From Amphiscolops sp. MND2022 (taxonomy: Eukaryota): a stretch of 64,000 nucleotides of DNA. Within the stretch, counting starts at the first letter, position 1; each line of letters opens with the position of its first letter. Below the pieces are notes generated by a model. The model was given only the letters and a program-made list of their open reading frames with translations, was not told where the DNA came from and made no database searches. The stretch covers positions 46,502,001-46,566,000 of the forward strand of contig OZ076409.1 of NCBI GenBank assembly GCA_964187785.1. The letters run 5' to 3'. Positions 1 to 64,000 of this stretch are shown here, piece by piece. Made by a program: the position numbers and the translations under genes.

Positions 1-3000
1 GTCACGAAATCTGCGAAAAAAACATTGGCGCGACCGCATGTCGCGCTTGGGCACAAGCAGAAACGTCCAATGGTCTGTTGAAGGTGTTGCAAATTCTTTG
101 GGATCTGGGGCTAACAATTTTGTGAGTTTATCCGGTCTCAGATGAGGACATTTTGATGAAAGAACTAAAAAGATGAAGCAAATTTTTTTTGAGAAAAATA
201 AAAAATTGTACTTTTGGCAGAAACCCGAAAGCGTCATACTTCATGACGGAAACCCTGATAGTACAAAAAGTTACCTACATACTTGCCTCACTTTTTGAGG
301 GAGAAAAGTGTTCGTATCTTTTTTCAGTTCTGAGAAATGTTAGCTACAAATTGGAAAAAAATGGAAAAAATCCACAAAAAATTTTTTATTACTTTATTTG
401 CTAAAATAAATCCAGAGCGAAAAAAACTTCGACATTACTTTCAACCTAAAACGTAGCCTACATAAACTTCTTAAAATTAACGAAACCATGAACGCCATAT
501 TTGGTCCTCGTCATGAGATGTACGAGCTCAAGTAAAAAAGAACCAAGAAATTTTTTTTGAAAAGAATGAAGTTTTTTTGGCAGAAAAACGAAGGCGTCAT
601 TTTTGATGACGGTAACATTATTGGTCCAAAGGTAGCCCATATCTATATTGTTCTTCTCGAAAGAGAACGGTTTCTGTATCTTTTATCAGTTTTGAGAAGT
701 ATGAGCTACGAATGAGAAAAAAATTTCGAAAATATTTTGTTTTCTCTTTTGCCCAAAAACACCAAGTATGAAAAAAGTTTTGACGTCATTTTTAGGCCAA
801 ACTGTAGCCTAATAAACGCTTGTACAATTTACGAAACCATGGACCCTGTATTTGGTCTCAGTTCTGAGAAATAGGGGAACAAAGAAGAAAAATAATCGAA
901 TATAGCGATTTTTCAAAAATTCTTTTGAAAAAAACCCATGAAGCCGATTTTTTTTGAAAATTTTTTTTCAACGAAAATGTAGCCTAGGATCCTGCCCAAC
1001 GTTTAGCGAAAAGATGGTGTCCGTATCTGTTCTGGGTTTTGAGAAATTGGCCTCACAACCTTGAAAAATTGTCTTATGTCACGAAATCTGCAAAAAAAAC
1101 ATTGGCGCGACCGCATGTCGCTCTTGGGCACAAGCAGAAACGTTCAATGGTCTCTTGAAGGTGTTACAAACTCTTTGGGATCTAGGGCCAACAATTTTGT
1201 GAATTTATCCGGTCTCAGATGAGGACATTTTGATGAAAGAACTAAAAAAATGAAGCAAATTTTTTTTGGGAAAAATGAAAAAATGTACTTTTGGCAGAAA
1301 CCCGAAAGCGCCATACTTCATGACGGAAACCCTGATAGTACAAAAAGTAATCTACATACTTGCCTCACTTTGTGAGGGAAAAAAGTGTTCGTATCTATTT
1401 TCAGTTCTGAGAAATGTTAGCTACAAATTGGGAAAAAATGGAAAAAATCCACAAAAATTTTTTTCTCACTTTATTTGCTAAATTAATCCAGAGCGAAAAA
1501 AATTTCGACAATACTTTTAGCCTAAAACGTAGCCGGAAGGAACCTCTTAAAATTAACGAAACCATGAACCCCATATTTGGTCTCGCTCATGAGATACACG
1601 AGCTCAAGTAAAAAAGAACCAAGGAATTTTTTTGAAAAAAATTGAAGTGTTTTTGGCAGAAAAATGAAGGCGTCATTTTTGATGACGGTAACTTTATTGG
1701 TCCAAAAGTAGCCCATATCTATATTGTTTTTCTCGAAAGAGAACGGTTTCTGTATCTTTTATCAGTTTTGAGAAGTATGAGCTACGAATGAGAAAAAAAT
1801 TTCGAAAATTTTTTGTTTTCTCTTTTGCCCAAAAACACCAAGTATGAAAAAGTTTGGACGTCAGTTTTAGGCCAAAATGTAGCCAAATGAACGCTTGTAC
1901 AATTTACTAAACCATGGACCCTGTATTTGGTCTCAGTTCTGAGAAATAGGGGAACAAAGAAGAAAAATAGTCAAAAAGCGTTTTTTCAAAAATTCTTTTG
2001 AAAAAAACCCATGAAGCCGAATTTTTTTTCGAAACTTTTTTTTCGGCGAAATTGTAGCCTAGGATCCTGCGCAACGTTTAGCGAAAAGATGGTGTCCGTA
2101 TCTGTTCTGGGTTTTGAGAAATTGGCCTCACAACCTTGAAAAATTGGCTTATGTTACGAAATCTGCGAAAAAAAAAACATTGGCGCGAACGCATGTCGCG
2201 CTTGGGCACAAGCAGAAACGTTCAATGGTCTGCTGAAGGTGTTACAAAGTCTTTGGGATCTAGGGCCAACAATTTTGTGAATTTATCCGGTCTCAGATGA
2301 GGACATTTTGATGAAAGAACTAAAAAAATGAAGCAAAATTTTTTTGAGAAAAATAAAAAAATGTACTTTTGGCAGAAACCCGAAAGCGCCATACTTCATG
2401 ACGGAATCCCTGATAGTACAAAAAGTAATCTACATACTTGCTTCACTTTGTGAGGGAGAAAAGTGTTCGTATCTATTTTCAGTTCTGAGAAAAATTAGCT
2501 ACAAATTGGAAAAAATGGAAAAAATCCACAAAATTTTTTTTATTACTTTATTTGCTAAAATAAATCCAGAGCGAAAAAAAATTTCGACAATACTTTTAGC
2601 CTAAAACGTAGCCTGAATAAACCTCTTAAAATTAACGAAACCATGAACCCCATATTTGGTCTCGGTCATGAGATACACGAGCTCAAGTAAAAAAGAACAA
2701 AGGAATTTTTTTGAAAAAATTGAAGTGTTTTTGGCAGAAAAACGAAGGCGTCATTTTTGAAGACGGTAACTTTGTTGGTCCAAAAGTAGCCCATATCTAT
2801 CTTGTTCTTCTCGAAAGAAATTGTTTTCTGTATCTTTTATCAGTTTTGAGAAGTTTGAGCTACGAATGGGAAAAAATTTTCGAAAATTTTTTGTTTTCTC
2901 TTTTGCCGAAGAACACCAAGTATGAAAATTTTTTTACGTCATTTTTAGGCCAAAATGTAGCCTACTAAACGCTCGTACAATTTACGAAACCATGGACTCT

Positions 3001-6000
3001 GTATTTGGTCTCAGTTCTGAGGTATAGGGGAACAAAGATGAAAAAGAGTCAAAAATAGCGATTTTTCAAAACTTCTTTGGAAAAAAACCCATGAAGCCGA
3101 ATTTTTTTCGAAACTTTTTTTTCGGCGAAAGTGTAGCCTAGGATCTTGCGCAAAGTTTAGCGAAAAGATGGTGTCCGTATCTGTTCTGGGTTTTGAGAAA
3201 TTTGCCTCACAACTTTGAAAAATAGTCTTATGTCACAAAATCTGCGAAAAAAAACATTGGCGCGATCGCATGTCGCGCTTGGGCACGAGCAGAAACGTTC
3301 AATGGTCTGCAGAAGGTGTTAAAATTTCATTGAGATCCAGGGCCAACAACTTTGTGAAATTATCCGGTCTCAGATGAGGACATTCTGATGGAAGAACTAA
3401 AAAGATGAAGCAATTTTTTTTGAGAAACATGAAAAAATGTACTTTTGGCAGAAACCAGAAAGCGTCATACGTCATGACGGAAACCCTGATAGTACAAAAA
3501 ATAACCTACATACTTGCGTCACTTTGTGAGGGAGAAAAGTGTTCGTATCTATTTTCAGTTCTGAGAAAAATTAGCTACAAATTGGAAAAAAATGGTAAAA
3601 ATCTACAAAAATTTTTTTATTACTTTATTTGCTAAAATAAATCCTGAGCGACAAAAAATCTCGACATTACTTTTAGCCTAAAACGTAGACTACATGAACC
3701 TCTTAAACTTAACGAAACCATGAGCCCCATATTTGGTCTCGGTCATGAGATACACGAGCTCAAGTAAAAAAGAACCATGAAATTTTTTGAAAAAATTGAA
3801 GTGTTTTTGGCAGAAAAACGAAGGCGTCATTTTTGATGACGGTAACTTTGTTGGTCCAAAAGTAGCCCATATCTATTTTGTTGTTCTCGAAAGAGAACAG
3901 TTCCTGTATCTTTTATCAGTTTTGAGAAGTATGAGCTACGAATGACAAAAAATTTTGGAAAGATTTTGTTTTCTCTTTTGCCCAAAAACACCAAGTATGA
4001 AGTTTTTTAACGTCATTTTGAGGCCAAAAGGTAGCCTGTTAAACGCTCGTACAATTTGCGAAACCATGGACCCTGTATTCGTTCTCAGTTCCGAGATATA
4101 GGGGAACAAAGATGAAAAATATTCAAAAAGAGCGATTTTTCAAAAATTTTTTTGAAAAAAACCCATGAAACCGAATTTTTTTTCGAAAACTTTTTTCGAC
4201 GAAAATTTAGCCTAGGATCCTGCGCAACGTTTAGGGAAAAGATGGTGTCCATATCTGTTCTGGGTTTTGAGAAATTTGCCTCACAACTTTGAAAAATTGT
4301 CTTATGTCACGAAATCTGCGAAAAGAAAACATTGGCGCGACCGCATGTCGCGCTTGGGCACAAGCAGAAACGTTCAATGGTCTGCAGAAGGTGTTACAAA
4401 TTCTTTGGAATCCAGGGCCAACAACTTTGTGAATTTATCCGGTCTCAGATGAGGACATTTTGATGAAAGAATTGAAACGATGAAGCAAATTTTTTTTGAG
4501 AAAATTGAAAAAATGTACTTTTGGCAGAAACCCGAAAGCGTCATACTTCATGACGGAAACCCTGGTAGTACAAAAAATAACCCACAGACTTGCCTCACTT
4601 TGTGAGAGAGAAAAGTGTTCGTATCTATTTTAAGTTCTGAGAAAAATTAACTACAAATTGGAAACAATGGAGAAAATTCACAAAAACTTTTTTATTACAT
4701 TATTTGCTATAATAAATCCAGAGCGAAAAAAATTTCGACATAATTTCGACAAAACGTAGCCTACATAAACTTCTTAAAGTTAACGAAACCATGAACTCCA
4801 TGTTTGGTCTCTGTCATGAGATACACGAGCTCAAGTAAAAAAGAACCAAGAAATTTTTTTGAAAAAAATTGAAGTGTTTTTGGCAGAAAAATGAAGGCGT
4901 CATTTTTGATGACGGTAACTTTATTGGTCCAAAAGTAGCCCATATCTATATTGTTTTTCTCGAAAGAGAACGGTTTCTGTATCTTTTATCAGTTTTGAGA
5001 AGTATGAGCTACGAATGAGAAAAAAATTTCGAAAATTTTTTGTTTTCTCTTTTGCCCAAAAACACCAAGTATGAAAAACGATTTGACGTCAATTTTAGGC
5101 CAAAATGCAGCCTATTAAACGCTCGTACATTGTACGAAACCATGGACCCTGTATTCGGTCTCAGTTCTGAGATAGAGGGGATCAAACATCTTCAATACAA
5201 CCTCGTCCCACTTCATAATAAAAAATTTCCTTCGGTTCGTAAGTCTGGGTTCCATATGCGGGATCCAAATGCGGCTTGTTTCTAGTTCTCCTCACTCTGC
5301 CTATCCAAGTACCAAAAGCGGGGAAATCTTTGTCAATAAACAAAGACAGGCGAGACGGCATGTCGTTCTTGGCTTCAAGCAGAAACTTTCAATGGTCTGA
5401 AGAAAGTGCTACGGTATGCGTATATTCCAGGGCCCAAAATTTTAACTTTTGATCTAGCCTCAGATCAGGAATTTTTGATGAAAGAACTTGAAAGAAACGT
5501 ATTTTTGGTAGAAACACGAAGGCGTCTAACTTCATGGAGGAAACTTAAAGTATGAAAACAAACCTACAGGCTTGCCGTTGTTTCTAAGGGATAATGGTTT
5601 CAGTATCTATTTTCAGTTCTGAGAAGTATCAGCTACAAAATTTTTTTGATCCCTTTCTCTGCCCAAATAAACCGAAAAATTTTTTGACGTCAGTTTTGGG
5701 CTAAAGTGTAGCCTACGGAACCCTTGTATAACTTTTTGAACCATGGAATCCGTCTTTGGCCCGGTCCAAGGATATAAAAGCCTAAGGATAAAAGAACTAG
5801 GGAAAAAACGAAAAAATCAAATGTTTTTGGCAGAAAAACGAAGGCGTCATACTTCATGGCGGAAACTTTGATAGTACATACAAAAACCTACATACTTGCT
5901 TCACTTTGTGAGGGAGAATGGTTTTCGTATCTATTTTCAGTTCTGAGAAAAATCAGCTGAAAACTGGAAAAAAATTAAAAATTTCAGAAAATTTTTTCAT

Positions 6001-9000
6001 TACTTTATTTGCTAAAATAAATCCAGAGCGATAAAAATTTCGACATTAATTTTAGTCTAAAACGTAGCCTATATAAACTTCTTAAAATTAACGAAACCAT
6101 GAACTCCATGTTTGGTCTCTGTCATGAGATACACGAGCTCAAGTAAAAAAGAACCAAGAAATTTTTTTGAAAAAAATTGAAGTGTTTTTGGCAGAAAAAT
6201 GAAGGCGTCATTTTCGATGACGGTAACTTTATTGGTCCAAAAGTAGCCCATATCTATATTGTTCTTCTCGAAAGAGAACGGTTTCTGTATATTTTATCAG
6301 TTTTGAGAAGTATGAGCTACGAATGAGAAAAAAATTTCGAAAACTTTTTGTTTCTCTTTCGCCCAAAAACACCAAGTATGAAATTTTTTACGTCATTTTT
6401 AGGTCAAAATGTAGCTTATTAAACGCTCGTACAATTTACGAAACCATAGACCATGTATTCAGTCTCAGTTCTGAGATATAGGGGATCAAATATGAAAAAT
6501 AGTCAAAAATAGCGATTTTTCAAAAATTGTTTTGAAAAAAAAACCATGAAGCCGAATTTTTTTCGAAAACTTTTTTTCGAAGAAAATGTAGCCTAGGATC
6601 CTGCGCAACTTTTGGCGGAAAGATGGTGTCCGTATCTGTTCTGTGTTTTGGGAAATTAGCCTTACAACTTTGAAAAATTGTCTTATGTCACGAAATCTGC
6701 GAAAAAAACATTGGCGCGACCGCATGTTGCGCTTGGGCACAAGCAGAAACGTTCAATGGTCTGCAGAAGGTGTTACAAACTCATTGAGGTCCAGGGCCAA
6801 CAACTTTGTGAATTTATCCGGTCTCAGATGAGGACATTTTGATGGAAGAACTAAAAAGATGAAGCAAATTTTTCTGAGAAAAATGAAAAAATTTACTTTT
6901 GGCAGAAACCCGTCATGACGGAAACCGTGAAAGTACAAAAAGTCCCCTACATACTTGCCTCACTTTGTGAGGGAGAAAGGTGTTCGTATCTATTTTCAGT
7001 TCTGAGAAAAATTAGCTACAAACTGGAAAAAAATGGAAAAAATTCACAAAAATTATTTTATTACCTTATTTGCCATGAAACCATGAACTCCATGTTTGGT
7101 CTCTGTCATGAGATACACGAGCTCAAGTAAAAAAGAACCAAGAAATTTTTTTGAAAAAAATTGAAGTGTTTTTGGCAGAAAAATGAAGGCGTCATTTTTG
7201 ATGACGGTAACTTTATTGGTCCAAAAGTAGCCCATATCTATATTGTTCTTCTCGAAAGAGAACGGTTTCTGTATCTTTTATCAGTTTTGAGAAGTATGAG
7301 CTACGAATGAGAAAAAAATTTCGAAAACTTTTTGTTTCTCTTTCGCCCAAAAACACCAAGTATGAAATTTTTTTACGTCATTTTTAGGTCAAAATGTAGC
7401 CTATTAAACGCTCGTACAATTTACGAAACCATGGACCATGTATTCGGTCTCAGTTCTGAGATATAGGGGATCAAATATGAAAAATAGTCAAAAATAGCGA
7501 TTTTTCAAAAATTGTTTTGAAAAAAAACCATGAAGCCGAATTTTTTTCGAAAACTTTTTTTCGAAGAAAATGTAGCCTAGGATCCTGCGCAACTTTTGGC
7601 GGAAAGATGGTGTCCGTATCTGTTCTGGGTTTTAAGAAACTTGCCTTACAACTTTGAAAAATTGTCTTATGTCACGAAATCTGCGAAAAAAAACATTGGC
7701 GCGACCGCATGTCGCGCTTGGGCACAAGCAGAAACGTTCAATGGTCTGCAGAAGGTGTTACAAACTCATTGAGGTCCAGGGCCAACAACTTTGTGAATTT
7801 ATCCGGTCTCAGATGAGGACATTTTGATGGAAGAACTAAAAAGATGAAGCAAATTTTTTTGAGAAAAATGAAAAAATGTACTTTTGGCAGAAACCCGTCA
7901 TGACGGAAACCCTGAAAGTACAAAAAATCCCCTACATACTTGCCTCACTTTGTGAGGGAGAAAGGTGTTCGTATCTATTTTCAGTTCTGAGAAAAATTAG
8001 CTACAAACTGGAAAAAAATGGAAAAAATTCACAAAAATTATTTTATTACCTTATTTGCTAAAATAAATCCAGAGCGAAAAAAAATTCGACATTACATTTA
8101 GTCTAAAACGTAGCCTATATAAACTTTTTAAAATTAACGGAATCATGAACCCCATATTTGGTCTCGGTCATGAAATACACCAGCTCAAGTAAAAAAGAAC
8201 CAAGAACTTTTTTGAAAAAAATTGAAGTGTTTTTGGCAGAAAAACGAAGGCGTCATACTTGATGACGGTAACTTTATTGCTCCAAAAAGTAGCCGATATC
8301 TATGTTTTTCTTCTCGAAAGAGAACGGTTTCTGTATCTTTTATCAGTTTTGAGAAATGTGAGCTACGAACGAAAAAAAATTTCGAAAAAGTTTTTGTCCT
8401 CTTTTTTGCCCAAAGCCACCGAGTATGAAAAAACTTGACGTCATTTTCAGACCAAAATGTAGCCTATAAAACACTTGTACAATTTACGAAACTATGGATC
8501 CTGTATTCGGTCTCAGTTCTGAGATAGAGGGGATCAAAGATCTTCAGTACAACCTCGTCCCACTTCATAATAACAAATTTCCTTCGGTTCGTAAGTCTGG
8601 GTTCCATATGCGGGATCCAAATGCGGCTTGTTTCTAGTTCTTCTCACTCTGCCTATCCAAGTACCAAAAGCGGGGAAATCTTTTTCTCTGTACTATCAGC
8701 TTTTGTAATTTGTTTGTTTTGCCTTAGCAATATTTGTTCTGCAGCACTGCCTACATCGCATGTGGCGTACAAGCGGTGCCAAAATAGTCTTATTTGCTGC
8801 AGCACTTCATGAGTGTAGAAGTAAATTTTTGAAAATATAAAAATTCAATAATGAAATAATAATTTTCAATACTTTTCCATAATTCATAATTTATTTTTTT
8901 TAAAATATTCCACCGGTGGTTTGCGGTGGAGCGCCAGTACGGGCGGTCAAAGGAACTAGCACCGACGAGGAAAACTAAACATAAAGAACCAATAGTTTAA

Positions 9001-10640
9001 GTTTGTACGATTTGTTGCAGTCAGAAGAGTGGTCCAGTATTGATCCAGATTCCGGAAGTGCTTTGGAGTCAGTAGTGATCTAGTCTAACGGGCGTCCTTA
9101 ATGCCGCTACTTTGATGGTGCATAATGTTGATGGTATGCTTTAGTACAACCTCGTCCCATTTCATAATAAAAAATTTTCCTTCGGTTCGTAAGTCTAGGT
9201 TCCATCTGAAGACACTGCGGGATTCAAATGCGGCTTGTTTTTTAGTTCTCCTCACTCCGCCTGTCCAAGTAACAAAAGCTGGGAAATCTTAGTCAATAAA
9301 CAAAGACAGGCGAGACGGCATGTCCCTCTTGGCTTCAAGCAGAAACTTTCAATGGTCTGAAGAAGGTGCCACGGTATGTGTATATTCCAGGGCCCAAAAT
9401 TTGAACTTTTGATCTAACCTCAGATCAGGAATTTTTGATGAAAGAACTTGAAAGAAACGTATTTTTGGTAGAAACACGAAGGCGTCTAACTTCATGGAGG
9501 AAACTTAAAGTATGAAAACAAACCTACAGGCTTGCCGTTGTTTCTAAGGGATAATGGTTTCAGTATCTACTTTCAGTTCTGAGAAGTATCAGCTACAAAA
9601 TTTTTTTGATACCTTTCTCTGCCCAAATAAACCGAAAAATTTTTTGACGTCAGTTTTGGGCTGAAGTGTAGCCTACGGAACCCTTGTATAACTTTTTGAA
9701 CCATGGAATCCGTCTTTGGCCCGGTCCAAGGATATAAAAGCCTAAGGATAAAAGAACTAGGGAAAAAACGAAAAAATCAAATGTTTTTGGCAGAAAAACG
9801 AAGGCGTCATACTTCATGGCGGAAACTTTGATAGTACATACAAAAACCTACATACTTGCTTCACTTTGTGAGGGAGAATGGTTTTCGTATCTATTTTCAG
9901 TTCTGAGAAAAATCAGCTAAAACTGGAAACAAAATTTAGAAAATTCAGAAAATTTTTTCATTACTTTATTTGCTTAAAAAACTCGACATCACTTGTAGCC
10001 TAAAACGTAGCATCTTGAAATTAACGAAACCATGAACCCCATATTTGGTCTCGGTCATGAGATATACGAGCTCAAGTAAAAAACAACCATGAAATTTTTC
10101 TGAAAAAATTGTAGTTTTTTTGCAGTTAAACGAAGGCGTCATACTTGATGACGGTAACTTTGTTGGTCCAAAAAATAGCCTAGATCTATGTTTTTCTTCT
10201 TGAAAGAGAACGGTTTCTGTATCTTTTATCAGTTTGAGAAATATGAGCTACGAAAGAGAAAAAATTTTTCGAAAAAGTTTTGTCCTCGTTTTTACCCAAA
10301 AACACCAAGTTTGAAAAAAAATTTGACGTTATTTTCAGGCCAAAATGTAGCCTATTAAAAGCTTGTACAATTTACGAAACCATGGACCATGTATTCGGTC
10401 TCAGTTCTGAGATATAGGGGATCAAAATGAAAAATAGTCAAAATCAGTGATTTTTCAAAAATTCTTTTGAAAAAAACCCATCAAGCCGAATTTTTTCGAA
10501 AATTCTTTTCAACGAAAATGTAGCCTAGGATCCTACGCAACGTTTAGTGAAAACATGGTGTCCGTATCTGTTCTGGGTTTCGAGAAATTTGCCTCACAAG
10601 TTTGAAAAAATGGCACATGTCACGAAATCTGAGAAAAAAA
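1..10640. repeat. Satellite array: ~1.08 kb higher-order unit of six diverged ~172-188 bp monomers, with internal deletions and interruptions
   Basis: The unit-start motif gtcacgaaatctgcgaaaaaaacattggcgcg recurs (with variants) at 1, 1078, 2153, 3232, 4306, 6687 and 7671. Inside a unit, the motif (g)tat..(c)agttctgaga-like recurs at ~331, 514, 693, 865, 1040, 1220 and 1408. The short ORFs here are repeated non-coding artefacts. Confidence 0.95.
5185..6010. repeat. Non-satellite ~150 bp segment plus a divergent satellite variant, duplicated at ~9143-9970 (150 bp part also at ~8545-8680)
   Basis: tacaacctcgtccca(c/t)ttcataat...gggaaatctt occurs at ~5196, ~8548 and ~9144. At 5331 and 9291 it is followed by near-identical variant monomers (gtcaataaacaaagacaggcgagacggcatgtc...). 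Confidence 0.85.
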
Positions 10641-10765
10641 ACGTCACCATATGGGCATCTCGCAAAACTCGTGCCCCAAAAACGTCACCATATGGGCATC
10701 TCGCAAAGCTCGTGCCCCGAAATCGTCACCATACGGGCATCTCGCAAAGCTCGTGTCCCAAAAAT
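10640..10765. repeat. ~41 bp minisatellite, 3 copies
   Basis: cgtcaccata(t/c)gggcatctcgcaaa(a/g)ctcgtg(c/t)ccc starts at ~10642, 10683 and 10724. Confidence 0.9.
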
Positions 10766-10931
10766 CATTCTTACAGAACAATATTTGCGGCTTCAGCAAC
10801 CATTGCAAAGTTGCAGTAGATGTGTATCTAGAAAGACATAAACCAGACGTGGTTTCCTTAAATGAAACCAAAAAGTGCTTGAAAATGCTTTTACCAATTA
10901 TACAGCCCTTAGCAGTACTTCAAACAAGATG
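10766..10931 (+). pseudogene. N-terminal fragment of a LINE AP-endonuclease (EEP) domain, truncated by the assembly gap
   Basis: Translation SFLQNNICGFSNHCKVAVDVYLERHKPDVVSLNETKK matches the APE motifs I/II (xNxxG ... PDxxxLxETK). Confidence 0.65.
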
Positions 10932-11131
10932 NNNNNNNNNNNNNNNNNNNNNNNNNNNNNNNNNNNNNNNNNNNNNNNNNNNNNNNNNNNNNNNNNNNNN
11001 NNNNNNNNNNNNNNNNNNNNNNNNNNNNNNNNNNNNNNNNNNNNNNNNNNNNNNNNNNNNNNNNNNNNNNNNNNNNNNNNNNNNNNNNNNNNNNNNNNNN
11101 NNNNNNNNNNNNNNNNNNNNNNNNNNNNNNN
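10932..11131. other. Assembly gap (200 N)
   Basis: Run of N. Confidence 1.
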
Positions 11132-11216
11132 ATTACTGTTATATAATGTCGTTGTGTTCTTTATGTTAACCTAATTGTTGTATGTATACTTCAGATGAAT
11201 GCTTATCGAATAGAAA

Positions 11217-11361
11217 TGTCGTGGGGAAAACACTACTTGCGGGAAGATTCTATTCGATAAGCATTCATCTGAAGTATACATACAACAATTAGGTTAACAT
11301 AAATAACACAACGACATTATATAACAGTATTAATAACTACATTTATATTACATTCATAACA
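11217..11361 (-). mobile_element. 145 bp LTR of the same Gypsy family as 44131-49382, inserted in a CRE-like relic and preceded by an inverted copy of its own U3 side (11132-11215)
   Basis: tgtcgtggggaaaacactacttgc...attacattcataaca is nearly identical to 44131-44275. 11134-11215 is the reverse complement of 11248-11329. Confidence 0.9.
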
Positions 11362-13357
11362 CATTGTCTAATAATTCACGATACTTCTCAACTTTACGCG
11401 CTTCAGCCTGGGTGGTGGTGGTTCCCGGGTTGCACGAGGAGCCTTGATTCAGGCGACTGGGTGCAAGAGCATCTACAATCAAGACATCTTACACCAGCAG
11501 TTTACCCATTTCCCAAGGAATCATGGTAACATCGTCTGTGCGTTTGCCATCAGTTCATCACAGTTCACGCCGTTCGAGCCTTGAAGGCGAGTTGAGAGAT
11601 CCTAGTGTCTGCTTTATGAGAGAATTGAGAGTAGCATGACGTGAGGAGCGAACAGTACTCTTGGTGCAAGAAAGACCATGCAACCAGTCCCGTTCAACTC
11701 TTTTACTACAGTGCAACGTATGCCGACACAGATGTTGGCTCCCAGACAAAAACCAATTAGCATCCGAAGCTGCTAATCAACAAGTTTCATTCCCAGATTC
11801 TTGCAAGGAACGACGTTCAGCCAGTAAAACCCGAATTTGGCTTGATGAGCCGTTAAAAACATTTGAACGTTTGTCATCCATTCTAGAATTCAAATCTTGG
11901 GCGGTGTTGACGTAGACAAGTTGTGTCCAATTTCTCTGGGTTCCACTGAGAGGATTTTCCTCCTGTTCATTATTCGAATTCAACCATTTCTCAAGCATTT
12001 TGTAAACGAAACAAGTTCAAATGTTCCCGAAGAATTGTCGTGAGGATGTCCTTCGCACCAAAAGCTGAGGCAAAAGAGGCGGAAAGTGCTAATAATGACG
12101 CGGATGAAACCCCAAGACCACCCATTTCAGCAGGCAGAGCAAGTACTCGAAATATTGTCGAAATTCACGTTACACACCTTGGAAAGCCCATCGGGTACGG
12201 TTTCGTCGTACGTTTCCAAAGGAACTGGATGATTAAAACATGTATTAGTTCTCAAGAAGTACAACAACTTTGGCAGACTGACGCAATTTTTCAACATAAT
12301 TTTCAATAATAAAAAACATATTGCGCATCTAATTTCCCAACAATTCCATCCATTTTCTCCAGTTCAATAATTTCGAATAAGTCTGCCTGCGATTTCGAGC
12401 CGAGCGGTGAAAAGAACACATCTTTCTTTGATGTTTTGATCCCAGGGGTCAAAGTTTTTGCAATCTTTCGAAGCGGTTCTATATTCACCATTTAAGTTTC
12501 TATCGTCAAAGTAACATAAGCCTTTTTTTGAATTCAAACTGTCAATCAGATCCTGAATGTAATCCGAAAATAAAGCTGGAGACTCAAGATCTCCTTGCTG
12601 GGTGCCTTCACAAGACTTGATTACTGAATCGTCTTAAAAAAAAACCCTGACTGTACGCCGAATGTGAGTACTTATAAACTTCAGGGTGTCTTTCAAACGT
12701 TTTCTTTAGCATGAATTTTCGGTTTGTCGAATTGAAAACGTTTTCAAAGACAATTTTGAAAATTACGTTTTTTTGGGCTGGGGGTTTTCTATCAATTAAC
12801 GGGAAACATGTGAGGCCAATTTAGCGCTCTTTTTGGTGCCTACTTCTACTTGTCGACTTCTGTATCTTGCTTGACGTGATTCGAAGACATAGGTTCCGGC
12901 TCATTTTGCGGACTACCGGCGGAACGTATCGCCTCAGCGACAGGACCAAGTCCTTCTTCAGGCTTTTTGAGCGCACTAAAGTTTCACACCAAAAAAGTTC
13001 GGCCGAAGTTCGAAAGGTATTTTTCTTTCGAGAATCACATTCACAAGATTTTTGATAAGGCTCTGAGAAAATTCAATCCAGTTTGCCCATTTGACATGGC
13101 AGTCAAATCGTTCAAAACTTTGGGCGGAATGTCATCCAAACCTGCACTAGAGCCGTTGGGCAAGAACATGAGAGCCTTTTGGACGAAATACTCCGAGGTT
13201 GAAAAACAATCGATAACTGAGGCGTCCGCAACAGAGCAAGTTTCCCTCTGCGGATGTTTCAACTTGAGGGCCGCGTAGGTGTCGACCGTGAAATCTGCAA
13301 TATTGTCGTCGCCTACTGCCGTTCTGATTCCGGCCTTAACATTACCTTCGTCTAATT
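11362..13357 (-). mobile_element. Decayed CRE-like non-LTR retrotransposon (RT plus CCHC/restriction-like endonuclease)
   Basis: Minus-strand fragments FLPNGSSAGLDDIPP, EGTQQGDLESPALF, YFDD, GLGVSSASLLAL, HGLSC..RHATLNSLIK, DGKRTDDVTMIPW, with many frameshifts and stops. Homologous to 34325-35306. Confidence 0.8.
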
Positions 13358-13379
13358 GAGTGCAATTGGAACGCATTCG

Positions 13380-16300
13380 TCAATCTAACACCCTTTTCTG
13401 TTCCGGTTTTCTGTTCTTATACAGTTATTATAAAAAAAATATTTCCTCACAGAACAGATACCGCTCTACCTCACGAGATCGAAATCACTATAACAGAAGT
13501 ATTACTCCTCAACATTACACACACCCACGACATAATAGTTATCAACGAGATTCTAGATCGTATCGTTCTCCTTATAGATCACACAGATCACCTTTTAGAC
13601 GCGAGTCTTGTCCCAGATACAGATCACGTATTTATTCAAGAGACAGCAATTTTACAAGATACACTTCTTCATATTGACTTCCTTAAAGACCAAGAGATTC
13701 TAGAGATTCTAGATCTCGCTCTCACTCTAATACAAGGAACGAAGGCAAAACAGTGCAAAGGCAATCGCAAAATGACCTAATTGAAATTGAAGTACAAATG
13801 TATCAACCTACAGAAATGACTAACGTTTTGACACCAACCAGTTGGTTCCACTCAATATACTCACATACCCCAGATAGACATAACAAATTTGATCACCCAT
13901 CCAGACTAGAAATTTATATCCTTTTATTTAGAAAGTGGTGCTTCTATTTCTGTACTTAATTCTGCAACTTATATTACAAGTGCAACACTTCTTATTATAT
14001 CTAGCAAAAACACTAATTTAAATTCCTCCAAAAAGCTAACAGTTGCTAATTGAACACATGTTCCCAAATTACAATATGTAACTCTTACATTGAACACAAC
14101 TATTGATGATAATTCTCGCTGATTCATTATTCCATTTGCAGTAGCTGACATCAAAAATAACTTTTTTGGCACTCCATTTTTCGAAGAATATATACAAAAT
14201 AATAACATACATGACTTTACATTACAGTTTAAAGATCACTCAAATGACTTTCCTAATCACACAAAGTTCACATCACTCCTATCAAAAGATTATCCATACT
14301 TCTCGTACAATTATAGAATCAATTCTAAAACACAAATTCGTTTAAAGCCTGATTCATCCAAGATTGCTCATTTTCCTACAAAAAACTACTGTAACTTCCA
14401 TTTTATTACAACATCAAAAAATCAATTCGTTCCTACTGTACCTCACATCTGTTTTTCTGCAAAGTTTTGTACCATATTTAATTTCATTGAGCCTTTTCAA
14501 AATGACAAACCAGATACATGTGCTACTATTATACGAAATTCTACAAATCCTGTAGCTACCTTCCCCACTGGAAACGTTGGCTACATTGAAGTTCCTATCA
14601 CAAATGAAAAACCTAAAATATATCAAGTACATGCCATTAACATTTTAATACACAATGTTGCACATACATACCATCCTGAACTTACAGAATCCATTGTATC
14701 TACAAATTATGCTTCTCAATATACTGAAGATATATCTTTTTATTCTGAATTTCCACTGAAACAAATTTAAATGACAGCCTCATCTTCAATATCAACAGTA
14801 ACTGGCTCCCTTTATAATGTTCAGCCTACTTCTCACAATACAAAACCGCGCATCTTTCCTTCTCTTCCTTATACTAAAGAAAACATCAAAATCATAAACA
14901 AATTTGACTTCCGTTTTTCTGACTTAACCGACACAGAATATATCACACTTTGTATCTTATTGATAAAACACAAAAATTGTTATGCAACACACAAAAATGA
15001 CGCAGGAAAAATTTCTATTCCATTTAGCATAAGACTCAAACCTAACGCCCAACTTCCCTCTAAAGTTTCCATGCATTATCGAGACAAACTAAATACTCTT
15101 CATAAAGAACTTGGAAAACACAATATTGTTAGGCAAATTGGTTCTTCACCGCATGACAAACCTACTTTTGGAAATTGGAAACAACCTACTTGAATCCACT
15201 CATTATTATTCCAAAGAAGATTCTATCAGATTTGTATTAGACGCACGACAAATCAATTCTAACACAGATCAATCTGACAAATCTTGACCTATTGACCTCT
15301 TGCTCCTCAACTTGCACCCGCAAACAAAAAAGTATAAAGATCCTAAATACGCATTTGCTCATAATCCTTTTGATGAAGAGACAACTTTTTAACTTTTATA
15401 CAAGGCTTTTATGGTCTGAAATCTCTTCCTAACGTCTTTATAGAACAAAGGTCATCTTTCTTCAAAACACTTATTGGCCAAGTTTTGCACTTGTTAACAT
15501 AGATGATATCTTACTTCGTTCAAACACCAAAGAACACATGTTCAAACTGATTGAACAACTTCATCTGATGAGCACAAAACAAAATCTGAAATTGGCTCCA
15601 GAAAAGTCCTTCTTTATGTAACTCAAAGTCAAATCTCTTGAACACGAAATTGTTTATAACACTATGAAACCCATTCACTCAAAAATTGCTGCTATTCACA
15701 AAATTCCATCTCCTATTGGTAAAGTTGCCCTTATGAGTTTACTAGGCGCACTTAACATCTATTCAAAGTTTATCGAAAAATTACACATCAATCCCAAACC
15801 ATTTTACGATCTTTTACACAAAAATACTCCTTCGAACTGGACACCTGAACATGAACTTTTATTTTACATATTAAAATATTTTTTACCTCTGATACTGAAA
15901 GTAAAATAACCAATACTAAACATCCATGTTTTTTTAATTTTGATGCTTCCTCAATTGGATTAGGTGCAGTTCTCTTCCAAGTTAATGAAGAAAACAAAAA
16001 AATTATTTTGTACAACTCTAGAATTCGTAACCCTCAAGAACAAAAACTTTCTACACTCGACCGTGAACAACTCGGTATTGTACACGCACCACAAAGTTAT
16101 GAATTTCTCATTATTGGATATCCGCATCCAATACAAATTTTTACAGATCACAATCCTCTTCTACCTTGTTTTACAAAGAAAGGCAATTTTAGTCCGAATT
16201 ATATCGTGCCCAAATGCAATTAACAAAATTCTCCAAACCTAATTTCTTTCACACACCAGGAAAAAACTTTTCTGTTGCTGAGATGCTTAGCCGATCATTT

Positions 16301-19300
16301 TCAAAAACTGAATTCCAAATTAACCAACCTAAACATAAACAACTACCTATAGCAATTGATTTTGCTATTTTTCAAGCTAGTACTCTTAAACCTGTCCATT
16401 ACTTGATTAAACACGAAGAAGTGCTACCTCATCAAAAACATGATTCTCATCTCATCCTTGCAGATTATTGCTCAGATCAATTTTCAATAGTATTAATGAC
16501 AAAGGTAACGATCTGATTGTTGAACCTTTAGATTCGTTTTTCTAATCGAATCCTTCAAATCTGTTACAGCTTCGAATCTGTTACACCTTTTCAATCAAAA
16601 CTCAAAACACCCATAAAAAAACCACAATAAATCTCCTCACTAAAATTATTTTCTACTCAATGCTACTGACATCATCAGTGATGATTAAGATCATATTTAC
16701 ACAAGAGTACCAAAAGATTCCACACCTTTTACTTCTGACACTACTTTTACTACAGAAAACTAATCTAGAATTTCAAATGCAAAAACTGATACTCCTTCCA
16801 CAAATGCAATTGAAACACAACATCCTATTAAACGTACAACACGTTGTTCACAAATGAATCCATTCTCTGATCCATCATTCGTTAAACACAAAATTTAATT
16901 CCAAGGTTTTTTCTTACGTGATGATTTCTCTTTAGACATAATAACTCTTAAACAACAACAGTCACAAGACCCAGTACTCAAAACCGTATGTTACTGGATA
17001 ACAAAAACACCAAACCAGACTCTTTAACACCTCGAATTACTAGTACTCCATTTTTACACTCTTAATATAAAATCTTTTCACAACTTTTCATCGATGACTA
17101 TACAAACTTTATTAGCTTGTATTCAAAAACAAGTGCCGATTTAATCACTAGCAATCGTAAACACAATTTTTAGTCGGCGCTTTTATAAATTAAAGAGCCC
17201 GACTATTACAGTCACTCGTTTTTTTCTTTAAGACAGACTCGAAGCGACGAACGTTAAAATTAACGCTCAACTACTAAATTCAGTTCTAAACTACTGGACC
17301 TGCAAAGGCAAACGGGGAGCGTATTTAGAATAGTGCAAAGGGTCCCCCCTTTCAGTTACTCCATTTTTATCGTAAGATACAAAACAGGACGAGACTACAG
17401 GGTTTGAGTTTTTTCGGCGCTGTGCGACTTTTTTTTCGAATTTTTTTTGTCTCCAAAGGGTTCCCCTTCAAGTTTTTTGATTTTTTACAGCAAATTGAAG
17501 TTTCAAAAAGCCCAAAAGGTCTCCCCTTTCAAGTTTCTCGGCACTATGAGACTGGCTCAAAATTCTTTTTTTTCGATTTTTCTTTTTTTTTTCAAAAAAC
17601 CCAAAGGGTACCCCCTTTTACAAGTTTAAAAAGTTTGAGTTTTTGAGCCTTAGATATGGCGCCGACTCTAGACTTTCCCGTCTCGTTAAAGCTTCCTCCC
17701 ATTCAGACCCTTCAAAACCACTTTCAACAAACTCCATGACCATTGTCATTCTGGTATCAAAATCACATACAATACTTTCTCACAATTCTATTACTTTCCT
17801 GACCTTGAAAAGTGGCTTTCCTTTTTTATACATGACTGTTTTGAATGTCAGCGTAACAAACCTTTTATAATCAACAAATTCCAAAAGCTGCAGTATAATT
17901 TTTCTCTGAACATGCTCCTTCGTTCAATTACAGAATATCAATGGACACAAATTGCCCTATAAACCCTCCTCCACAGAACAAATCTTACCTTCATGTCATA
18001 TTCGGTGCTTTCAGGCACTTTGTTGTCACTGTTCCTATCAAATCTAGCAACCCCAAAACTGCTGTTAAATCACTTTTACATAACTGGATAATAAAGTTTG
18101 GTCCAGCCATCTACCTTGTCACTGACCGAGGGTCCGAATCTTTTGACACTGATATGGCACATCTTTGCACTCTTATGGGAGTCCGTCATCCTTCTAGAAC
18201 ACCCTATGTTCCTCGAACAAATGGCCTAGTTGAAGTTCAGAACAAAAAGTCTGGCACACATCTGCGTATGTTCTTACAAAATACACCGAAAGATTGGGCT
18301 CACCAAGTCCACATGTATGCCTATGCACACAATTTTCAACCTCTCTCTTCGTTAATTGTTTCGCTTCATGAAATTGTTTTTTGAAATGAAACAAAACCTC
18401 AAATTCCGCTAACTTTTGACCTAAATCGCAACAGAGATACCAACAAATCCTGTATTTCACAATATTGTTCTGAATTGCCCAAACATCTCATTATGATAAA
18501 ACCGACCTCAACCCATTCATTTATAGAACACTCTCTACACCTCTTCAACAATGGTTTCTCGTTGTAGAAACAGCTATGTTACAAATAAATTTATTCTTCA
18601 TTATATTACTACACAATACGCAAGATTAACTCTCAAGCCTAAATTACAAAAACCTATCATGAAGGAAAACCTCTTCCTCTTGGAACTTTTGTACTCAAAC
18701 ACAATTTTTCACACGTTCATTTTCCAGACAAACTTAAACCGGATTGGCCCATAAAAAATACTCCATAGACTTTCTGATGTAACTTATGAACTTCTTTCAC
18801 AAAATGGCTCTTTATGTCATACACACAGAAACTACTTAAAACCTTGTTATCCAAAAGAACCACTTTTATACCCTCACCTTCGTACCTTTATGCGATTTTC
18901 GGACTCTATTTGATATGACATTCTAAAAATGATCAAATGCACCAAATATGATTCATCCCCATTCAATTCAGATGACACACATTCAGATGATACATCTTCA
19001 CAAGAAGATCTTTTTATCACAACCTATTTCATTACCAAATCCTAAACCTCAAGAGAGCTCTTCTTCTGATGACTCAGGATTTCAATCATTTATAAAGACT
19101 CATCAACCTAATCCTCCGTATAGAACACGTCATCATTCTCAAAATGATATCCCAATCCTTCATAATCCCCTTAATCGACAAACCAAGACCCACTCTAATC
19201 TGAGACATCGTTCACGAAAAAATTATCGACTACTCTTACCACAATCTAAATTTTTTGACTTCTGATCAGTCGCTCAAAACTGTTTGAAGTTTTCAAAGCT

Positions 19301-19430
19301 TTTAGTCTGAGCAGAAACTTTCATACTGGAGTCTTCATCCGAATCTCCACCTTCTGCGCCAAGTCTGCCTTCTACTTCAGAACCACAAACACCTATTTCA
19401 TCTCAACCCCGCACCATAGCTTGCAGCTAA
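13380..19430 (+). mobile_element. Decayed Ty3/Gypsy internal region (RS-rich gag-like part, protease, RT, RNase H, integrase)
   Basis: Protease-like FLESGASISVLN (~13925), RT FVLDARQIN and IDDILL (~15230-15520), RNase H FDASSIGLGAVLFQ (~15940), integrase VTDRGSE and PRTNGLVEVQNK (17941-18384). Order is PR-RT-RH-IN; heavily frameshifted. Confidence 0.85.
17165..17688. repeat. Non-coding interspersed insertion interrupting the Gypsy pol (unclassified non-autonomous element)
   Basis: Composition changes abruptly to poly-T tracts and repeated aagggt(c/a)cccctttc motifs between pol fragments. agtcggcgc (17172) and gcgccgact (17659) are inverted. Confidence 0.5.
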
Positions 19431-22400
19431 ATAAAACGATATGTACACCGTAGTTTACCTGAAAAGTTTTAGAGTCAGCATTTTGAGTTTGTTAAGATTG
19501 AAAAACAATAAACAGTATAAATTCTCTTCAATTAGTGGTAGGGAAAAATTTTGTTCTAGTTAGTGGTTCCACGCCAGTTAAACTAAGCTTAGAACAGAGG
19601 CACGAAGCTTACTACTTCCCACACCGAACGTAATGGATCAGAGTCGAAAGCCCCAAAACCCCTTACTTCGCCTTGTGTTTGGCCCAGTGTTCTACAGGTG
19701 GAAGGAGTGAGTAAGGTGGCTGAGAAAATCAAGAACAAAAGTGGATCAGTCTTTGAAAGTAGAGTCCAATACGCGCAACGAACTATGAACTCGAAAATGT
19801 GGTAACGACTGGGGCCCATAACTGAACTAATTGTAGAGCCGAGTGGCTTTCACGTCACTAACCCATTCGCACGCAACGTAGAGGTGTTGTCAAGGCTAAG
19901 TGAACGCGTTAAAAAGGTCACGGGCCCTACCATAACTAGCATGTTTTCCGGAGTCATGTCAGACAAGGTGTCAAAATGAGCAAAATACGGAAATGAATGA
20001 CGCACGTAAGCCAGCCCGAATTTTTGCGAGCTTGTTTTGACAGTGCGTATCTAGTGAATCGAGCTGACGTACGCCCCACTAGCAACAGGTCTCTACTGGA
20101 TGTCACCATGGACAGTTTAAAAGACAGGTCTAAACCAAAAAAAGACAAGTCTTACCCAAAACAAAACAACAACAGCGCGAGACACTAGCGAGTGTGTACT
20201 GCAAGGGAGTGTGAACGCAACTCCGAGAAGAGCGACCTCAGAACTAGGCGCAAGCACACACCCGTTGAGTTTCGGGGTACCGGTGTACAGCACCAGCCGA
20301 AATCCAATTACGGACACGTTGCCTTTGACCACTCCAACGACTCTGCTAGGCTGGGAAGAGAATAATCAGGACAGAGACTAACCCTTTGGGATAGGCAATT
20401 CGCACGCTGCCGTCCCTAGGCTCGGGCGCCCGCATAGACCAGTGGGACCGATCGACAGGTACGCCAAACTGAAGGATGAGCAGTGTGGCCGCGCCAAGAT
20501 CGACTATCACAAGGAGCATCAGAGAGTCAGAAGCAATTAGGGAAGACTTTAGAGATAAACAAGCTAAATTAACCCATGTACAAAAAACAGTAGCACAAGA
20601 AAACGTCAAACTTGCGCAGCCAGTCAGGATGATAATAAAAGAAATGGATGATAGGCGCCGTCAGAAATTACGATGGAAGCACCCATGAGTCAGGGTTAGT
20701 TAGTGTCCTCACTAGCTTCAATTGACGACCTAATAAAGCACTGTGATACATTAACCGACACTCTCACGACGGAAAAAAACTTTATTTTGAAAGAGTGTGC
20801 TTTTCGAGCTGACAATCGTCTGAAATCAATGTTCAAGTTGATGCAATACCGACACTCGGACGCCAACAGTGAACTCATGGCAACCGTGTAGGAGCTAACT
20901 CTTATGGTGAGGGCCGTAGTTGCAGAGTCAGCGGCAGGACCTGGTCGCCCTCCATCAATGCCAAAGGCATCAACATAAGCAAACGCCCCTTCGACAAGTG
21001 CATTTTCCGCACTTCAGCAAGCATATAGAAAGTGGTGGCCCCTCAACCCACTAGCAGGCCCCAACTTAACCAGCAAGGCTCAAACCTTCCGTATACAATA
21101 CAGAGGCAGAGAAAACGAAACGATTCGCCCAAAATCGTTCCGGCGCATTTGAAGCGCTGCGATACGGGGACAGACCCCATGACCGACATATCATCATTCG
21201 ACCCCTTCGTCAGAGGCGCACTGACACCAAGAGATTATTACTCAGACGCCAGTGTTTTTGACCCGCAACTCAAATCTCGCCCTCATTTACGCACAAGAGC
21301 AATATGTAGAGGAACCATTAACAGCAAAAACAATTTGATTCACTGTGCAACAAAATCTACACACGCGCGGCTGTGAAACCACCGAGCAAAACCGGCAACT
21401 CGAAACAAGAAGCTCCATCAATCGTTCTGCAAAAGCAGGTATTGCAGCCTGCATTGCCCCCACAGACAACCAGTTGGCAACAATGACCTCATCAGCAAGC
21501 GTATTAAGGACAAAAACCTCACAGAGCGTAAATCAACTTTACTAGCCGATTGTCCTCTGAAAAATCTAGCAAGAAAACCGTTATAACAGCAAGTGAACTC
21601 ATGCAAAACCAAACCAATTGTTGGATGGATTCTCCGGTCGAACTCACAACCATGAACAGCTCCACTATTCCGCCAACGTTACCTGTTCAAGGGACGGTGG
21701 TATTCTGCAATAACTGCGGACGCACGGATTACTCAGTATCCGAGTGCATGATGCCTCAGTTTATGAGACAGAACGAACAAGTTAGGGCAGCATAGTAAGC
21801 CCAGTCACAAGTCAGACCAAAACAGACTCAAACGACCAGATCATTGCGATCTTCATAGCAAAATCAGGAGACCTTCACGTCCAGTAGTAGTTACTTGAGT
21901 GAAAAAGCAGATACTTGCTACACTAAAAATCGCGGCACCCAAATGCCGTGATTTAATGCCTCCCAAGTGCAAGTCGGAACTCCCGAGGACAATGCAGAGA
22001 CACGCACCGGCGTATGCAATCAACACAGCATTGTCCAAAGCTTTGAAACCACTGCTAGTGGCAAAAGCGACCAAAAATAAACCCACCGAGAATCCTGGCT
22101 CACGCGATGGCAATGTCAATGGACTGAAGATTTTGTTGAAGGGGTTCTTTCAAAAGGCGTACCTTTGAGTAGATCATCGACAAACATTGAATCCCTGAAA
22201 AACGAAGCCAAATACTACATAACCAATACGTCGGAGGCCAAAAGAAACACCTGTGAGAAATTGATTGGTCTTCTCGCACGTATATTGAGAATGGGATCTA
22301 GCAAGAGCTGCATACAGCAACAGATACGCACGCGCAACCGAAACAGCGATCAGAGTTAAATGCAATACTTAGGCGACATGGAAGGCCCGCTCAGCCAAAG

Positions 22401-25299
22401 TTTCCCGAACGAAGAGGTGGCGGTACGATGCTAGGAAATCATGCAGACTTTTATGGCCGGAGTGCGCACTTTCCAACTAAAAAGAAACATCGATCTAATT
22501 TACGCCGAAGAGCAATATGTAGACGAACCATCAATTGTGGAAACACTTACTGTCACTGTGCAACAATATCAACGAACGCGCGGCTGTGACGGCACCGAGC
22601 ATTATCTGGTGTCTCGAAACAAGAAACTCCATCAATATTTCTGCAAAACCAGGTACCGCAGCCTGCAGCGCCCCTAAAGACACCCAGTTGGCAGCAATCA
22701 CCTCATCAGCCAGCGGCTTATGGACAACAACCTCCGAGAGCGTGCTTCAACTCCAGGAACCGATTGTCCTTTGAAAGATCAAGCGTGAAAACCGTTATAA
22801 CAGCAAGTGAACTCATGTAAAACCAATCCAGCCGTTGGATGGATTTTCTGCTCGAACCCACAACCATGAACAGCGCCACTCCTGTAACGTTACCTATTCA
22901 AGGGACAGTGGTATTCTGCGTTAACTGCGGACGCACGGATTACTCAGCTTCTGAGTGCATGATGCTTCAGTGTGTAAGACAGGTCGAGCAAGTTAGAGCG
23001 GCATGGTATGCCCAGTCACAATTCAGACTGAAACAGACTGAAACGATCATATCAGAATGATCTCCATAGCGGAATCAAGAGGCCCTCACGCCCAGTAGAA
23101 GTTGCTTGAGGCAAAAAGCAGGAACTTACAACTCTCAAAGTCACGGCACCCAAATGCCTTGATTTAGGTTCACTTTCAGGATCACTTGCTGCTGTCAGCG
23201 AAACAAAAGTTGCGCCCCAACCAAACACCCAGCCCAGCTATAAAAAAGAGTTCCACAGAAACAGGGTAGCGTCGAAACAATTTCCACACTTCGCCAGAGA
23301 TGATGAAACGCAATTAGCTCCAGTGCAAAAGGGAAAGGTAATAGTTCCGGTCCCAGTAGCAATCAACATTGATGGTGTCGACATGAAGTTCGATGCGATA
23401 GTGGTCGTGGAAGAACACTTTTAGCGCAAGGCATTTACCTGGGAAGACAAGTACTTGGGAAGACAAGTATAAGGTCCTTCATTATAGGCCTCCTAGACAC
23501 TCACGATGAAAAAGTCTCTCTGGTAGTTGCGTTCGGCACCACCCTCCAGGAGCTAATACCACTGTACGTCACGTCTTGGGTGACACAAGATCCTGGTATC
23601 TATCCTCCACTTTAACGCCTATCAAAAATCAAAAACTCGCTTCGCTGCACGCCCTTAGCCTCCTGCCATACAATAATGAAGTCAACACGTGAAAGGTAAA
23701 GCGGTGCTTACTAAATATTTGTTGCAGTCTGTTTCTTCAAAAAAAAAGTAATCTGGCAGGTTTTGAGGTTTCGGCCGAAAATATAAATGCAATGCAGGCA
23801 GAATTAGCGTCATCGTAATTGCCGACAACCAAGGAGCAGAAGATTTCCTTACGCAAAGATACAGATACTCAATTGCGGAAAACAATTCCAGGACCCGACA
23901 CCTCATCACTCTCTTTTGGGGGTAAGAGGCGACGGATAAACTAGCGAGCTTTTTGAGTGAATATGAAGACTTGCCCTTAAAAAACAAATCCGGAAAAGGG
24001 CGATTCAAAGTAGTGAACCACAGGATAGAACGGAACCAGAGGCTGTACTACACCGCAAAGGAGTAGGGCGAACAACCCCAATATTGCGGCAAAAGCTAAT
24101 TAGGAGGTGCCGACTTTGTTGACTCTAGGTTGGGTACAACTTTCCTACTCGTTGTGGGCTAGTGGCTAGTGGGATAGTCATGGTAAAGAAAAAACCGGGA
24201 AGCTTCGCTTTTGCTGTGACTTCCAAAGGCTAATGGACGTGACGCTGAAGAAGGATTTTCCGCTTTCTAGGATAGACGGAAGCCCCTCTAGAATAGGAAA
24301 GGCAAAAGTATTCAATAGCCTTGCCTAAGCGTGGGCCTTCTGAAAGACACCGCTGAAGAAGCGTGATCGGAGAAAGATCTCATTAGCGTATGAGCTAGGC
24401 TTGTTCGAACGGCGACGCATGTCTTTTGGGCTTTCCAATGCATTAGTTGTTTTCTAGAGGTAATTCACCATTGCACCCAGACGGTTGAGAATCACCTTAG
24501 TAAGAATTAGGGACATTTCCGAGTGTCGCAGAGAAGCAGGATTCAAGATGCGTGCCCAGGAAAGCAATTTTGTGCGCACTTGAACCAAGTACCGAAGACA
24601 AGTTTTTTCTACAGAAAGCACAAGTCTAACGCAGAAGCAGTTAGAAAAATCCAGGACTTTGGTTGCACCTTGGCGGCATGAAAAAGTAAAAACTCTGTAG
24701 TACTTCGCACTGTTTCTTCGTGTTCGGTATCTGCTCCTGCGACTACCGATACTTTATCTCTTTTCATGGCGCCAAGATGCATACAATGCAAGAGCTACAG
24801 TGAAAAACCAATTTAACTACTGCAACGAAAAACACCAAGACTCATTTGATTCAGTGAAACATGAGTTAGTTGATGCCACAACGTTAACAGCGCGAAACGA
24901 GTAAGGACATTTTGTGCTACTTATAGATGCTAGTGCAGTCGCAGAAGCTGGAAATCTGCATTAAAAGCAAGAACACAATTGCAAATCTATTTTGCGACCT
25001 ATCGTTTACGAGAGCAAATCAGCAACGCAAACACAACTGAATTACGGTGCCTCGAAACTAGAATTCACTGCGTCTTCTATTTGCGTCTTCTAAAAGTCTT
25101 CCACTTCATCAAAAAACTTCTCTCATACCTTGCAGGTCAAAAATTCACGCTTCGAATAGCACATCTCAAACATTACCACTTCACGACAATTCACAGACCC
25201 CGCGCTTAACATCAAAACGCAGACGGCCTTAGTAGGAGGACGAACGATTACCCGCTCCGAGAAAAGATCATCGAGACTCTACCTGAAGTGAGCAAGGGA

Positions 25300-28200
25300 T
25301 TCAGGTAAAGCGGTGCACTAAATTTTTGTCGCAGTCCATTTCTTCAAAAAATCTGCCAGGTACTGGGTTTCGGCCGAAATTATAAATGCAGTGCAAGCGG
25401 AAATAGCGCCATCGTAATCGCCGACAACCAAAGAGCAGAAGACTTCCTACTGGGTAAAGTTCGTACAAACGTACAACGTTCTCGTGGAATTGACTGCAGT
25501 GCCATGAGAGTCATCATAAGAGACCTAAGAACACAAAAGTTCTTGAACGAATTGCACGGTGTCAAGTAGCAGGAAGCATCCATTGTGGTTTCGTCTCAGG
25601 AAGCAATCTTAGGAGATTTTCGAGCATACAACAATACGGGACCAAAAAAACACAAAGAGTTCCACTTCCGCAACGTGATGATGCATCCTTACGGCGCACG
25701 AATTGACTCCCAGTTTAATTTAGAAGACACGCTAACATTAGTCGGAGAGGAGGGAGTAGTGGTCTTGGCCCTTCAGAACCAAATTTAAAGTGACAGGGTA
25801 CAAGTTAAAACACAAACAGTGAAAGATCAAGCAATGTTTACTAAATTTTTCTTGCAGTCTGTTTCTTCTGAAAAATTAATCTGGCAGGTTTTGAGGTTTC
25901 GGCCGAAATTATAAATGCAATGCAGGCGGATATAGCGTCATCGTAATCGCCGACAACCAAGGAGCAGAAGATTTTGCACTGTGTAGAGTTTGTACAAACG
26001 TACAACGTTCTCGTGGACTTTACAGCACTGCCATGAGAGTCACCATTAGAGACCTAAAAACACAAAGGTTCTTCAACGCGGTGCACGGGGTCAAGCGGCA
26101 GGAAGCATCTTTTGTGGTTTCGTCTGAGGAAGAAGTTTTACATTCTCTCGTGCATACAACGATACGGGACAAAAAAGAAAAGGAGTTCCACTTCCGCAAC
26201 GTGATGATGCATCCTTACGGCGCACAAATTGACTCCCCGTTTGTCTTAGAAGACACACTTACATCAGTCGGAGAGGAGGGAGTACTGTTTTTGGCCCTTC
26301 AGAACCACAAAACACCCGGCAACAGAGATTTCACCAAACATGCTCCAGCATGGAGCCGAAATGTCAACTCCGCTCTTTCAAATAACCTGAGTTCACCTGA
26401 ATTCGTTTCTGGAGAGGAATTTATAGAGCACTTAGCCAGACAGTAGGAAACTCTTGATCTTGTTCGTAGGAACACGCACAAAGCACAATTGGGGCAGAAA
26501 CTGAAGTTCGCCAAACACTTGGAAGCAAGACAATACCATGTGGGCTTTCTGTCATATTCTACAAATAGGTGGTAATCGCAAACCTATATACGCTTGGCGT
26601 GGACCTCATATTGTAACGGACGTATTGGTAACGTCCTAGTTCTCGGGAACGTCATGTGAGCGACCACCTCTTGAAAATTTTTTTACAGAAATGAAGTGAA
26701 TGAATAGAAAGAAATTCTGATTAAACTGATCTTTGTCGCTCAAATAGCTGGCGACGAAACGTCAGTGCCCCTATAAATGTAGTTATTAGTATTGGTAAAA
26801 ACTAGTGTGATTTTTAGTTTAGCCTAATTGTTGTAAGTATGCTTCGGATGATTGCTCATCAAATAGAAACTTCATGCAAGTAGTGTTTTCCTCACGAGAC
26901 ACAACCCTAACGGTTCAAGTACCTGCAAGATGACATCACTCGCACAACTTTTGATGTCACACATTCAAGTACCTGCCTGAGCGATGCAGCACACTTTTCT
27001 TAAAACCGCATATTTTGTTAACTGACAGGTACCTGTTGCGGAGCTGTAAATTACCGATGCTGAACCACTTCTACCATCAATTTTTCTTGTGAATACATAC
27101 ACCAAGTCTTATTATACCTAAATAATCTCAATTCAGTTCTTCATTCCTACCCAGCATTGAATAAGTTATGACTGGTGTAAAAACGTAGAGGAGTTTTTTG
27201 TCAGTTTTTTGAAACAGTGAAAGACTAAGCAATGTTTACTAATTTTTTTTTGCAGTCTGTTTCTGCTAAAAAATTAATCTGGCAGGTTTTGAGGTTTCGG
27301 CCGAAATTATAAATGCAGTGCAAGCGGAATTAGCGCCATCGTAATCGCAGACAACCAAAGAGCAGAAGACTTCCTACTGGGTAAAGTTCGTTCAAACGTA
27401 CAACGTTCTCGTGGAATTGACTGCAGTGCCATGAGAGTCATCATAAGAGACCTAAGAACACAAAGGTTCTTGAACGAATTGCACGGTGTCAAGTAGCAGG
27501 AAGCATCCATTGTGGTTTCGTCTCAGGAAGCAATCTTAGGAGATTTTCGTGCATACAACGATACGGGACCAAAAAACACAAAGAGTTCCACTTCCGCAAC
27601 GTGATGATGCATCCTTACGGCGCACGAATTGACTCCCAGTTTAATTTAGAAGACACGCTAACATTAGTCGGAGAGGAGGGAGTAGTGTTCTTGGCCCTCC
27701 AGAACCAAATTTAAAGTGACAGGGTACAAGTTAAAACACAAACAGTGAAAGATTAAGCAATGTTTACTAAATTTTTCTTGCAGTCTGTTTCTTCTAAAAA
27801 ATTAATCTGGCAGGTTTTGAGGTTTCGGCCGAAATTATAAATGCAATGCAGGCGGATATAGCGTCATCGTAATCGCCGACAACCAAAAAGCAGAAGATTT
27901 CCTACTGGGTAAAGTTTGTACAAACGTACAACGTTCTCGTGGACTTTACAGCACTGCCATAAGAGTCACCATTAGAGACCTAAAAACACAAAGGTTCTTC
28001 AACGCGATGCACGGGGTCAAGCGGCAGGAAGAATCTTTTGCGGTTTCGTCTGAGGAAGAAGTTTTACATTCTCTCGTGCATACGACGATACGGGACAAAA
28101 AAGAAAAGGAGTTCCACTTCCGCAACGTGATGATGCATCCTTACGGCGCACAAATTGACTCCCCGTTTGTCTTAGAAGACACACTAACATCAGTCGGAGA

Positions 28201-30195
28201 GGAGGGAGTACTGTTTTGGGCCCTTCAGAACCACAAAACACCCGGCAACAGAGATTTCACCAAACATGCTCCAGCATGGAGCCGAAATGTCAACTCCGCT
28301 CTTTCAAATAACCTGAGTTCACCTGAATTCGTTTCTGGAGAGGAATTTATAGAGCACTTAGCCAGACAGTAGGAAACTCTTGATCTTGTTCGTAGGAACA
28401 CGCACAAAGCACAATTGGGGCAGAAACTGAAGTTCGCCAAACACTTGGAAGCAAGACAATACCATGTGGGCTTTCTGTCATATTCTACAAATAGGTGGTA
28501 ATCGCAAACCTATATACGCTTGGCGTGGACCTCATATTGTAACGGACGTATTGGTAACGTCTCAGTTCTCGGGAAAGTCATGTGAGCGACCACCTCTTGA
28601 AAATTTTTTTACAGAAATGAAGTGAATGAATAGAAAGAAATTCTGATTAAACTGATCTTTGTCGCTCAAATGGCTGGCGACGAAACGTCAGTGCCCCTAT
28701 AAATGTAGTTATTAGTATTGGTAAAAACTAGTGTGATTTTTAGGTTAGCCTAATTGTTGTAAGTATGCTTCGGATGATTGCTCATCAAATAGAAACTTCA
28801 AGCAAGTAGTGTTTTCCTCACGAGACACAACCCTAACGGTTCAAGTACCTGCAAGATGACATCGCTCGCACAACTTTTGATGTCACACATTCAAGTACCT
28901 GCCTGAGCGATGCAGCACACTTTTCTTAAAACCGCATATTTTGTTAACTGACTGGTACCTGTTGCGGAGCTGTAAATAACCGATGCTGAACCACTTCTAC
29001 CATCAATTTTTCTTGTGAATACATACACCAAGTCTTATTATACCAAAATAATCTCAATTCAGTTCTTCATTCCTACCCAGCATTGAATAAGGTATGACTG
29101 GTGTAAAAACGTAGAGGAGTTTTTTGTCAGTTTTTCGAAACAGTGAAAGACTAAGCATTGTTTACTAAAGTTTTCTTGCAGTCTGTTTCTGCTAAAAAAT
29201 TAATCTGGCAGGTTTTGAGGTTTCGGCCGAAATTATAAATGCAGTTCAAGCGGAATTAGCGCCATCGTAATCGCAGACAACCAAAGAGCAGAAGACTTCC
29301 TACTGGGTAACGTTCGTACAAACGTACAACGTTCTCGTAGAATTGACTGCAGTGCCATGAGAGTCATCATAAGAGACCTAAGAACACAAAGGTTCTCGAA
29401 CGAATTGCACGGTGTCAAGTAGCAGGAAGCATCCATTGTGGTTTCGTCTCAGGAAGCAATCTTAGGAGATTTTCGTGCATACAACGATACGGGACCAAAA
29501 AAACACAAAGAGTTCCACTTCCGCAACGTGATGATGCATCCTTACGGCGCACGAATTGACTCCCATTTAATTTAGAAGACACGCTAACATTAGTCGGAGA
29601 GGTGGGAGTAGTGTTCTTGGCCCTTCAGAACCAAATTTAAAGTGACAGGGTACAAGTTAAAACACAAACAGTGAAAGATTAAGCAATGTTTACTAAATTT
29701 TTCTTGCAGTCTGTTTCTTCTAAAAAATTAATCTGGCAGGTTTTGAGGTTTCGGCCGAAATTATAAATGCAATGCAGGCGGATATAGCGTCATCGTAATC
29801 GGCGACAACCAAGGAGCAGAAGATTTCCTACTGGGTAATGTTTGTACAAACGTACAACGTTCTCGTGGACTTTACAGCACTGCCATGAGAGTCACCATTG
29901 GAGACCTAAAAACACAAAGGTTCTTCAACGCGGTGCACGGGGTCAAGCGACAGGAAGCATCTCTTGTGGTTTCGTCTGAGGAAGAAGTTTTACATTCTCT
30001 CGTGCATACAACGATACGGGACAAAAAAGAAAAGAAGTTCCACTTCCGCAACGTGATGATGCATCCTTACGGCGCACAAATTGACTCCCCGTTTGTTTTA
30101 GAAGACACACTAACATCAGTCGGAGAGGAGGGAGTACTGTTTTTGGCCCTTCAGAACCAAGTTTGAAGTGACAGGGTACAAGTGAAAACACCAAC
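25300..30195 (+). repeat. ~1926 bp tandem duplication (about 2.5 copies), each with two ~490 bp protease-region subrepeats plus the element's 3' segment
   Basis: Near-identical ORFs are offset by 1926-1927 bp (25380/27307/29233; 26299/28225). Segment 26308-27215 recurs at 28234-29140 and 33119-34030. Confidence 0.92.
26778..26901 (+). repeat. Old diverged copy of the 145 bp Gypsy LTR (also ~28703-28826 and ~33589-33712)
   Basis: gcctaattgttgtaagtatgcttcggatgattgctcatcaaatagaaacttcatgcaagtagtgttttcctcacgagaca aligns with the reverse complement of 44131-44275. Confidence 0.75.
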
Positions 30196-33100
30196 AGTGA
30201 AAGGTAAAGCGGTGCTTACTAAATATTTGTAGCAATATGTTTCCTAAAAAAACAATCTGGCAGGTACTGAGATTTCGGCCGAAAACATAAATACAGTGTG
30301 ACCGGAAGTAGATCTAGAAACAATTTCTGAATCAAGTTGCCTTTTCTAAAAACTTCTTTTGAGTAAAGAAGTGTCAGAAGAAGGTTGGTCGGCAAAAGAG
30401 GTACAGATACTCATTTGCGGAAAACATTTCCAGGACCCGACACCTCATCACTCTCTTTTGGGGGTAGGAAACGACTGAAAACTAGCGAGCTTTTTGAGTG
30501 AATACGAAGACTTGTCCTTAAAAAACAAATCCGGAAAAGGGCTATTCAAAGTAGTGAACCACAGGATAGAATGGAACCAGAGGCTGTACAACACCGCGAA
30601 AGAGTAGGACGAACATTCCAAATATGGCGTTAAAAGCTGATAAGGAAGTGCCGATTTTCCTAGCTCTAGGTAGGGTACAACTTTCCTACTCGCTGTGGGC
30701 TGGTGGGATAGTCATGGTTAAGAAAAAACCGGTGAGCTTCGCTTTTGCTGTGACTTCCGAAGGCTAATGGACGTGACGCTGAACGAGGCTTTTCCGCTTT
30801 CTAGGATAGACGGAAACCCCTTTAGAATAGGAAAGGCAAAAGTATTCACTAGCCTTGCCTAAGCGTGGGCCTTCTGAAAGACACCGCTGAAGATGCGTGA
30901 TCGAAGAAAGATCTCATTCGCGTATGAGCTAGGCTTGTTCGAACGGCGACACATGCCTTTCGAGCTTTCCAATGCATTAGTCGTTTTCTAGAGGTTAATC
31001 ACTTCAGCACTACAAAGCATTCAACAGCGACATGAAAGTGACGTGATGGCGGCGTAGATCGATAAAGTAATCATTGCACCCAGACGGTTGAGAATCATCG
31101 AATAAGCATGAGCGACATTTCCGAGTGTCGCAGAGAGGCAGGTTTCAAGCTTCGTGCCCAGAAAAGCATTTTTGTGCGCACTGTAACCAAGTACCGAGGA
31201 CAAGTATTTTCGACAGAAAGCACAAGCCTGACGCAGAAGCAGTTAGAAAAATCCTTTAATTGCACCTTGGCGTCATGAAAAAAAAACTCGGTAGTAGTTT
31301 GCAATATTTCCTCGTGTTCGGTATCTGCTCCTGCGACTACCGATACTTTATCTCTTTTCATGCCGCCAAGGTGAATACAATGCAAGAGCTGCAATGAAAA
31401 ACCAACTTTTCTACTGCATAGAAAAACACCAAGGCTCATTTGATTCAGAGTAACAAGAGTAATCTTATGCCACAGCGTTAACAGCGCCAAACGAGTAAGG
31501 ACCTTTTGTGTTACACATAGATGCTAGTGCAGTCGCAGAAGCTGGAAATCTGCATTGAAATACAATGGAAAATCTATTTTGCGACCTAACGTTTACGAGA
31601 GCAAATCTGCAACGCAAACACAACTGAACTACGGTGCCTCGAAACTAGAATTCACTGCGTCTTGTATTTGCGTCTTCTAAAAGTCTTCCACTTCATCAAA
31701 AAACTTCCCTCATACCTTGCAGGTCAAGAACTCACGCTTCGAATAGCACATCTCAAACAGTACCACTTCACGGCAATTCACAGACCCCGCGCTTAACATC
31801 AAAACGCAGACGGCCTTAGTAAGAAGACGAACGATTACCCGCTCCGAGAAAAGATCATTGAGCAAGGGATTCAGTTTCATGTACCAGAACGAAAACAAAA
31901 ACCTCTCAATCGTACCGTACACAGATAAACATGGGAGGTTGATACCAGATCATCCCGAACTTCCGATTACCAGTGCTGTATATTCGAGAGCAACTGCCAG
32001 TGCTTTACATTGTGCGAGAGAAACCATACAAGATCCGACACCAGCTCAGCTTTTGGATACTACGCCGTGGTTCCCGGAAGACAAATGGGGAACAACCCCA
32101 ACAACAGGTGAGTACAATAGGCCAAATTGCATCCTGACAACAAAGGTGCGACCGGCAAGTGTAGACTCAACCAAACGCAATCTAAAGCTACGTAGATTGC
32201 CCAGAACAAGCTGACGTTCTTACGCTTGTAAGCACCCAGCTACAAGACTATCAATCGACCATGCGCGGCCTGAAAGACCTACAGGTACTTCAAAACAGAG
32301 ACGTACAATATCTAGCATGCAAAAAGCTGAGGAGCAAGACACCACTGAGTGACGCCTTGTTTCTTCAGGACGTGCAAGACTTTGCAAAATGGTACTACAA
32401 CCAGCAGAAAGAACTACTCTTTTTGAACCCAGATGACTTTCTGTGCGTCAACTACGTCTCTCAAACCGAGCATTGCACGTGAGACCGTGGATGATTGTTA
32501 TGCCACAGTTACACCAACATGAGATCTCGTACAGTGGCATAATGAGTCCGGATATCAGGGATTAGGAAAAGTGTTACCAAGCATACACGAGAAGCACGAG
32601 AAGAAGTAGTAGTGCATCAAGTGAACCGTAGTTAATCACATCTAACAACGTTTAACATGTCAATAAACAAAGTATCCCTCTGGGAACGGCCGCAGAGCAT
32701 CAACTGCAGCATCTTCAACAGATTAGTACAGTTTGATTACTCAGAGTTTTGAAAAATCATGTCAGGGAACTAAGAATGGCTAGCCATAATCGATCACTTC
32801 ATGTTTACAGAAACAATTTCGTGTGCTCATAAGGAATAGGGCGTCCAGGCAATATCTAAGATAATTCTGAACAATTAGTTTGCCAGGAAGGGCACTCCCC
32901 CTAGAATGCAGTTAGTCAATGCAACCAACTTCACAGCAGAAATTGCACAAAAACTCGTGAAAGCTTCACAAGTCACTAAAGTAACAGGTCACACAAGATG
33001 TATTGGCCTAGTAAAACAACAAAACCGGCCATTACTCACACTGGTTAAAGTTAACCCCCCTCGCAGGATGCACGATTCGGACGATCATGATGACGGAGTC

Positions 33101-34124
33101 TTGGTGTACACAATTCCACAAAACACCCGGCAACAGAGATTTCACCAAACATGCTCCAGCATGGAGCCGAAATGTCAACTCCGCTCTTTCAAATAACCTG
33201 AGTTCACCTGAATTCGTTTCTGGAGAGGAATTTATAGAGCACTTAGCCAGACAGTAGGAAACTCATGATCTTGTTCGTAGGAACACGCACAAAGCACAAT
33301 TGGGGCAGAAACTGAAGTTCGGCAAACACTCGGAAGCAAGACAATACCATGTGGGCTTTCTGTCATATTCTACAAATAGGTGGTAATCGCAAACCTATAT
33401 ACGCTTGGCGTGGACCTCACATTGTAACGGACGTATTGGTAACGTCCTAGTTCTCGGGAACGTCATGTGAGCGACCACCTCTTGAAAATTTTTTTACAGA
33501 AATGAAGTGAATGAATAGAAAGAAATTCTGATTAAACTGATCTTTGTCGCTCAAATAGCTGGCGACGAAACGTCAGTGCCCCTATAAATGTAGTTATTAG
33601 TATTGGTAAAAACTAGTGTGATTTTTAGGTTAGCCTAATTGTTGTAAGTATGCTTCGGATGATTGCTCATCAAATAGAAACTTCATGCAAGTAGTGTTTT
33701 CCTCACGAGACACAACCCTAACGGTTCAAGTACCTGCAAGATGACATCACTCGCACAACTTTTGATGTCACACATTCAAGTACCTGCCTGAGCGATGCAG
33801 CACACTTTTCTTAAAACCGCATATTTTGTTAACTGACAGGTACCTGTTGCGGAGCTGTAAATTACCGATGCTGAACCACTTCTACCATCAATTTTTCTTG
33901 TGAATACATACACCAAGTCTTATTATACCTAAATAATCTCAATTCAGTTCTTCATTCCTACCCAGCATTGAACTGAGTGTAAGTTATGACTGGTGTAAAA
34001 ACGTAGAGGAGTTTTTTGTCAGTTTTTTGAAAATGAATAAGTCAATTGAACGAACAAAAGCGTTAGGTTTCAATAAATGCATGTAGGATACCATGAGCCT
34101 CCACTTCAGCTGAATGTTTTTGAC

Positions 34125-34324
34125 NNNNNNNNNNNNNNNNNNNNNNNNNNNNNNNNNNNNNNNNNNNNNNNNNNNNNNNNNNNNNNNNNNNNNNNNNNNN
34201 NNNNNNNNNNNNNNNNNNNNNNNNNNNNNNNNNNNNNNNNNNNNNNNNNNNNNNNNNNNNNNNNNNNNNNNNNNNNNNNNNNNNNNNNNNNNNNNNNNNN
34301 NNNNNNNNNNNNNNNNNNNNNNNN
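34125..34324. other. Assembly gap (200 N)
   Basis: Run of N. Confidence 1.
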
Positions 34325-35424
<1,100 letters not shown>

Positions 35425-36601
35425 TGGCTGTTTGGCGCTTTGCCGCCTAGCATAGCGCCAGATTAGCGAATCGCCAGCACTTTTGAAAATTAAGGGGGCA
35501 AATCGCCAACATGTCAACTTAGCATGACTAAATGGTTTCATTCAGCTTAAATTAACTGCAAAACACGTTTAAACAAAATTTCGAATTGAATTTCACCGAA
35601 AATGATGATTTTCCAGATTTTTCTGTAAACTGGCGAATTCTCATAGCATACCGCCAGTTGCGATTGACCTTCTAATCTGCGCCAGTTGCGAAATCATTTT
35701 CGATCAGTATTCTGTTTAATTGGGTCGACCATTGTTTTTCAGCGGTTTTCTGTGGACTTTGTAAAACGGAATAGTTTTATTTTGTCCTTTAACCACTCGG
35801 ATCAGAAGAAATAACGTTCACAAAACCCACGTTGAAAGCCACACATTGATTTTTCTCATATCCAAAAACGCAAAACCCTCTCCATTGAAAATTGAAAAAA
35901 GAATCACCTTTTTCTCGGAACCATTCTCGAGGATTATGGAACGGATGTTTTCTTATTCCCTATCAATGGCAAACATTCACCTGGAAAATTTATATACTCA
36001 TTGATAAAAATAGTATTCGTATTTATTCTTATTATATCATTATAAAATCTGAACATTATATCATTATCAAACTCAAAGCCATCCATGAAGTTACTAATGA
36101 TACCTCTTAATCTTTTGAAGTTATCATAGTTTTGTGAGAAGGAAAAAGCAATGTGTGGCAAAGAAGCTTTTCAATCAATTATGAGATGTGTTTTTCTATT
36201 GGGAAAATGAATTCAGTCCTGAAGTTATTACGTTTAAATTTTAGGTGAGCTCGATCCTCAGAAGTTTGGATGCCATTTGATTAGACGGTTTTGCTGCTAT
36301 CATAAGCACGTTTTCTAACATGAGCGTAATCGGTTTTGAGTTTTTCACCAACCCGAACGTTAGAGACGCACTCATCGTATGTCTCAACTCGTGATGAAAA
36401 CTAGGGAAATGCGAGCATTGCAGATTTCCTTTTGGAACAGAAGAAGCGGAGACAAGTGTCAGAGACTCAAAGAAAACACGGTGAACTTCCAGTGACTGTT
36501 GGAAACATTAACTGGAGTTCAATATTGATCGAGAGACGTAGTGAAAGTGTTCAAGTTTTGATGGATACACTGAACAAGTTTTGCATTTTTTCAGAGTGAA
36601 T

Positions 36602-37195
36602 ATGCGACCGCGAAGAGTCAAAGGTGTTGAAGTGGACCCTTTTAGTTTCGTCGATAAAGATCCAGATTTATTCGAAGTTCGCGATGTTCCTCATGCCGGT
36701 AGAGGACTCTTTGTGAAGCGAGAATTCCACAAGGAGGAGTTTCTTTTAAATTACAGAGGGACCGTAAAGATTGTTGCTTCTGACAACCCCTATGCATTTG
36801 AGACAGGACCGCCAGAAAATTTAGTTGTTGATTCCTCAGAAGATCAAACATGTTTAGCCAGGTTTATCAATGACGTTGATCCATACCATACCAGGAATTG
36901 TGAAGCTCGCAAGACTTATAGCAATGATGGTAAATGGACTATTGCCTTCTTTACGACCACCTCCATCTCGGAGGGCACGGAATTAAGATACAGCTACGGA
37001 ACAAAAGTTGCACCTTGGAGGCAAACGTCATTCTGGACGAAGAAAGCGGGACTTGCTGTGCAAGTTCCTAAGCAGAGAAAGACCACCAAGAGGAAAGTCA
37101 GTGAAGCCCCCCAAAAAAAGTTGGGAAGTCTGTCACTAATGATGAAGCAGAGGGAAGTCGTTGTTTGGAAGTTGTGGCGCCCAACAGAGAGTTAG
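36602..37195 (+). CDS. SET-domain lysine methyltransferase (PR-Set7/SET8-like); probably the N-terminal part of a SET-YR fusion
   Basis: GRGLFVKREF..EEFLLNYRG, VVDS..CLARFIND, NC, IAFF..I..GTELRYSYG. First ATG is at 36602. Confidence 0.9.
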   Translation: MRPRRVKGVEVDPFSFVDKDPDLFEVRDVPHAGRGLFVKREFHKEEFLLNYRGTVKIVASDNPYAFETGPPENLVVDSSEDQTCLARFINDVDPYHTRNCEARKTYSNDGKWTIAFFTTTSISEGTELRYSYGTKVAPWRQTSFWTKKAGLAVQVPKQRKTTKRKVSEAPQKKLGSLSLMMKQREVVVWKLWRPTES

Positions 37196-40100
37196 GGGAG
37201 GGAGTTAAAGTTGTGGGCGGAAGATTACAAGGTGATTCAACTTCGAAGTTGGCTGCTCTTGAGGTGAGTCGAGATTCCACTGGGCCGGAGATGATGAGCG
37301 AATTGGAAGGTGCGTTCCAGTCATTCGTAAACAGCGATAACACACAACTTGCCCTTCAGTTGAATTCGTTTCTGGAAGGAAATAATACGCAAGGTGAACT
37401 TGAAGAACTTTCTAATGTTAGCGATTGTTTGCAAACTGATACTGGAAGGTTGGAAGTTGGAGAACGTTTGAAGACTACTACTGTCGAGAAGGAACGTGTG
37501 AAACCTTGTCTGGAAGTTGGAGAACGTTTAAAGACTACTGTCGGGAAGGAACGTGTGAAACCTTGTTTGGAAGTTGGAGAACGTTTGAAAACTACTACTG
37601 TCGAGAAGGAACGTGTGAAACCTTGTCTGGAAGTTGAAGAACGTTTGAAGACTGCTACTGTCGAGAAGGAACGTGTGAAACCTTGTCTGGAAGTTGGAGA
37701 ACGTTTGAAGACTACTGTCGAGAAGGAACGTGTGAAACCTTGTCTGGAAGTTGGAGAACGTTTGAAGACTACTACTGTCGAGAAGGAACGTGTGAAACCT
37801 TGTCTGGAAGTTGGAGCACGTTTGAAGACTACTGTCGAGAAGGAACGTGTGAAACCTTGTCTGGAAGTTGGAGAACGTTTGAAGACTGCTACTGTCGAGA
37901 AGGAACGTGTGAAACCTTGTCTGGAAGTTGGAGATCGTTTGGAAACTACTACTGTTGGAGGACTTATCGAAACTGCTACGTGTGATTTGGAAGTTGAAAG
38001 TCGTTGTTTGGAAGTTGGCGAACGTTTGGAGACTGCTACTGTTGCGAATGTACTCGTAAATCCTTGTTTGAAAGTTGGAGATCGTTTGGAAACTACTACT
38101 GTTGGAGAACTTATCGAAACTGCTACGTGTGATTTGGAAGTTGAAAGTCGTTGTTTGGAAGTTGGCGAACGTTTGGAGACTGCTACTGTCGAGAATGAAC
38201 TTGTAAACCCAGTTGGGAGTATTCAGAGTTTGGAAGTTGGAGCTCAAGAAGAAGTTGTTTCTCAAGAATTAGCCGCCGAGACACATATGGGTTTGGATCC
38301 AAATGCAAGCATTGAATGGAACATGCAGGGAACTTCCCATCCGCAATATGATGAAAAGGATGATACGAGTGACACCGACTCAAGTGATAGTGATAGTGAC
38401 ACAGAGAGTGAGACTGAAGAACCGAAACTGCGTCCCTTAAAAAGCTACCGGAGCAAACGCCCTTCAGTGGAAAAGTGTCTTCTTTGCGCAAAGGAAGTGC
38501 ATAAAATGAGGGATCATCTCACTAATCTACATAAACTCCCGCAGACTGACCCTATCCGTAAATTTCTTTTATCTTACTACAGCACTATCAAAACTGATAG
38601 GTGCTTTCAGTGCAATGTGTGCAATGTGAGGATGGGTGACAAGCACAGGCACCCAAAAGAACATAATGTGGAAAGAATTGGAGACCGCGAGGACATGAGT
38701 TTGTTTTCTCATAGCATTGTTCTCGCAATTAAGAATTTTCAAAGTGGCCTGCACTTACCAAATTCTCAGTTTGTTGAGGCGTGGATTACTCATCAAAAAG
38801 GATTGTTCTCTGATGGAGATGTTTCAGGACAATGGGACATACCCTCAACTCAAAAAGCTTTTTTGTGTAAAGCAATTCAGGCAACTGCTGGTTTCACAGA
38901 CACATTAGCTTTCGCTGTCTTTGTGAGAGAATATTTCGAAGAAAAACATCTTACTCAAATTACTGTGGTCAATTACATTTGTAGTTTGGAAAAGTTGATC
39001 AAGTATGCCAAGGCGTATAAACCATCCCAGTTTCCTGGACTTGCCGAAGTCGACTGGCTCGTCATATCTAGAGACGTTAAAGCACGTTATCAGAAGGGTT
39101 CGTTGAAAGAAAAACGACGAACGCGCCAGAAGTTATTCGAAAAAGTTCCTGACATGAATCATCTAGCTACAGTGTACTCGAAAATGACTGAATTGTGCAA
39201 TGAAGATGTTTCAAAGAAGTTTCTTAGCTTGGATGAACTCAAGTGTTTCAATTTCATCATTTTATGCTCGAATCTAAACGGTCGTCTTGGTCCAATTAAC
39301 GACTTGACATGGTCTCTTGTGAAAAAGATTAAGAAAGAGGGTCAATTTGATTGTGACAACCACAAAACCGGTCACTACTACGATATTAAACTGAAAATTC
39401 ACAAAGACCAATTTCCTTGGTTAAAAAGACTGAAGGAAGAGTTCAAAAAGAAACACGGTTACGTCGGTGACAGAGTTTTTGGCACCCAGAAGGATAAGAA
39501 AGATCATTCCCTGGCCAACATCGTCAGGAAAGTGATGGCTCAGCACTTTGACAACGAAATTCTCGAGAAGAATTTTAATGGGAATTCGATCCGTAAAACC
39601 TGGGAGACTTATGTGTTTTATAATAAACATAAATTGAGTCAAGAAGAACTAGCATTCCACCAGACACAGAGTGCTCATAGGAAACAGACAGCCGAAGCGC
39701 ATTATGTGAAGCACAGCTCTGAAGTCAGCGACTTCTATCATGACACGATAAAACGTGCCGTTCAAAAATTGAACAGCAGTACTCCTTCAGGATCCAAACT
39801 TTCCTCTTACAGTGAATCTTCGGATATCAATCTTCATTCTGGCACTTCTGTTCAGAAACGACAGAAGACAGTGAAATGGGTTGCTCCCGATGTCCAAAAG
39901 CAATCAACGTTATCAACGGCGAGTCATGACGCTGAACTCACCACTCCCGTCCAAAAACGACGAAGTTACATTGTTACACCAGAAATAAGTTCTACTCCCA
40001 TTCCAGCTGTTGAAAAGAAGAGCAAAGAGAAGACTAAGAAGCCGAAAGAGTCTGCTCCTAAGGAAGAGGTTTCTTCGGATGAGAACAGTCTTTCCTTTAG

Positions 40101-40410
40101 TGAAGAGGACTCAGATGAAGAAATGCCAGTTCCAGCTAAGAAGGCCAGAAAAAAGAACCCAACTTCTAAAGGTCAAGTCAATCGAGAAGCTTTCATAAAA
40201 ACTTTGACCGTTTGGCGGAAGCGAATGCCTTCGAAAGAAGAAACGAAAGCAATGGAATTATTCAGTGGCCTTCATTACAGAATACACAAAGAAGATGCTT
40301 TGCGCAAAATAGAAGAAGCTGGAATCAAACTTTCTGAAGCCTCTAAAAGCATAGTTTATGCAAAACTTAAATGGGCGTGCAATCAACACCTTCCTTCAGC
40401 AAACAAGTAG
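37105..40410 (+). CDS. Tyrosine recombinase protein with N-terminal tandem peptide repeats, acidic tract and C2H2-like zinc fingers
   Basis: Open frame from 37105 to the stop at 40410. Catalytic pattern: R (NGRLGPI, 39283), K (HKTG, 39364), NSIRK (R 39592), QSAH (H 39676), AHY (Y 39703). Fingers CLLC..RDHLTNLH and CNVC..HRHPKEH. Confidence 0.8.
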   Translation, partial: SPPKKVGKSVTNDEAEGSRCLEVVAPNRELGEGVKVVGGRLQGDSTSKLAALEVSRDSTGPEMMSELEGAFQSFVNSDNTQLALQLNSFLEGNNTQGELEELSNVSDCLQTDTGRLEVGERLKTTTVEKERVKPCLEVGERLKTTVGKERVKPCLEVGERLKTTTVEKERVKPCLEVEERLKTATVEKERVKPCLEVGERLKTTVEKERVKPCLEVGERLKTTTVEKERVKPCLEVGARLKTTVEKERVKPCLEVGERLKTATVEKERVKPCLEVGDRLETTTVGGLIETATCDLEVESRCLEVGERLETATVANVLVNPCLKVGDRLETTTVGELIETATCDLEVESRCLEVGERLETATVENELVNPVGSIQSLEVGAQEEVVSQELAAETHMGLDPNASIEWNMQGTSHPQYDEKDDTSDTDSSDSDSDTESETEEPKLRPLKSYRSKRPSVEKCLLCAKEVHKMRDHLTNLHKLPQTDPIRKFLLSYYSTIKTDRCFQCNVCNVRMGDKHRHPKEHNVERIGDREDMSLFSHSIVLAIKNFQSGLHLPNSQFVEAWITHQKGLFSDGDVSGQWDIPSTQKAFLCKAIQATAGFTDTLAFAVFVREYFEEKHLTQITVVNYICSLEKLIKYAKAYKPSQFPGLAEVDWLVISRDVKARYQKGSLKEKRRTRQKLFEKVPDMNHLATVYSKMTELCNEDVSKKFLSLDELKCFNFIILCSNLNGRLGPINDLTWSLVKKIKKEGQFDCDNHKTGHYYDIKLKIHKDQFPWLKRLKEEFKKKHGYVGDRVFGTQKDKKDHSLANIVRKVMAQHFDNEILEKNFNGNSIRKTWETYVFYNKHKLSQEELAFHQTQSAHRKQTAEAHYVKHSSEVSDFYHDTIKRAVQKLNSSTPSGSKLSSYSESSDINLHSGTSVQKRQKTVKWVAPDVQKQSTLSTASHDAELTTPVQKRRSYIVTPEISSTPIPAVEKKSKEKTKKPKESAPKEEVSSDENSLSFSEEDSDEEMPVPAKKARKKNPTSKGQVNREAFIKTLTVWRKRMPSKEETKAMELFSGLHYRIHKEDALRKIEEAGIKLSEASKSIVYAKLKWACNQHLPSANK
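37445..38215 (+). repeat. Coding minisatellite: ~8 x 57-60 bp (CLEVGERLKTTTVEKERVKP) plus 2 x ~132 bp
   Basis: Direct in-frame tandem repeats visible in both DNA and protein. Confidence 0.95.
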
Positions 40411-41239
40411 ATTGATATGTTTGATCCAATTTCCTGCACTTTTCAATATTTTTACTAATAGCCCATACTTCTTTGCTGCAAGGAACTTGGTCCTACGCTT
40501 TTCGTGTTAATGTAACTATTTACTGTGTTACCCTGCTGTTTGAGCTTTTTTTATCACTTGTTATCATGTTAACCTTGTTACCATTTCCATTGTTACCTTG
40601 CTGTTTGAACTTTTATTACTGCATTGTTTCTCATGAATTGTTCATGAATTTTTGTTGGGTTTCTGATGAATTGTTGCTGAATTGTTGTTGAACTGTTGTT
40701 GAATTGTTGTTGTACGCCTGAAACTTCAGGCTGGAATGAAAAAAAGATACAAAAAAAAACAAAAAATACAAACACCTGAAAACTCCCCAGAGTATAAAAA
40801 GATGGAAAACGATCTTGGGGTTGGTTCCACTGTCAAAGAAATTCTCGGAACACATTTCCGTTTTTCACGAGCGAGTACTAGAGGTAGTTCATATTGCAAA
40901 ATCTAACTTCATTTTGTAGATTCATATTGATAACGATCATTGGGATGTTACATTTTCGCAAGGTCAAAATTGATTGATGTTTTTGCAGACATTGCTTTTC
41001 AACATTTTTGGATCAACTCACGCTTTTTTGTTTTTTTTTTACTCGAAAACGTAAACTCATCTCGCTTTGTTTTTTATTCAGAGTACCAATTCCAAAACGC
41101 ATCGGTTAGATTCTGAGTAGACCAAAAAAGGGCCAGTATACTTTCAGTGGAGTTCTTATAAAAATGATTTGAATTTTACTTGAAAAGAATGTGTTTCAGA
41201 TTTTACTGATGATGATTATGAGGAGAGAAGGCTCCATTT

Positions 41240-42170
41240 ATTTTCGCAGCTCCAAACGATCTTCAGTTTCCAGACGACGATTTATAGGGCCCTCAAAGAG
41301 GGCCCCCTCGTGCTGCTCCACAATAATGGATTGTGGACCTAACTACATGTATCGCAGCTCCAAACGATCTTCAACTTCCAGACGACAATTTATAGGGCCC
41401 TCAAAGAGGGCCCCCTCGTGCTGCTCGAACAACATATTTTCAAGTCCTCAAACAACACGTGCTCCTCCAACAACATTTCTTCAACTCCTCCAACAACACC
41501 AACAACACGTGCTCCTCCACACACCGAAGCGATGATGATGCAATTTACAAAAGTCAATTCCAGTGACGTCTATTCCACTAATGAGGGGCTCCTGGTCTAG
41601 AAACTACAAGGTTTATAGGGCCCACGTGCTCCTTCAACAACATTTCTTCTTCAATTCCTCCAACAACTCCACCAACTACACGTGCTCCTACACACAACGA
41701 ATTTCATACCTTCTCGAATTTCGGTTATTATATACGTCACACATGAACTTTGTATAACTGTCTCAGTAATTAGCATAATTTATTTGATGTGAGCGGACTA
41801 ACCGGGGGTTGGTTCACATACTTCTCGAGAAAGTTTATGCATGTTTCAAGGCCACCATCCTCCAATTTATAAAAAGTATTCCAGTGATGTCTATTCCACT
41901 AATAAGGTGCTACTAGTCAACCAATTTCGAGGTGTATAGGGCCCTCAATGAGGGTCCACGTGCGTCTCCATCAACATTCCCCCAACAACGCCTCCAGCAA
42001 CACGTGCTTCTCCACACGACAAAGTTTTGAAATGATTAAAGATGGGCCCTCTGGCGATGACGGGGCCCTTTGTTCATGATGGGCCCTGTGGATGATGATG
42101 AAATTTGCAAAAAAATCCAGTGACGTCTATTCCACTAACAAGGTGCTACTAGTACTACTAATTTCGAGCT
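41240..42170. repeat. Imperfect internal repeats rich in gggccc
   Basis: tcgcagctccaaacgatcttca..gggccctcaaagagggccccctcgtgctgctc occurs twice (41244, 41352). ccagtga(c/t)gtctattccactaa occurs three times (~41560, 41881, 42117). Confidence 0.8.
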
Positions 42171-44297
42171 TCGCAATTCCTGGTATGATAGGGATGACTA
42201 CCAATGAGGGCATTTATCATTGCTGGTGACTTCAACACCAATCGCTTTTGAAATATCAGTTTTGTGACTGCCCAAACAGTTGATACACCACAGCGATCAT
42301 CTAGTAGAATCATCTGTCCTCAATCAACGTGTTGGTCGTCAATCAACGTGTTAGTCAAATTAAAGTTCCAGTCTTTTGAATGAAATTGATGATAAATGCA
42401 TCTCATTGGCTCTAACATGGTATTCTCTAACATGCTGTCGAAACCAATGTTTTACCCACGGGATTAGTTAAACTTTCAGCGACCATTTGAGCATTTCTTT
42501 GAGGGTAAAGGTGGGAGTGAACGGTCCAAGGTCCTCAATTTGTTTGAGCTTGAATTTGGTCGTAAACAGAAAAAATCTAGTAAAGCGTTTTTCTTGAATT
42601 TCAACACGAGACACTAGAGCCATGCCCCGGTTAAACTTTTGCGCCTTGAGCGGGGTGCGGACTTGGACGGTTCCCGTCTTGTTGACAGCATGTTTCAACA
42701 TGTCCAGATGAAGGGAGTTCACTTCAATGCTATGCTTCACAAAATGCCCTTCGGAACATTTTCCTTTTCCCCCACACAAGAGAAAAAGTAAAGAAATATT
42801 GGAAAATAATGCCAAAATGGTTACAATTTACGCAAATTTTTGCAGCCTCAGCAAATTACAGTGCTTTAATTGTTTAAAAGTCAATTAAAAGTTACAAAAG
42901 AACATATTTCAATAGGTAAAAAATTGGTGTTCACCGCGTGTGGGGGGGGGAAGGAAAAAGAGCCTGCCCTTCTATCGTCTTTTGTATAAATTTGCAAACA
43001 CTGTTTCTTTGAAAACTCTAGAGTTAAGGCCACTGAGTGAATCAACTGTTTATTTTTAGAGCAGCGTAAATAAATTTTGTTTTTAACAAAACACCAATTC
43101 TTCTGGGTACAAGTCGTTTTTCGCAATCAAATTGGCGCTCTTTCTTTCTTTTTCACAGGAGACCAAGTCAGGTAGTTCTACTGACTAAATCTTCAAATGA
43201 AGTGAGATCAAAAATATTTGCATCTAATTGGCGCTCTTTTTTCCATGATGATCATGTTTTCTAACAGTTTTTGATTTTATTTGATAATTGGTTATGACTC
43301 AAGCTAGACCCGGAAACCGTTATAGCTGGTATGTCTTGGACAAACTTCATTCACTTTTCTAAACTACAAATGTAATCGGACCCTGCCTTTTTCTTCTTGT
43401 GCTCATTTTCTCCAAAGCAGAGCAATTGTGTCAGTAAAAACTTGCGTTGCATCAATTGCTCTGCTTGGAAAGAAATTACTAATGGTCAACCTACTCTCCC
43501 GAAACATCTCCATCAGCGAATGAACCTTTCTTGTGCCTTAACCAGACTGTAACTAGTTTTGAATGTGCTGTGAGCTTCCTTGAAAAATTTTGGTTGCTAA
43601 AACAAGGCTTGCTGGAAACAAAACAAACGAAGTTTCAAAATCTGAATTTATTATTCAGTATATCTCAAACTTTCAGTTCTTACGTCTTTCATAGGATTTG
43701 TTTGAGTTGCTTTGAATCTGTGTCACCCTCCGCAAAATTTTTTGCTGATTTCACTGCATTATTTATGATTCAACTGATGCTCTTCGTATTTCTCGAATAC
43801 GCCAGTTGCACTTTGTAAAACGCCATTTGCACTTGTTGAAACGCCAGTTGCAGGTTGCAGAAAGCCAGTTGTGACAGGGCTCTCTGCAGAGCGCCATTTT
43901 TCGTTTGAAAATGCGGATTTCGTTTGAACTTTGACTTTTAACGTTTTTTTGCGCTGCCCATGCCCTACCAAATGCAGTCCAAACATTTTAAAAAGCAGTA
44001 GAAGTGTATAATCAATCGTTTTGGCTTTTTTCCCCAACTTTTACTTTAGGTATTGGTTCTGGAGCAGCAGAGCGTCAGCTAGCACAAACAGCAAAGCGCC
44101 ATTAATTAGATGTATTAGTAGTAGTAGTATTGTCGTGGGGAAAACACTACTTGCAGGAAGTTTCTATTCAATAAGCATTCATCTGAAGTATACATACAAC
44201 AGTTAGGTTAACATAAATAACACAACGACATTGTATAACAGTATTGGTAACTACATATATATTACATTCATAACACTCCTTCCCGCTTCGAAAGTCT

Positions 44298-47200
44298 CTA
44301 GTTCATAGCTGACACAAAGTCGCTTAGGTATGTAGGAGGTTTCCTGTTCCTAGCCGAGCGTCGCAAGGTGGGAGCGGGAGAGTCCGGGCTGAATTGAGAT
44401 TCCTTTATTGGTTCCACAGATTTACGTGGTTCACCTTCGGTTCTGATGTCGGGACCCGATGTTCTGATGTCTACATCGGTCTCCTTGTCCTTGTATTGAC
44501 CTGCTGGTTGTGAGGTCGTTCCTTCATTGTCAATATCCGGCGGTCGTCGACAGTAGTCACTTGTAGAAACAGTGTCAGCTCGCCCATCGCCAAAGGAGAC
44601 TCGTGCAAGGTGAGGGGAGATGACTTCGGATATCTGTACAGGCAGAACGGGAGCTTGGTCTTTCGCCCTTACAAATTTCCGGAGGTACGGGGTAGCGTCT
44701 GCTCTGAGACAAGGTGCGCTACTGGAGGGACGGATCAGCGGCTCGCCGCATTTGAAACAGAAGAAGCGATCATGAGGGCTCTCCTTGGTTACGGTATTGA
44801 TAAGTGTCCGAATCGACGAGAGCGCTGATTGTAGGACACTTTCCCAGTCAGTTAGTGGGCGGTTTGTGGAGTGTAGCAGGCTCCGAACTGCTTTCCACAC
44901 AGTTCCGTTGTAGCGCTCGTTTTGGCCATTGCCCTGGGGGTGGTAGGGCGTAGTTTTGGAGGTCGCAACTCCATTTTGGCGGCAGAAGTTTTGGAATTCC
45001 GATGAGACGAACTGTGTGCCCCGGTCAGAATGAATGAACCCAGGTGTTCCGAAGATGGCGAAAAGTGTTGAAAGACACTTGATGACGCTACTAGACGTGA
45101 TGTTCCGGAGAGGGCAGGCGAAGGGAAACCTACTAAACTCATCCACCACTGTGAGAAGGTATTGGTTTTTGTTTCTAGTCATTGGTTTGGGGCCAACAAT
45201 GTCGATTGATAGTCGCTCCCAAGGTTTGGAGGATCGAATAAGATCGCTGCAGGGGGGTCGCAAAAAGCGCGGTTTCCATAGAGCGCACGTTTTGCAGTTT
45301 TCGGTAACCCTTTTCGCCTCATCTAAAGATATTGGGATTTTGTGTCTTTGAATGTATTCGTACAGTCGGGTCACTCCTGGATGCGCAAGAGTTTCGTGTA
45401 GGGTTTTACAGCTGGGCTGTAGGGACGCTAATCGAGACAGGGCGTCAGCTGACACGTTCTGACAACCTCTCTGGTAGCTTATCTCGAAGTTGTATTCCGA
45501 AAGTTCCAGGCGCCAGCGAATCAGTTTGTCATTCTTCACTCTGGAAGAGTTGGGTCCAAATATGAAGGAGAGGGCCTTTTGATCGGTGCGAACTAGAACC
45601 CGTGACGTCCATAACAGGTCTGAGAAACGGCGGAAGCCTTCCAAGATAGCCATACCCTCCCGTTCAACCACCGAGTACGCCATTTCGCTATGTTTAAAAG
45701 TTCTCGAGAAGAAACCGACAGGTTTGTCGTTTTGAGTGAGTGTCGCTCCGATACCGGTCCCGGATGCATCGGTTTGGAGAACGGGAGGCTCGTTTGCCCG
45801 GGGCAGCCAGAGTACGGCAGTGGCAACTTCTTTCTTGAGAGTTGCGATAGCCAGCCGAGAAGCTTGATTGAGCGGAAAGGCCAGTTGTTTCTGTGTTGCG
45901 AGCAGGAGAGCAACCTTATTTGAGTAGTCTGCAATCCACTTTGCGTTGTACGCAAAGAACCCAAGAAGGCGTTTCAACTGTGACGAGTTTTCGGGGATAG
46001 GGAAATCCATCAGTGTCTTAATTTGGCTCAGATCGGGGCGTTTAGAGCCAGCTCCCACGATGTGACCGAGCATTGGTACTGTCTTACAGCCAAAAACGCA
46101 CATAGCTTTGTTCAGTGTCAGACCCTCAATCTCGGCCGCTTTCAATAAGTTCTTCAGATTTTCTTGGTGTTCCTCCTCGGATATGCCTCCGATGATCACA
46201 TCGTCAAGATATGGGTGCGTTCGCTTCAGGTTGTGCCGGCGTACAAAGGCTGTCATTTCTCGTTGAAATGCGGCTACAGCGTTCGTGACGCCAAAGGGAA
46301 GTCTTGTGAACTCAAAAAGTCGTCCGTTCACTTCAAACGCGGTGAATGACATGTCCTTGCGATGGAGGAGGATTTGATGATATGCAGACTTCAAGTCGAT
46401 TTTCGAAAAAGTAGTGTTCTCGGCTGCTTGGTCAAGCAGGTCTTGCATATTTGGAAAGGGGAAGGCGTCTTTGGACGTATGACGAATAATTGTCTGAGAA
46501 TAGTCGATCACCATCCGTGGCTTGGGTCCGTCCCTAACGACAAAGGCTTGAGCCCGCCAGGAAGACGTGGAAACTTGGATTATGCCTTCAGTGAGCATTC
46601 GGTTAACTTCTGACTCCATGAAGGCGACGTCTTGCGGTTTGTGAAGACGCGATTTTGTAGCAATCGGTTTGGCACTATAAACTGTTTTGGAAATTATGGT
46701 CGGAGGGGCAATTTTCATCGCCGGGAACTCCAGTTCCTTGAGCCCGGCAGATATAACCGTCTCTGGTCGATCACCGCCTAATTCCAGTCTCACAGAGTGA
46801 TGTTGTCGGAGAACGTCAAGCCCGAGAATAACATCCGCAACGAGGTGTTTTGCGACAGTGTAGAGAACTTGGTAGGTCTTTTGGTTTACCTCAATATTAG
46901 CTTTAGCGGTGCCTGACGTAATCAGAGAGTCGCCATTTGCCAAGGCAGTGACCTTGTGCTTCGCGCGAACATTCAGGCCATATTTGGCAGCTGTTGAGGC
47001 GCTGATAAAGGAGCCCGTGGATCCGGTATCAATCATTGCTTGAACTTGTTCATTGCTTCCGGCAAATTTGAGGCTGACATTCAGAGTGGCAGGGAATATG
47101 CCAGTACTGCACAAAACGGCGGCAGTCTCGGGTTCATCATCAGATGACTGTTGTAAGACAGCAGCGGTCGATCTACATACCGAAGCCCAGTGTCCTGCTT

Positions 47201-47900
47201 TCGAGCATTTGTGACAAGTGTCCTTTTTGGCTGGGCACTTTGAGCGTGGATGCTGTTTTAGACCGCAGAACTGACAGCGTGGACGAGGCTTGTTCGAATC
47301 CTGTTGGGCAGCGGAGTTGCCGGGCCGATCAGGTTGCCGTCGAGTTGTCTGGGAGAACGGCTTGGTTGCTGCTACAGTTGAAGATTCGGCACTTCTGAAA
47401 GATTTGGAAAAGTCACTGGATAGTTCGATAGCACAAGCAAGCGATATGCAGCTATCAATGTCGGCCTTGGAGTCTTCCAGTTCCAATAGTCTTGCCCGAA
47501 TGTCGTCAGACCTGAGACCTGATATTAAAGCGTCTCGTACTAGATAGTCTTTATGTGCTTGGACGGTCAAGCTGGTGCATTCGCAGTCTTCAACAAGACG
47601 TTTTAGCCTTCCTGAAATTTGTACGATAGATTCGTCGTCCTTTTGACTGGCACTGAGCATTTGATGACGGGCAAAGAGCACTCTCGTGGGCTTCAGAAAC
47701 TGTCTGTCCAATGTTCTCAGGGCGTCTGCAAACGTTGCAGAGCTTTCGAGGAGAGTGAAATAGTCGGCGCCAACAAATGTACGAAGAAAAACTAATTTGT
47801 CAGCATCTTCGGTTTCTTCGGTTGTGCCATTGATGCGTAAGCCGTCCTCGAAACATTTCTTCCGCCGTTTCCATTTCTCGGGAGAAGGATTTGATGACAA
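44298..47900 (-). CDS. Gag-Pol polyprotein (two CCHC knuckles, protease, RT, RNase H, integrase)
   Basis: CQFCG..H....C and CHKCSKAGHWASVC; IDTGS; LPFG and YLDD; TDASG; HPG..C..C; SDRG and GQNER. One uninterrupted 1200 aa frame, but no in-frame AUG upstream of the gag core. Confidence 0.95.
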   Translation of the reverse strand: MSSNPSPEKWKRRKKCFEDGLRINGTTEETEDADKLVFLRTFVGADYFTLLESSATFADALRTLDRQFLKPTRVLFARHQMLSASQKDDESIVQISGRLKRLVEDCECTSLTVQAHKDYLVRDALISGLRSDDIRARLLELEDSKADIDSCISLACAIELSSDFSKSFRSAESSTVAATKPFSQTTRRQPDRPGNSAAQQDSNKPRPRCQFCGLKQHPRSKCPAKKDTCHKCSKAGHWASVCRSTAAVLQQSSDDEPETAAVLCSTGIFPATLNVSLKFAGSNEQVQAMIDTGSTGSFISASTAAKYGLNVRAKHKVTALANGDSLITSGTAKANIEVNQKTYQVLYTVAKHLVADVILGLDVLRQHHSVRLELGGDRPETVISAGLKELEFPAMKIAPPTIISKTVYSAKPIATKSRLHKPQDVAFMESEVNRMLTEGIIQVSTSSWRAQAFVVRDGPKPRMVIDYSQTIIRHTSKDAFPFPNMQDLLDQAAENTTFSKIDLKSAYHQILLHRKDMSFTAFEVNGRLFEFTRLPFGVTNAVAAFQREMTAFVRRHNLKRTHPYLDDVIIGGISEEEHQENLKNLLKAAEIEGLTLNKAMCVFGCKTVPMLGHIVGAGSKRPDLSQIKTLMDFPIPENSSQLKRLLGFFAYNAKWIADYSNKVALLLATQKQLAFPLNQASRLAIATLKKEVATAVLWLPRANEPPVLQTDASGTGIGATLTQNDKPVGFFSRTFKHSEMAYSVVEREGMAILEGFRRFSDLLWTSRVLVRTDQKALSFIFGPNSSRVKNDKLIRWRLELSEYNFEISYQRGCQNVSADALSRLASLQPSCKTLHETLAHPGVTRLYEYIQRHKIPISLDEAKRVTENCKTCALWKPRFLRPPCSDLIRSSKPWERLSIDIVGPKPMTRNKNQYLLTVVDEFSRFPFACPLRNITSSSVIKCLSTLFAIFGTPGFIHSDRGTQFVSSEFQNFCRQNGVATSKTTPYHPQGNGQNERYNGTVWKAVRSLLHSTNRPLTDWESVLQSALSSIRTLINTVTKESPHDRFFCFKCGEPLIRPSSSAPCLRADATPYLRKFVRAKDQAPVLPVQISEVISPHLARVSFGDGRADTVSTSDYCRRPPDIDNEGTTSQPAGQYKDKETDVDIRTSGPDIRTEGEPRKSVEPIKESQFSPDSPAPTLRRSARNRKPPTYLSDFVSAMN

Positions 47901-47957
47901 GTCGGGTGGTTTGAACTTGATGGGCGTCAGAAGAGGGAATACAGCGCATAGACAATT

Positions 47958-48083
47958 GATACGAGGAACTTAAGAAAGTACCGTTGTAGCAGAATCAGGC
48001 GATAGCTACGAGGAACTTAAGGAAGTACCGTAGTAGCGGAATGGTCGATAGCTACGAGGAACTTAAAGAAGTACCGTAGTAGC
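47958..48083. repeat. 3 x ~43-47 bp direct repeat in the Gypsy leader, between the SGNH ORF and gag
   Basis: (gatagc)tacgaggaacttaa(g/a)gaagtaccg(t)agtagc at ~47958, 48001 and 48048. Confidence 0.9.
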
Positions 48084-48130
48084 TTAAACAGGAAGGTCGC
48101 TTACCTGAAGACAAGTCCAGCTTACGTGAC

Positions 48131-48697
48131 TTAGCGCGGGCAGGCGCAATGACCTCGAGGGCACTCGTATGTTCGGGGGTGACCTTGTTTGTCGATCTGG
48201 GGGCAGAAGGCTTTCCGAAGTACTCGGTTCTTCAAGATGGAGCGAATTCCACTAATGGCCCTAGGCTCTAGGTGGATGTCGTCTAGGGTAGTGTGTTTTT
48301 CGACGCTGTAGATGCTTCGAGATATGCCTCTGTAAAGTCAACGGCGATCGTTGTTGTCTTTTAGGAGTTGATTCAAGGTCTTGGCCTGGTCAGGAATGTC
48401 TAGCCGAGGAGGAACCGCAATAACGAAGACTCTGAGTGCAACTTCAGATGCTGCTACGGCAAGGTCAGAGGTGTTCCTGGCAACAGTTCGAGTATTTTCG
48501 GTTGGTAAGTCGTTGCCTCCGATGAAGAATACAATCAGATCAAACCGACCTTTCGCAGGTAAGAAAGGTCTCACGTCTCCAACTCGGGCACCTGGTAGGA
48601 CGAGAATATTGAAGTTAGGGAACGTCAGGTTCCTTCCTTGTGAATCAGTAATAATAAGGTTACGAGTGGGTGAGGTCTTGATAAGGTGATAACGCAT
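48131..48697 (-). pseudogene. SGNH/GDSL hydrolase ORF upstream of gag (188 codons, one in-frame TGA at 48338-48340)
   Basis: Blocks IITDSQGR (I), PGARV (II), IGGNDL (III) and, past the TGA, LDDIHL (V). C-terminus ECPRGHCACPR*. Confidence 0.8.
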
Positions 48698-48702
48698 GAG
48701 GA

Positions 48703-48716
48703 TTATCGAATAGAAT
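48703..48716 (-). promoter_or_regulatory. Primer-binding site complementary to the element's own LTR (self-priming type)
   Basis: Element-sense sequence after the 5' LTR is ATTCTATTCGATAA, with no TGG. The LTR contains TTATCGAATAGAA about 30 nt before its 3' end. Confidence 0.8.
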
Positions 48717-48753
48717 TGTCGTGGGGAAAACACTACTTGCAGGAAATTTCTAT

Positions 48754-49236
48754 GGTGGGGTCTTTTTGGATCGAATTTTTGTGTGAGCGAAAAGCGAGAT
48801 CGAAAATGAATCGAAGGTTTTGAGATCGAATTTTTCCGGTTTTGCTAGGTTTTTGCTCCTGTAAAGTGTTTAAAAGCGTTTACAATTATTTAGGTAGTTT
48901 TCCCCACCTAATATGGGATCATATACGGTGTATGCACGCTCGCCCTCACCGTCGCAAAGACCAGCTCCCACTACGATCGCTTCGCGATCTCCGTTCCCGC
49001 TAGGTCTTTGCTCCTGTTCGACCTCGCTTAGCAAGATGGGAACATAAGCGGCCCCAAGGGGCCGCGGGGCATTAGAGGAAATGGGGGGCATATCCGACGG
49101 CCAAAAACATTGTTATTTGAAAACGCTAGGTATTTGAAAACATGGATTCGATCTCATTTTCTTTGACCATTTTACTTCGATCTCAGTGACAGATTGCATA
49201 TTCGCGCAAATTCATTCGATCCAAACGCCCACCGCC
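48754..49236. mobile_element. MITE inserted in the Gypsy 5' LTR
   Basis: Imperfect TIRs ggtggggtctttttggatcgaat / attcgatccaaacgcccacc(gcc). Flanking duplication (a/g)tttctat. Confidence 0.8.
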
Positions 49237-49326
49237 GTTTCTATTCGATAAGCATTCATCTGAAGTATACATACAACAATTGGGTTAACATAAATAACAC
49301 AACGACATTATATAACAGTGTTAATA

Positions 49327-49371
<45 letters not shown>

Positions 49372-49389
49372 CATTCATAACAAGTATTA

Positions 49390-49778
49390 CATAGAGTTTG
49401 TGTTTTTAAAAGGGTGGCTGTAAATAGGTCGAATTTTTCTGGTCGAAAGGACAGAGGTCGAACCTTTTGATCGAATTGCAGGGATCGAATGGAATGCGGT
49501 CGAATTTTATCGTATTTGTTGTATGGCTCGGTCGCTTCGCTCCCTTCGCCAAGTAGCAACATTGAGGCATGGCCATATGGCACGTCGCTCCGCTTCGCTT
49601 CGCTCCTGCATTCAGGGCACTAGGGGTATGTGAACATATCTGACTACGTTATAAAAATTTCGATCCGAGTTGTTTCGATCCCCTTCAAAAAATTTGGTAT
49701 GTCGACCTGGGGACTAACTCTGATTTTCGATCCCGTTCCCTCGACCTACTTCCGCCCACCCTTTTTAAAACCTCTATG
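49390..49778. mobile_element. MITE with CATAGAG...CTCTATG termini (hAT-like ends)
   Basis: catagag..ttttaaaagggtggctgtaaataggtcga is inverted relative to tcgacctacttccgcccaccctttttaaaacctctatg. Many internal TCGA motifs. TSD not clearly preserved. Confidence 0.75.
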
Positions 49779-50291
49779 TCGTAGCAGCTTTTAAAAAATT
49801 CTACCGGTCGACTGCATAGTGGCTGGTGTTGACTCGCCGAAGGTCTTCTTGATGGCGGACCAGCCTCTTCCAATTGGGATGAGACAAATTAGTTCTTAGG
49901 TACTTCAACTTGTGTCCTTGTGACAGGTTCCCTTTCACTTGGAGAAATTCGAGATGTCTTTTGTATCAAAAGTTTAATTATCCTTGATAAGGGTTGATTC
50001 TCTGATTGCAATTTGCAATATTTGACAATTCGTTGATACTTGAGATCAAAAAAATGAACAAAAGTAATGCGGGAATGACAAAAAAATGATATTTCACACC
50101 TAACAAGGTCTAGATATTTCTAGAAATAATTATTGCACATGCGTTTTGAAAGTTTACAAACTCAGTAAAATATATTAGACATGCATGTCGAACATACTGC
50201 CCACCTTGATTTTACTAAGTAAAATCAATGAAATTGAAAGCATACATAAAATAAACAGGTTGAAAAATTTTTGGGAAGAATGAAAAGGTAA

Positions 50292-53200
50292 CTATTGCAG
50301 TGGAAGTTTTCTAAGTTTATGAACGGGTCTGCTGTAGGTTCCTGTTGCGGTTTTCACTTTAACGACTCTGACAAATTTGTCAGGTCCACTGAAAACGTGC
50401 GTCACTTTTCCCAATGGCCATTGTAATGGGGGTACATTATCGTCGGTAATATAGACAACATCGCCAACTTTCAATGGCTCAACTTCTAATTTCCATTTAT
50501 TCCTTTCTTGTAGTGTTGACACGTACTCCTTATTCCATCTTTTCCAAAAATGGGTAATAAAATTTTGTATGAACGCCCATCTTTTTGGCAAGGATATCTT
50601 CGGAAGATCGTTCAAGTCTTTTGTTTCCTTCATGGGATACGATTCTAACTGACTTCCCAAACACAAATGCGCCCGTGTAAGAATTATGTCATCCTTTACG
50701 TCATCAGATATAAAACTAATAGGTCTAGAATTGAGAATTTGCTCAATTTGACACAGAATTGTTGTGAACTCTTCAAATGTCAATTTGTGATTGCCCATTA
50801 CTATTCTCAAGTGTCTTTTTGCACATTTTACGGCCGCTTCCCACAAGCCGCCAAAGTGGGGTGCTCGTGGTGGGATGAATTTCCACTTGATGTTCAAGCC
50901 GGCTGCTTTGGCTTGTAGTGAATCTTGATGTTCTGCTTTTAAGACTTCTTGAAGAATTTGGAGATCACTACTGGCTCCATTGAAATTTGTTCCGTTATCG
51001 GAATATATCACTGAAGGACAACCCCTTCTTGCAACAAACCGTCGGAAGGCTGCCACACATGCAGCTGTTGTAAGATCAGACACGGCTTCAATATGCACGG
51101 CCTTGCTGGCAAAACAAACAAAGATAGCCATATAAATCTTGGAAGTTTTCTTGTCCTTGCAACTGAATGGTCCAGCAAAGTCAATGCCAACATCAGTGAA
51201 AGCTCTGGTAGGAATATTACATCTTTCTTTGGGAAGATCACCCATCAAGGGAAGCGTAGGCGTAGCATGAAAACGACTGCATCCAACACAATTTAAAATT
51301 AACTTGCGTACTTGATTCCGGCAGCTGGGAATCCAGAACTTCGTGCGAATATGAGCCATGGTTTGATTGACACCACCATGGAGTGTAACTGAATGAGCAT
51401 CGCCAATAATTAGACGTGAAAGTTCACTCTTCTCCGGAACTATTCGCGGATACTTTGCTTCATCCGGAAGGTCAGCATTCGCTAAACAACCTCCAACGCA
51501 TAAAATTCCTTCGAATAACAAGGGGTAAAATCTTAAGAGAGAACTTGATTTTTTAACTTGGGGTTGAGTAAGAATGGTTTTTCTTTCATCGTGATAAAAT
51601 TTTTCGTGCTCTTGCCTAAGCAAGACTTTCAAGGCATCTGACTTTTCTTCAGTCGTCAGATACTCCGTGACGAATCTTTTTCTTTTTCTAGCCTCATCAC
51701 AAAATCGCTTTACCCATGCAACAATTCGTATTGTCTTTTTGAGACAATTTTGAGATGAAAGATCGATAATGTCATTGTCTTCTGTACGAGTGAAAAGAAA
51801 GGTCTTCACTTCTGTTTGTTTCTTTAATTCTTCTGTAGTATCCTCCACTTCATATTGTTTTGGAAATTTTCCAGTTAGAAGGAATGATGGTCCATTCCAC
51901 AACAGTGCACATGTTTTCAAAAGCGATGGATCGAGTCCCCTAGAAGCGGGATCTGCAGGGTTTTCCTTCGTAGGGACATGTCGCCAAGTCAATGAACACT
52001 CCTGTATTTTTGAAACGCGGTTAGCTACAAAGGTTGACCAATGACTTGGTTCACATGCAAGCCAATTCAAAACAATTGTGGAATCAGTCCAAGCATGCTT
52101 TTCACAGATCGTCAAATGCATTCTTGAAAGTGCATCTTCAACCGATTGTAAAAGTTGAGCTTCAAGGAGAGCGGCGCACAATTCCAATCTTGGAATTGAT
52201 TGAGTTTTTATGGGAGCAACCTTTGCCTTTGCAACGAGTAGGTTACTTTTACTGCTTTTACTCCCGCCATCGTCGGTCGTAGAGACGACATAAATACAAG
52301 CAGCATAACCGAGCTCAGAAGCGTCACAAAACAAATGCAAAGCGATAGGATCCGACTGATTTTTACCCAATACAAATCGATTTATTTTCAACTCCTTCAA
52401 AAGATTCAACTTTAAACGCCAGGAAGAATAAGATTCGAAAATCTCCTCTGGTAATTGGTCATCCCAACTTAACTTCAGTTGCCATACTTGCTGCATTAGC
52501 TGCTTTAATTTCATGATTGTCGGTGAGAGCCAACCAAGTGGATCAAATGTCTTTGCCATGTCGCTCAACATTTCTCGCTTTGTTAAGTTTTCCAGCTGAA
52601 GATCTTCTTGAAGATGTGCCACTTTGAATTGGAAAGCATCTGAAGTGGGATTCCAAACAATTCCGAGCGTCTTGATTGTGTGTGAGGTATCTAAAATCTT
52701 TAGGTCTTCACCAGCTTCTCTGAGTTCGATGGGAAGATCTAGAACTATGGAAGAGTCACTAGAAGTCCATTTCCTTAAATCAAATTGCGCTTGCTTCAAA
52801 GTAGAATAAAGTTCCTTTTGAAGCGCTTTTGCTTCTTCGACGGAAGGCGCTCCAGTGTGTATATCATCTACATAAAAGTCTCGTTCGATAACTTCTTTTA
52901 CTTCACATGAGACATCTTTGAATTTTGCACATTCAAGTAATGACCGAATGGAATGATAGGCAGAGCTTCCAATTCCATATGTCACTCGAGTCATTCTATA
53001 AGTTTCAATTCTACTTCCACGTTCGAAACGCCAAAAAATTCGATGTAAATCCCGATCCTTTATCTGAAGCTCAACTTGACGATACATCTTGGCTACGTCA
53101 GCACTCAATGCTACCTTAAAAAATCTAAATCGGAGAAGGATATCGAATATGTCATCCTGTAACTTTGGACCGACCATTAGGCAGTCATTTAGTGACATTC

Positions 53201-55490
53201 CTGATGAAGACTTTGCGCTAGCATCAAAGACAACGCGTAATTTTGTTGTAGTACTATCTAGTTTATGTACACAATGATGAGGCAAGTAGAAATTTCGTGG
53301 ATTTTCAAGATCTTCACTTGGTACCTTTTCCAAGTGTCCCAGATCCAAAAATTCCTGAATAAAATCAGCATACTTTTTATGAAGTTCTGGATTAGCATGT
53401 AGCTTACGCTCTAGATTGAGGTAACGTCTCATTGCAGTAGCTTTACTCAGACCTAATCTGGAATTTTCTTTGAAGGGCATTTGGACAACAAATCGCCCGT
53501 TTTCATTTCTTCTAGTAGTTGTGTCGTAATGCATTTCACACAATTTCTCTTCGGTAGTTAAATGTTTTTTGTGTGGAATATTTTCCAGCTCCCAAAATTT
53601 TGCGAGAATTGCATCAGTGTTATCGGACAGTGTCACGTGATTTGCACAGATGGACTCTGTAGCATTAGCGTTGATGGGACCAGACACAATCCAACCAAAC
53701 AAAGACTCTTTAATGTGAAGTCCGTTGTCCTTTATTCGATTGTCCAACATGACATCCTCAATGACGTCTGCTCCTAACAGAATGTCAATTTTTCCAGGAA
53801 CATTGAATTGTGGATCTGCCAATTGCAGATTGTGAATATGTCTAAGTTGAGAAACGTCTATTTCTTGTGAGGGAATGGCGTTGGTAATTTTAGGAATTAC
53901 ATGTAAATTGATGTCAAGAACGTCATTGAGTTTTGCTGACATGAATCCTAAAGCCTTTTGAGACTTGGTGGATCCCAGTGTTGATATCGTTGTTTTTGAT
54001 CGGTGTATGCGCAACATTAGAGCCTTTGCCATTGATTCAGTAATGAAGCTTGCTTGTGAGCCTGAATCGAGCAATGCGCGTAATTGAATGTTACGACAAC
54101 GTTGATCCTTGATTGATACTATTGCAATTGATAACAACACGCTATTGACGTTTCTATCGGTGCTTGTCAATCCCAAAACTTGCTGATTTTGACAAACAAT
54201 TGAAGACTGTTCTTGATTTGTGGAAGGGGAGGAAAGGTTAGCAATGCTGTTATTAACAGAAACTCCTTGGCTGGATGTCAACGGTGACTTATGGCGATGA
54301 AGCAACGTATGATGCTTCATCATACATTCTCGACAAGTGAATTTTGAAGAGCATTCATTCGCACTGTGTCCCGGTTGTAGGCAATTAAAACAAACTCGCC
54401 TTGATTTTGCAAGATTTAGTCGATCCTTAAGTTGCATACGCTTAAATTCAGGACACAAATGCAGTTTGTGTTTTTCATTACAACGATCAGAACAGGAAAC
54501 AGAGTATGATTGCACTCGCTTTTCAAACTGCTGGGGAGGTGTAGTAGTTTGTTGTGCAGGCCTTGTACAAGTAACCTCCAATGCACGGCTTCGCGTGTCG
54601 AAAAAGTTCGACAATTCTTTCCATGTTACCAGTTTTGTTCCTGGATAGGCCAATTGCCATTGTTTCTTTGATTCGCTATCCATTTTTTCGGAAATCCAGA
54701 ATACCAACAGAGTGTCCCAATGCTCGACTGGTTGTTGTAGTTCGCTCAAGGCTCGCAAATGCTCATTTGTGGTTTCAAGCAGTTTTCGGAGACCAGAGGC
54801 TGATTCAACTTTTAAAACTTGTTGCGACCAAAGGGCTTTGAGATGTGCATTTACAATGCTCCTTTCATTTTCATAACGGTCTCGCAACATAGTCATTGCT
54901 ATTCAATAGTTGTAATCAGTTATTGAAAACGAACTGATCAGTTTTGCTGCATCACCTTTAACACAGGCCTTTAAATAATTCAATTTCTCACAGTTGGTTA
55001 ATCGAGTGTTCGAATCCACTGCTGCCTTGAACAAATCAAAAAACGAAGTCCATTCAGTATATGAACCTGTGAATGTAGGTAGTTGAAGTTTCGGAAGTTT
55101 CAATTTGCTGCTCAGCACACCGCTTGAGGAGCCTTGATAGCATGAAACTGCTTGACCTTGACGCTTGTAATTGTTGATTAGGGCTTCTAATCTAGCGATT
55201 GCAATACTGGCATTGTGCTGAAATTCTGTTGCACTTTCCATATCTTGCGACAATTCTAATTCATTGTCCAACAAAAGTTCAATTTGCGCATTCCATTGAT
55301 GCACAACTCGCGCCTTTTGTTTGAGTGTAGCTAACAACGCTTCTGCCTCGTAAAAACGTTGGTCATTTGAAATTGGATTTTGAATAAACTGATCGATTTT
55401 CATTTCCATTTTAGTAAATGCAGCCTTGTGGCCGCCTCTAATGCGAATAAGTTTTTTGACATCATGCACTGGCTGTGTTTTTTGAGCCAT
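50292..55490 (-). CDS. BEL/Pao Gag-Pol with one in-frame TGA at 54903-54905
   Basis: KLPKLQLPTFTGSYTEW gag, triple Cys/His knuckles, ALLDSGSQ protease, YLPHH/LRVVFDAS/YVDD RT, FCDAS RNase H, SDNGTNF and PRAPHFGGLWEAAVK integrase. The two ORF pieces are in the same frame. Confidence 0.95.
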
Positions 55491-55623
55491 GACTGTGTGA
55501 AATCTTTAGAATATTGACAAAAATCAAATGATTAATTCAATGGTGAATTCAGAAAGGCCACCGACAAAACAAAGTCTAGAGTCCAAACCAAAAACACCAA
55601 AGAATCAAATACAAATGATTACT

Positions 55624-58600
55624 TTAAACTTTAAGAATCTGATTCTGATTCTGCCTTTTCTTCAAAAGACGCTTCTTCTTAGATAGTCTTTTTGTCTTTC
55701 GTCTGGTATTCTGCGAAAGAGCTTTCAACTTTGATGATTGCTGTAGGATAATGTTCTGTAACGTCCGGCTAGCGGCGCACATCTAGGAAGAGGGACAATG
55801 CCTAGGGTGCTTAAACAGGAGACCGTTGTCTTACTACACTCCTAAACACTAGTTTTTGATCCCAAAATGGTCTCCATGGGGGACTTTTCTAACGTCTAAG
55901 GAGGCTCCTCTAGTTAGAGCTCCGAGGCGACGTGCCGGCACTCTCAAAGTCCGGACACGCCCCACAAGCCTGTAAAAACAAATCCTAAGGTTTTTAGCGC
56001 GTTCCTGCTATCTCCTACATACTTCCGAGGTCTAAAAAGGTGTCTAGCTGAAATACATTATATTGGTGAATAAGGACTAAAATGAGGCCCTAGTAGGTCA
56101 AACATTATCCAAATACGCTATAAACAGTCAAAGTAGGTGGGGATAGGCCCCAATAAAGTATACAGTTACAGTTCGGTGGCGATCATCGGCTTCCTGCCTC
56201 TGGCATCATTCCTCATCTTCGGGGCACAATGGTCTCATTTGGCACTTTTCTGCCAAAACCCTGTCTTTTTGCTGTCAGATGGCCGAATTCCTGATTCTCA
56301 CGCCTTCTGGGTGATGACATCTCGGACATTCTCGTTCCTGGGTGGTGGGTTGGGTCTTCTGGTGGTCTTTTGCCTTTATTTTGCTTCCTCTACGGTTTTC
56401 GTACCTGCCGGGTCGGCCATCTTGAATGTGCTTGTTTGATGTCGCACATTTCGAATTTTTGATCGAAATTTTCAAAAACTTCTGCAACGCCGACTGCCGG
56501 ACGTTACATCCTCCCCGGGCCGTAGTTTGTCGTCCTCGACAAACGAGAGAGGACGTTCACATCTTGGTTGCCACCATCCAGTGATCCAGTGATACTGTTG
56601 CAACATGGTACTTCAGGAATCTAAATGGAAGTCGTTGCCCAAAAACACGTTATTGCCCAAAAACATGAGTTTTTGCCAGCCTAGCAGGTTTCCTTGGATT
56701 CCACACCAACAACGGGTTCTTGCACTGGAAAAATATTAGCAACTTTAGACATACAGCATATTCAAAACAATATCAAACTTTTAATTTCGCACCAAAATTT
56801 CAAAAATTCTAGCACCTTATTGCATCTGTCTAAAAAGCACTCATCACAATAGGTTTGGCACTGACCTGGGGTCCGCCTGATAGGTTAGGTTTTATAAAAT
56901 GCACGATAGCACTTGAAAAGCGAAAAATAAAAGTAACAGCTGTGGTCTTGCAAAGTTCATGGCCAACAGAAACTGCACAATAACTAGCACTAATGGTGAA
57001 ATAGGCCTCAAAAAATCAAAAATATCACCAAAAATGAGGAACTATTCAACCTATTGTGTCAACAGTGTACGCTCAGTTAAAGTTATTGTCTAGGCAGTAC
57101 AAGCACCAGTGTATATGCAAGAGATGGAAACAAACTACTTCTCAAGAGGGGACAATGTCACTAACGATGATAGAGCAGAACCAATAAAAGTCAAAAATCA
57201 GGCATGATAGATCATGAAAACAGTCTTCAGCATTAAAAACAAGTTCCAGAACAATCATTCGGGTTCTAAAAGCACGGCCGCTGGCCAAGCAGTTCTCAGA
57301 GCTTCGAAGCTCTAGGTGTTTCATCATGCTTGGTGTTGACTTCTCTCGGGTGAGTACGGGTACTCCCCGGGCCAATCTCTGGTCCGGTGTTTTCACATCG
57401 ACATGGTTCACGCAACTGTGGTACCGAGCACCAAAGTACGCCATAGGCATGAATTGAGCAGCGAACACTGATTTTTTGAGAAGTCTGCTTGGCTACAGAT
57501 GTTAGATTGTCTGAAATGTCCGTTTGGCACTCATGCTGCCCTGCTTCTGGAGGGCACAAGTAATTACAAAAATGTGATTAGAGACTACCGGTAGACCTTG
57601 GGGTGAGTAGGACAATGGACACTGAGTTTGAAGTGCTTTCTTGCCTTACGATCGTAGCACGATCAGAAAAAGCGTTCTTTTTCGACTATGGTAGTCGCTA
57701 CTGCACTTGTTGTCCTGTTTTGAGACGCACTGCGTACAAAGTCTAAACTTCTAAAAGTGCCTATAAACGCGCTCCAGCACCCGTAGGGCCCATGGGGCAC
57801 TGAGTATGCGTAATCTCAATGAACAGATTGCACTCAAGTGACTTTGATAGCAGCCGGGAGGCGAATTTCCATTTTCGGTTTTTCACCTCCATGTCTCATA
57901 GATCGGTTTTCTCAGAGACCCGAGATCTTAGGGTCAGCTTAGCACTATTCAAAGTGATTCAAGAAGAGGTCCTGAGGGCGCTCGGTATGCTAATTGGGTC
58001 GTCTTGGCCCTCACTGGCATGTACACTGAGAAAAACTATGTGATTTTTTGCAAAAATGCCCAAAATCAACAATTTTTTCGTCAACATGCACCTCCGGGGA
58101 AGGTGAAAATCACTTGTAGCGCTGCTAGCGATCTGAAAATTTCACACCGTCTAATACACTGGTTGAATCGTGGGGAATGAACCTCCGATTGCGTCAAAAT
58201 TGATCCTGTGGGTGTCACGGCCACTTAACAATGTTCACTGAGAAATTGGCTATGTCGCGAATTTCGCAAAAAGTGGTCAAACTCGCCTTCTAGGCTTCCC
58301 AGCCACCTGAGATTTTGCATGCGAGCGTAGCTTTTGCCCACGTAACAGAAAAACAGAGCGGCGAGGTGCCTTGATCAATATCTGGCGATATCAAGTGACA
58401 AAACCTTGATGTACCAGAGGTACCACTTTTTCGGGTCAAAAATCACAAAAATGTCAATTTCTCAGCTTTGGCTAGTAGCCGGCTGCTCAAATTGCACAAA
58501 TCGTCGTGATTCAGTGCCGTGTGCACGAAAATGCAAGAATTTTAGTGTTGGGGTGCTTGCGAGGTATTGCACTATGCTCAACTAAAATTCAATTTTTTCG

Positions 58601-61349
58601 ACATTTTCGGATCATTTTTGAGCAAAACTGCGGCTAAGGTTTCTCGATCACTAGTAACAGTAGCGCTACGAAAATTACACCATTAACGTAACTTTTTGCG
58701 GTCTACACGATGGTGCGATCCGTTTTGGGCTACTCCTGCTAGGAGAGATTTCGACCTTTCTTTGAAACACTATTTCAATGTTCCGATAATGTCGCAAAAA
58801 TAGCACGTTTTGGGCTATTTCTCAACAACCACTGGTTGGAATCACTCGCGGTTTTCGGCGTTAGTAATCTAGTGTTCTCTACTAACAGAAAATAGGCGAG
58901 CGAAACCTGGCAGGTTCCAAATAAGGTCTCTCAAAATTGATTTTAGGTTACACCTTGGACACTCTGGGAACACCTATGAAAAACACGTATTTTCCCTAGG
59001 AACTTTTTATTCTTCGGTTCCCAGAGGTTCGAGATGGTTTTAACAGTATAGTAGGAAGGTGTAACTACTTTATTTAGGGGAGTGGGGTTCTTTCAATTTT
59101 TACTTTTGATGTTATACCTCTCAGGTCTATGGGGTCCGTACTCAGGTCTATTTTAATGAAAGAAAAGTGATGTTAAAACTTCAATTTATATTGGGGGTGG
59201 TCAAAAACCGTCTTGGTAGTAGTATTGCGTACTACCAAGCACAACAACAAAATTTTTGGGCCTTTCAAGAGGCTTGGGAACAAACGCCCAAGGCTTCACC
59301 CTTGCCAAAATTGGTCAAAATGGCCAATTTTGCTGACTTTTGAACAAAAATTGCTGAAATTTTCATGTTTTTTTGAAAAGCAGCCCAACAAAATTTTTTT
59401 GTTCTCGACCTGGTAGGTCCGACAGAACGTTTTTCAGGTATTCCCACAGGCCGTACACAGTTCTATAAAATTCTGGCTTTCAAAACGGGAAAATTCTATA
59501 TTTGAGCTGTTATTAGTGTTATTTTTGGCGTTTTCGAGCTCAAGTCCCTAAAATAATTGATGCAAATACCCTGTGGGTATTTTTCACAGTTAATTTATGC
59601 AAAAACAGGCCTGGGAATACTAATTTTGGGCTAGAAAACGTAAAGGGAACGAAATAACCCAGCTGTCTTCGGTGAATCGGCACCAGGTGGGGAGGAAGAG
59701 GCTATGAGGTGAAGCACCTGCAGTCCTGCACTCAGCTAGCTCGGGTCTTCACAAACCGTCCTCGCAGTCCCTGTACATTGCCAATTAGCTGAAAAGAAGC
59801 TGGAAAACCCGTTAAAACACGTTCCGGATAAGCCGGAATAGCTTTTTTAACAAGTACAGATAAGGTAGAAGGGGGTACACCGTCTCAAACTGTCTTTTTC
59901 AGGCTTGGGACCTCGGAAACATGCAGGAAACGCAGGAAAAACACTAATGCAAGGCCCAAAGGGCTAGAATAAAGCAGTAAAAACAATCTAGGACTCTCCC
60001 AAAAGCTTCTCCTAGATCCAGACCTTTCAGGGCCGGAAAGCAGGAGTTGCTCCTCGCAGGACGCGGTAAGGAAAATTATCCTCGAAAAATATCCCTCTGT
60101 GGTCGCCATAAAAACTATTCCAGATGTAACGTCCGGCTAGCGGCGCACATCTAGGAAGAGGGACAATGCCTAGGGTGCTTAAACAGGAGACCGTTGTCTT
60201 ACTACACTCCTAAACACTAGTTTTTGATCCCAAAATGGTCTCCATGGGGGACTTTTCTAACGTCTAAGGAGGCTCCTCTAGTTAGAGCTCCGAGGCGACG
60301 TGCCGGCACTCTCAAAGTCCGGACACGCCCCACAAGCCTGTAAAAACAAATCCTAAGGTTTTTAGCGCGTTCCTGCTATCTCCTACATACTTCCGAGGTC
60401 TAAAAAGGTGTCTAGCTGAAATACATTATATTGGTGAATAAGGACTAAAATGAGGCCCTAGTAGGTCAAACATTATCCAAATACGCTATAAACAGTCAAA
60501 GTAGGTGGGGATAGGCCCCAATAAAGTATACAGTTACAGTTCGGTGGCGATCATCGGCTTCCTGCCTCTGGCATCATTCCTCATCTTCGGGGCACAATGG
60601 TCTCATTTGGCACTTTTCTGCCAAAACCCTGTCTTTTTGCTGTCAGATGGCCGAATTCCTGATTCTCACGCCTTCTGGGTGATGACATCTCGGACATTCT
60701 CGTTCCTGGGTGGTGGGTTGGGTCTTCTGGTGGTCTTTTGCCTTTATTTTGCTTCCTCTACGGTTTTCGTACCTGCCGGGTCGGCCATCTTGAATGTGCT
60801 TGTTTGATGTCGCACATTTCGAATTTTTGATCGAAATTTTCAAAAACTTCTGCAACGCCGACTGCCGGACGTTACATTCAGTGATTTTAATTCCAAAACT
60901 GTTGGTGGGTGTATTTCTGAATATTGTGATATTAATTTTTGACTTTGCTGCTTTCGTGGTGATATCAAGTTTTTGGTTACTCTGAAGACTAGAAAACCAG
61001 CCTGTTTGAGCGGCTCAAAATAATTTGGAGCTCCAAAACGATAACAATAGACAATAGCCGAAATTCGTTCTTTATAACACAGCAATTGTTTAATAAGCTG
61101 TTCAATCGTCAGGGGGATAAAATTGTTACTCTTGTGACTTGTAACAGAATTATTGAGCAAATCGTGCCACAAAACCAATTTACTCCTATTCTTCAGGTAC
61201 CCCCTTTCCAATAAAAAAGGCAAATTGATGGATAATCTGTTTACATTAGGGTTTAGAGACAAAGAAGAAATGGCTGTAATACTCTTTTTCAAGCTATGTG
61301 GCTGTGAATTAATTGCCCTTTTCAATGAGCTTGCTCCAATAATATACAT
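55624..61349 (-). pseudogene. Divergent SGNH-like ORF upstream of BEL gag, split into 60877-61349 and ~55624-55756 by the nested LTR element
   Basis: MYIIGASSL..SSLSLN..VLWHDLLNNS..YSEIHP. Removing 55757-60876 and the duplicated TTC restores the frame: LELKSLNIILQQSSKLKALSQNTRRKTKRLSKKKRLLKKRQNQNQILKV*. Confidence 0.65.
55757..60876 (-). mobile_element. Young non-autonomous LTR element (LARD-like) with 752 bp LTRs, nested in the BEL element
   Basis: LTRs at 55757-56508 and 60125-60876 look identical, with 13 bp terminal inverted repeats tgtaacgtccggc/gccggacgttaca. PBS TGGCGACCAC (tRNA-Arg-like) lies ~16 nt inside the right LTR. PPT ggggagga and ttgtcgaggacgacaa lie next to the left LTR. No gag/pol recognisable in the 3.6 kb interior. 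Confidence 0.9.
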
Positions 61350-61810
61350 GAATTGGAACGAACTAACAGATTTTGAAGAAATTCCAGGTTCCTTGTTTTG
61401 TCCGGGTCGGCTGAGGACCAAATGTTGACTCGCCGAAGGTCTTCTTTATGGCGGACCAGCCTCTTTCAATTGGGATGAGACAAATTAGTTCTTAGGTACT
61501 TCAACTTGTGTCCTTGTGACAGGTTCCCTTTCACTTGGGGAAATTCGAGATGTCTTTTGTATAAAAAGTTTAATTATCCTTGATAAGGGTTGATTCTCTG
61601 ATTGCAATTTGCAATATTTGACAATTCATTGATACTTGAGATCAAAAAAAATGAACAAAAGTAATGCGGGAATGACAAAAAAATGATATTTCACACCTAA
61701 CAAGGTCTAGATATTTCTAGAAATAATTATTGCACATGCGTTTTGAAAGTTTACAAACTCAGTAAATTATATTAGACATGCATGTCGAACAGCTGGTTTG
61801 AGTAGTTTGT

Positions 61811-61882
61811 TGGTTGTTTTTTTTGTTACTGGTCTACTGGTATAGTGGTTGTTTTTTTTGTTACTGGTCTACTGGTATAGTG
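61811..61882. repeat. ~35 bp tandem duplication
   Basis: tggttgttttttt(t)gttactggtctactggtatag occurs twice. Confidence 0.85.
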
Positions 61883-64000
61883 GCAGGTATGGGGTTCCCT
61901 ACTTTCGTTGCAGACCACGGGTGTGTGTCTTCTCCCCCCAACATGATGATACACATGGCAGTTGGTTGATGACGAAGATCATGATATCTGATAGAGATAG
62001 AAAAAAACCATGCACTGTGACGAATCGGACTCCTGCCTGATAAAAACTGTTATATTCAGTTCGCTTTATTTACTTTTGTTTTATTTGTTTGTTTATATTT
62101 CTGGAATATGTGATGAAACATTTGTGATCACTATTAATACCATTTCTCGTTTTTCCATTGGAATCAATGATAGAAAGTCATTTGCACTGCCACATCCTGA
62201 AGGTTAATTGATCTCTTCTTCTTCCATTTGTCAAAGATTGACGTTGAATTCAATTTTTCAGCTTCAGTAATGGTTCTTCGGCGTTCATCGTCCCTGGGTT
62301 CAACTGTCCGCTGGGTAGTTCACTTTCAGTGCATGTGAAGAACTCTATGCACCTGTGGATTTTGAGCAGAATAAATTCAATTTTACCTGTATGTTTTTCG
62401 CATTAGCAGAACGACTGATTCCTCTTTTTAAGATTGCCATGAACTGCTTCTTGCGCAGCGATGATTTCTTAGTTTAAACCAACAATGACCGTGCCAGTGG
62501 ACAACACAAGCCAGAGTGGTTCCTTGTACAACTCAACGGATTGGGTAGAGCTCATTGACCCTCGATCTGAGAGCTCTCGGCTATTTGTCAATTTGACAAC
62601 TGGGAAATCGACTAGCAAGACCCCCGGTTGTGAATATTAGTGAGTTTTCAAACGTTTCATTCACTTTCAACAAACGTATTTATCGTCCTCCGAGAGGGCA
62701 TTGATTATGTAACAACGGCGTTGTTAGTGATAAGTCGAATGATTGGTGAGATTAAATAGTCCATTTGGTCTAATGATAAACGCGTTCGCCTGTATTGAGA
62801 TCAGGGCTTGGCAAAAAAACTAAATCACTACTTTTTCGAGTGTATCCTGCATGAAAAAGTCAGTTGACAATTTCTTTACTCGCACAAAGAGACTCTACAA
62901 TTATCTACGCGTGTCCCTCTTTCTACCGAAAACCTGACAAAACGACGCTGACCGACATATACCACACCTTTCAAAAGAAATACAAACACATGTACATGGT
63001 GACTCCTATGCAGATGTGGAAACTGCAACATCTTTGAAAAACTGCGACTAAATTAAAACTCGGACTGTTCTTCAGCGAAATTGGTTTGAAGAATGCCCTT
63101 GAGTTCAGGATAACGAGATAGCATTGCAAAGGAACTACTACAGCTGATAACTAATAAGTGACCGGTCTCAAGTGAGTGAAACCTCCCAGCTTCGCCGAAA
63201 GTTTCGAGGTTCGATGGTTAGTCATCAAGGAATGAATGTTGTGCGATAGCAGGAAAAATATTAAAATCTTCAACTTTTTTTCAGCTCAATTTTCGTCGTG
63301 ACTTCGAGTACTGATTAATAAATTTGTGCGGCAGTGAGTGGTAAGCGTGAGATTTAAATTTCTCAAGCTGTCGACTACAATTCGTTTCTTGTGCGATGAA
63401 ACGAGCGAGTCGTAATTATGCTTTCGTACGCCGAGTTATTGAAATGAAGCGAACGATTGTTAATTTTTTCGTTCGCCGAGAGCTTCGCCTGCATTCAAAT
63501 GCGAATGCGAAACTTCGTCTACGCTTAGTAGTTATATTTGCTTTAACGGCGAGATTTAAAGGCGGTATAAACTGGTACAGTGATTAATTGTGCGCTAAAT
63601 AATGATGAAACAGGAGTGTATTGGTATTCCAGATATGCTTCTATTATTGAAGATGAAAGCCTAAAAGCAGAATAGTACTGTGCCCCGCAGAGGCCGATTG
63701 TCAAAACTTTTCAAGAATGTTTCCACGGCTGACGACCTGTTGTGTGACCATTCATCTTACCATTCGTTAACACTTTCACATTAGCTTCAAGTTCATGGTT
63801 TTCATATTTAACTGGTAAAAACGTTTGACATTTTGACATCTCAATTACGTTTTTTAACATGTAAAAAGTCAATATGTTGAAATCCTATTATAAAGTTCAA
63901 TGTTGAAACTGAAATAACATCTCAATCCCATGAGAACATTTTTTTATGTGAGGCCCATTGTCGAGAAATACCTCTCTAAACCATGGATTATTCCCCCTTT

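Follow-up and report, generated by a model that had tools for sequence, protein, structure and literature searches.

What kind of genetic unit joins a SET domain to a tyrosine recombinase (YR), how might it move, and what could the SET domain do for it? These questions are raised by a locus within the 64,000 nucleotides of Amphiscolops sp. MND2022 DNA analysed here (hereafter, the window), which an original prediction had read as a self-mobilising YR element carrying its own chromatin writer.

A multi-copy element inserted into (TAG)n

The window element is, with near certainty, a Crypton-type YR DNA transposon. Counting both 6-bp cores it spans 35417-44117, so that the boundaries first proposed (35425..44112) were nearly correct and needed slight refinement. 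Genome searches with its two ends, as the original prediction had suggested, retrieved dispersed copies with common termini, namely 14 matches for the left end and 18 for the right end, 14 of the latter at 97-100%. At least 14 copies share sharp ends. Ten copies besides that of the window show 0-0.3 substitutions/kb and lie at 10 separate sites (on C2, C3, C4, C7, C9, two on C11, and three small contigs), indicating that the element moved very recently; wherever the sequence reached the flank, their flanks differ from one another. A 1.4-kb derivative retains both element ends. The ends map to the following features.

35304..35424, plus strand: (TAG)n microsatellite, left part of the target site (TRF, 40.3 copies)
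35417..35422, plus strand: 6-bp core GTAGTA of the left end, a terminal direct repeat and putative crossover region
35433..35437, plus strand: TGGCG motif 10 bp inward of the left core, putative recombinase binding site
43799..43871, plus strand: subterminal 21-bp repeats with CGCCAG
44097..44101, plus strand: CGCCA motif 10 bp inward of the right core, the inverted counterpart of TGGCG at the left end
44112..44117, plus strand: right 6-bp core, GTATTA in the window copy, with a short (TAG)n after it

Insertion into (TAG)n proceeds via a 6-bp core, GTAGTA, that each end carries. Specifically, 12 of 13 full left ends are preceded by (TAG)n and one by another copy, and (TAG)n directly follows 13 of 14 right ends. 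The right core reads GTAGTA in all 13 other near-identical right ends; the window copy carries substitutions in this core and at the first base inside the left core. In one sister family, (TTA)n adjoins the right end in 4/4 copies. No long terminal inverted repeat (TIR) was found among the 25 longest inverted pairs, the ends showing a short symmetric motif only: [TA]GGC[GA] occupies position 11 in 15 of 17 arms from 10 families, against a background of 0.003 per site. In addition, more CGCCA-like motifs, candidate recombinase binding sites as well, follow the left TGGCG within ~85 bp. The repeat directly upstream of the left (TAG)n, whose 3' end adjoins it, we take to be a decayed non-LTR-like repeat, and flank ORFs gave no Pfam match.

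The junction predicted for a circle (right end, core, left end) has a single genomic occurrence, at C6:60511174, in a pair arranged head to tail. This junction is chromosomal and has an extra 9 bp and a second core, and it does not prove a free circle. A paralogous filled/empty pair exists (L057 and L059); no allelic empty site was found, the candidates C1444 and C12 being paralogues and not alleles.

The locus might alternatively be a host gene or domesticated recombinase, or its SET a passenger without selection. Splice-acceptor-like sequence lies directly before the ATG, and some distant relatives look spliced. Against this stand the number of copies, ten of them essentially identical, their sharp common ends and different flanks, and, for the passenger, a SET retained across families with dN far below dS (see below). 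We consider these readings extremely improbable, and the single-copy host gene named at the outset as a refuting case is ruled out by copy number and ends.

One gene encodes SET, zinc fingers and recombinase

The coding part of the Crypton-type element comprises the following features.

36602..40410, plus strand: single SET–repeat–zinc-finger–YR gene, broken here by one frameshift
36656..37036, plus strand: SET domain, type 1 (SET1; RFINDxDP..NC, ELRYxY, APW)
37112..37119, plus strand: 1-bp deletion in an A-rich run, separating SET from YR in the window copy only
37451..38209, plus strand: in-frame tandem repeats, 57/60-bp and 87/147-bp, LEVGERLKTTTVEKERVKPC-type linker
38476..38664, plus strand: two Cys2His2-like zinc-finger motifs
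38740..39780, plus strand: tyrosine recombinase, core-binding and catalytic domains

SET and YR had been described as adjacent, intact ORFs. The pairing is real, but it takes the form of one fused polypeptide: the two ORFs are the halves of a single ORF split by the 1-bp deletion (~37117), which is absent from 13/13 other aligned copies. Intact copies encode a SET–repeat–zinc-finger–YR protein of ~1,365 aa, uninterrupted in 12 of 13 other copies. The window copy, 2.4% diverged, is a decayed one and, being frameshifted, probably yields no fusion protein.

The linker repeat unit varies from family to family. The two zinc-finger motifs bear out the predicted C2H2-like fingers, their residues C21, C24, H34, H39 and C66, C69, H79, H83 being invariant in 5/5 sequences; similarity of this region to ROS/MucR is weak and was seen in two homologues. 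No PIP-box-like motif was found in the protein of the window element's family.

The YR catalytic set lies exactly where it had been placed (R 39283, K 39364, N 39583-x-x-R 39592, H 39676, Y 39703). All 15 aligned YRs of the family keep its R, K, R, H and Y unchanged, and the His-II position is Asn, Thr or similar. The structure model (pLDDT 92.9) supports the proposed integrase fold, with VIA Z-scores of 13.0 to XerH (rmsd 4.5, 276 aligned) and 12.4 to Tn1549 Int. Foldseek of this model against the PDB gave E-values of only ~0.01, and PDB sequence searches using YR profiles found no recombinase. The Atlas matches, which serve as leads only, were an unnamed eukaryotic cluster (0.98), Phage_integrase (0.95) and SET clusters (0.95-0.96). 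Consistent with the original prediction, no match to RT, RNase H or DDE families appeared in the ORF lists and Pfam scans of the element's long ORFs and 8 small ORFs.

In conclusion, multiple copies, shared ends in (TAG)n, the YR fold and the ORF uninterrupted in nearly all other copies uphold the idea of a self-mobilising YR element, and the family is probably autonomous and active still or until very recently.

Two SET types in sister clades

The predicted SET motifs GRGLF (36698), RFIND (36860) and ELRYSYG (36980) are all present, and Pfam recognises the domain with E 6.8e-9. The assignment to PR-Set7/SET8 stands in part. SETD8 ranks first for SET1 by structure, both in Foldseek and in VIA, but the VIA Z-scores (13.9, against 13.0 for MLL1) amount to a tie on a moderate model (pLDDT 74; 4/5 models at pLDDT 53 or below), and in the profile search MLL1 (52 bits) precedes KMT5A (46 bits). 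With the C-terminal half of SET1 as profile query, KMT5A was not among the best 60 matches. The SET of the sister clade (SET2) matches SUV420H (SUV420H1, E 2e-22), scoring 83 bits where the next-best family reaches 34, and its post-SET cysteines are invariant in 5/5 sequences. By sequence and model comparison, then, one YR clade has a SETD8/MLL-like SET and its sister clade a clear Suv4-20 SET, and both types would point to the H4K20 pathway.

That the SET is functional in some way we regard as highly likely. Catalytic activity is predicted with fair confidence, and H4K20 as its substrate with slightly less than even confidence. A non-catalytic SET1 that binds nucleosomes or histone tails, aiding the same transposon in the capture of chromatinised (TAG)n, would account for the NH-motif His being replaced by Asp in 11/11 SET1 sequences and for the fusion of SET to a recombinase, and selection on the SET needs no catalysis. 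Nevertheless, residues of the SAM and lysine pockets are conserved (GxG; YRG, N, YxY and PW, the latter four in 11/11), the sister clade retains the canonical Suv4-20 active site and zinc ligands, and active PR/SET enzymes such as PRDM9 likewise lack the NH-motif His. We consider a pure binder rather unlikely.

Decidedly less likely is a non-histone target of the SET, be it the recombinase itself or a factor of repair or replication, whose methylation would time excision and integration. PR-Set7 has targets of this kind (PMC5002974), SET1 is too diverged for firm assignment, and in the fusion a lysine-rich linker and C-terminus lie in cis to it; the sister clade's module, being of Suv4-20 type, however, closely matches a nucleosome-specific enzyme.

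The SET–YR pairing is widespread and selected

A SET lies upstream of the YR in 39 of 40 relative loci, hand-picked as part of 23 families, and is kept in 22 of these 23 families; L082 is without it, and none was detected within the stretch examined for L047. The arrangement is common to a large superfamily in the same genome. SET pN is 0.18-0.41 against a saturated pS of 0.77-0.99 in all eight valid pairs, two L047 rows having been discarded because they were based on a spurious SET match. By these comparisons, the SET is an integral part of the element maintained by purifying selection, and the pairing is old and selected. SET modules have been exchanged between families, and another SET-carrying family also has a JmjC ORF. 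The YR tree excluded L050 and L087 (<200 aa) and did not include four external proteins.

Each SET type has at least 150 genome matches, so these elements would inflate annotated SET-gene counts. Beyond the genome, YR relatives at 27-51% identity occur in the Logan, ENA and JGI sets. Homologue searches returned no named homologue, no relative was confirmed in metagenome or viral contigs, phages gave no match, and the SET-region search among shorter proteins yielded 0/45 candidates. The recombinase-like proteins of L091, L105 and L094, called YR from motifs read by eye, gave no alignment to the profile of the window family and no integrase Pfam match. The CryptonV elements, considered below, may be matched more closely by a second, unalignable lineage of this genome (L091, L092/L105), which likewise combines a putative YR with SET.

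Self-derived fragments in the 3' tail

Downstream of the fusion gene, the tail contains the following features.

41246..41392, minus strand: two antisense pieces of the coding repeat of this element
41456..42200, plus strand: tail array of a 173-bp repeat, with a CAGTGACGTCTATTCC motif and GGGCCC palindromes
42162..42195, minus strand: antisense piece of the SET coding sequence of this element, 34 nt at 88%
42685-42754, 43118-43177, 43303-43376 and 43497-43529, minus strand: four colinear inverted own-YR fragments

The 173-bp unit has more copies in the young subfamily, and the CAGTGACGTCTATTCC motif and GGGCCC palindromes are found in sister families as well. Fragments of the element's own ORF number 7 in antisense versus 0 in sense orientation, compared with 0.04 in shuffles. 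A second minus-strand gene was rejected, since the matches are interrupted by stops and frameshifts; the inverted YR fragments are decayed and without an open frame. A guide-RNA or small-RNA array is not supported: the fragments are present in 5/22 loci and missing in 17/22, show no G:U bias (37 vs 28, p 0.32), and their extra conservation is not significant (10/346 vs 151/3330, p 0.17). The L047 tail bears a fresh, perfect 102-nt foldback and the L053 and L054 tails tandem sense collages, which suggests that tails simply accumulate self-derived fragments. These fragments may be compared with Mu killer, in which transposase sequence is duplicated in inverted orientation and could give rise to silencing dsRNA (PMC3440606, in its available text), but those found here are short, decayed and inside an autonomous element.

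The tail bears on the proposal that an active SET controls transcription of the element, countering host silencing or imposing self-limiting heterochromatin, with the antisense tail as an RNA brake. Transposon-borne epigenetic modifiers have been read in this way (VANDAL, HarbingerS/MuDR SET, TET/JBP; available text of PMC12730594). The swapping of SET modules, the JmjC ORF and the excess of antisense over sense fragments would suit this proposal, but the occurrence of these fragments in so few loci, with neither G:U bias nor significant conservation, speaks against it. In addition, Suv4-20 marks are usually repressive, a poor fit to anti-silencing. Overall, we hold transcriptional control to be improbable.

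Comparison with known elements

The Crypton hallmarks found are the YR catalytic R-(K)-H-R-(H/W)-Y set, with His-II replaced by N, T or similar, terminal direct repeats in the 4-6-bp range without long TIR, dispersed copies, and no RT, RNase H or DDE. CryptonF, S, A and I are described as YR elements that lack RT and a long TIR, that carry terminal direct repeats of 4-6 bp, regarded as recombination substrates, and for which a circular intermediate has been proposed (PMC3212892, Kojima and Jurka 2011); the window element shares the YR, the short terminal direct repeats and the lack of RT and long TIR. It differs from CryptonF, whose GCR1_C C-terminal domain had no match in its Pfam scans, from CryptonS, which has TATGG termini where this element ends in GTAGTA, and from CryptonA, whose DUF3504 matched none of 3 window translations and 42 family proteins. 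Animal CryptonA and CryptonI are described as lacking terminal repeats, in contrast to the fixed GTAGTA core of this element, and the available text describes none of the four groups with a SET (PMC3212892).

CryptonV elements are YR-only DNA transposons, with some families microsatellite-specific (Kapitonov and Jurka 2012, Repbase Reports 12:2034, cited in PMC8869645). Like these, the window element is specific for a microsatellite, (TAG)n, and a sister family lies beside (TTA)n. By description, and not by YR clade, the element appears to work like CryptonV, for which the available text makes no mention of SET, zinc fingers or end structure (PMC8869645).

DIRS/Ngaro YR retrotransposons have an RT-RNase H gene, which was not found in the window element. 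Tn916/Tn1549 and lambda-type integrases share the fold of the window YR (Z 12.4 and 11.6) at 11-13% identity, and they excise circles by way of a short core, with binding motifs beside it and subterminally, as may happen here; they are bacterial and without a chromatin domain. Compared with SETD8/PR-Set7 (KMT5A), SET1 is likewise compact and without post-SET cysteines, but has NDxDP instead of NHS; and unlike SETD8 and Suv4-20 (KMT5B/C), SET1 and SET2 form part of a transposase.

Cases in which other transposon superfamilies captured a SET have been published (PMC8869645, PMC12730594). HarbingerS and the SET-carrying MuDR of Phytophthora carry a SET methyltransferase in a transposon, as here, but these are oomycete DDE transposons, while the SET of the present elements is joined in frame to a YR and comes in two types in sister clades (compared with the available text of PMC12730594). 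No SET-YR Crypton was described in the literature searched; the pairing may be recorded in Repbase Reports, which lay outside the search.

A model for movement and for the SET domain

Our analysis makes movement by excision and integration through a circle very likely. By analogy with YR biochemistry, the recombinase would bind the TGGCG/CGCCA motifs, and the two GTAGTA cores would recombine to give an excised circle with the junction CGCCA-N10-GTAGTA-N10-TGGCG, leaving a clean (TAG)n behind. The circle could then integrate at any GTAGTA of another (TAG)n array, so that the microsatellite would supply the core homology. The fused SET, a predicted lysine methyltransferase, would be carried by the DNA-binding recombinase to the ends, the circle and the target, where it would methylate nucleosomes, most likely, though less securely, at H4K20.

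The purpose we rank first is that a local H4K20 mark would promote licensing and replication of the excised circle or of the locus, and would thus supply the copy-number gain that circle-based cut-and-paste lacks. We propose this purpose tentatively and regard it as unlikely. The same doubt attaches to the full model, in which an undescribed group of YR transposons has taken up both enzymes of the H4K20 pathway and fuses an H4K20 writer to the recombinase, PR-Set7-like or Suv4-20-like by clade and swapped as modules, and ORC/MCM licenses the circle or locus. Tethered PR-Set7 promotes Mcm2-7 loading, and the Orc1-BAH domain reads H4K20me2; the same mark is already present on most nucleosomes, which weakens a role in specificity (PMC5002974, in its available text).

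So far, the transposition of Cryptons has largely had to be inferred from copies in decay. With ten essentially identical full-length copies, and with its core, end motif and target defined, this element opens excision, circle formation and the targeting of microsatellites to direct tests. Moreover, the conserved in-frame SET–recombinase fusion provides a concrete case of a transposon predicted to write chromatin marks where it acts. If the model is true, the element would replicate itself by writing a chromatin origin, circle-forming Cryptons would gain copies without a polymerase, and the fusion protein would be a natural sequence-specific (TAG)n integrase that restores the repeat upon excision.

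A single gene encodes the SET domain and the tyrosine recombinase

The element spans positions 35417–44117, both 6-bp cores included, and carries a gene at 36602–40410 on the plus strand. The SET motifs GRGLF, RFIND and ELRYSYG lie where the original prediction had placed them (Pfam SET, E 6.8e-9), as do all the catalytic residues of the tyrosine recombinase, YR (R 39283, K 39364, NxxR 39592, H 39676, Y 39703). The long ORF holding the latter gave no significant Pfam match, and Phage_integrase matched weakly in 3 of 42 family proteins. We assessed the fold through a structural model of region 38740–39780 predicted from 44 sequences, which was confident (pLDDT 92.9). Its best structural matches were exclusively tyrosine recombinases, as had been anticipated: XerH ranked first (Z 13.0, rmsd 4.5, 276 aligned), followed by Tn1549 Int (Z 12.4), lambda Int (Z 11.6) and Cre variants (Z about 11). 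Foldseek returned weak E-values against the PDB (about 0.01); among viral models it reached E 1.9e-4 at best (nudivirus VLF-1). All 15 of 15 family sequences have R, K, R, H and Y, and the His-II position is occupied by Asn, Thr or a similar residue instead of His. Neither RT nor RNase H nor a DDE domain was found within the element, in line with the earlier claim.

The description of two intact ORFs did not hold: SET and YR form one gene, which is split in the window copy. Specifically, both share one open frame of 1,304–1,386 codons in 12 of the 13 other near-complete copies, the remaining one being broken at a different place, and a 1,365-aa protein of the same SET–YR kind is present in ENA (P0005). 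In the window copy, one base near 37117 that 13/13 other copies have is missing; its divergence from the young copies amounts to 24 substitutions per kb. The family is active, and the window copy is one of its decayed members.

Copies share their ends and lie in (TAG)n microsatellites

The surroundings of the element are as follows.

Features of the window outside the element
1–10640: satellite, period of about 1,077 bp
10932–11131 and 34125–34324: assembly gaps
34330–35085 and 11362–12117: left-flank repeat and its inverted copy, 94% identical
25317–34032: tandem duplications of about 1.9 kb with a repeated 183-aa ORF
44298–47969, minus strand: Gypsy-type LTR retrotransposon ORF, 1,223 aa (protease, RT, RNase H, integrase), directly past the right (TAG)n
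50292–55505, minus strand: long ORFs of a BEL/Pao-like LTR retrotransposon, recognised by eye

The left-flank repeat has no Pfam match, and its 3' part resembles a non-LTR element that has decayed and whose end is (TAG)n.

Dispersed copies sharing these ends were indeed present, genome matches numbering 14 for the left end and 18 for the right. Ten copies lie within 0–0.3 substitutions per kb of one another, spread over six large and three small contigs, of which the small ones could in principle be haplotype duplicates; wherever the flanks of the near-identical copies were reached, they differ. A (TAG)n array precedes 12 of 13 full left ends and follows 13 of 14 right ends, the two ends that lack it being the halves of a single head-to-tail junction. 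The arrangement (TAG)n-TA, element, G-(TAG)n leaves GTAGTA at each side, also in the TAG-flanked sister families, and in 15/17 arms from 10 families the distance between the core and a [TA]GGC[GA] motif is exactly 11 bases (background 0.003 per site). The predicted circle junction occurs once in the genome, at C6:60511174, where a 1.4-kb internally deleted copy meets a full one; the join contains a second core as well as 9 extra bases. In one sister family, two copies ending in (TAG)n differ in that the present element is inserted in one and absent from the other.

These end features match the description of the Crypton superfamily, in which short direct repeats at the termini are the substrates for recombination and the intermediate is proposed to be circular (available text of PMC3212892). 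The YR catalytic set, the lack of RT, RNase H and DDE transposase, the short terminal repeats and the dispersed copies agree with the Crypton-type assignment originally proposed. In its workings the element resembles CryptonV, some families of which have microsatellite targeting as a stated trait (available text of PMC8869645). Tests for CryptonA, CryptonF, CryptonS and DIRS/Ngaro membership failed. SET capture by transposons is already known from HarbingerS and MuDR in Phytophthora (available text of PMC12730594); a literature search, with sources available in part and Repbase Reports outside its scope, returned no description of a SET–YR Crypton.

The tail contains fragments of the element's own ORF

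Downstream of the stop codon, a tail of 3.7 kb contains seven stretches of this ORF in inverted orientation, against a mean of 0.04 in 100 shuffles, and none in sense; four of the seven, all decayed, are colinear with the YR region. Among 22 loci examined, five have such inverted fragments, and these five are closely related; 15/16 fragments match their own family's ORF best, a figure biased by the way the fragments were found. Neither a G:U bias (p 0.32) nor significant extra conservation (p 0.17) was detected in them. A perfect foldback of 102 nt or longer lies at the ORF end of one locus (L047:6855–7298), and the tails of three others (L053, L054 and L055) contain tandem units of about 900 bp made of sense fragments from their own leader, SET and YR. 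We read the tail fragments as recurrent self-capture, with self-silencing as a possible role; a look-up of RNA runs for 38230–44100 listed none, which speaks neither for nor against expression.

A separate tail motif at 41557–42140, TGA(C/A)GTCTATTCCACTA, looks similar, on the reverse strand, to a repeat end that flanks the insertion sites of L017 and L023; the resemblance is short and may be due to chance.

Identity and putative role of the SET domain

Two SET types accompany these recombinases. Type 2, found in the sister YR clade, is clearly Suv4-20-like by sequence: its best profile match is SUV420H1 (83 bits; next family 34 bits), and it retains the Suv4-20 zinc cysteines. Type 1, that of the window family, retains YRG, N, YxY and PW, with the NH-motif His replaced by Asp in 11/11 sequences. 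The PR-Set7 label originally given to it stood in part: SETD8 ranks first by structure (pLDDT 74), but tied with MLL1, and profiles place MLL1 first (52 bits) and KMT5A next (46 bits), KMT5A being outside the top 60 when the C-terminal half was searched. A PR-Set7 identity is plausible, not established, and the better argument for H4K20 is the independent Suv4-20 match of the sister clade's SET.

From the biochemistry of tyrosine recombinases, we infer that the SET–YR protein would bind the end motifs of the element, that recombination of the two GTAGTA cores would release a circle and restore (TAG)n, and that the circle would then integrate at another GTAGTA. With the core on offer in any (TAG)n array, different families stack in one microsatellite, as at C4:35.98–36.01 Mb, where L058, L057 and L040, members of three different families of the superfamily, lie head to tail in one array. 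The fused SET would be delivered to ends, circle and target. According to the available text of PMC5002974, tethered PR-Set7 promotes Mcm2-7 loading, stabilised PR-Set7 results in re-replication, and Orc1 reads H4K20me2; the review also points out that H4K20me2 is so widespread that specificity would not easily come from it. On the strength of the PR-Set7/Mcm2-7 and Orc1/H4K20me2 facts, we tentatively rank local H4K20 methylation first, at slightly less than even odds; replication licensing would be its leading purpose, although an unlikely one in our estimate. Rival readings of the SET are a non-catalytic binding module, control of transcription and modification of non-histone proteins.

The SET domain as an exchangeable module of a recombinase superfamily

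The YR domain has at least 151 matches in the genome (150 of 710 candidates scored), and each SET type has at least 150. Among 40 YR loci hand-picked for long frames and diversity, 39 carry a SET domain upstream. Grouping the 41 full-YR loci gave 23 families, of which 13 carry SET type 1 and nine type 2, no SET being detected in the remaining one, and in the YR tree the two types lie on opposite sides of a branch with support 99/94. Copies of the type-2 families represented by L066, L077, L078, L079 and L080 are alike over nearly the entire 10 kb fetched, several of them being near contig ends or clustered.

Between families, SET shows pN of 0.18–0.41 with saturated pS in 8/8 valid pairs. In addition, the SET and YR trees conflict: the window family groups with L057 by its SET and with L051 and L053 by its YR, and AU tests rejected the alternative groupings (p 4e-4 to 1e-74), the groups having been defined only after seeing the data. 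Because pN is low relative to saturated pS and the two trees conflict, we interpret SET as a selected, exchangeable module.

Fourteen further SET loci were inspected. Eight adjoin this YR family, two have no YR match, and four come from three families whose recombinase-like ORFs are of other kinds, a JmjC ORF being present in one of the three. A multi-copy element at L092 and L105 (G000:C8:13.116–13.136 Mb) and at L093 carries a JmjC ORF (Pfam JmjC_2, E 1e-6), a SET that is split, and a recombinase-like ORF of another kind with FNKKRDRE, RKYLAT and LGHNLNVHDKYY; the same 168-aa frame occurs in more than 20 of the SET type 1 genome matches, and the element possibly combines a writer and an eraser on one transposon. 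At L096 (G000:C8:20.24 Mb), a Suv4-20-like SET ORF stands alone; it is multi-copy, (TAC)n lies downstream of it, and its first 10 kb gave no YR match. L091 (G000:C2:54.72 Mb) and L094 (G000:C7:41.63 Mb) represent two further families that carry SET together with recombinase-like motifs. Since the SETs of L091 and L094 group with type 1 while their recombinase-like proteins gave no alignment to this family's YR profile, these data suggest that the SET domain is shared across deep YR lineages.

Follow-up and report, generated by a model that had tools for sequence, protein, structure and literature searches.

Esterases carried by retroelements, and their sharing between element classes, have already been published. 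In non-LTR elements of the CR1/L2/RTEX type the esterase is ORF1p, as exemplified by ZfL2-1 (Schneider et al. 2013, PMC3905857; PDB 4c1b), and passages of PMC4120745 and PMC13343379 likewise place an SGNH esterase in ORF1 of such elements. The ZfL2-1 esterase is described in passages of PMC3905857 as hydrolysing short esters and binding acidic phospholipids and liposomes. Rodriguez et al. (2017, PMC5408684) described a GDSL/SGNH ORF3 in Vesta LTR retrotransposons of bdelloid rotifers that also occurs in Athena/Terminon elements, and the sharing of rotifer LTR ORF3 esterases with Terminons is also treated in PMC6431247. A separate SGNH hydrolase ORF of putative function was reported in an Ngaro tyrosine-recombinase retrotransposon (PMC9210276), and an SGNH esterase in a Helitron (PMC4021074). 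Why retroelements repeatedly recruit SGNH esterases has been an open question since the CR1-like ORF1 finds.

Here we describe an SGNH hydrolase ORF, designated ORF0, that lies ahead of gag in a Ty3/Gypsy retrotransposon. As described in the cited passages of PMC5408684, with which our comparison is by description and not by sequence, Vesta ORF3 resembles ORF0 in being an extra SGNH ORF of an LTR element, with intact catalytic residues, neither coiled coil nor membrane helix, and sharing across classes; unlike Vesta ORF3, which follows gag and pol, ORF0 is the first ORF, is AUG-free, belongs to a Mag-like element, and is common to a LINE and a BEL element. With the ZfL2-1 esterase, ORF0 shares the predicted SGNH fold, a small basic domain and the 5' position in the element. 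The ZfL2-1 esterase is ORF1p itself, fused to a coiled coil and replacing an RRM-type ORF1 in the account of PMC3905857, whereas ORF0 is a free domain with a cysteine tail, added ahead of Gag or, in the LINE described below, of an ordinary ORF1. Moreover, the transposon-specific histidine of ZfL2-1 (H191, four residues before the block III asparagine N195) corresponds to Phe58 here in 13 of 13 rows, counting from N62. The Ngaro hydrolase ORF follows the recombinase gene (PMC9210276), unlike ORF0, which precedes gag in a different element order. An extra ORF 5' of gag is in itself a known layout in plant Ogre/Tat Gypsy elements (PMC6317226); for these plant ORFs the passages of that survey name no SGNH domain, and the element described here is a short, Mag-like one from an animal.

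The preliminary description had called the position 5' of gag atypical, in line with our survey: the literature searched, whose scope stopped short of Repbase, Dfam, subscription journals and supplements, yielded no report of a stand-alone, AUG-free SGNH ORF preceding either gag or an ordinary ORF1, and the word "esterase" was absent from the passages seen of PMC3118150, which surveys BEL elements, and of PMC9911081, on an acoel genome. The stand-alone 5' position combined with AUG depletion appears to be new, within the literature searched.

The window analysed is a 64,000-nucleotide stretch of the Amphiscolops sp. MND2022 genome, and its features are collected in Table 1. The Gypsy element is complete, with PR-RT-RH-IN order, TG..CA LTRs, a polypurine tract and a target duplication. 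Two Gag knuckles, the lack of a gag-pol frameshift and the lack of a GPY/F motif fit a Mag-like element, using traits described in passages of PMC5408684; Pfam scored one zinc knuckle in gag-pol, and two CCHC knuckles are visible in the translation. Neither a chromodomain match nor an env was found in the element, and related Gag-Pol clusters include records named for the acoels Convolutriloba and Symsagittifera, which makes an acoel host likely. Leaving out the AT run and the insertion, the 3' and 5' LTRs are about 95% identical (7 mismatches, counted by eye). The insertion in the 5' LTR, which is MITE-like, is missing in the 3' LTR and in other copies. The window copy is dead, because ORF0 has a stop, the LTR carries the insertion, and 47921, the position at which the family's natural Gag proteins start, has no start codon.

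Table 1. Features of the window and of the metagenomic LINE locus (L001, in its own numbering)
Feature	Position	Strand	Description
5' LTR of Gypsy element	48717..49382	minus	TG..CA, ~145 bp plus expanded AT run, interrupted by insertion
LTR stretch complementary to primer-binding site	49239..49251	minus	13 nt; predicted to serve as self-primer and to mark the RNA 5' end
Insertion in 5' LTR	48746..49236		~490 bp, imperfect terminal inverted repeats, near-duplicated 8-bp target
Leader between LTR and ORF0 ATG	48698..48716	minus	19 nt
ORF0	48697->48131	minus	separate SGNH hydrolase gene, 188 codons plus stop
Spacer after ORF0	47922..48130	minus	three 46-47-nt repeats at 47948-48092
gag-pol	44298..47969	minus	one frame; two CCHC knuckles, PR, RT, RH, IN
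Polypurine tract	44276..44290	minus	read from sequence
3' LTR of Gypsy element	44131..44275	minus	145 bp
Target-site duplication of Gypsy element	44126..44130 = 49383-49387		5 bp
BEL/Pao element	49827..61791	minus	LTRs 61791-61423 and 50194-49827; 5-bp target duplication
BEL ORF0	61349-60876 + 55755-about 55620	minus	~200 codons, basic; between primer site and gag
Nested element	60875-55756		two near-identical ~750-bp terminal repeats, TGG-type site, purine tract
Three-ORF LINE (L001)	240-5060		SGNH ORF0 240-863, Cys-rich coiled ORF1 1173-2111, APE-RT ORF2, short-repeat tail

The preliminary description had noted an SGNH ORF upstream of gag whose ATG lies about 20 nt from the LTR and follows a primer-binding site, with four SGNH blocks and a Cys/His tail once a single TGA is read through. 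The ORF is present, on the minus strand (left unstated earlier), and its ATG lies 19 nt from the 5' LTR end (48717). With the stop, which is codon 120 (48340-48338) and the only one in frame, read as X, all four blocks are found, namely TDSQG (S19), PGA (G36), GGND (N62) and DDIH (D139, H142), followed by the Cys/His tail. The primer-binding site also exists, at 48715-48703, but it is not of the tRNA type: it does not start with TGG and is complementary to the LTR instead. The 13-nt complementarity begins 1 nt after the LTR, a length that 0 of 20000 shuffles reached, and the 3' LTR keeps 12 of the 13 complementary bases. Passages of PMC6317226 define self-priming by at least 10 nt complementary to the LTR, beginning 0-5 nt after the 5' LTR, and describe such LTR-complementary primer sites in the self-priming elements Tf1/Sushi and Tcn1; on this definition the Gypsy element looks like a Tf1-type self-primer, with self-priming itself being a prediction.

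Sequence searches with the ORF0 protein returned weak matches. Pfam Lipase_GDSL_2 (PF13472) matched the window ORF0 at E 0.0055 (17.7 bits), and scored 17.7-19 bits for the window protein and P0002, a natural uninterrupted relative, and 28.3 bits for the LINE protein, against a gathering cut-off of 32.9. Among 33 aligned relatives, 24 matched Lipase_GDSL_2 at E<=0.1 (best 1.5e-8), and the best PDB matches had E-values of 0.0058 and 0.079. We modelled P0002 with AlphaFold2 using an alignment of 33 rows, and the structure prediction bore out the SGNH fold that had been proposed from the motifs: the model, with a pLDDT of 93.3, is that of a flavodoxin-like SGNH hydrolase, the domain comprising residues 1-167 of 188. 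Nearly all of the 50 matches listed by VIA were SGNH proteins, led by a sialic acid esterase (Z 17.4, rmsd 2.2, 158 residues aligned) and PAF-acetylhydrolase (Z 16.4). Foldseek gave a best E-value of 1.9e-5 and placed the ZfL2-1 esterase at rank 27 (E 1e-3). The best structural matches are acetyl-esterases of varied substrates, so the fold points to no substrate. ORF0 is almost certainly an SGNH gene at the family level, and its product is very likely, by prediction, an active enzyme.

Nine family members have pI values of 8.8-10.3. The basic character (pI about 10), a match to the Oskar OSK domain (Z 13.1) and the conserved tail, in which three cysteines are kept in 18-19 of 19 divergent rows and His4 in 16 of 19, suggest an alternative in which the SGNH fold serves mainly as an RNA- or Gag-binding module like OSK, the Cys/His tail forming a zinc site and catalysis being secondary. 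The OSK match stands at rank 31, below active esterases, and the full catalytic set is kept despite saturated synonymous divergence, which makes this alternative improbable. The tail itself likely forms a putative zinc site, since its three cysteines and His4 are kept.

The preliminary description had also suggested that the protein might substitute for env, which would let particles leave or enter cells. A similar role was raised as a formal possibility for the rotifer ORF3 esterases in passages of PMC5408684, and the element is without env. The family members speak against it: none of nine has a signal peptide (N-terminal 9-residue hydropathy <=0.70) or a membrane helix (19-residue hydropathy peaks of 0.74-1.75), and the model is that of a soluble alpha/beta protein. 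In addition, the 5' position and the low expression predicted below disfavour such a role, and the family is shared with a LINE, which makes no capsid, arguing against any particle-specific job of this kind. Replacement of env is therefore very improbable.

We examined the conservation of ORF0 in its relatives, which numbered 33 in the first search and 146 in a library at the 50% level. Catalytic conservation was scored on 19 divergent full-length rows, in which S19, G36, D139 and H142 were each kept in 18 and N62 in 19; all five occurred together in 15 of the 19, and in 21 of 33 in a looser set including decayed copies. In 25 full-length near copies, the Ser, Gly, Asn, Asp and His were kept in 25, 21, 24, 22 and 24, respectively. 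A set of 60 near relatives (chosen without three distant sequences, drawing on the 15 members listed for a cluster of 30, and including one identical to the N-terminal part of the window ORF0 itself) contained 41 that span residues 110-130 through codon 120, with 25 of full length, and three other copies that likewise stop at residue 119-120. Because 41 of the 60 are open at this position, we discarded the idea that the stop is passed by programmed read-through. Synonymous divergence among the window, LINE and BEL-associated (L002) ORFs is saturated (pS 0.79-0.90), compared with pN of 0.39-0.42, and by this measure ORF0 appears to be under purifying selection across element classes.

The arrangement around ORF0 is also found elsewhere. 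The gene-caller extensions of relatives matched the LTR in 9 of 59 cases and the spacer in 5 of 59, with both in P0010, which runs from the LTR through ORF0 to just short of gag; as read from these extensions, the LTR-ORF0-spacer order is common to other copies, and the ORF is conserved in them as the preliminary description would have it. Eight of 16 pol-bearing contigs listed for this family were identical in size to one of 57 SGNH-bearing contigs, and in a sister cluster of Gypsy elements, with 65% identity in RT, two of the three contigs listed matched the SGNH cluster P0201 in size. Four other Gypsy clusters gave 0 size matches to SGNH contigs in partial lists of 9, 9, 12 and 11, a weak control given that the assemblies may also differ, and many related Gypsy elements may be without ORF0. 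This lack of a link to SGNH in many related clusters, as far as the partial lists go, would suit a reading in which ORF0, as a captured gene carried passively or as an insertion of its own, contributes nothing to transposition. The fixed position in many copies, the purifying selection across classes, the AUG avoidance described below and the 146 relatives at the 50% level render such a passenger extremely improbable. Searches of viral contigs with the SGNH alignment and with the RT found no relatives.

A metagenome scan with the SGNH family revealed three loci. The first is the LINE of Table 1, in which the ORF2 ATG overlaps the ORF1 stop, and another (L003) is a second, partial LINE copy with an SGNH fragment ahead of the same ORF1. 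In the remaining locus (L002), a single 1.7-kb contig, the SGNH ORF follows the end of a BEL DUF5641 domain and precedes a site starting with TGG, which we take to resemble a tRNA-His primer site. This ORF may lie inside a BEL LTR of about 1.35 kb (171-1560), upstream of the primer site; the 500 AT-rich bases preceding it are without ATG. From these sequences, the SGNH module appears to be shared within one host lineage by elements of the Gypsy, LINE and BEL classes. In a tree of 32 SGNH rows, 10 of 29 branches were starred and the backbone was open; therefore, no donor or direction of exchange is claimed.

Next, the translation of ORF0 and of the proteins downstream of it was considered. The window ORF0 body contains 0 internal ATG in all frames (shuffle mean 5.1; 1/1000 shuffles as low), as do those of L001 (mean 4.2; 8/1000) and L002 (mean 5.1; 3/1000), and the 5' part of the ORF0 of the neighbouring BEL element contains 1 (mean 7.6; 0/1000). 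In the controls, gag-pol and ORF1/ORF2, ATG counts matched those of shuffles. Methionine makes up 0.34% of residues in 83 ORF0 relatives, whereas 120 Gag-Pol proteins contain 1.46%; seven BEL ORF0 proteins have none in 1243 residues. With the amino acid sequence held fixed, the deficit of out-of-frame AUGs was modest in the window (2.6 expected, P 0.034), not significant in L001 (1.6 expected, P 0.12) and strong in L002 (7.1 expected, with codon usage borrowed from the window BEL element). All four ORF0 starts have neither a purine at -3 nor a G at +4; downstream, the L001 ORF1 start has A at -3, and that of BEL gag has both a purine at -3 and a G at +4.

Because internal AUGs are missing and the ORF0 start contexts are weak, the downstream proteins are probably made by leaky scanning past ORF0. 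Leaky scanning through a weak start and an AUG-free stretch has been shown for RTBV (PMC5902531). As that source describes in part, RTBV and the badnaviruses also have a weak first start and hundreds of nucleotides without AUG before the capsid-RT ORF; unlike the present elements, where the route is deduced from sequence alone, these are pararetroviruses of plants, whose small ORFs are non-enzymatic and which use a ribosome shunt. Alternatively, ORF0 could be real and the AUG deficit a matter of composition, gag-pol being translated from a separate RNA that starts internally or arises by splicing, either in cis or in trans to a spliced leader. Directly after its stop, ORF0 has a donor-like AG/GTAAG. 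An out-of-frame ATG in weak context stands at 47949, 28 nt ahead of the Gag start position, and counts against leaky scanning, as do the modest out-of-frame deficit in the window and the non-significant one in L001. Further, 30.2% of genes are trans-spliced in one acoel according to passages of PMC9911081. A separate RNA is nonetheless distinctly unlikely, given that AUGs have been lost repeatedly, in three elements unrelated to one another and in a second, unrelated ORF0 family, with normal downstream ORFs.

This second family is represented by the neighbouring BEL/Pao element, in which gag starts with an ATG at 55490 and ORF0 is cut by the nested element. The 3.6-kb interior of the latter is without a long ORF, and a target duplication of 4-6 bp is not clearly seen; the nested element has the appearance of a non-autonomous LTR element that inserted into BEL ORF0. 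BEL ORF0 has 17 relatives; HHalign did not align it to the family of the Gypsy ORF0 (probability 0.8%), searches of Pfam and the Atlas gave no lead, and Foldseek returned no match at E<=0.001. Its model has a pLDDT of 68, and the top 10 VIA matches were all SGNH proteins (Z 6.2-7.0). As a lead, BEL ORF0 is probably SGNH-like, weakly, by predicted fold, and its sequence is unrelated to that of the Gypsy ORF0.

Collectively, the reading that we favour, with a probability of roughly 50%, is that of a conserved accessory ORF0, translated by way of leaky scanning, encoding a predicted SGNH esterase that acts at membranes in particle assembly or travel. The weak ORF0 start would mostly be skipped, with ribosomes scanning about 780 nt to gag-pol, and one genomic RNA would yield Gag-Pol in quantity and only a little esterase. 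The accessory lipid- or membrane-acting role put forward in the preliminary description stays an analogy with ZfL2-1, to which the basic pI of the family lends itself; on this analogy the enzyme would bind acidic phospholipids and hydrolyse short acyl esters; acting on acyl esters at cytoplasmic membranes, it could aid the assembly or travel of RNA-protein particles. For the membrane or lipid role taken separately, the chances are a little short of even. The report in passages of PMC3905857 that ZfL2-1 ORF1p is dispensable in HeLa assays counts against the favoured reading, and so does the lack in ORF0 of both the coiled coil and the transposon-specific histidine of ZfL2-1.

Gypsy, LINE and probably BEL elements differ in their particles and yet draw on one family, which encodes a free domain of predicted low level whose best folds are O-acetylesterases. 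These features would also suit the main rival, a host-directed enzyme, expressed by the same route, that deacetylates or deacylates some host protein, glycan or lipid messenger restricting retroelements in general; deacetylation and depalmitoylation are named as options by Schneider et al. in passages of PMC3905857. Such counter-defence or regulation is unlikely in our estimation: passages of the same paper report that the ZfL2-1 esterase failed a histone-peptide deacetylation test, and a benefit acting in trans would be open to free-riding copies. We also entertain, tentatively and as somewhat unlikely, the broader idea of an AUG-free, leaky-scanned SGNH cassette common to acoel retroelements, which could be placed ahead of any Gypsy, LINE or BEL element and leave translation downstream intact. 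Unrelated SGNH stocks would have supplied it on at least two occasions, and its target would be a host barrier that all these elements face, be it a membrane step or an acyl-dependent defence.

As to the favoured accessory esterase, its small free domain, neither fused to a coiled coil nor replacing ORF1, bears on the question of recruitment, with one family serving elements with and without capsids, and the ORF0 relatives are natural proteins simple enough to be screened for substrates. Freedom from AUGs points to a general means by which an LTR element or LINE may gain an enzyme gene ahead of gag or ORF1, by a route described for plant pararetroviruses.

Several minor features of the sequences were recorded. 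Repeats follow ORF0 in the spacer of the Gypsy element and in LINE L001 at about 862-1098 (two of about 60 nt, by eye). Folding of the spacer and LTR was no better than that of shuffles (z -0.33 and 0.89), and hairpins in the three spacer repeats were accordingly dropped as evidence. Rfam gave no match in the window, L001 or L002, spacer repeats included, and ARAGORN detected no tRNA. Matches of about 90 bp to the Gypsy LTR occur elsewhere in the window, at 11134-11329 (an inverted pair), 26806-26897, 28732-28823 and 33617-33708. The window further contains a satellite of about 1077 bp with subunits of about 350 bp at 1-10600, and tandem repeats of about 528/1926 bp at 25300-33700.
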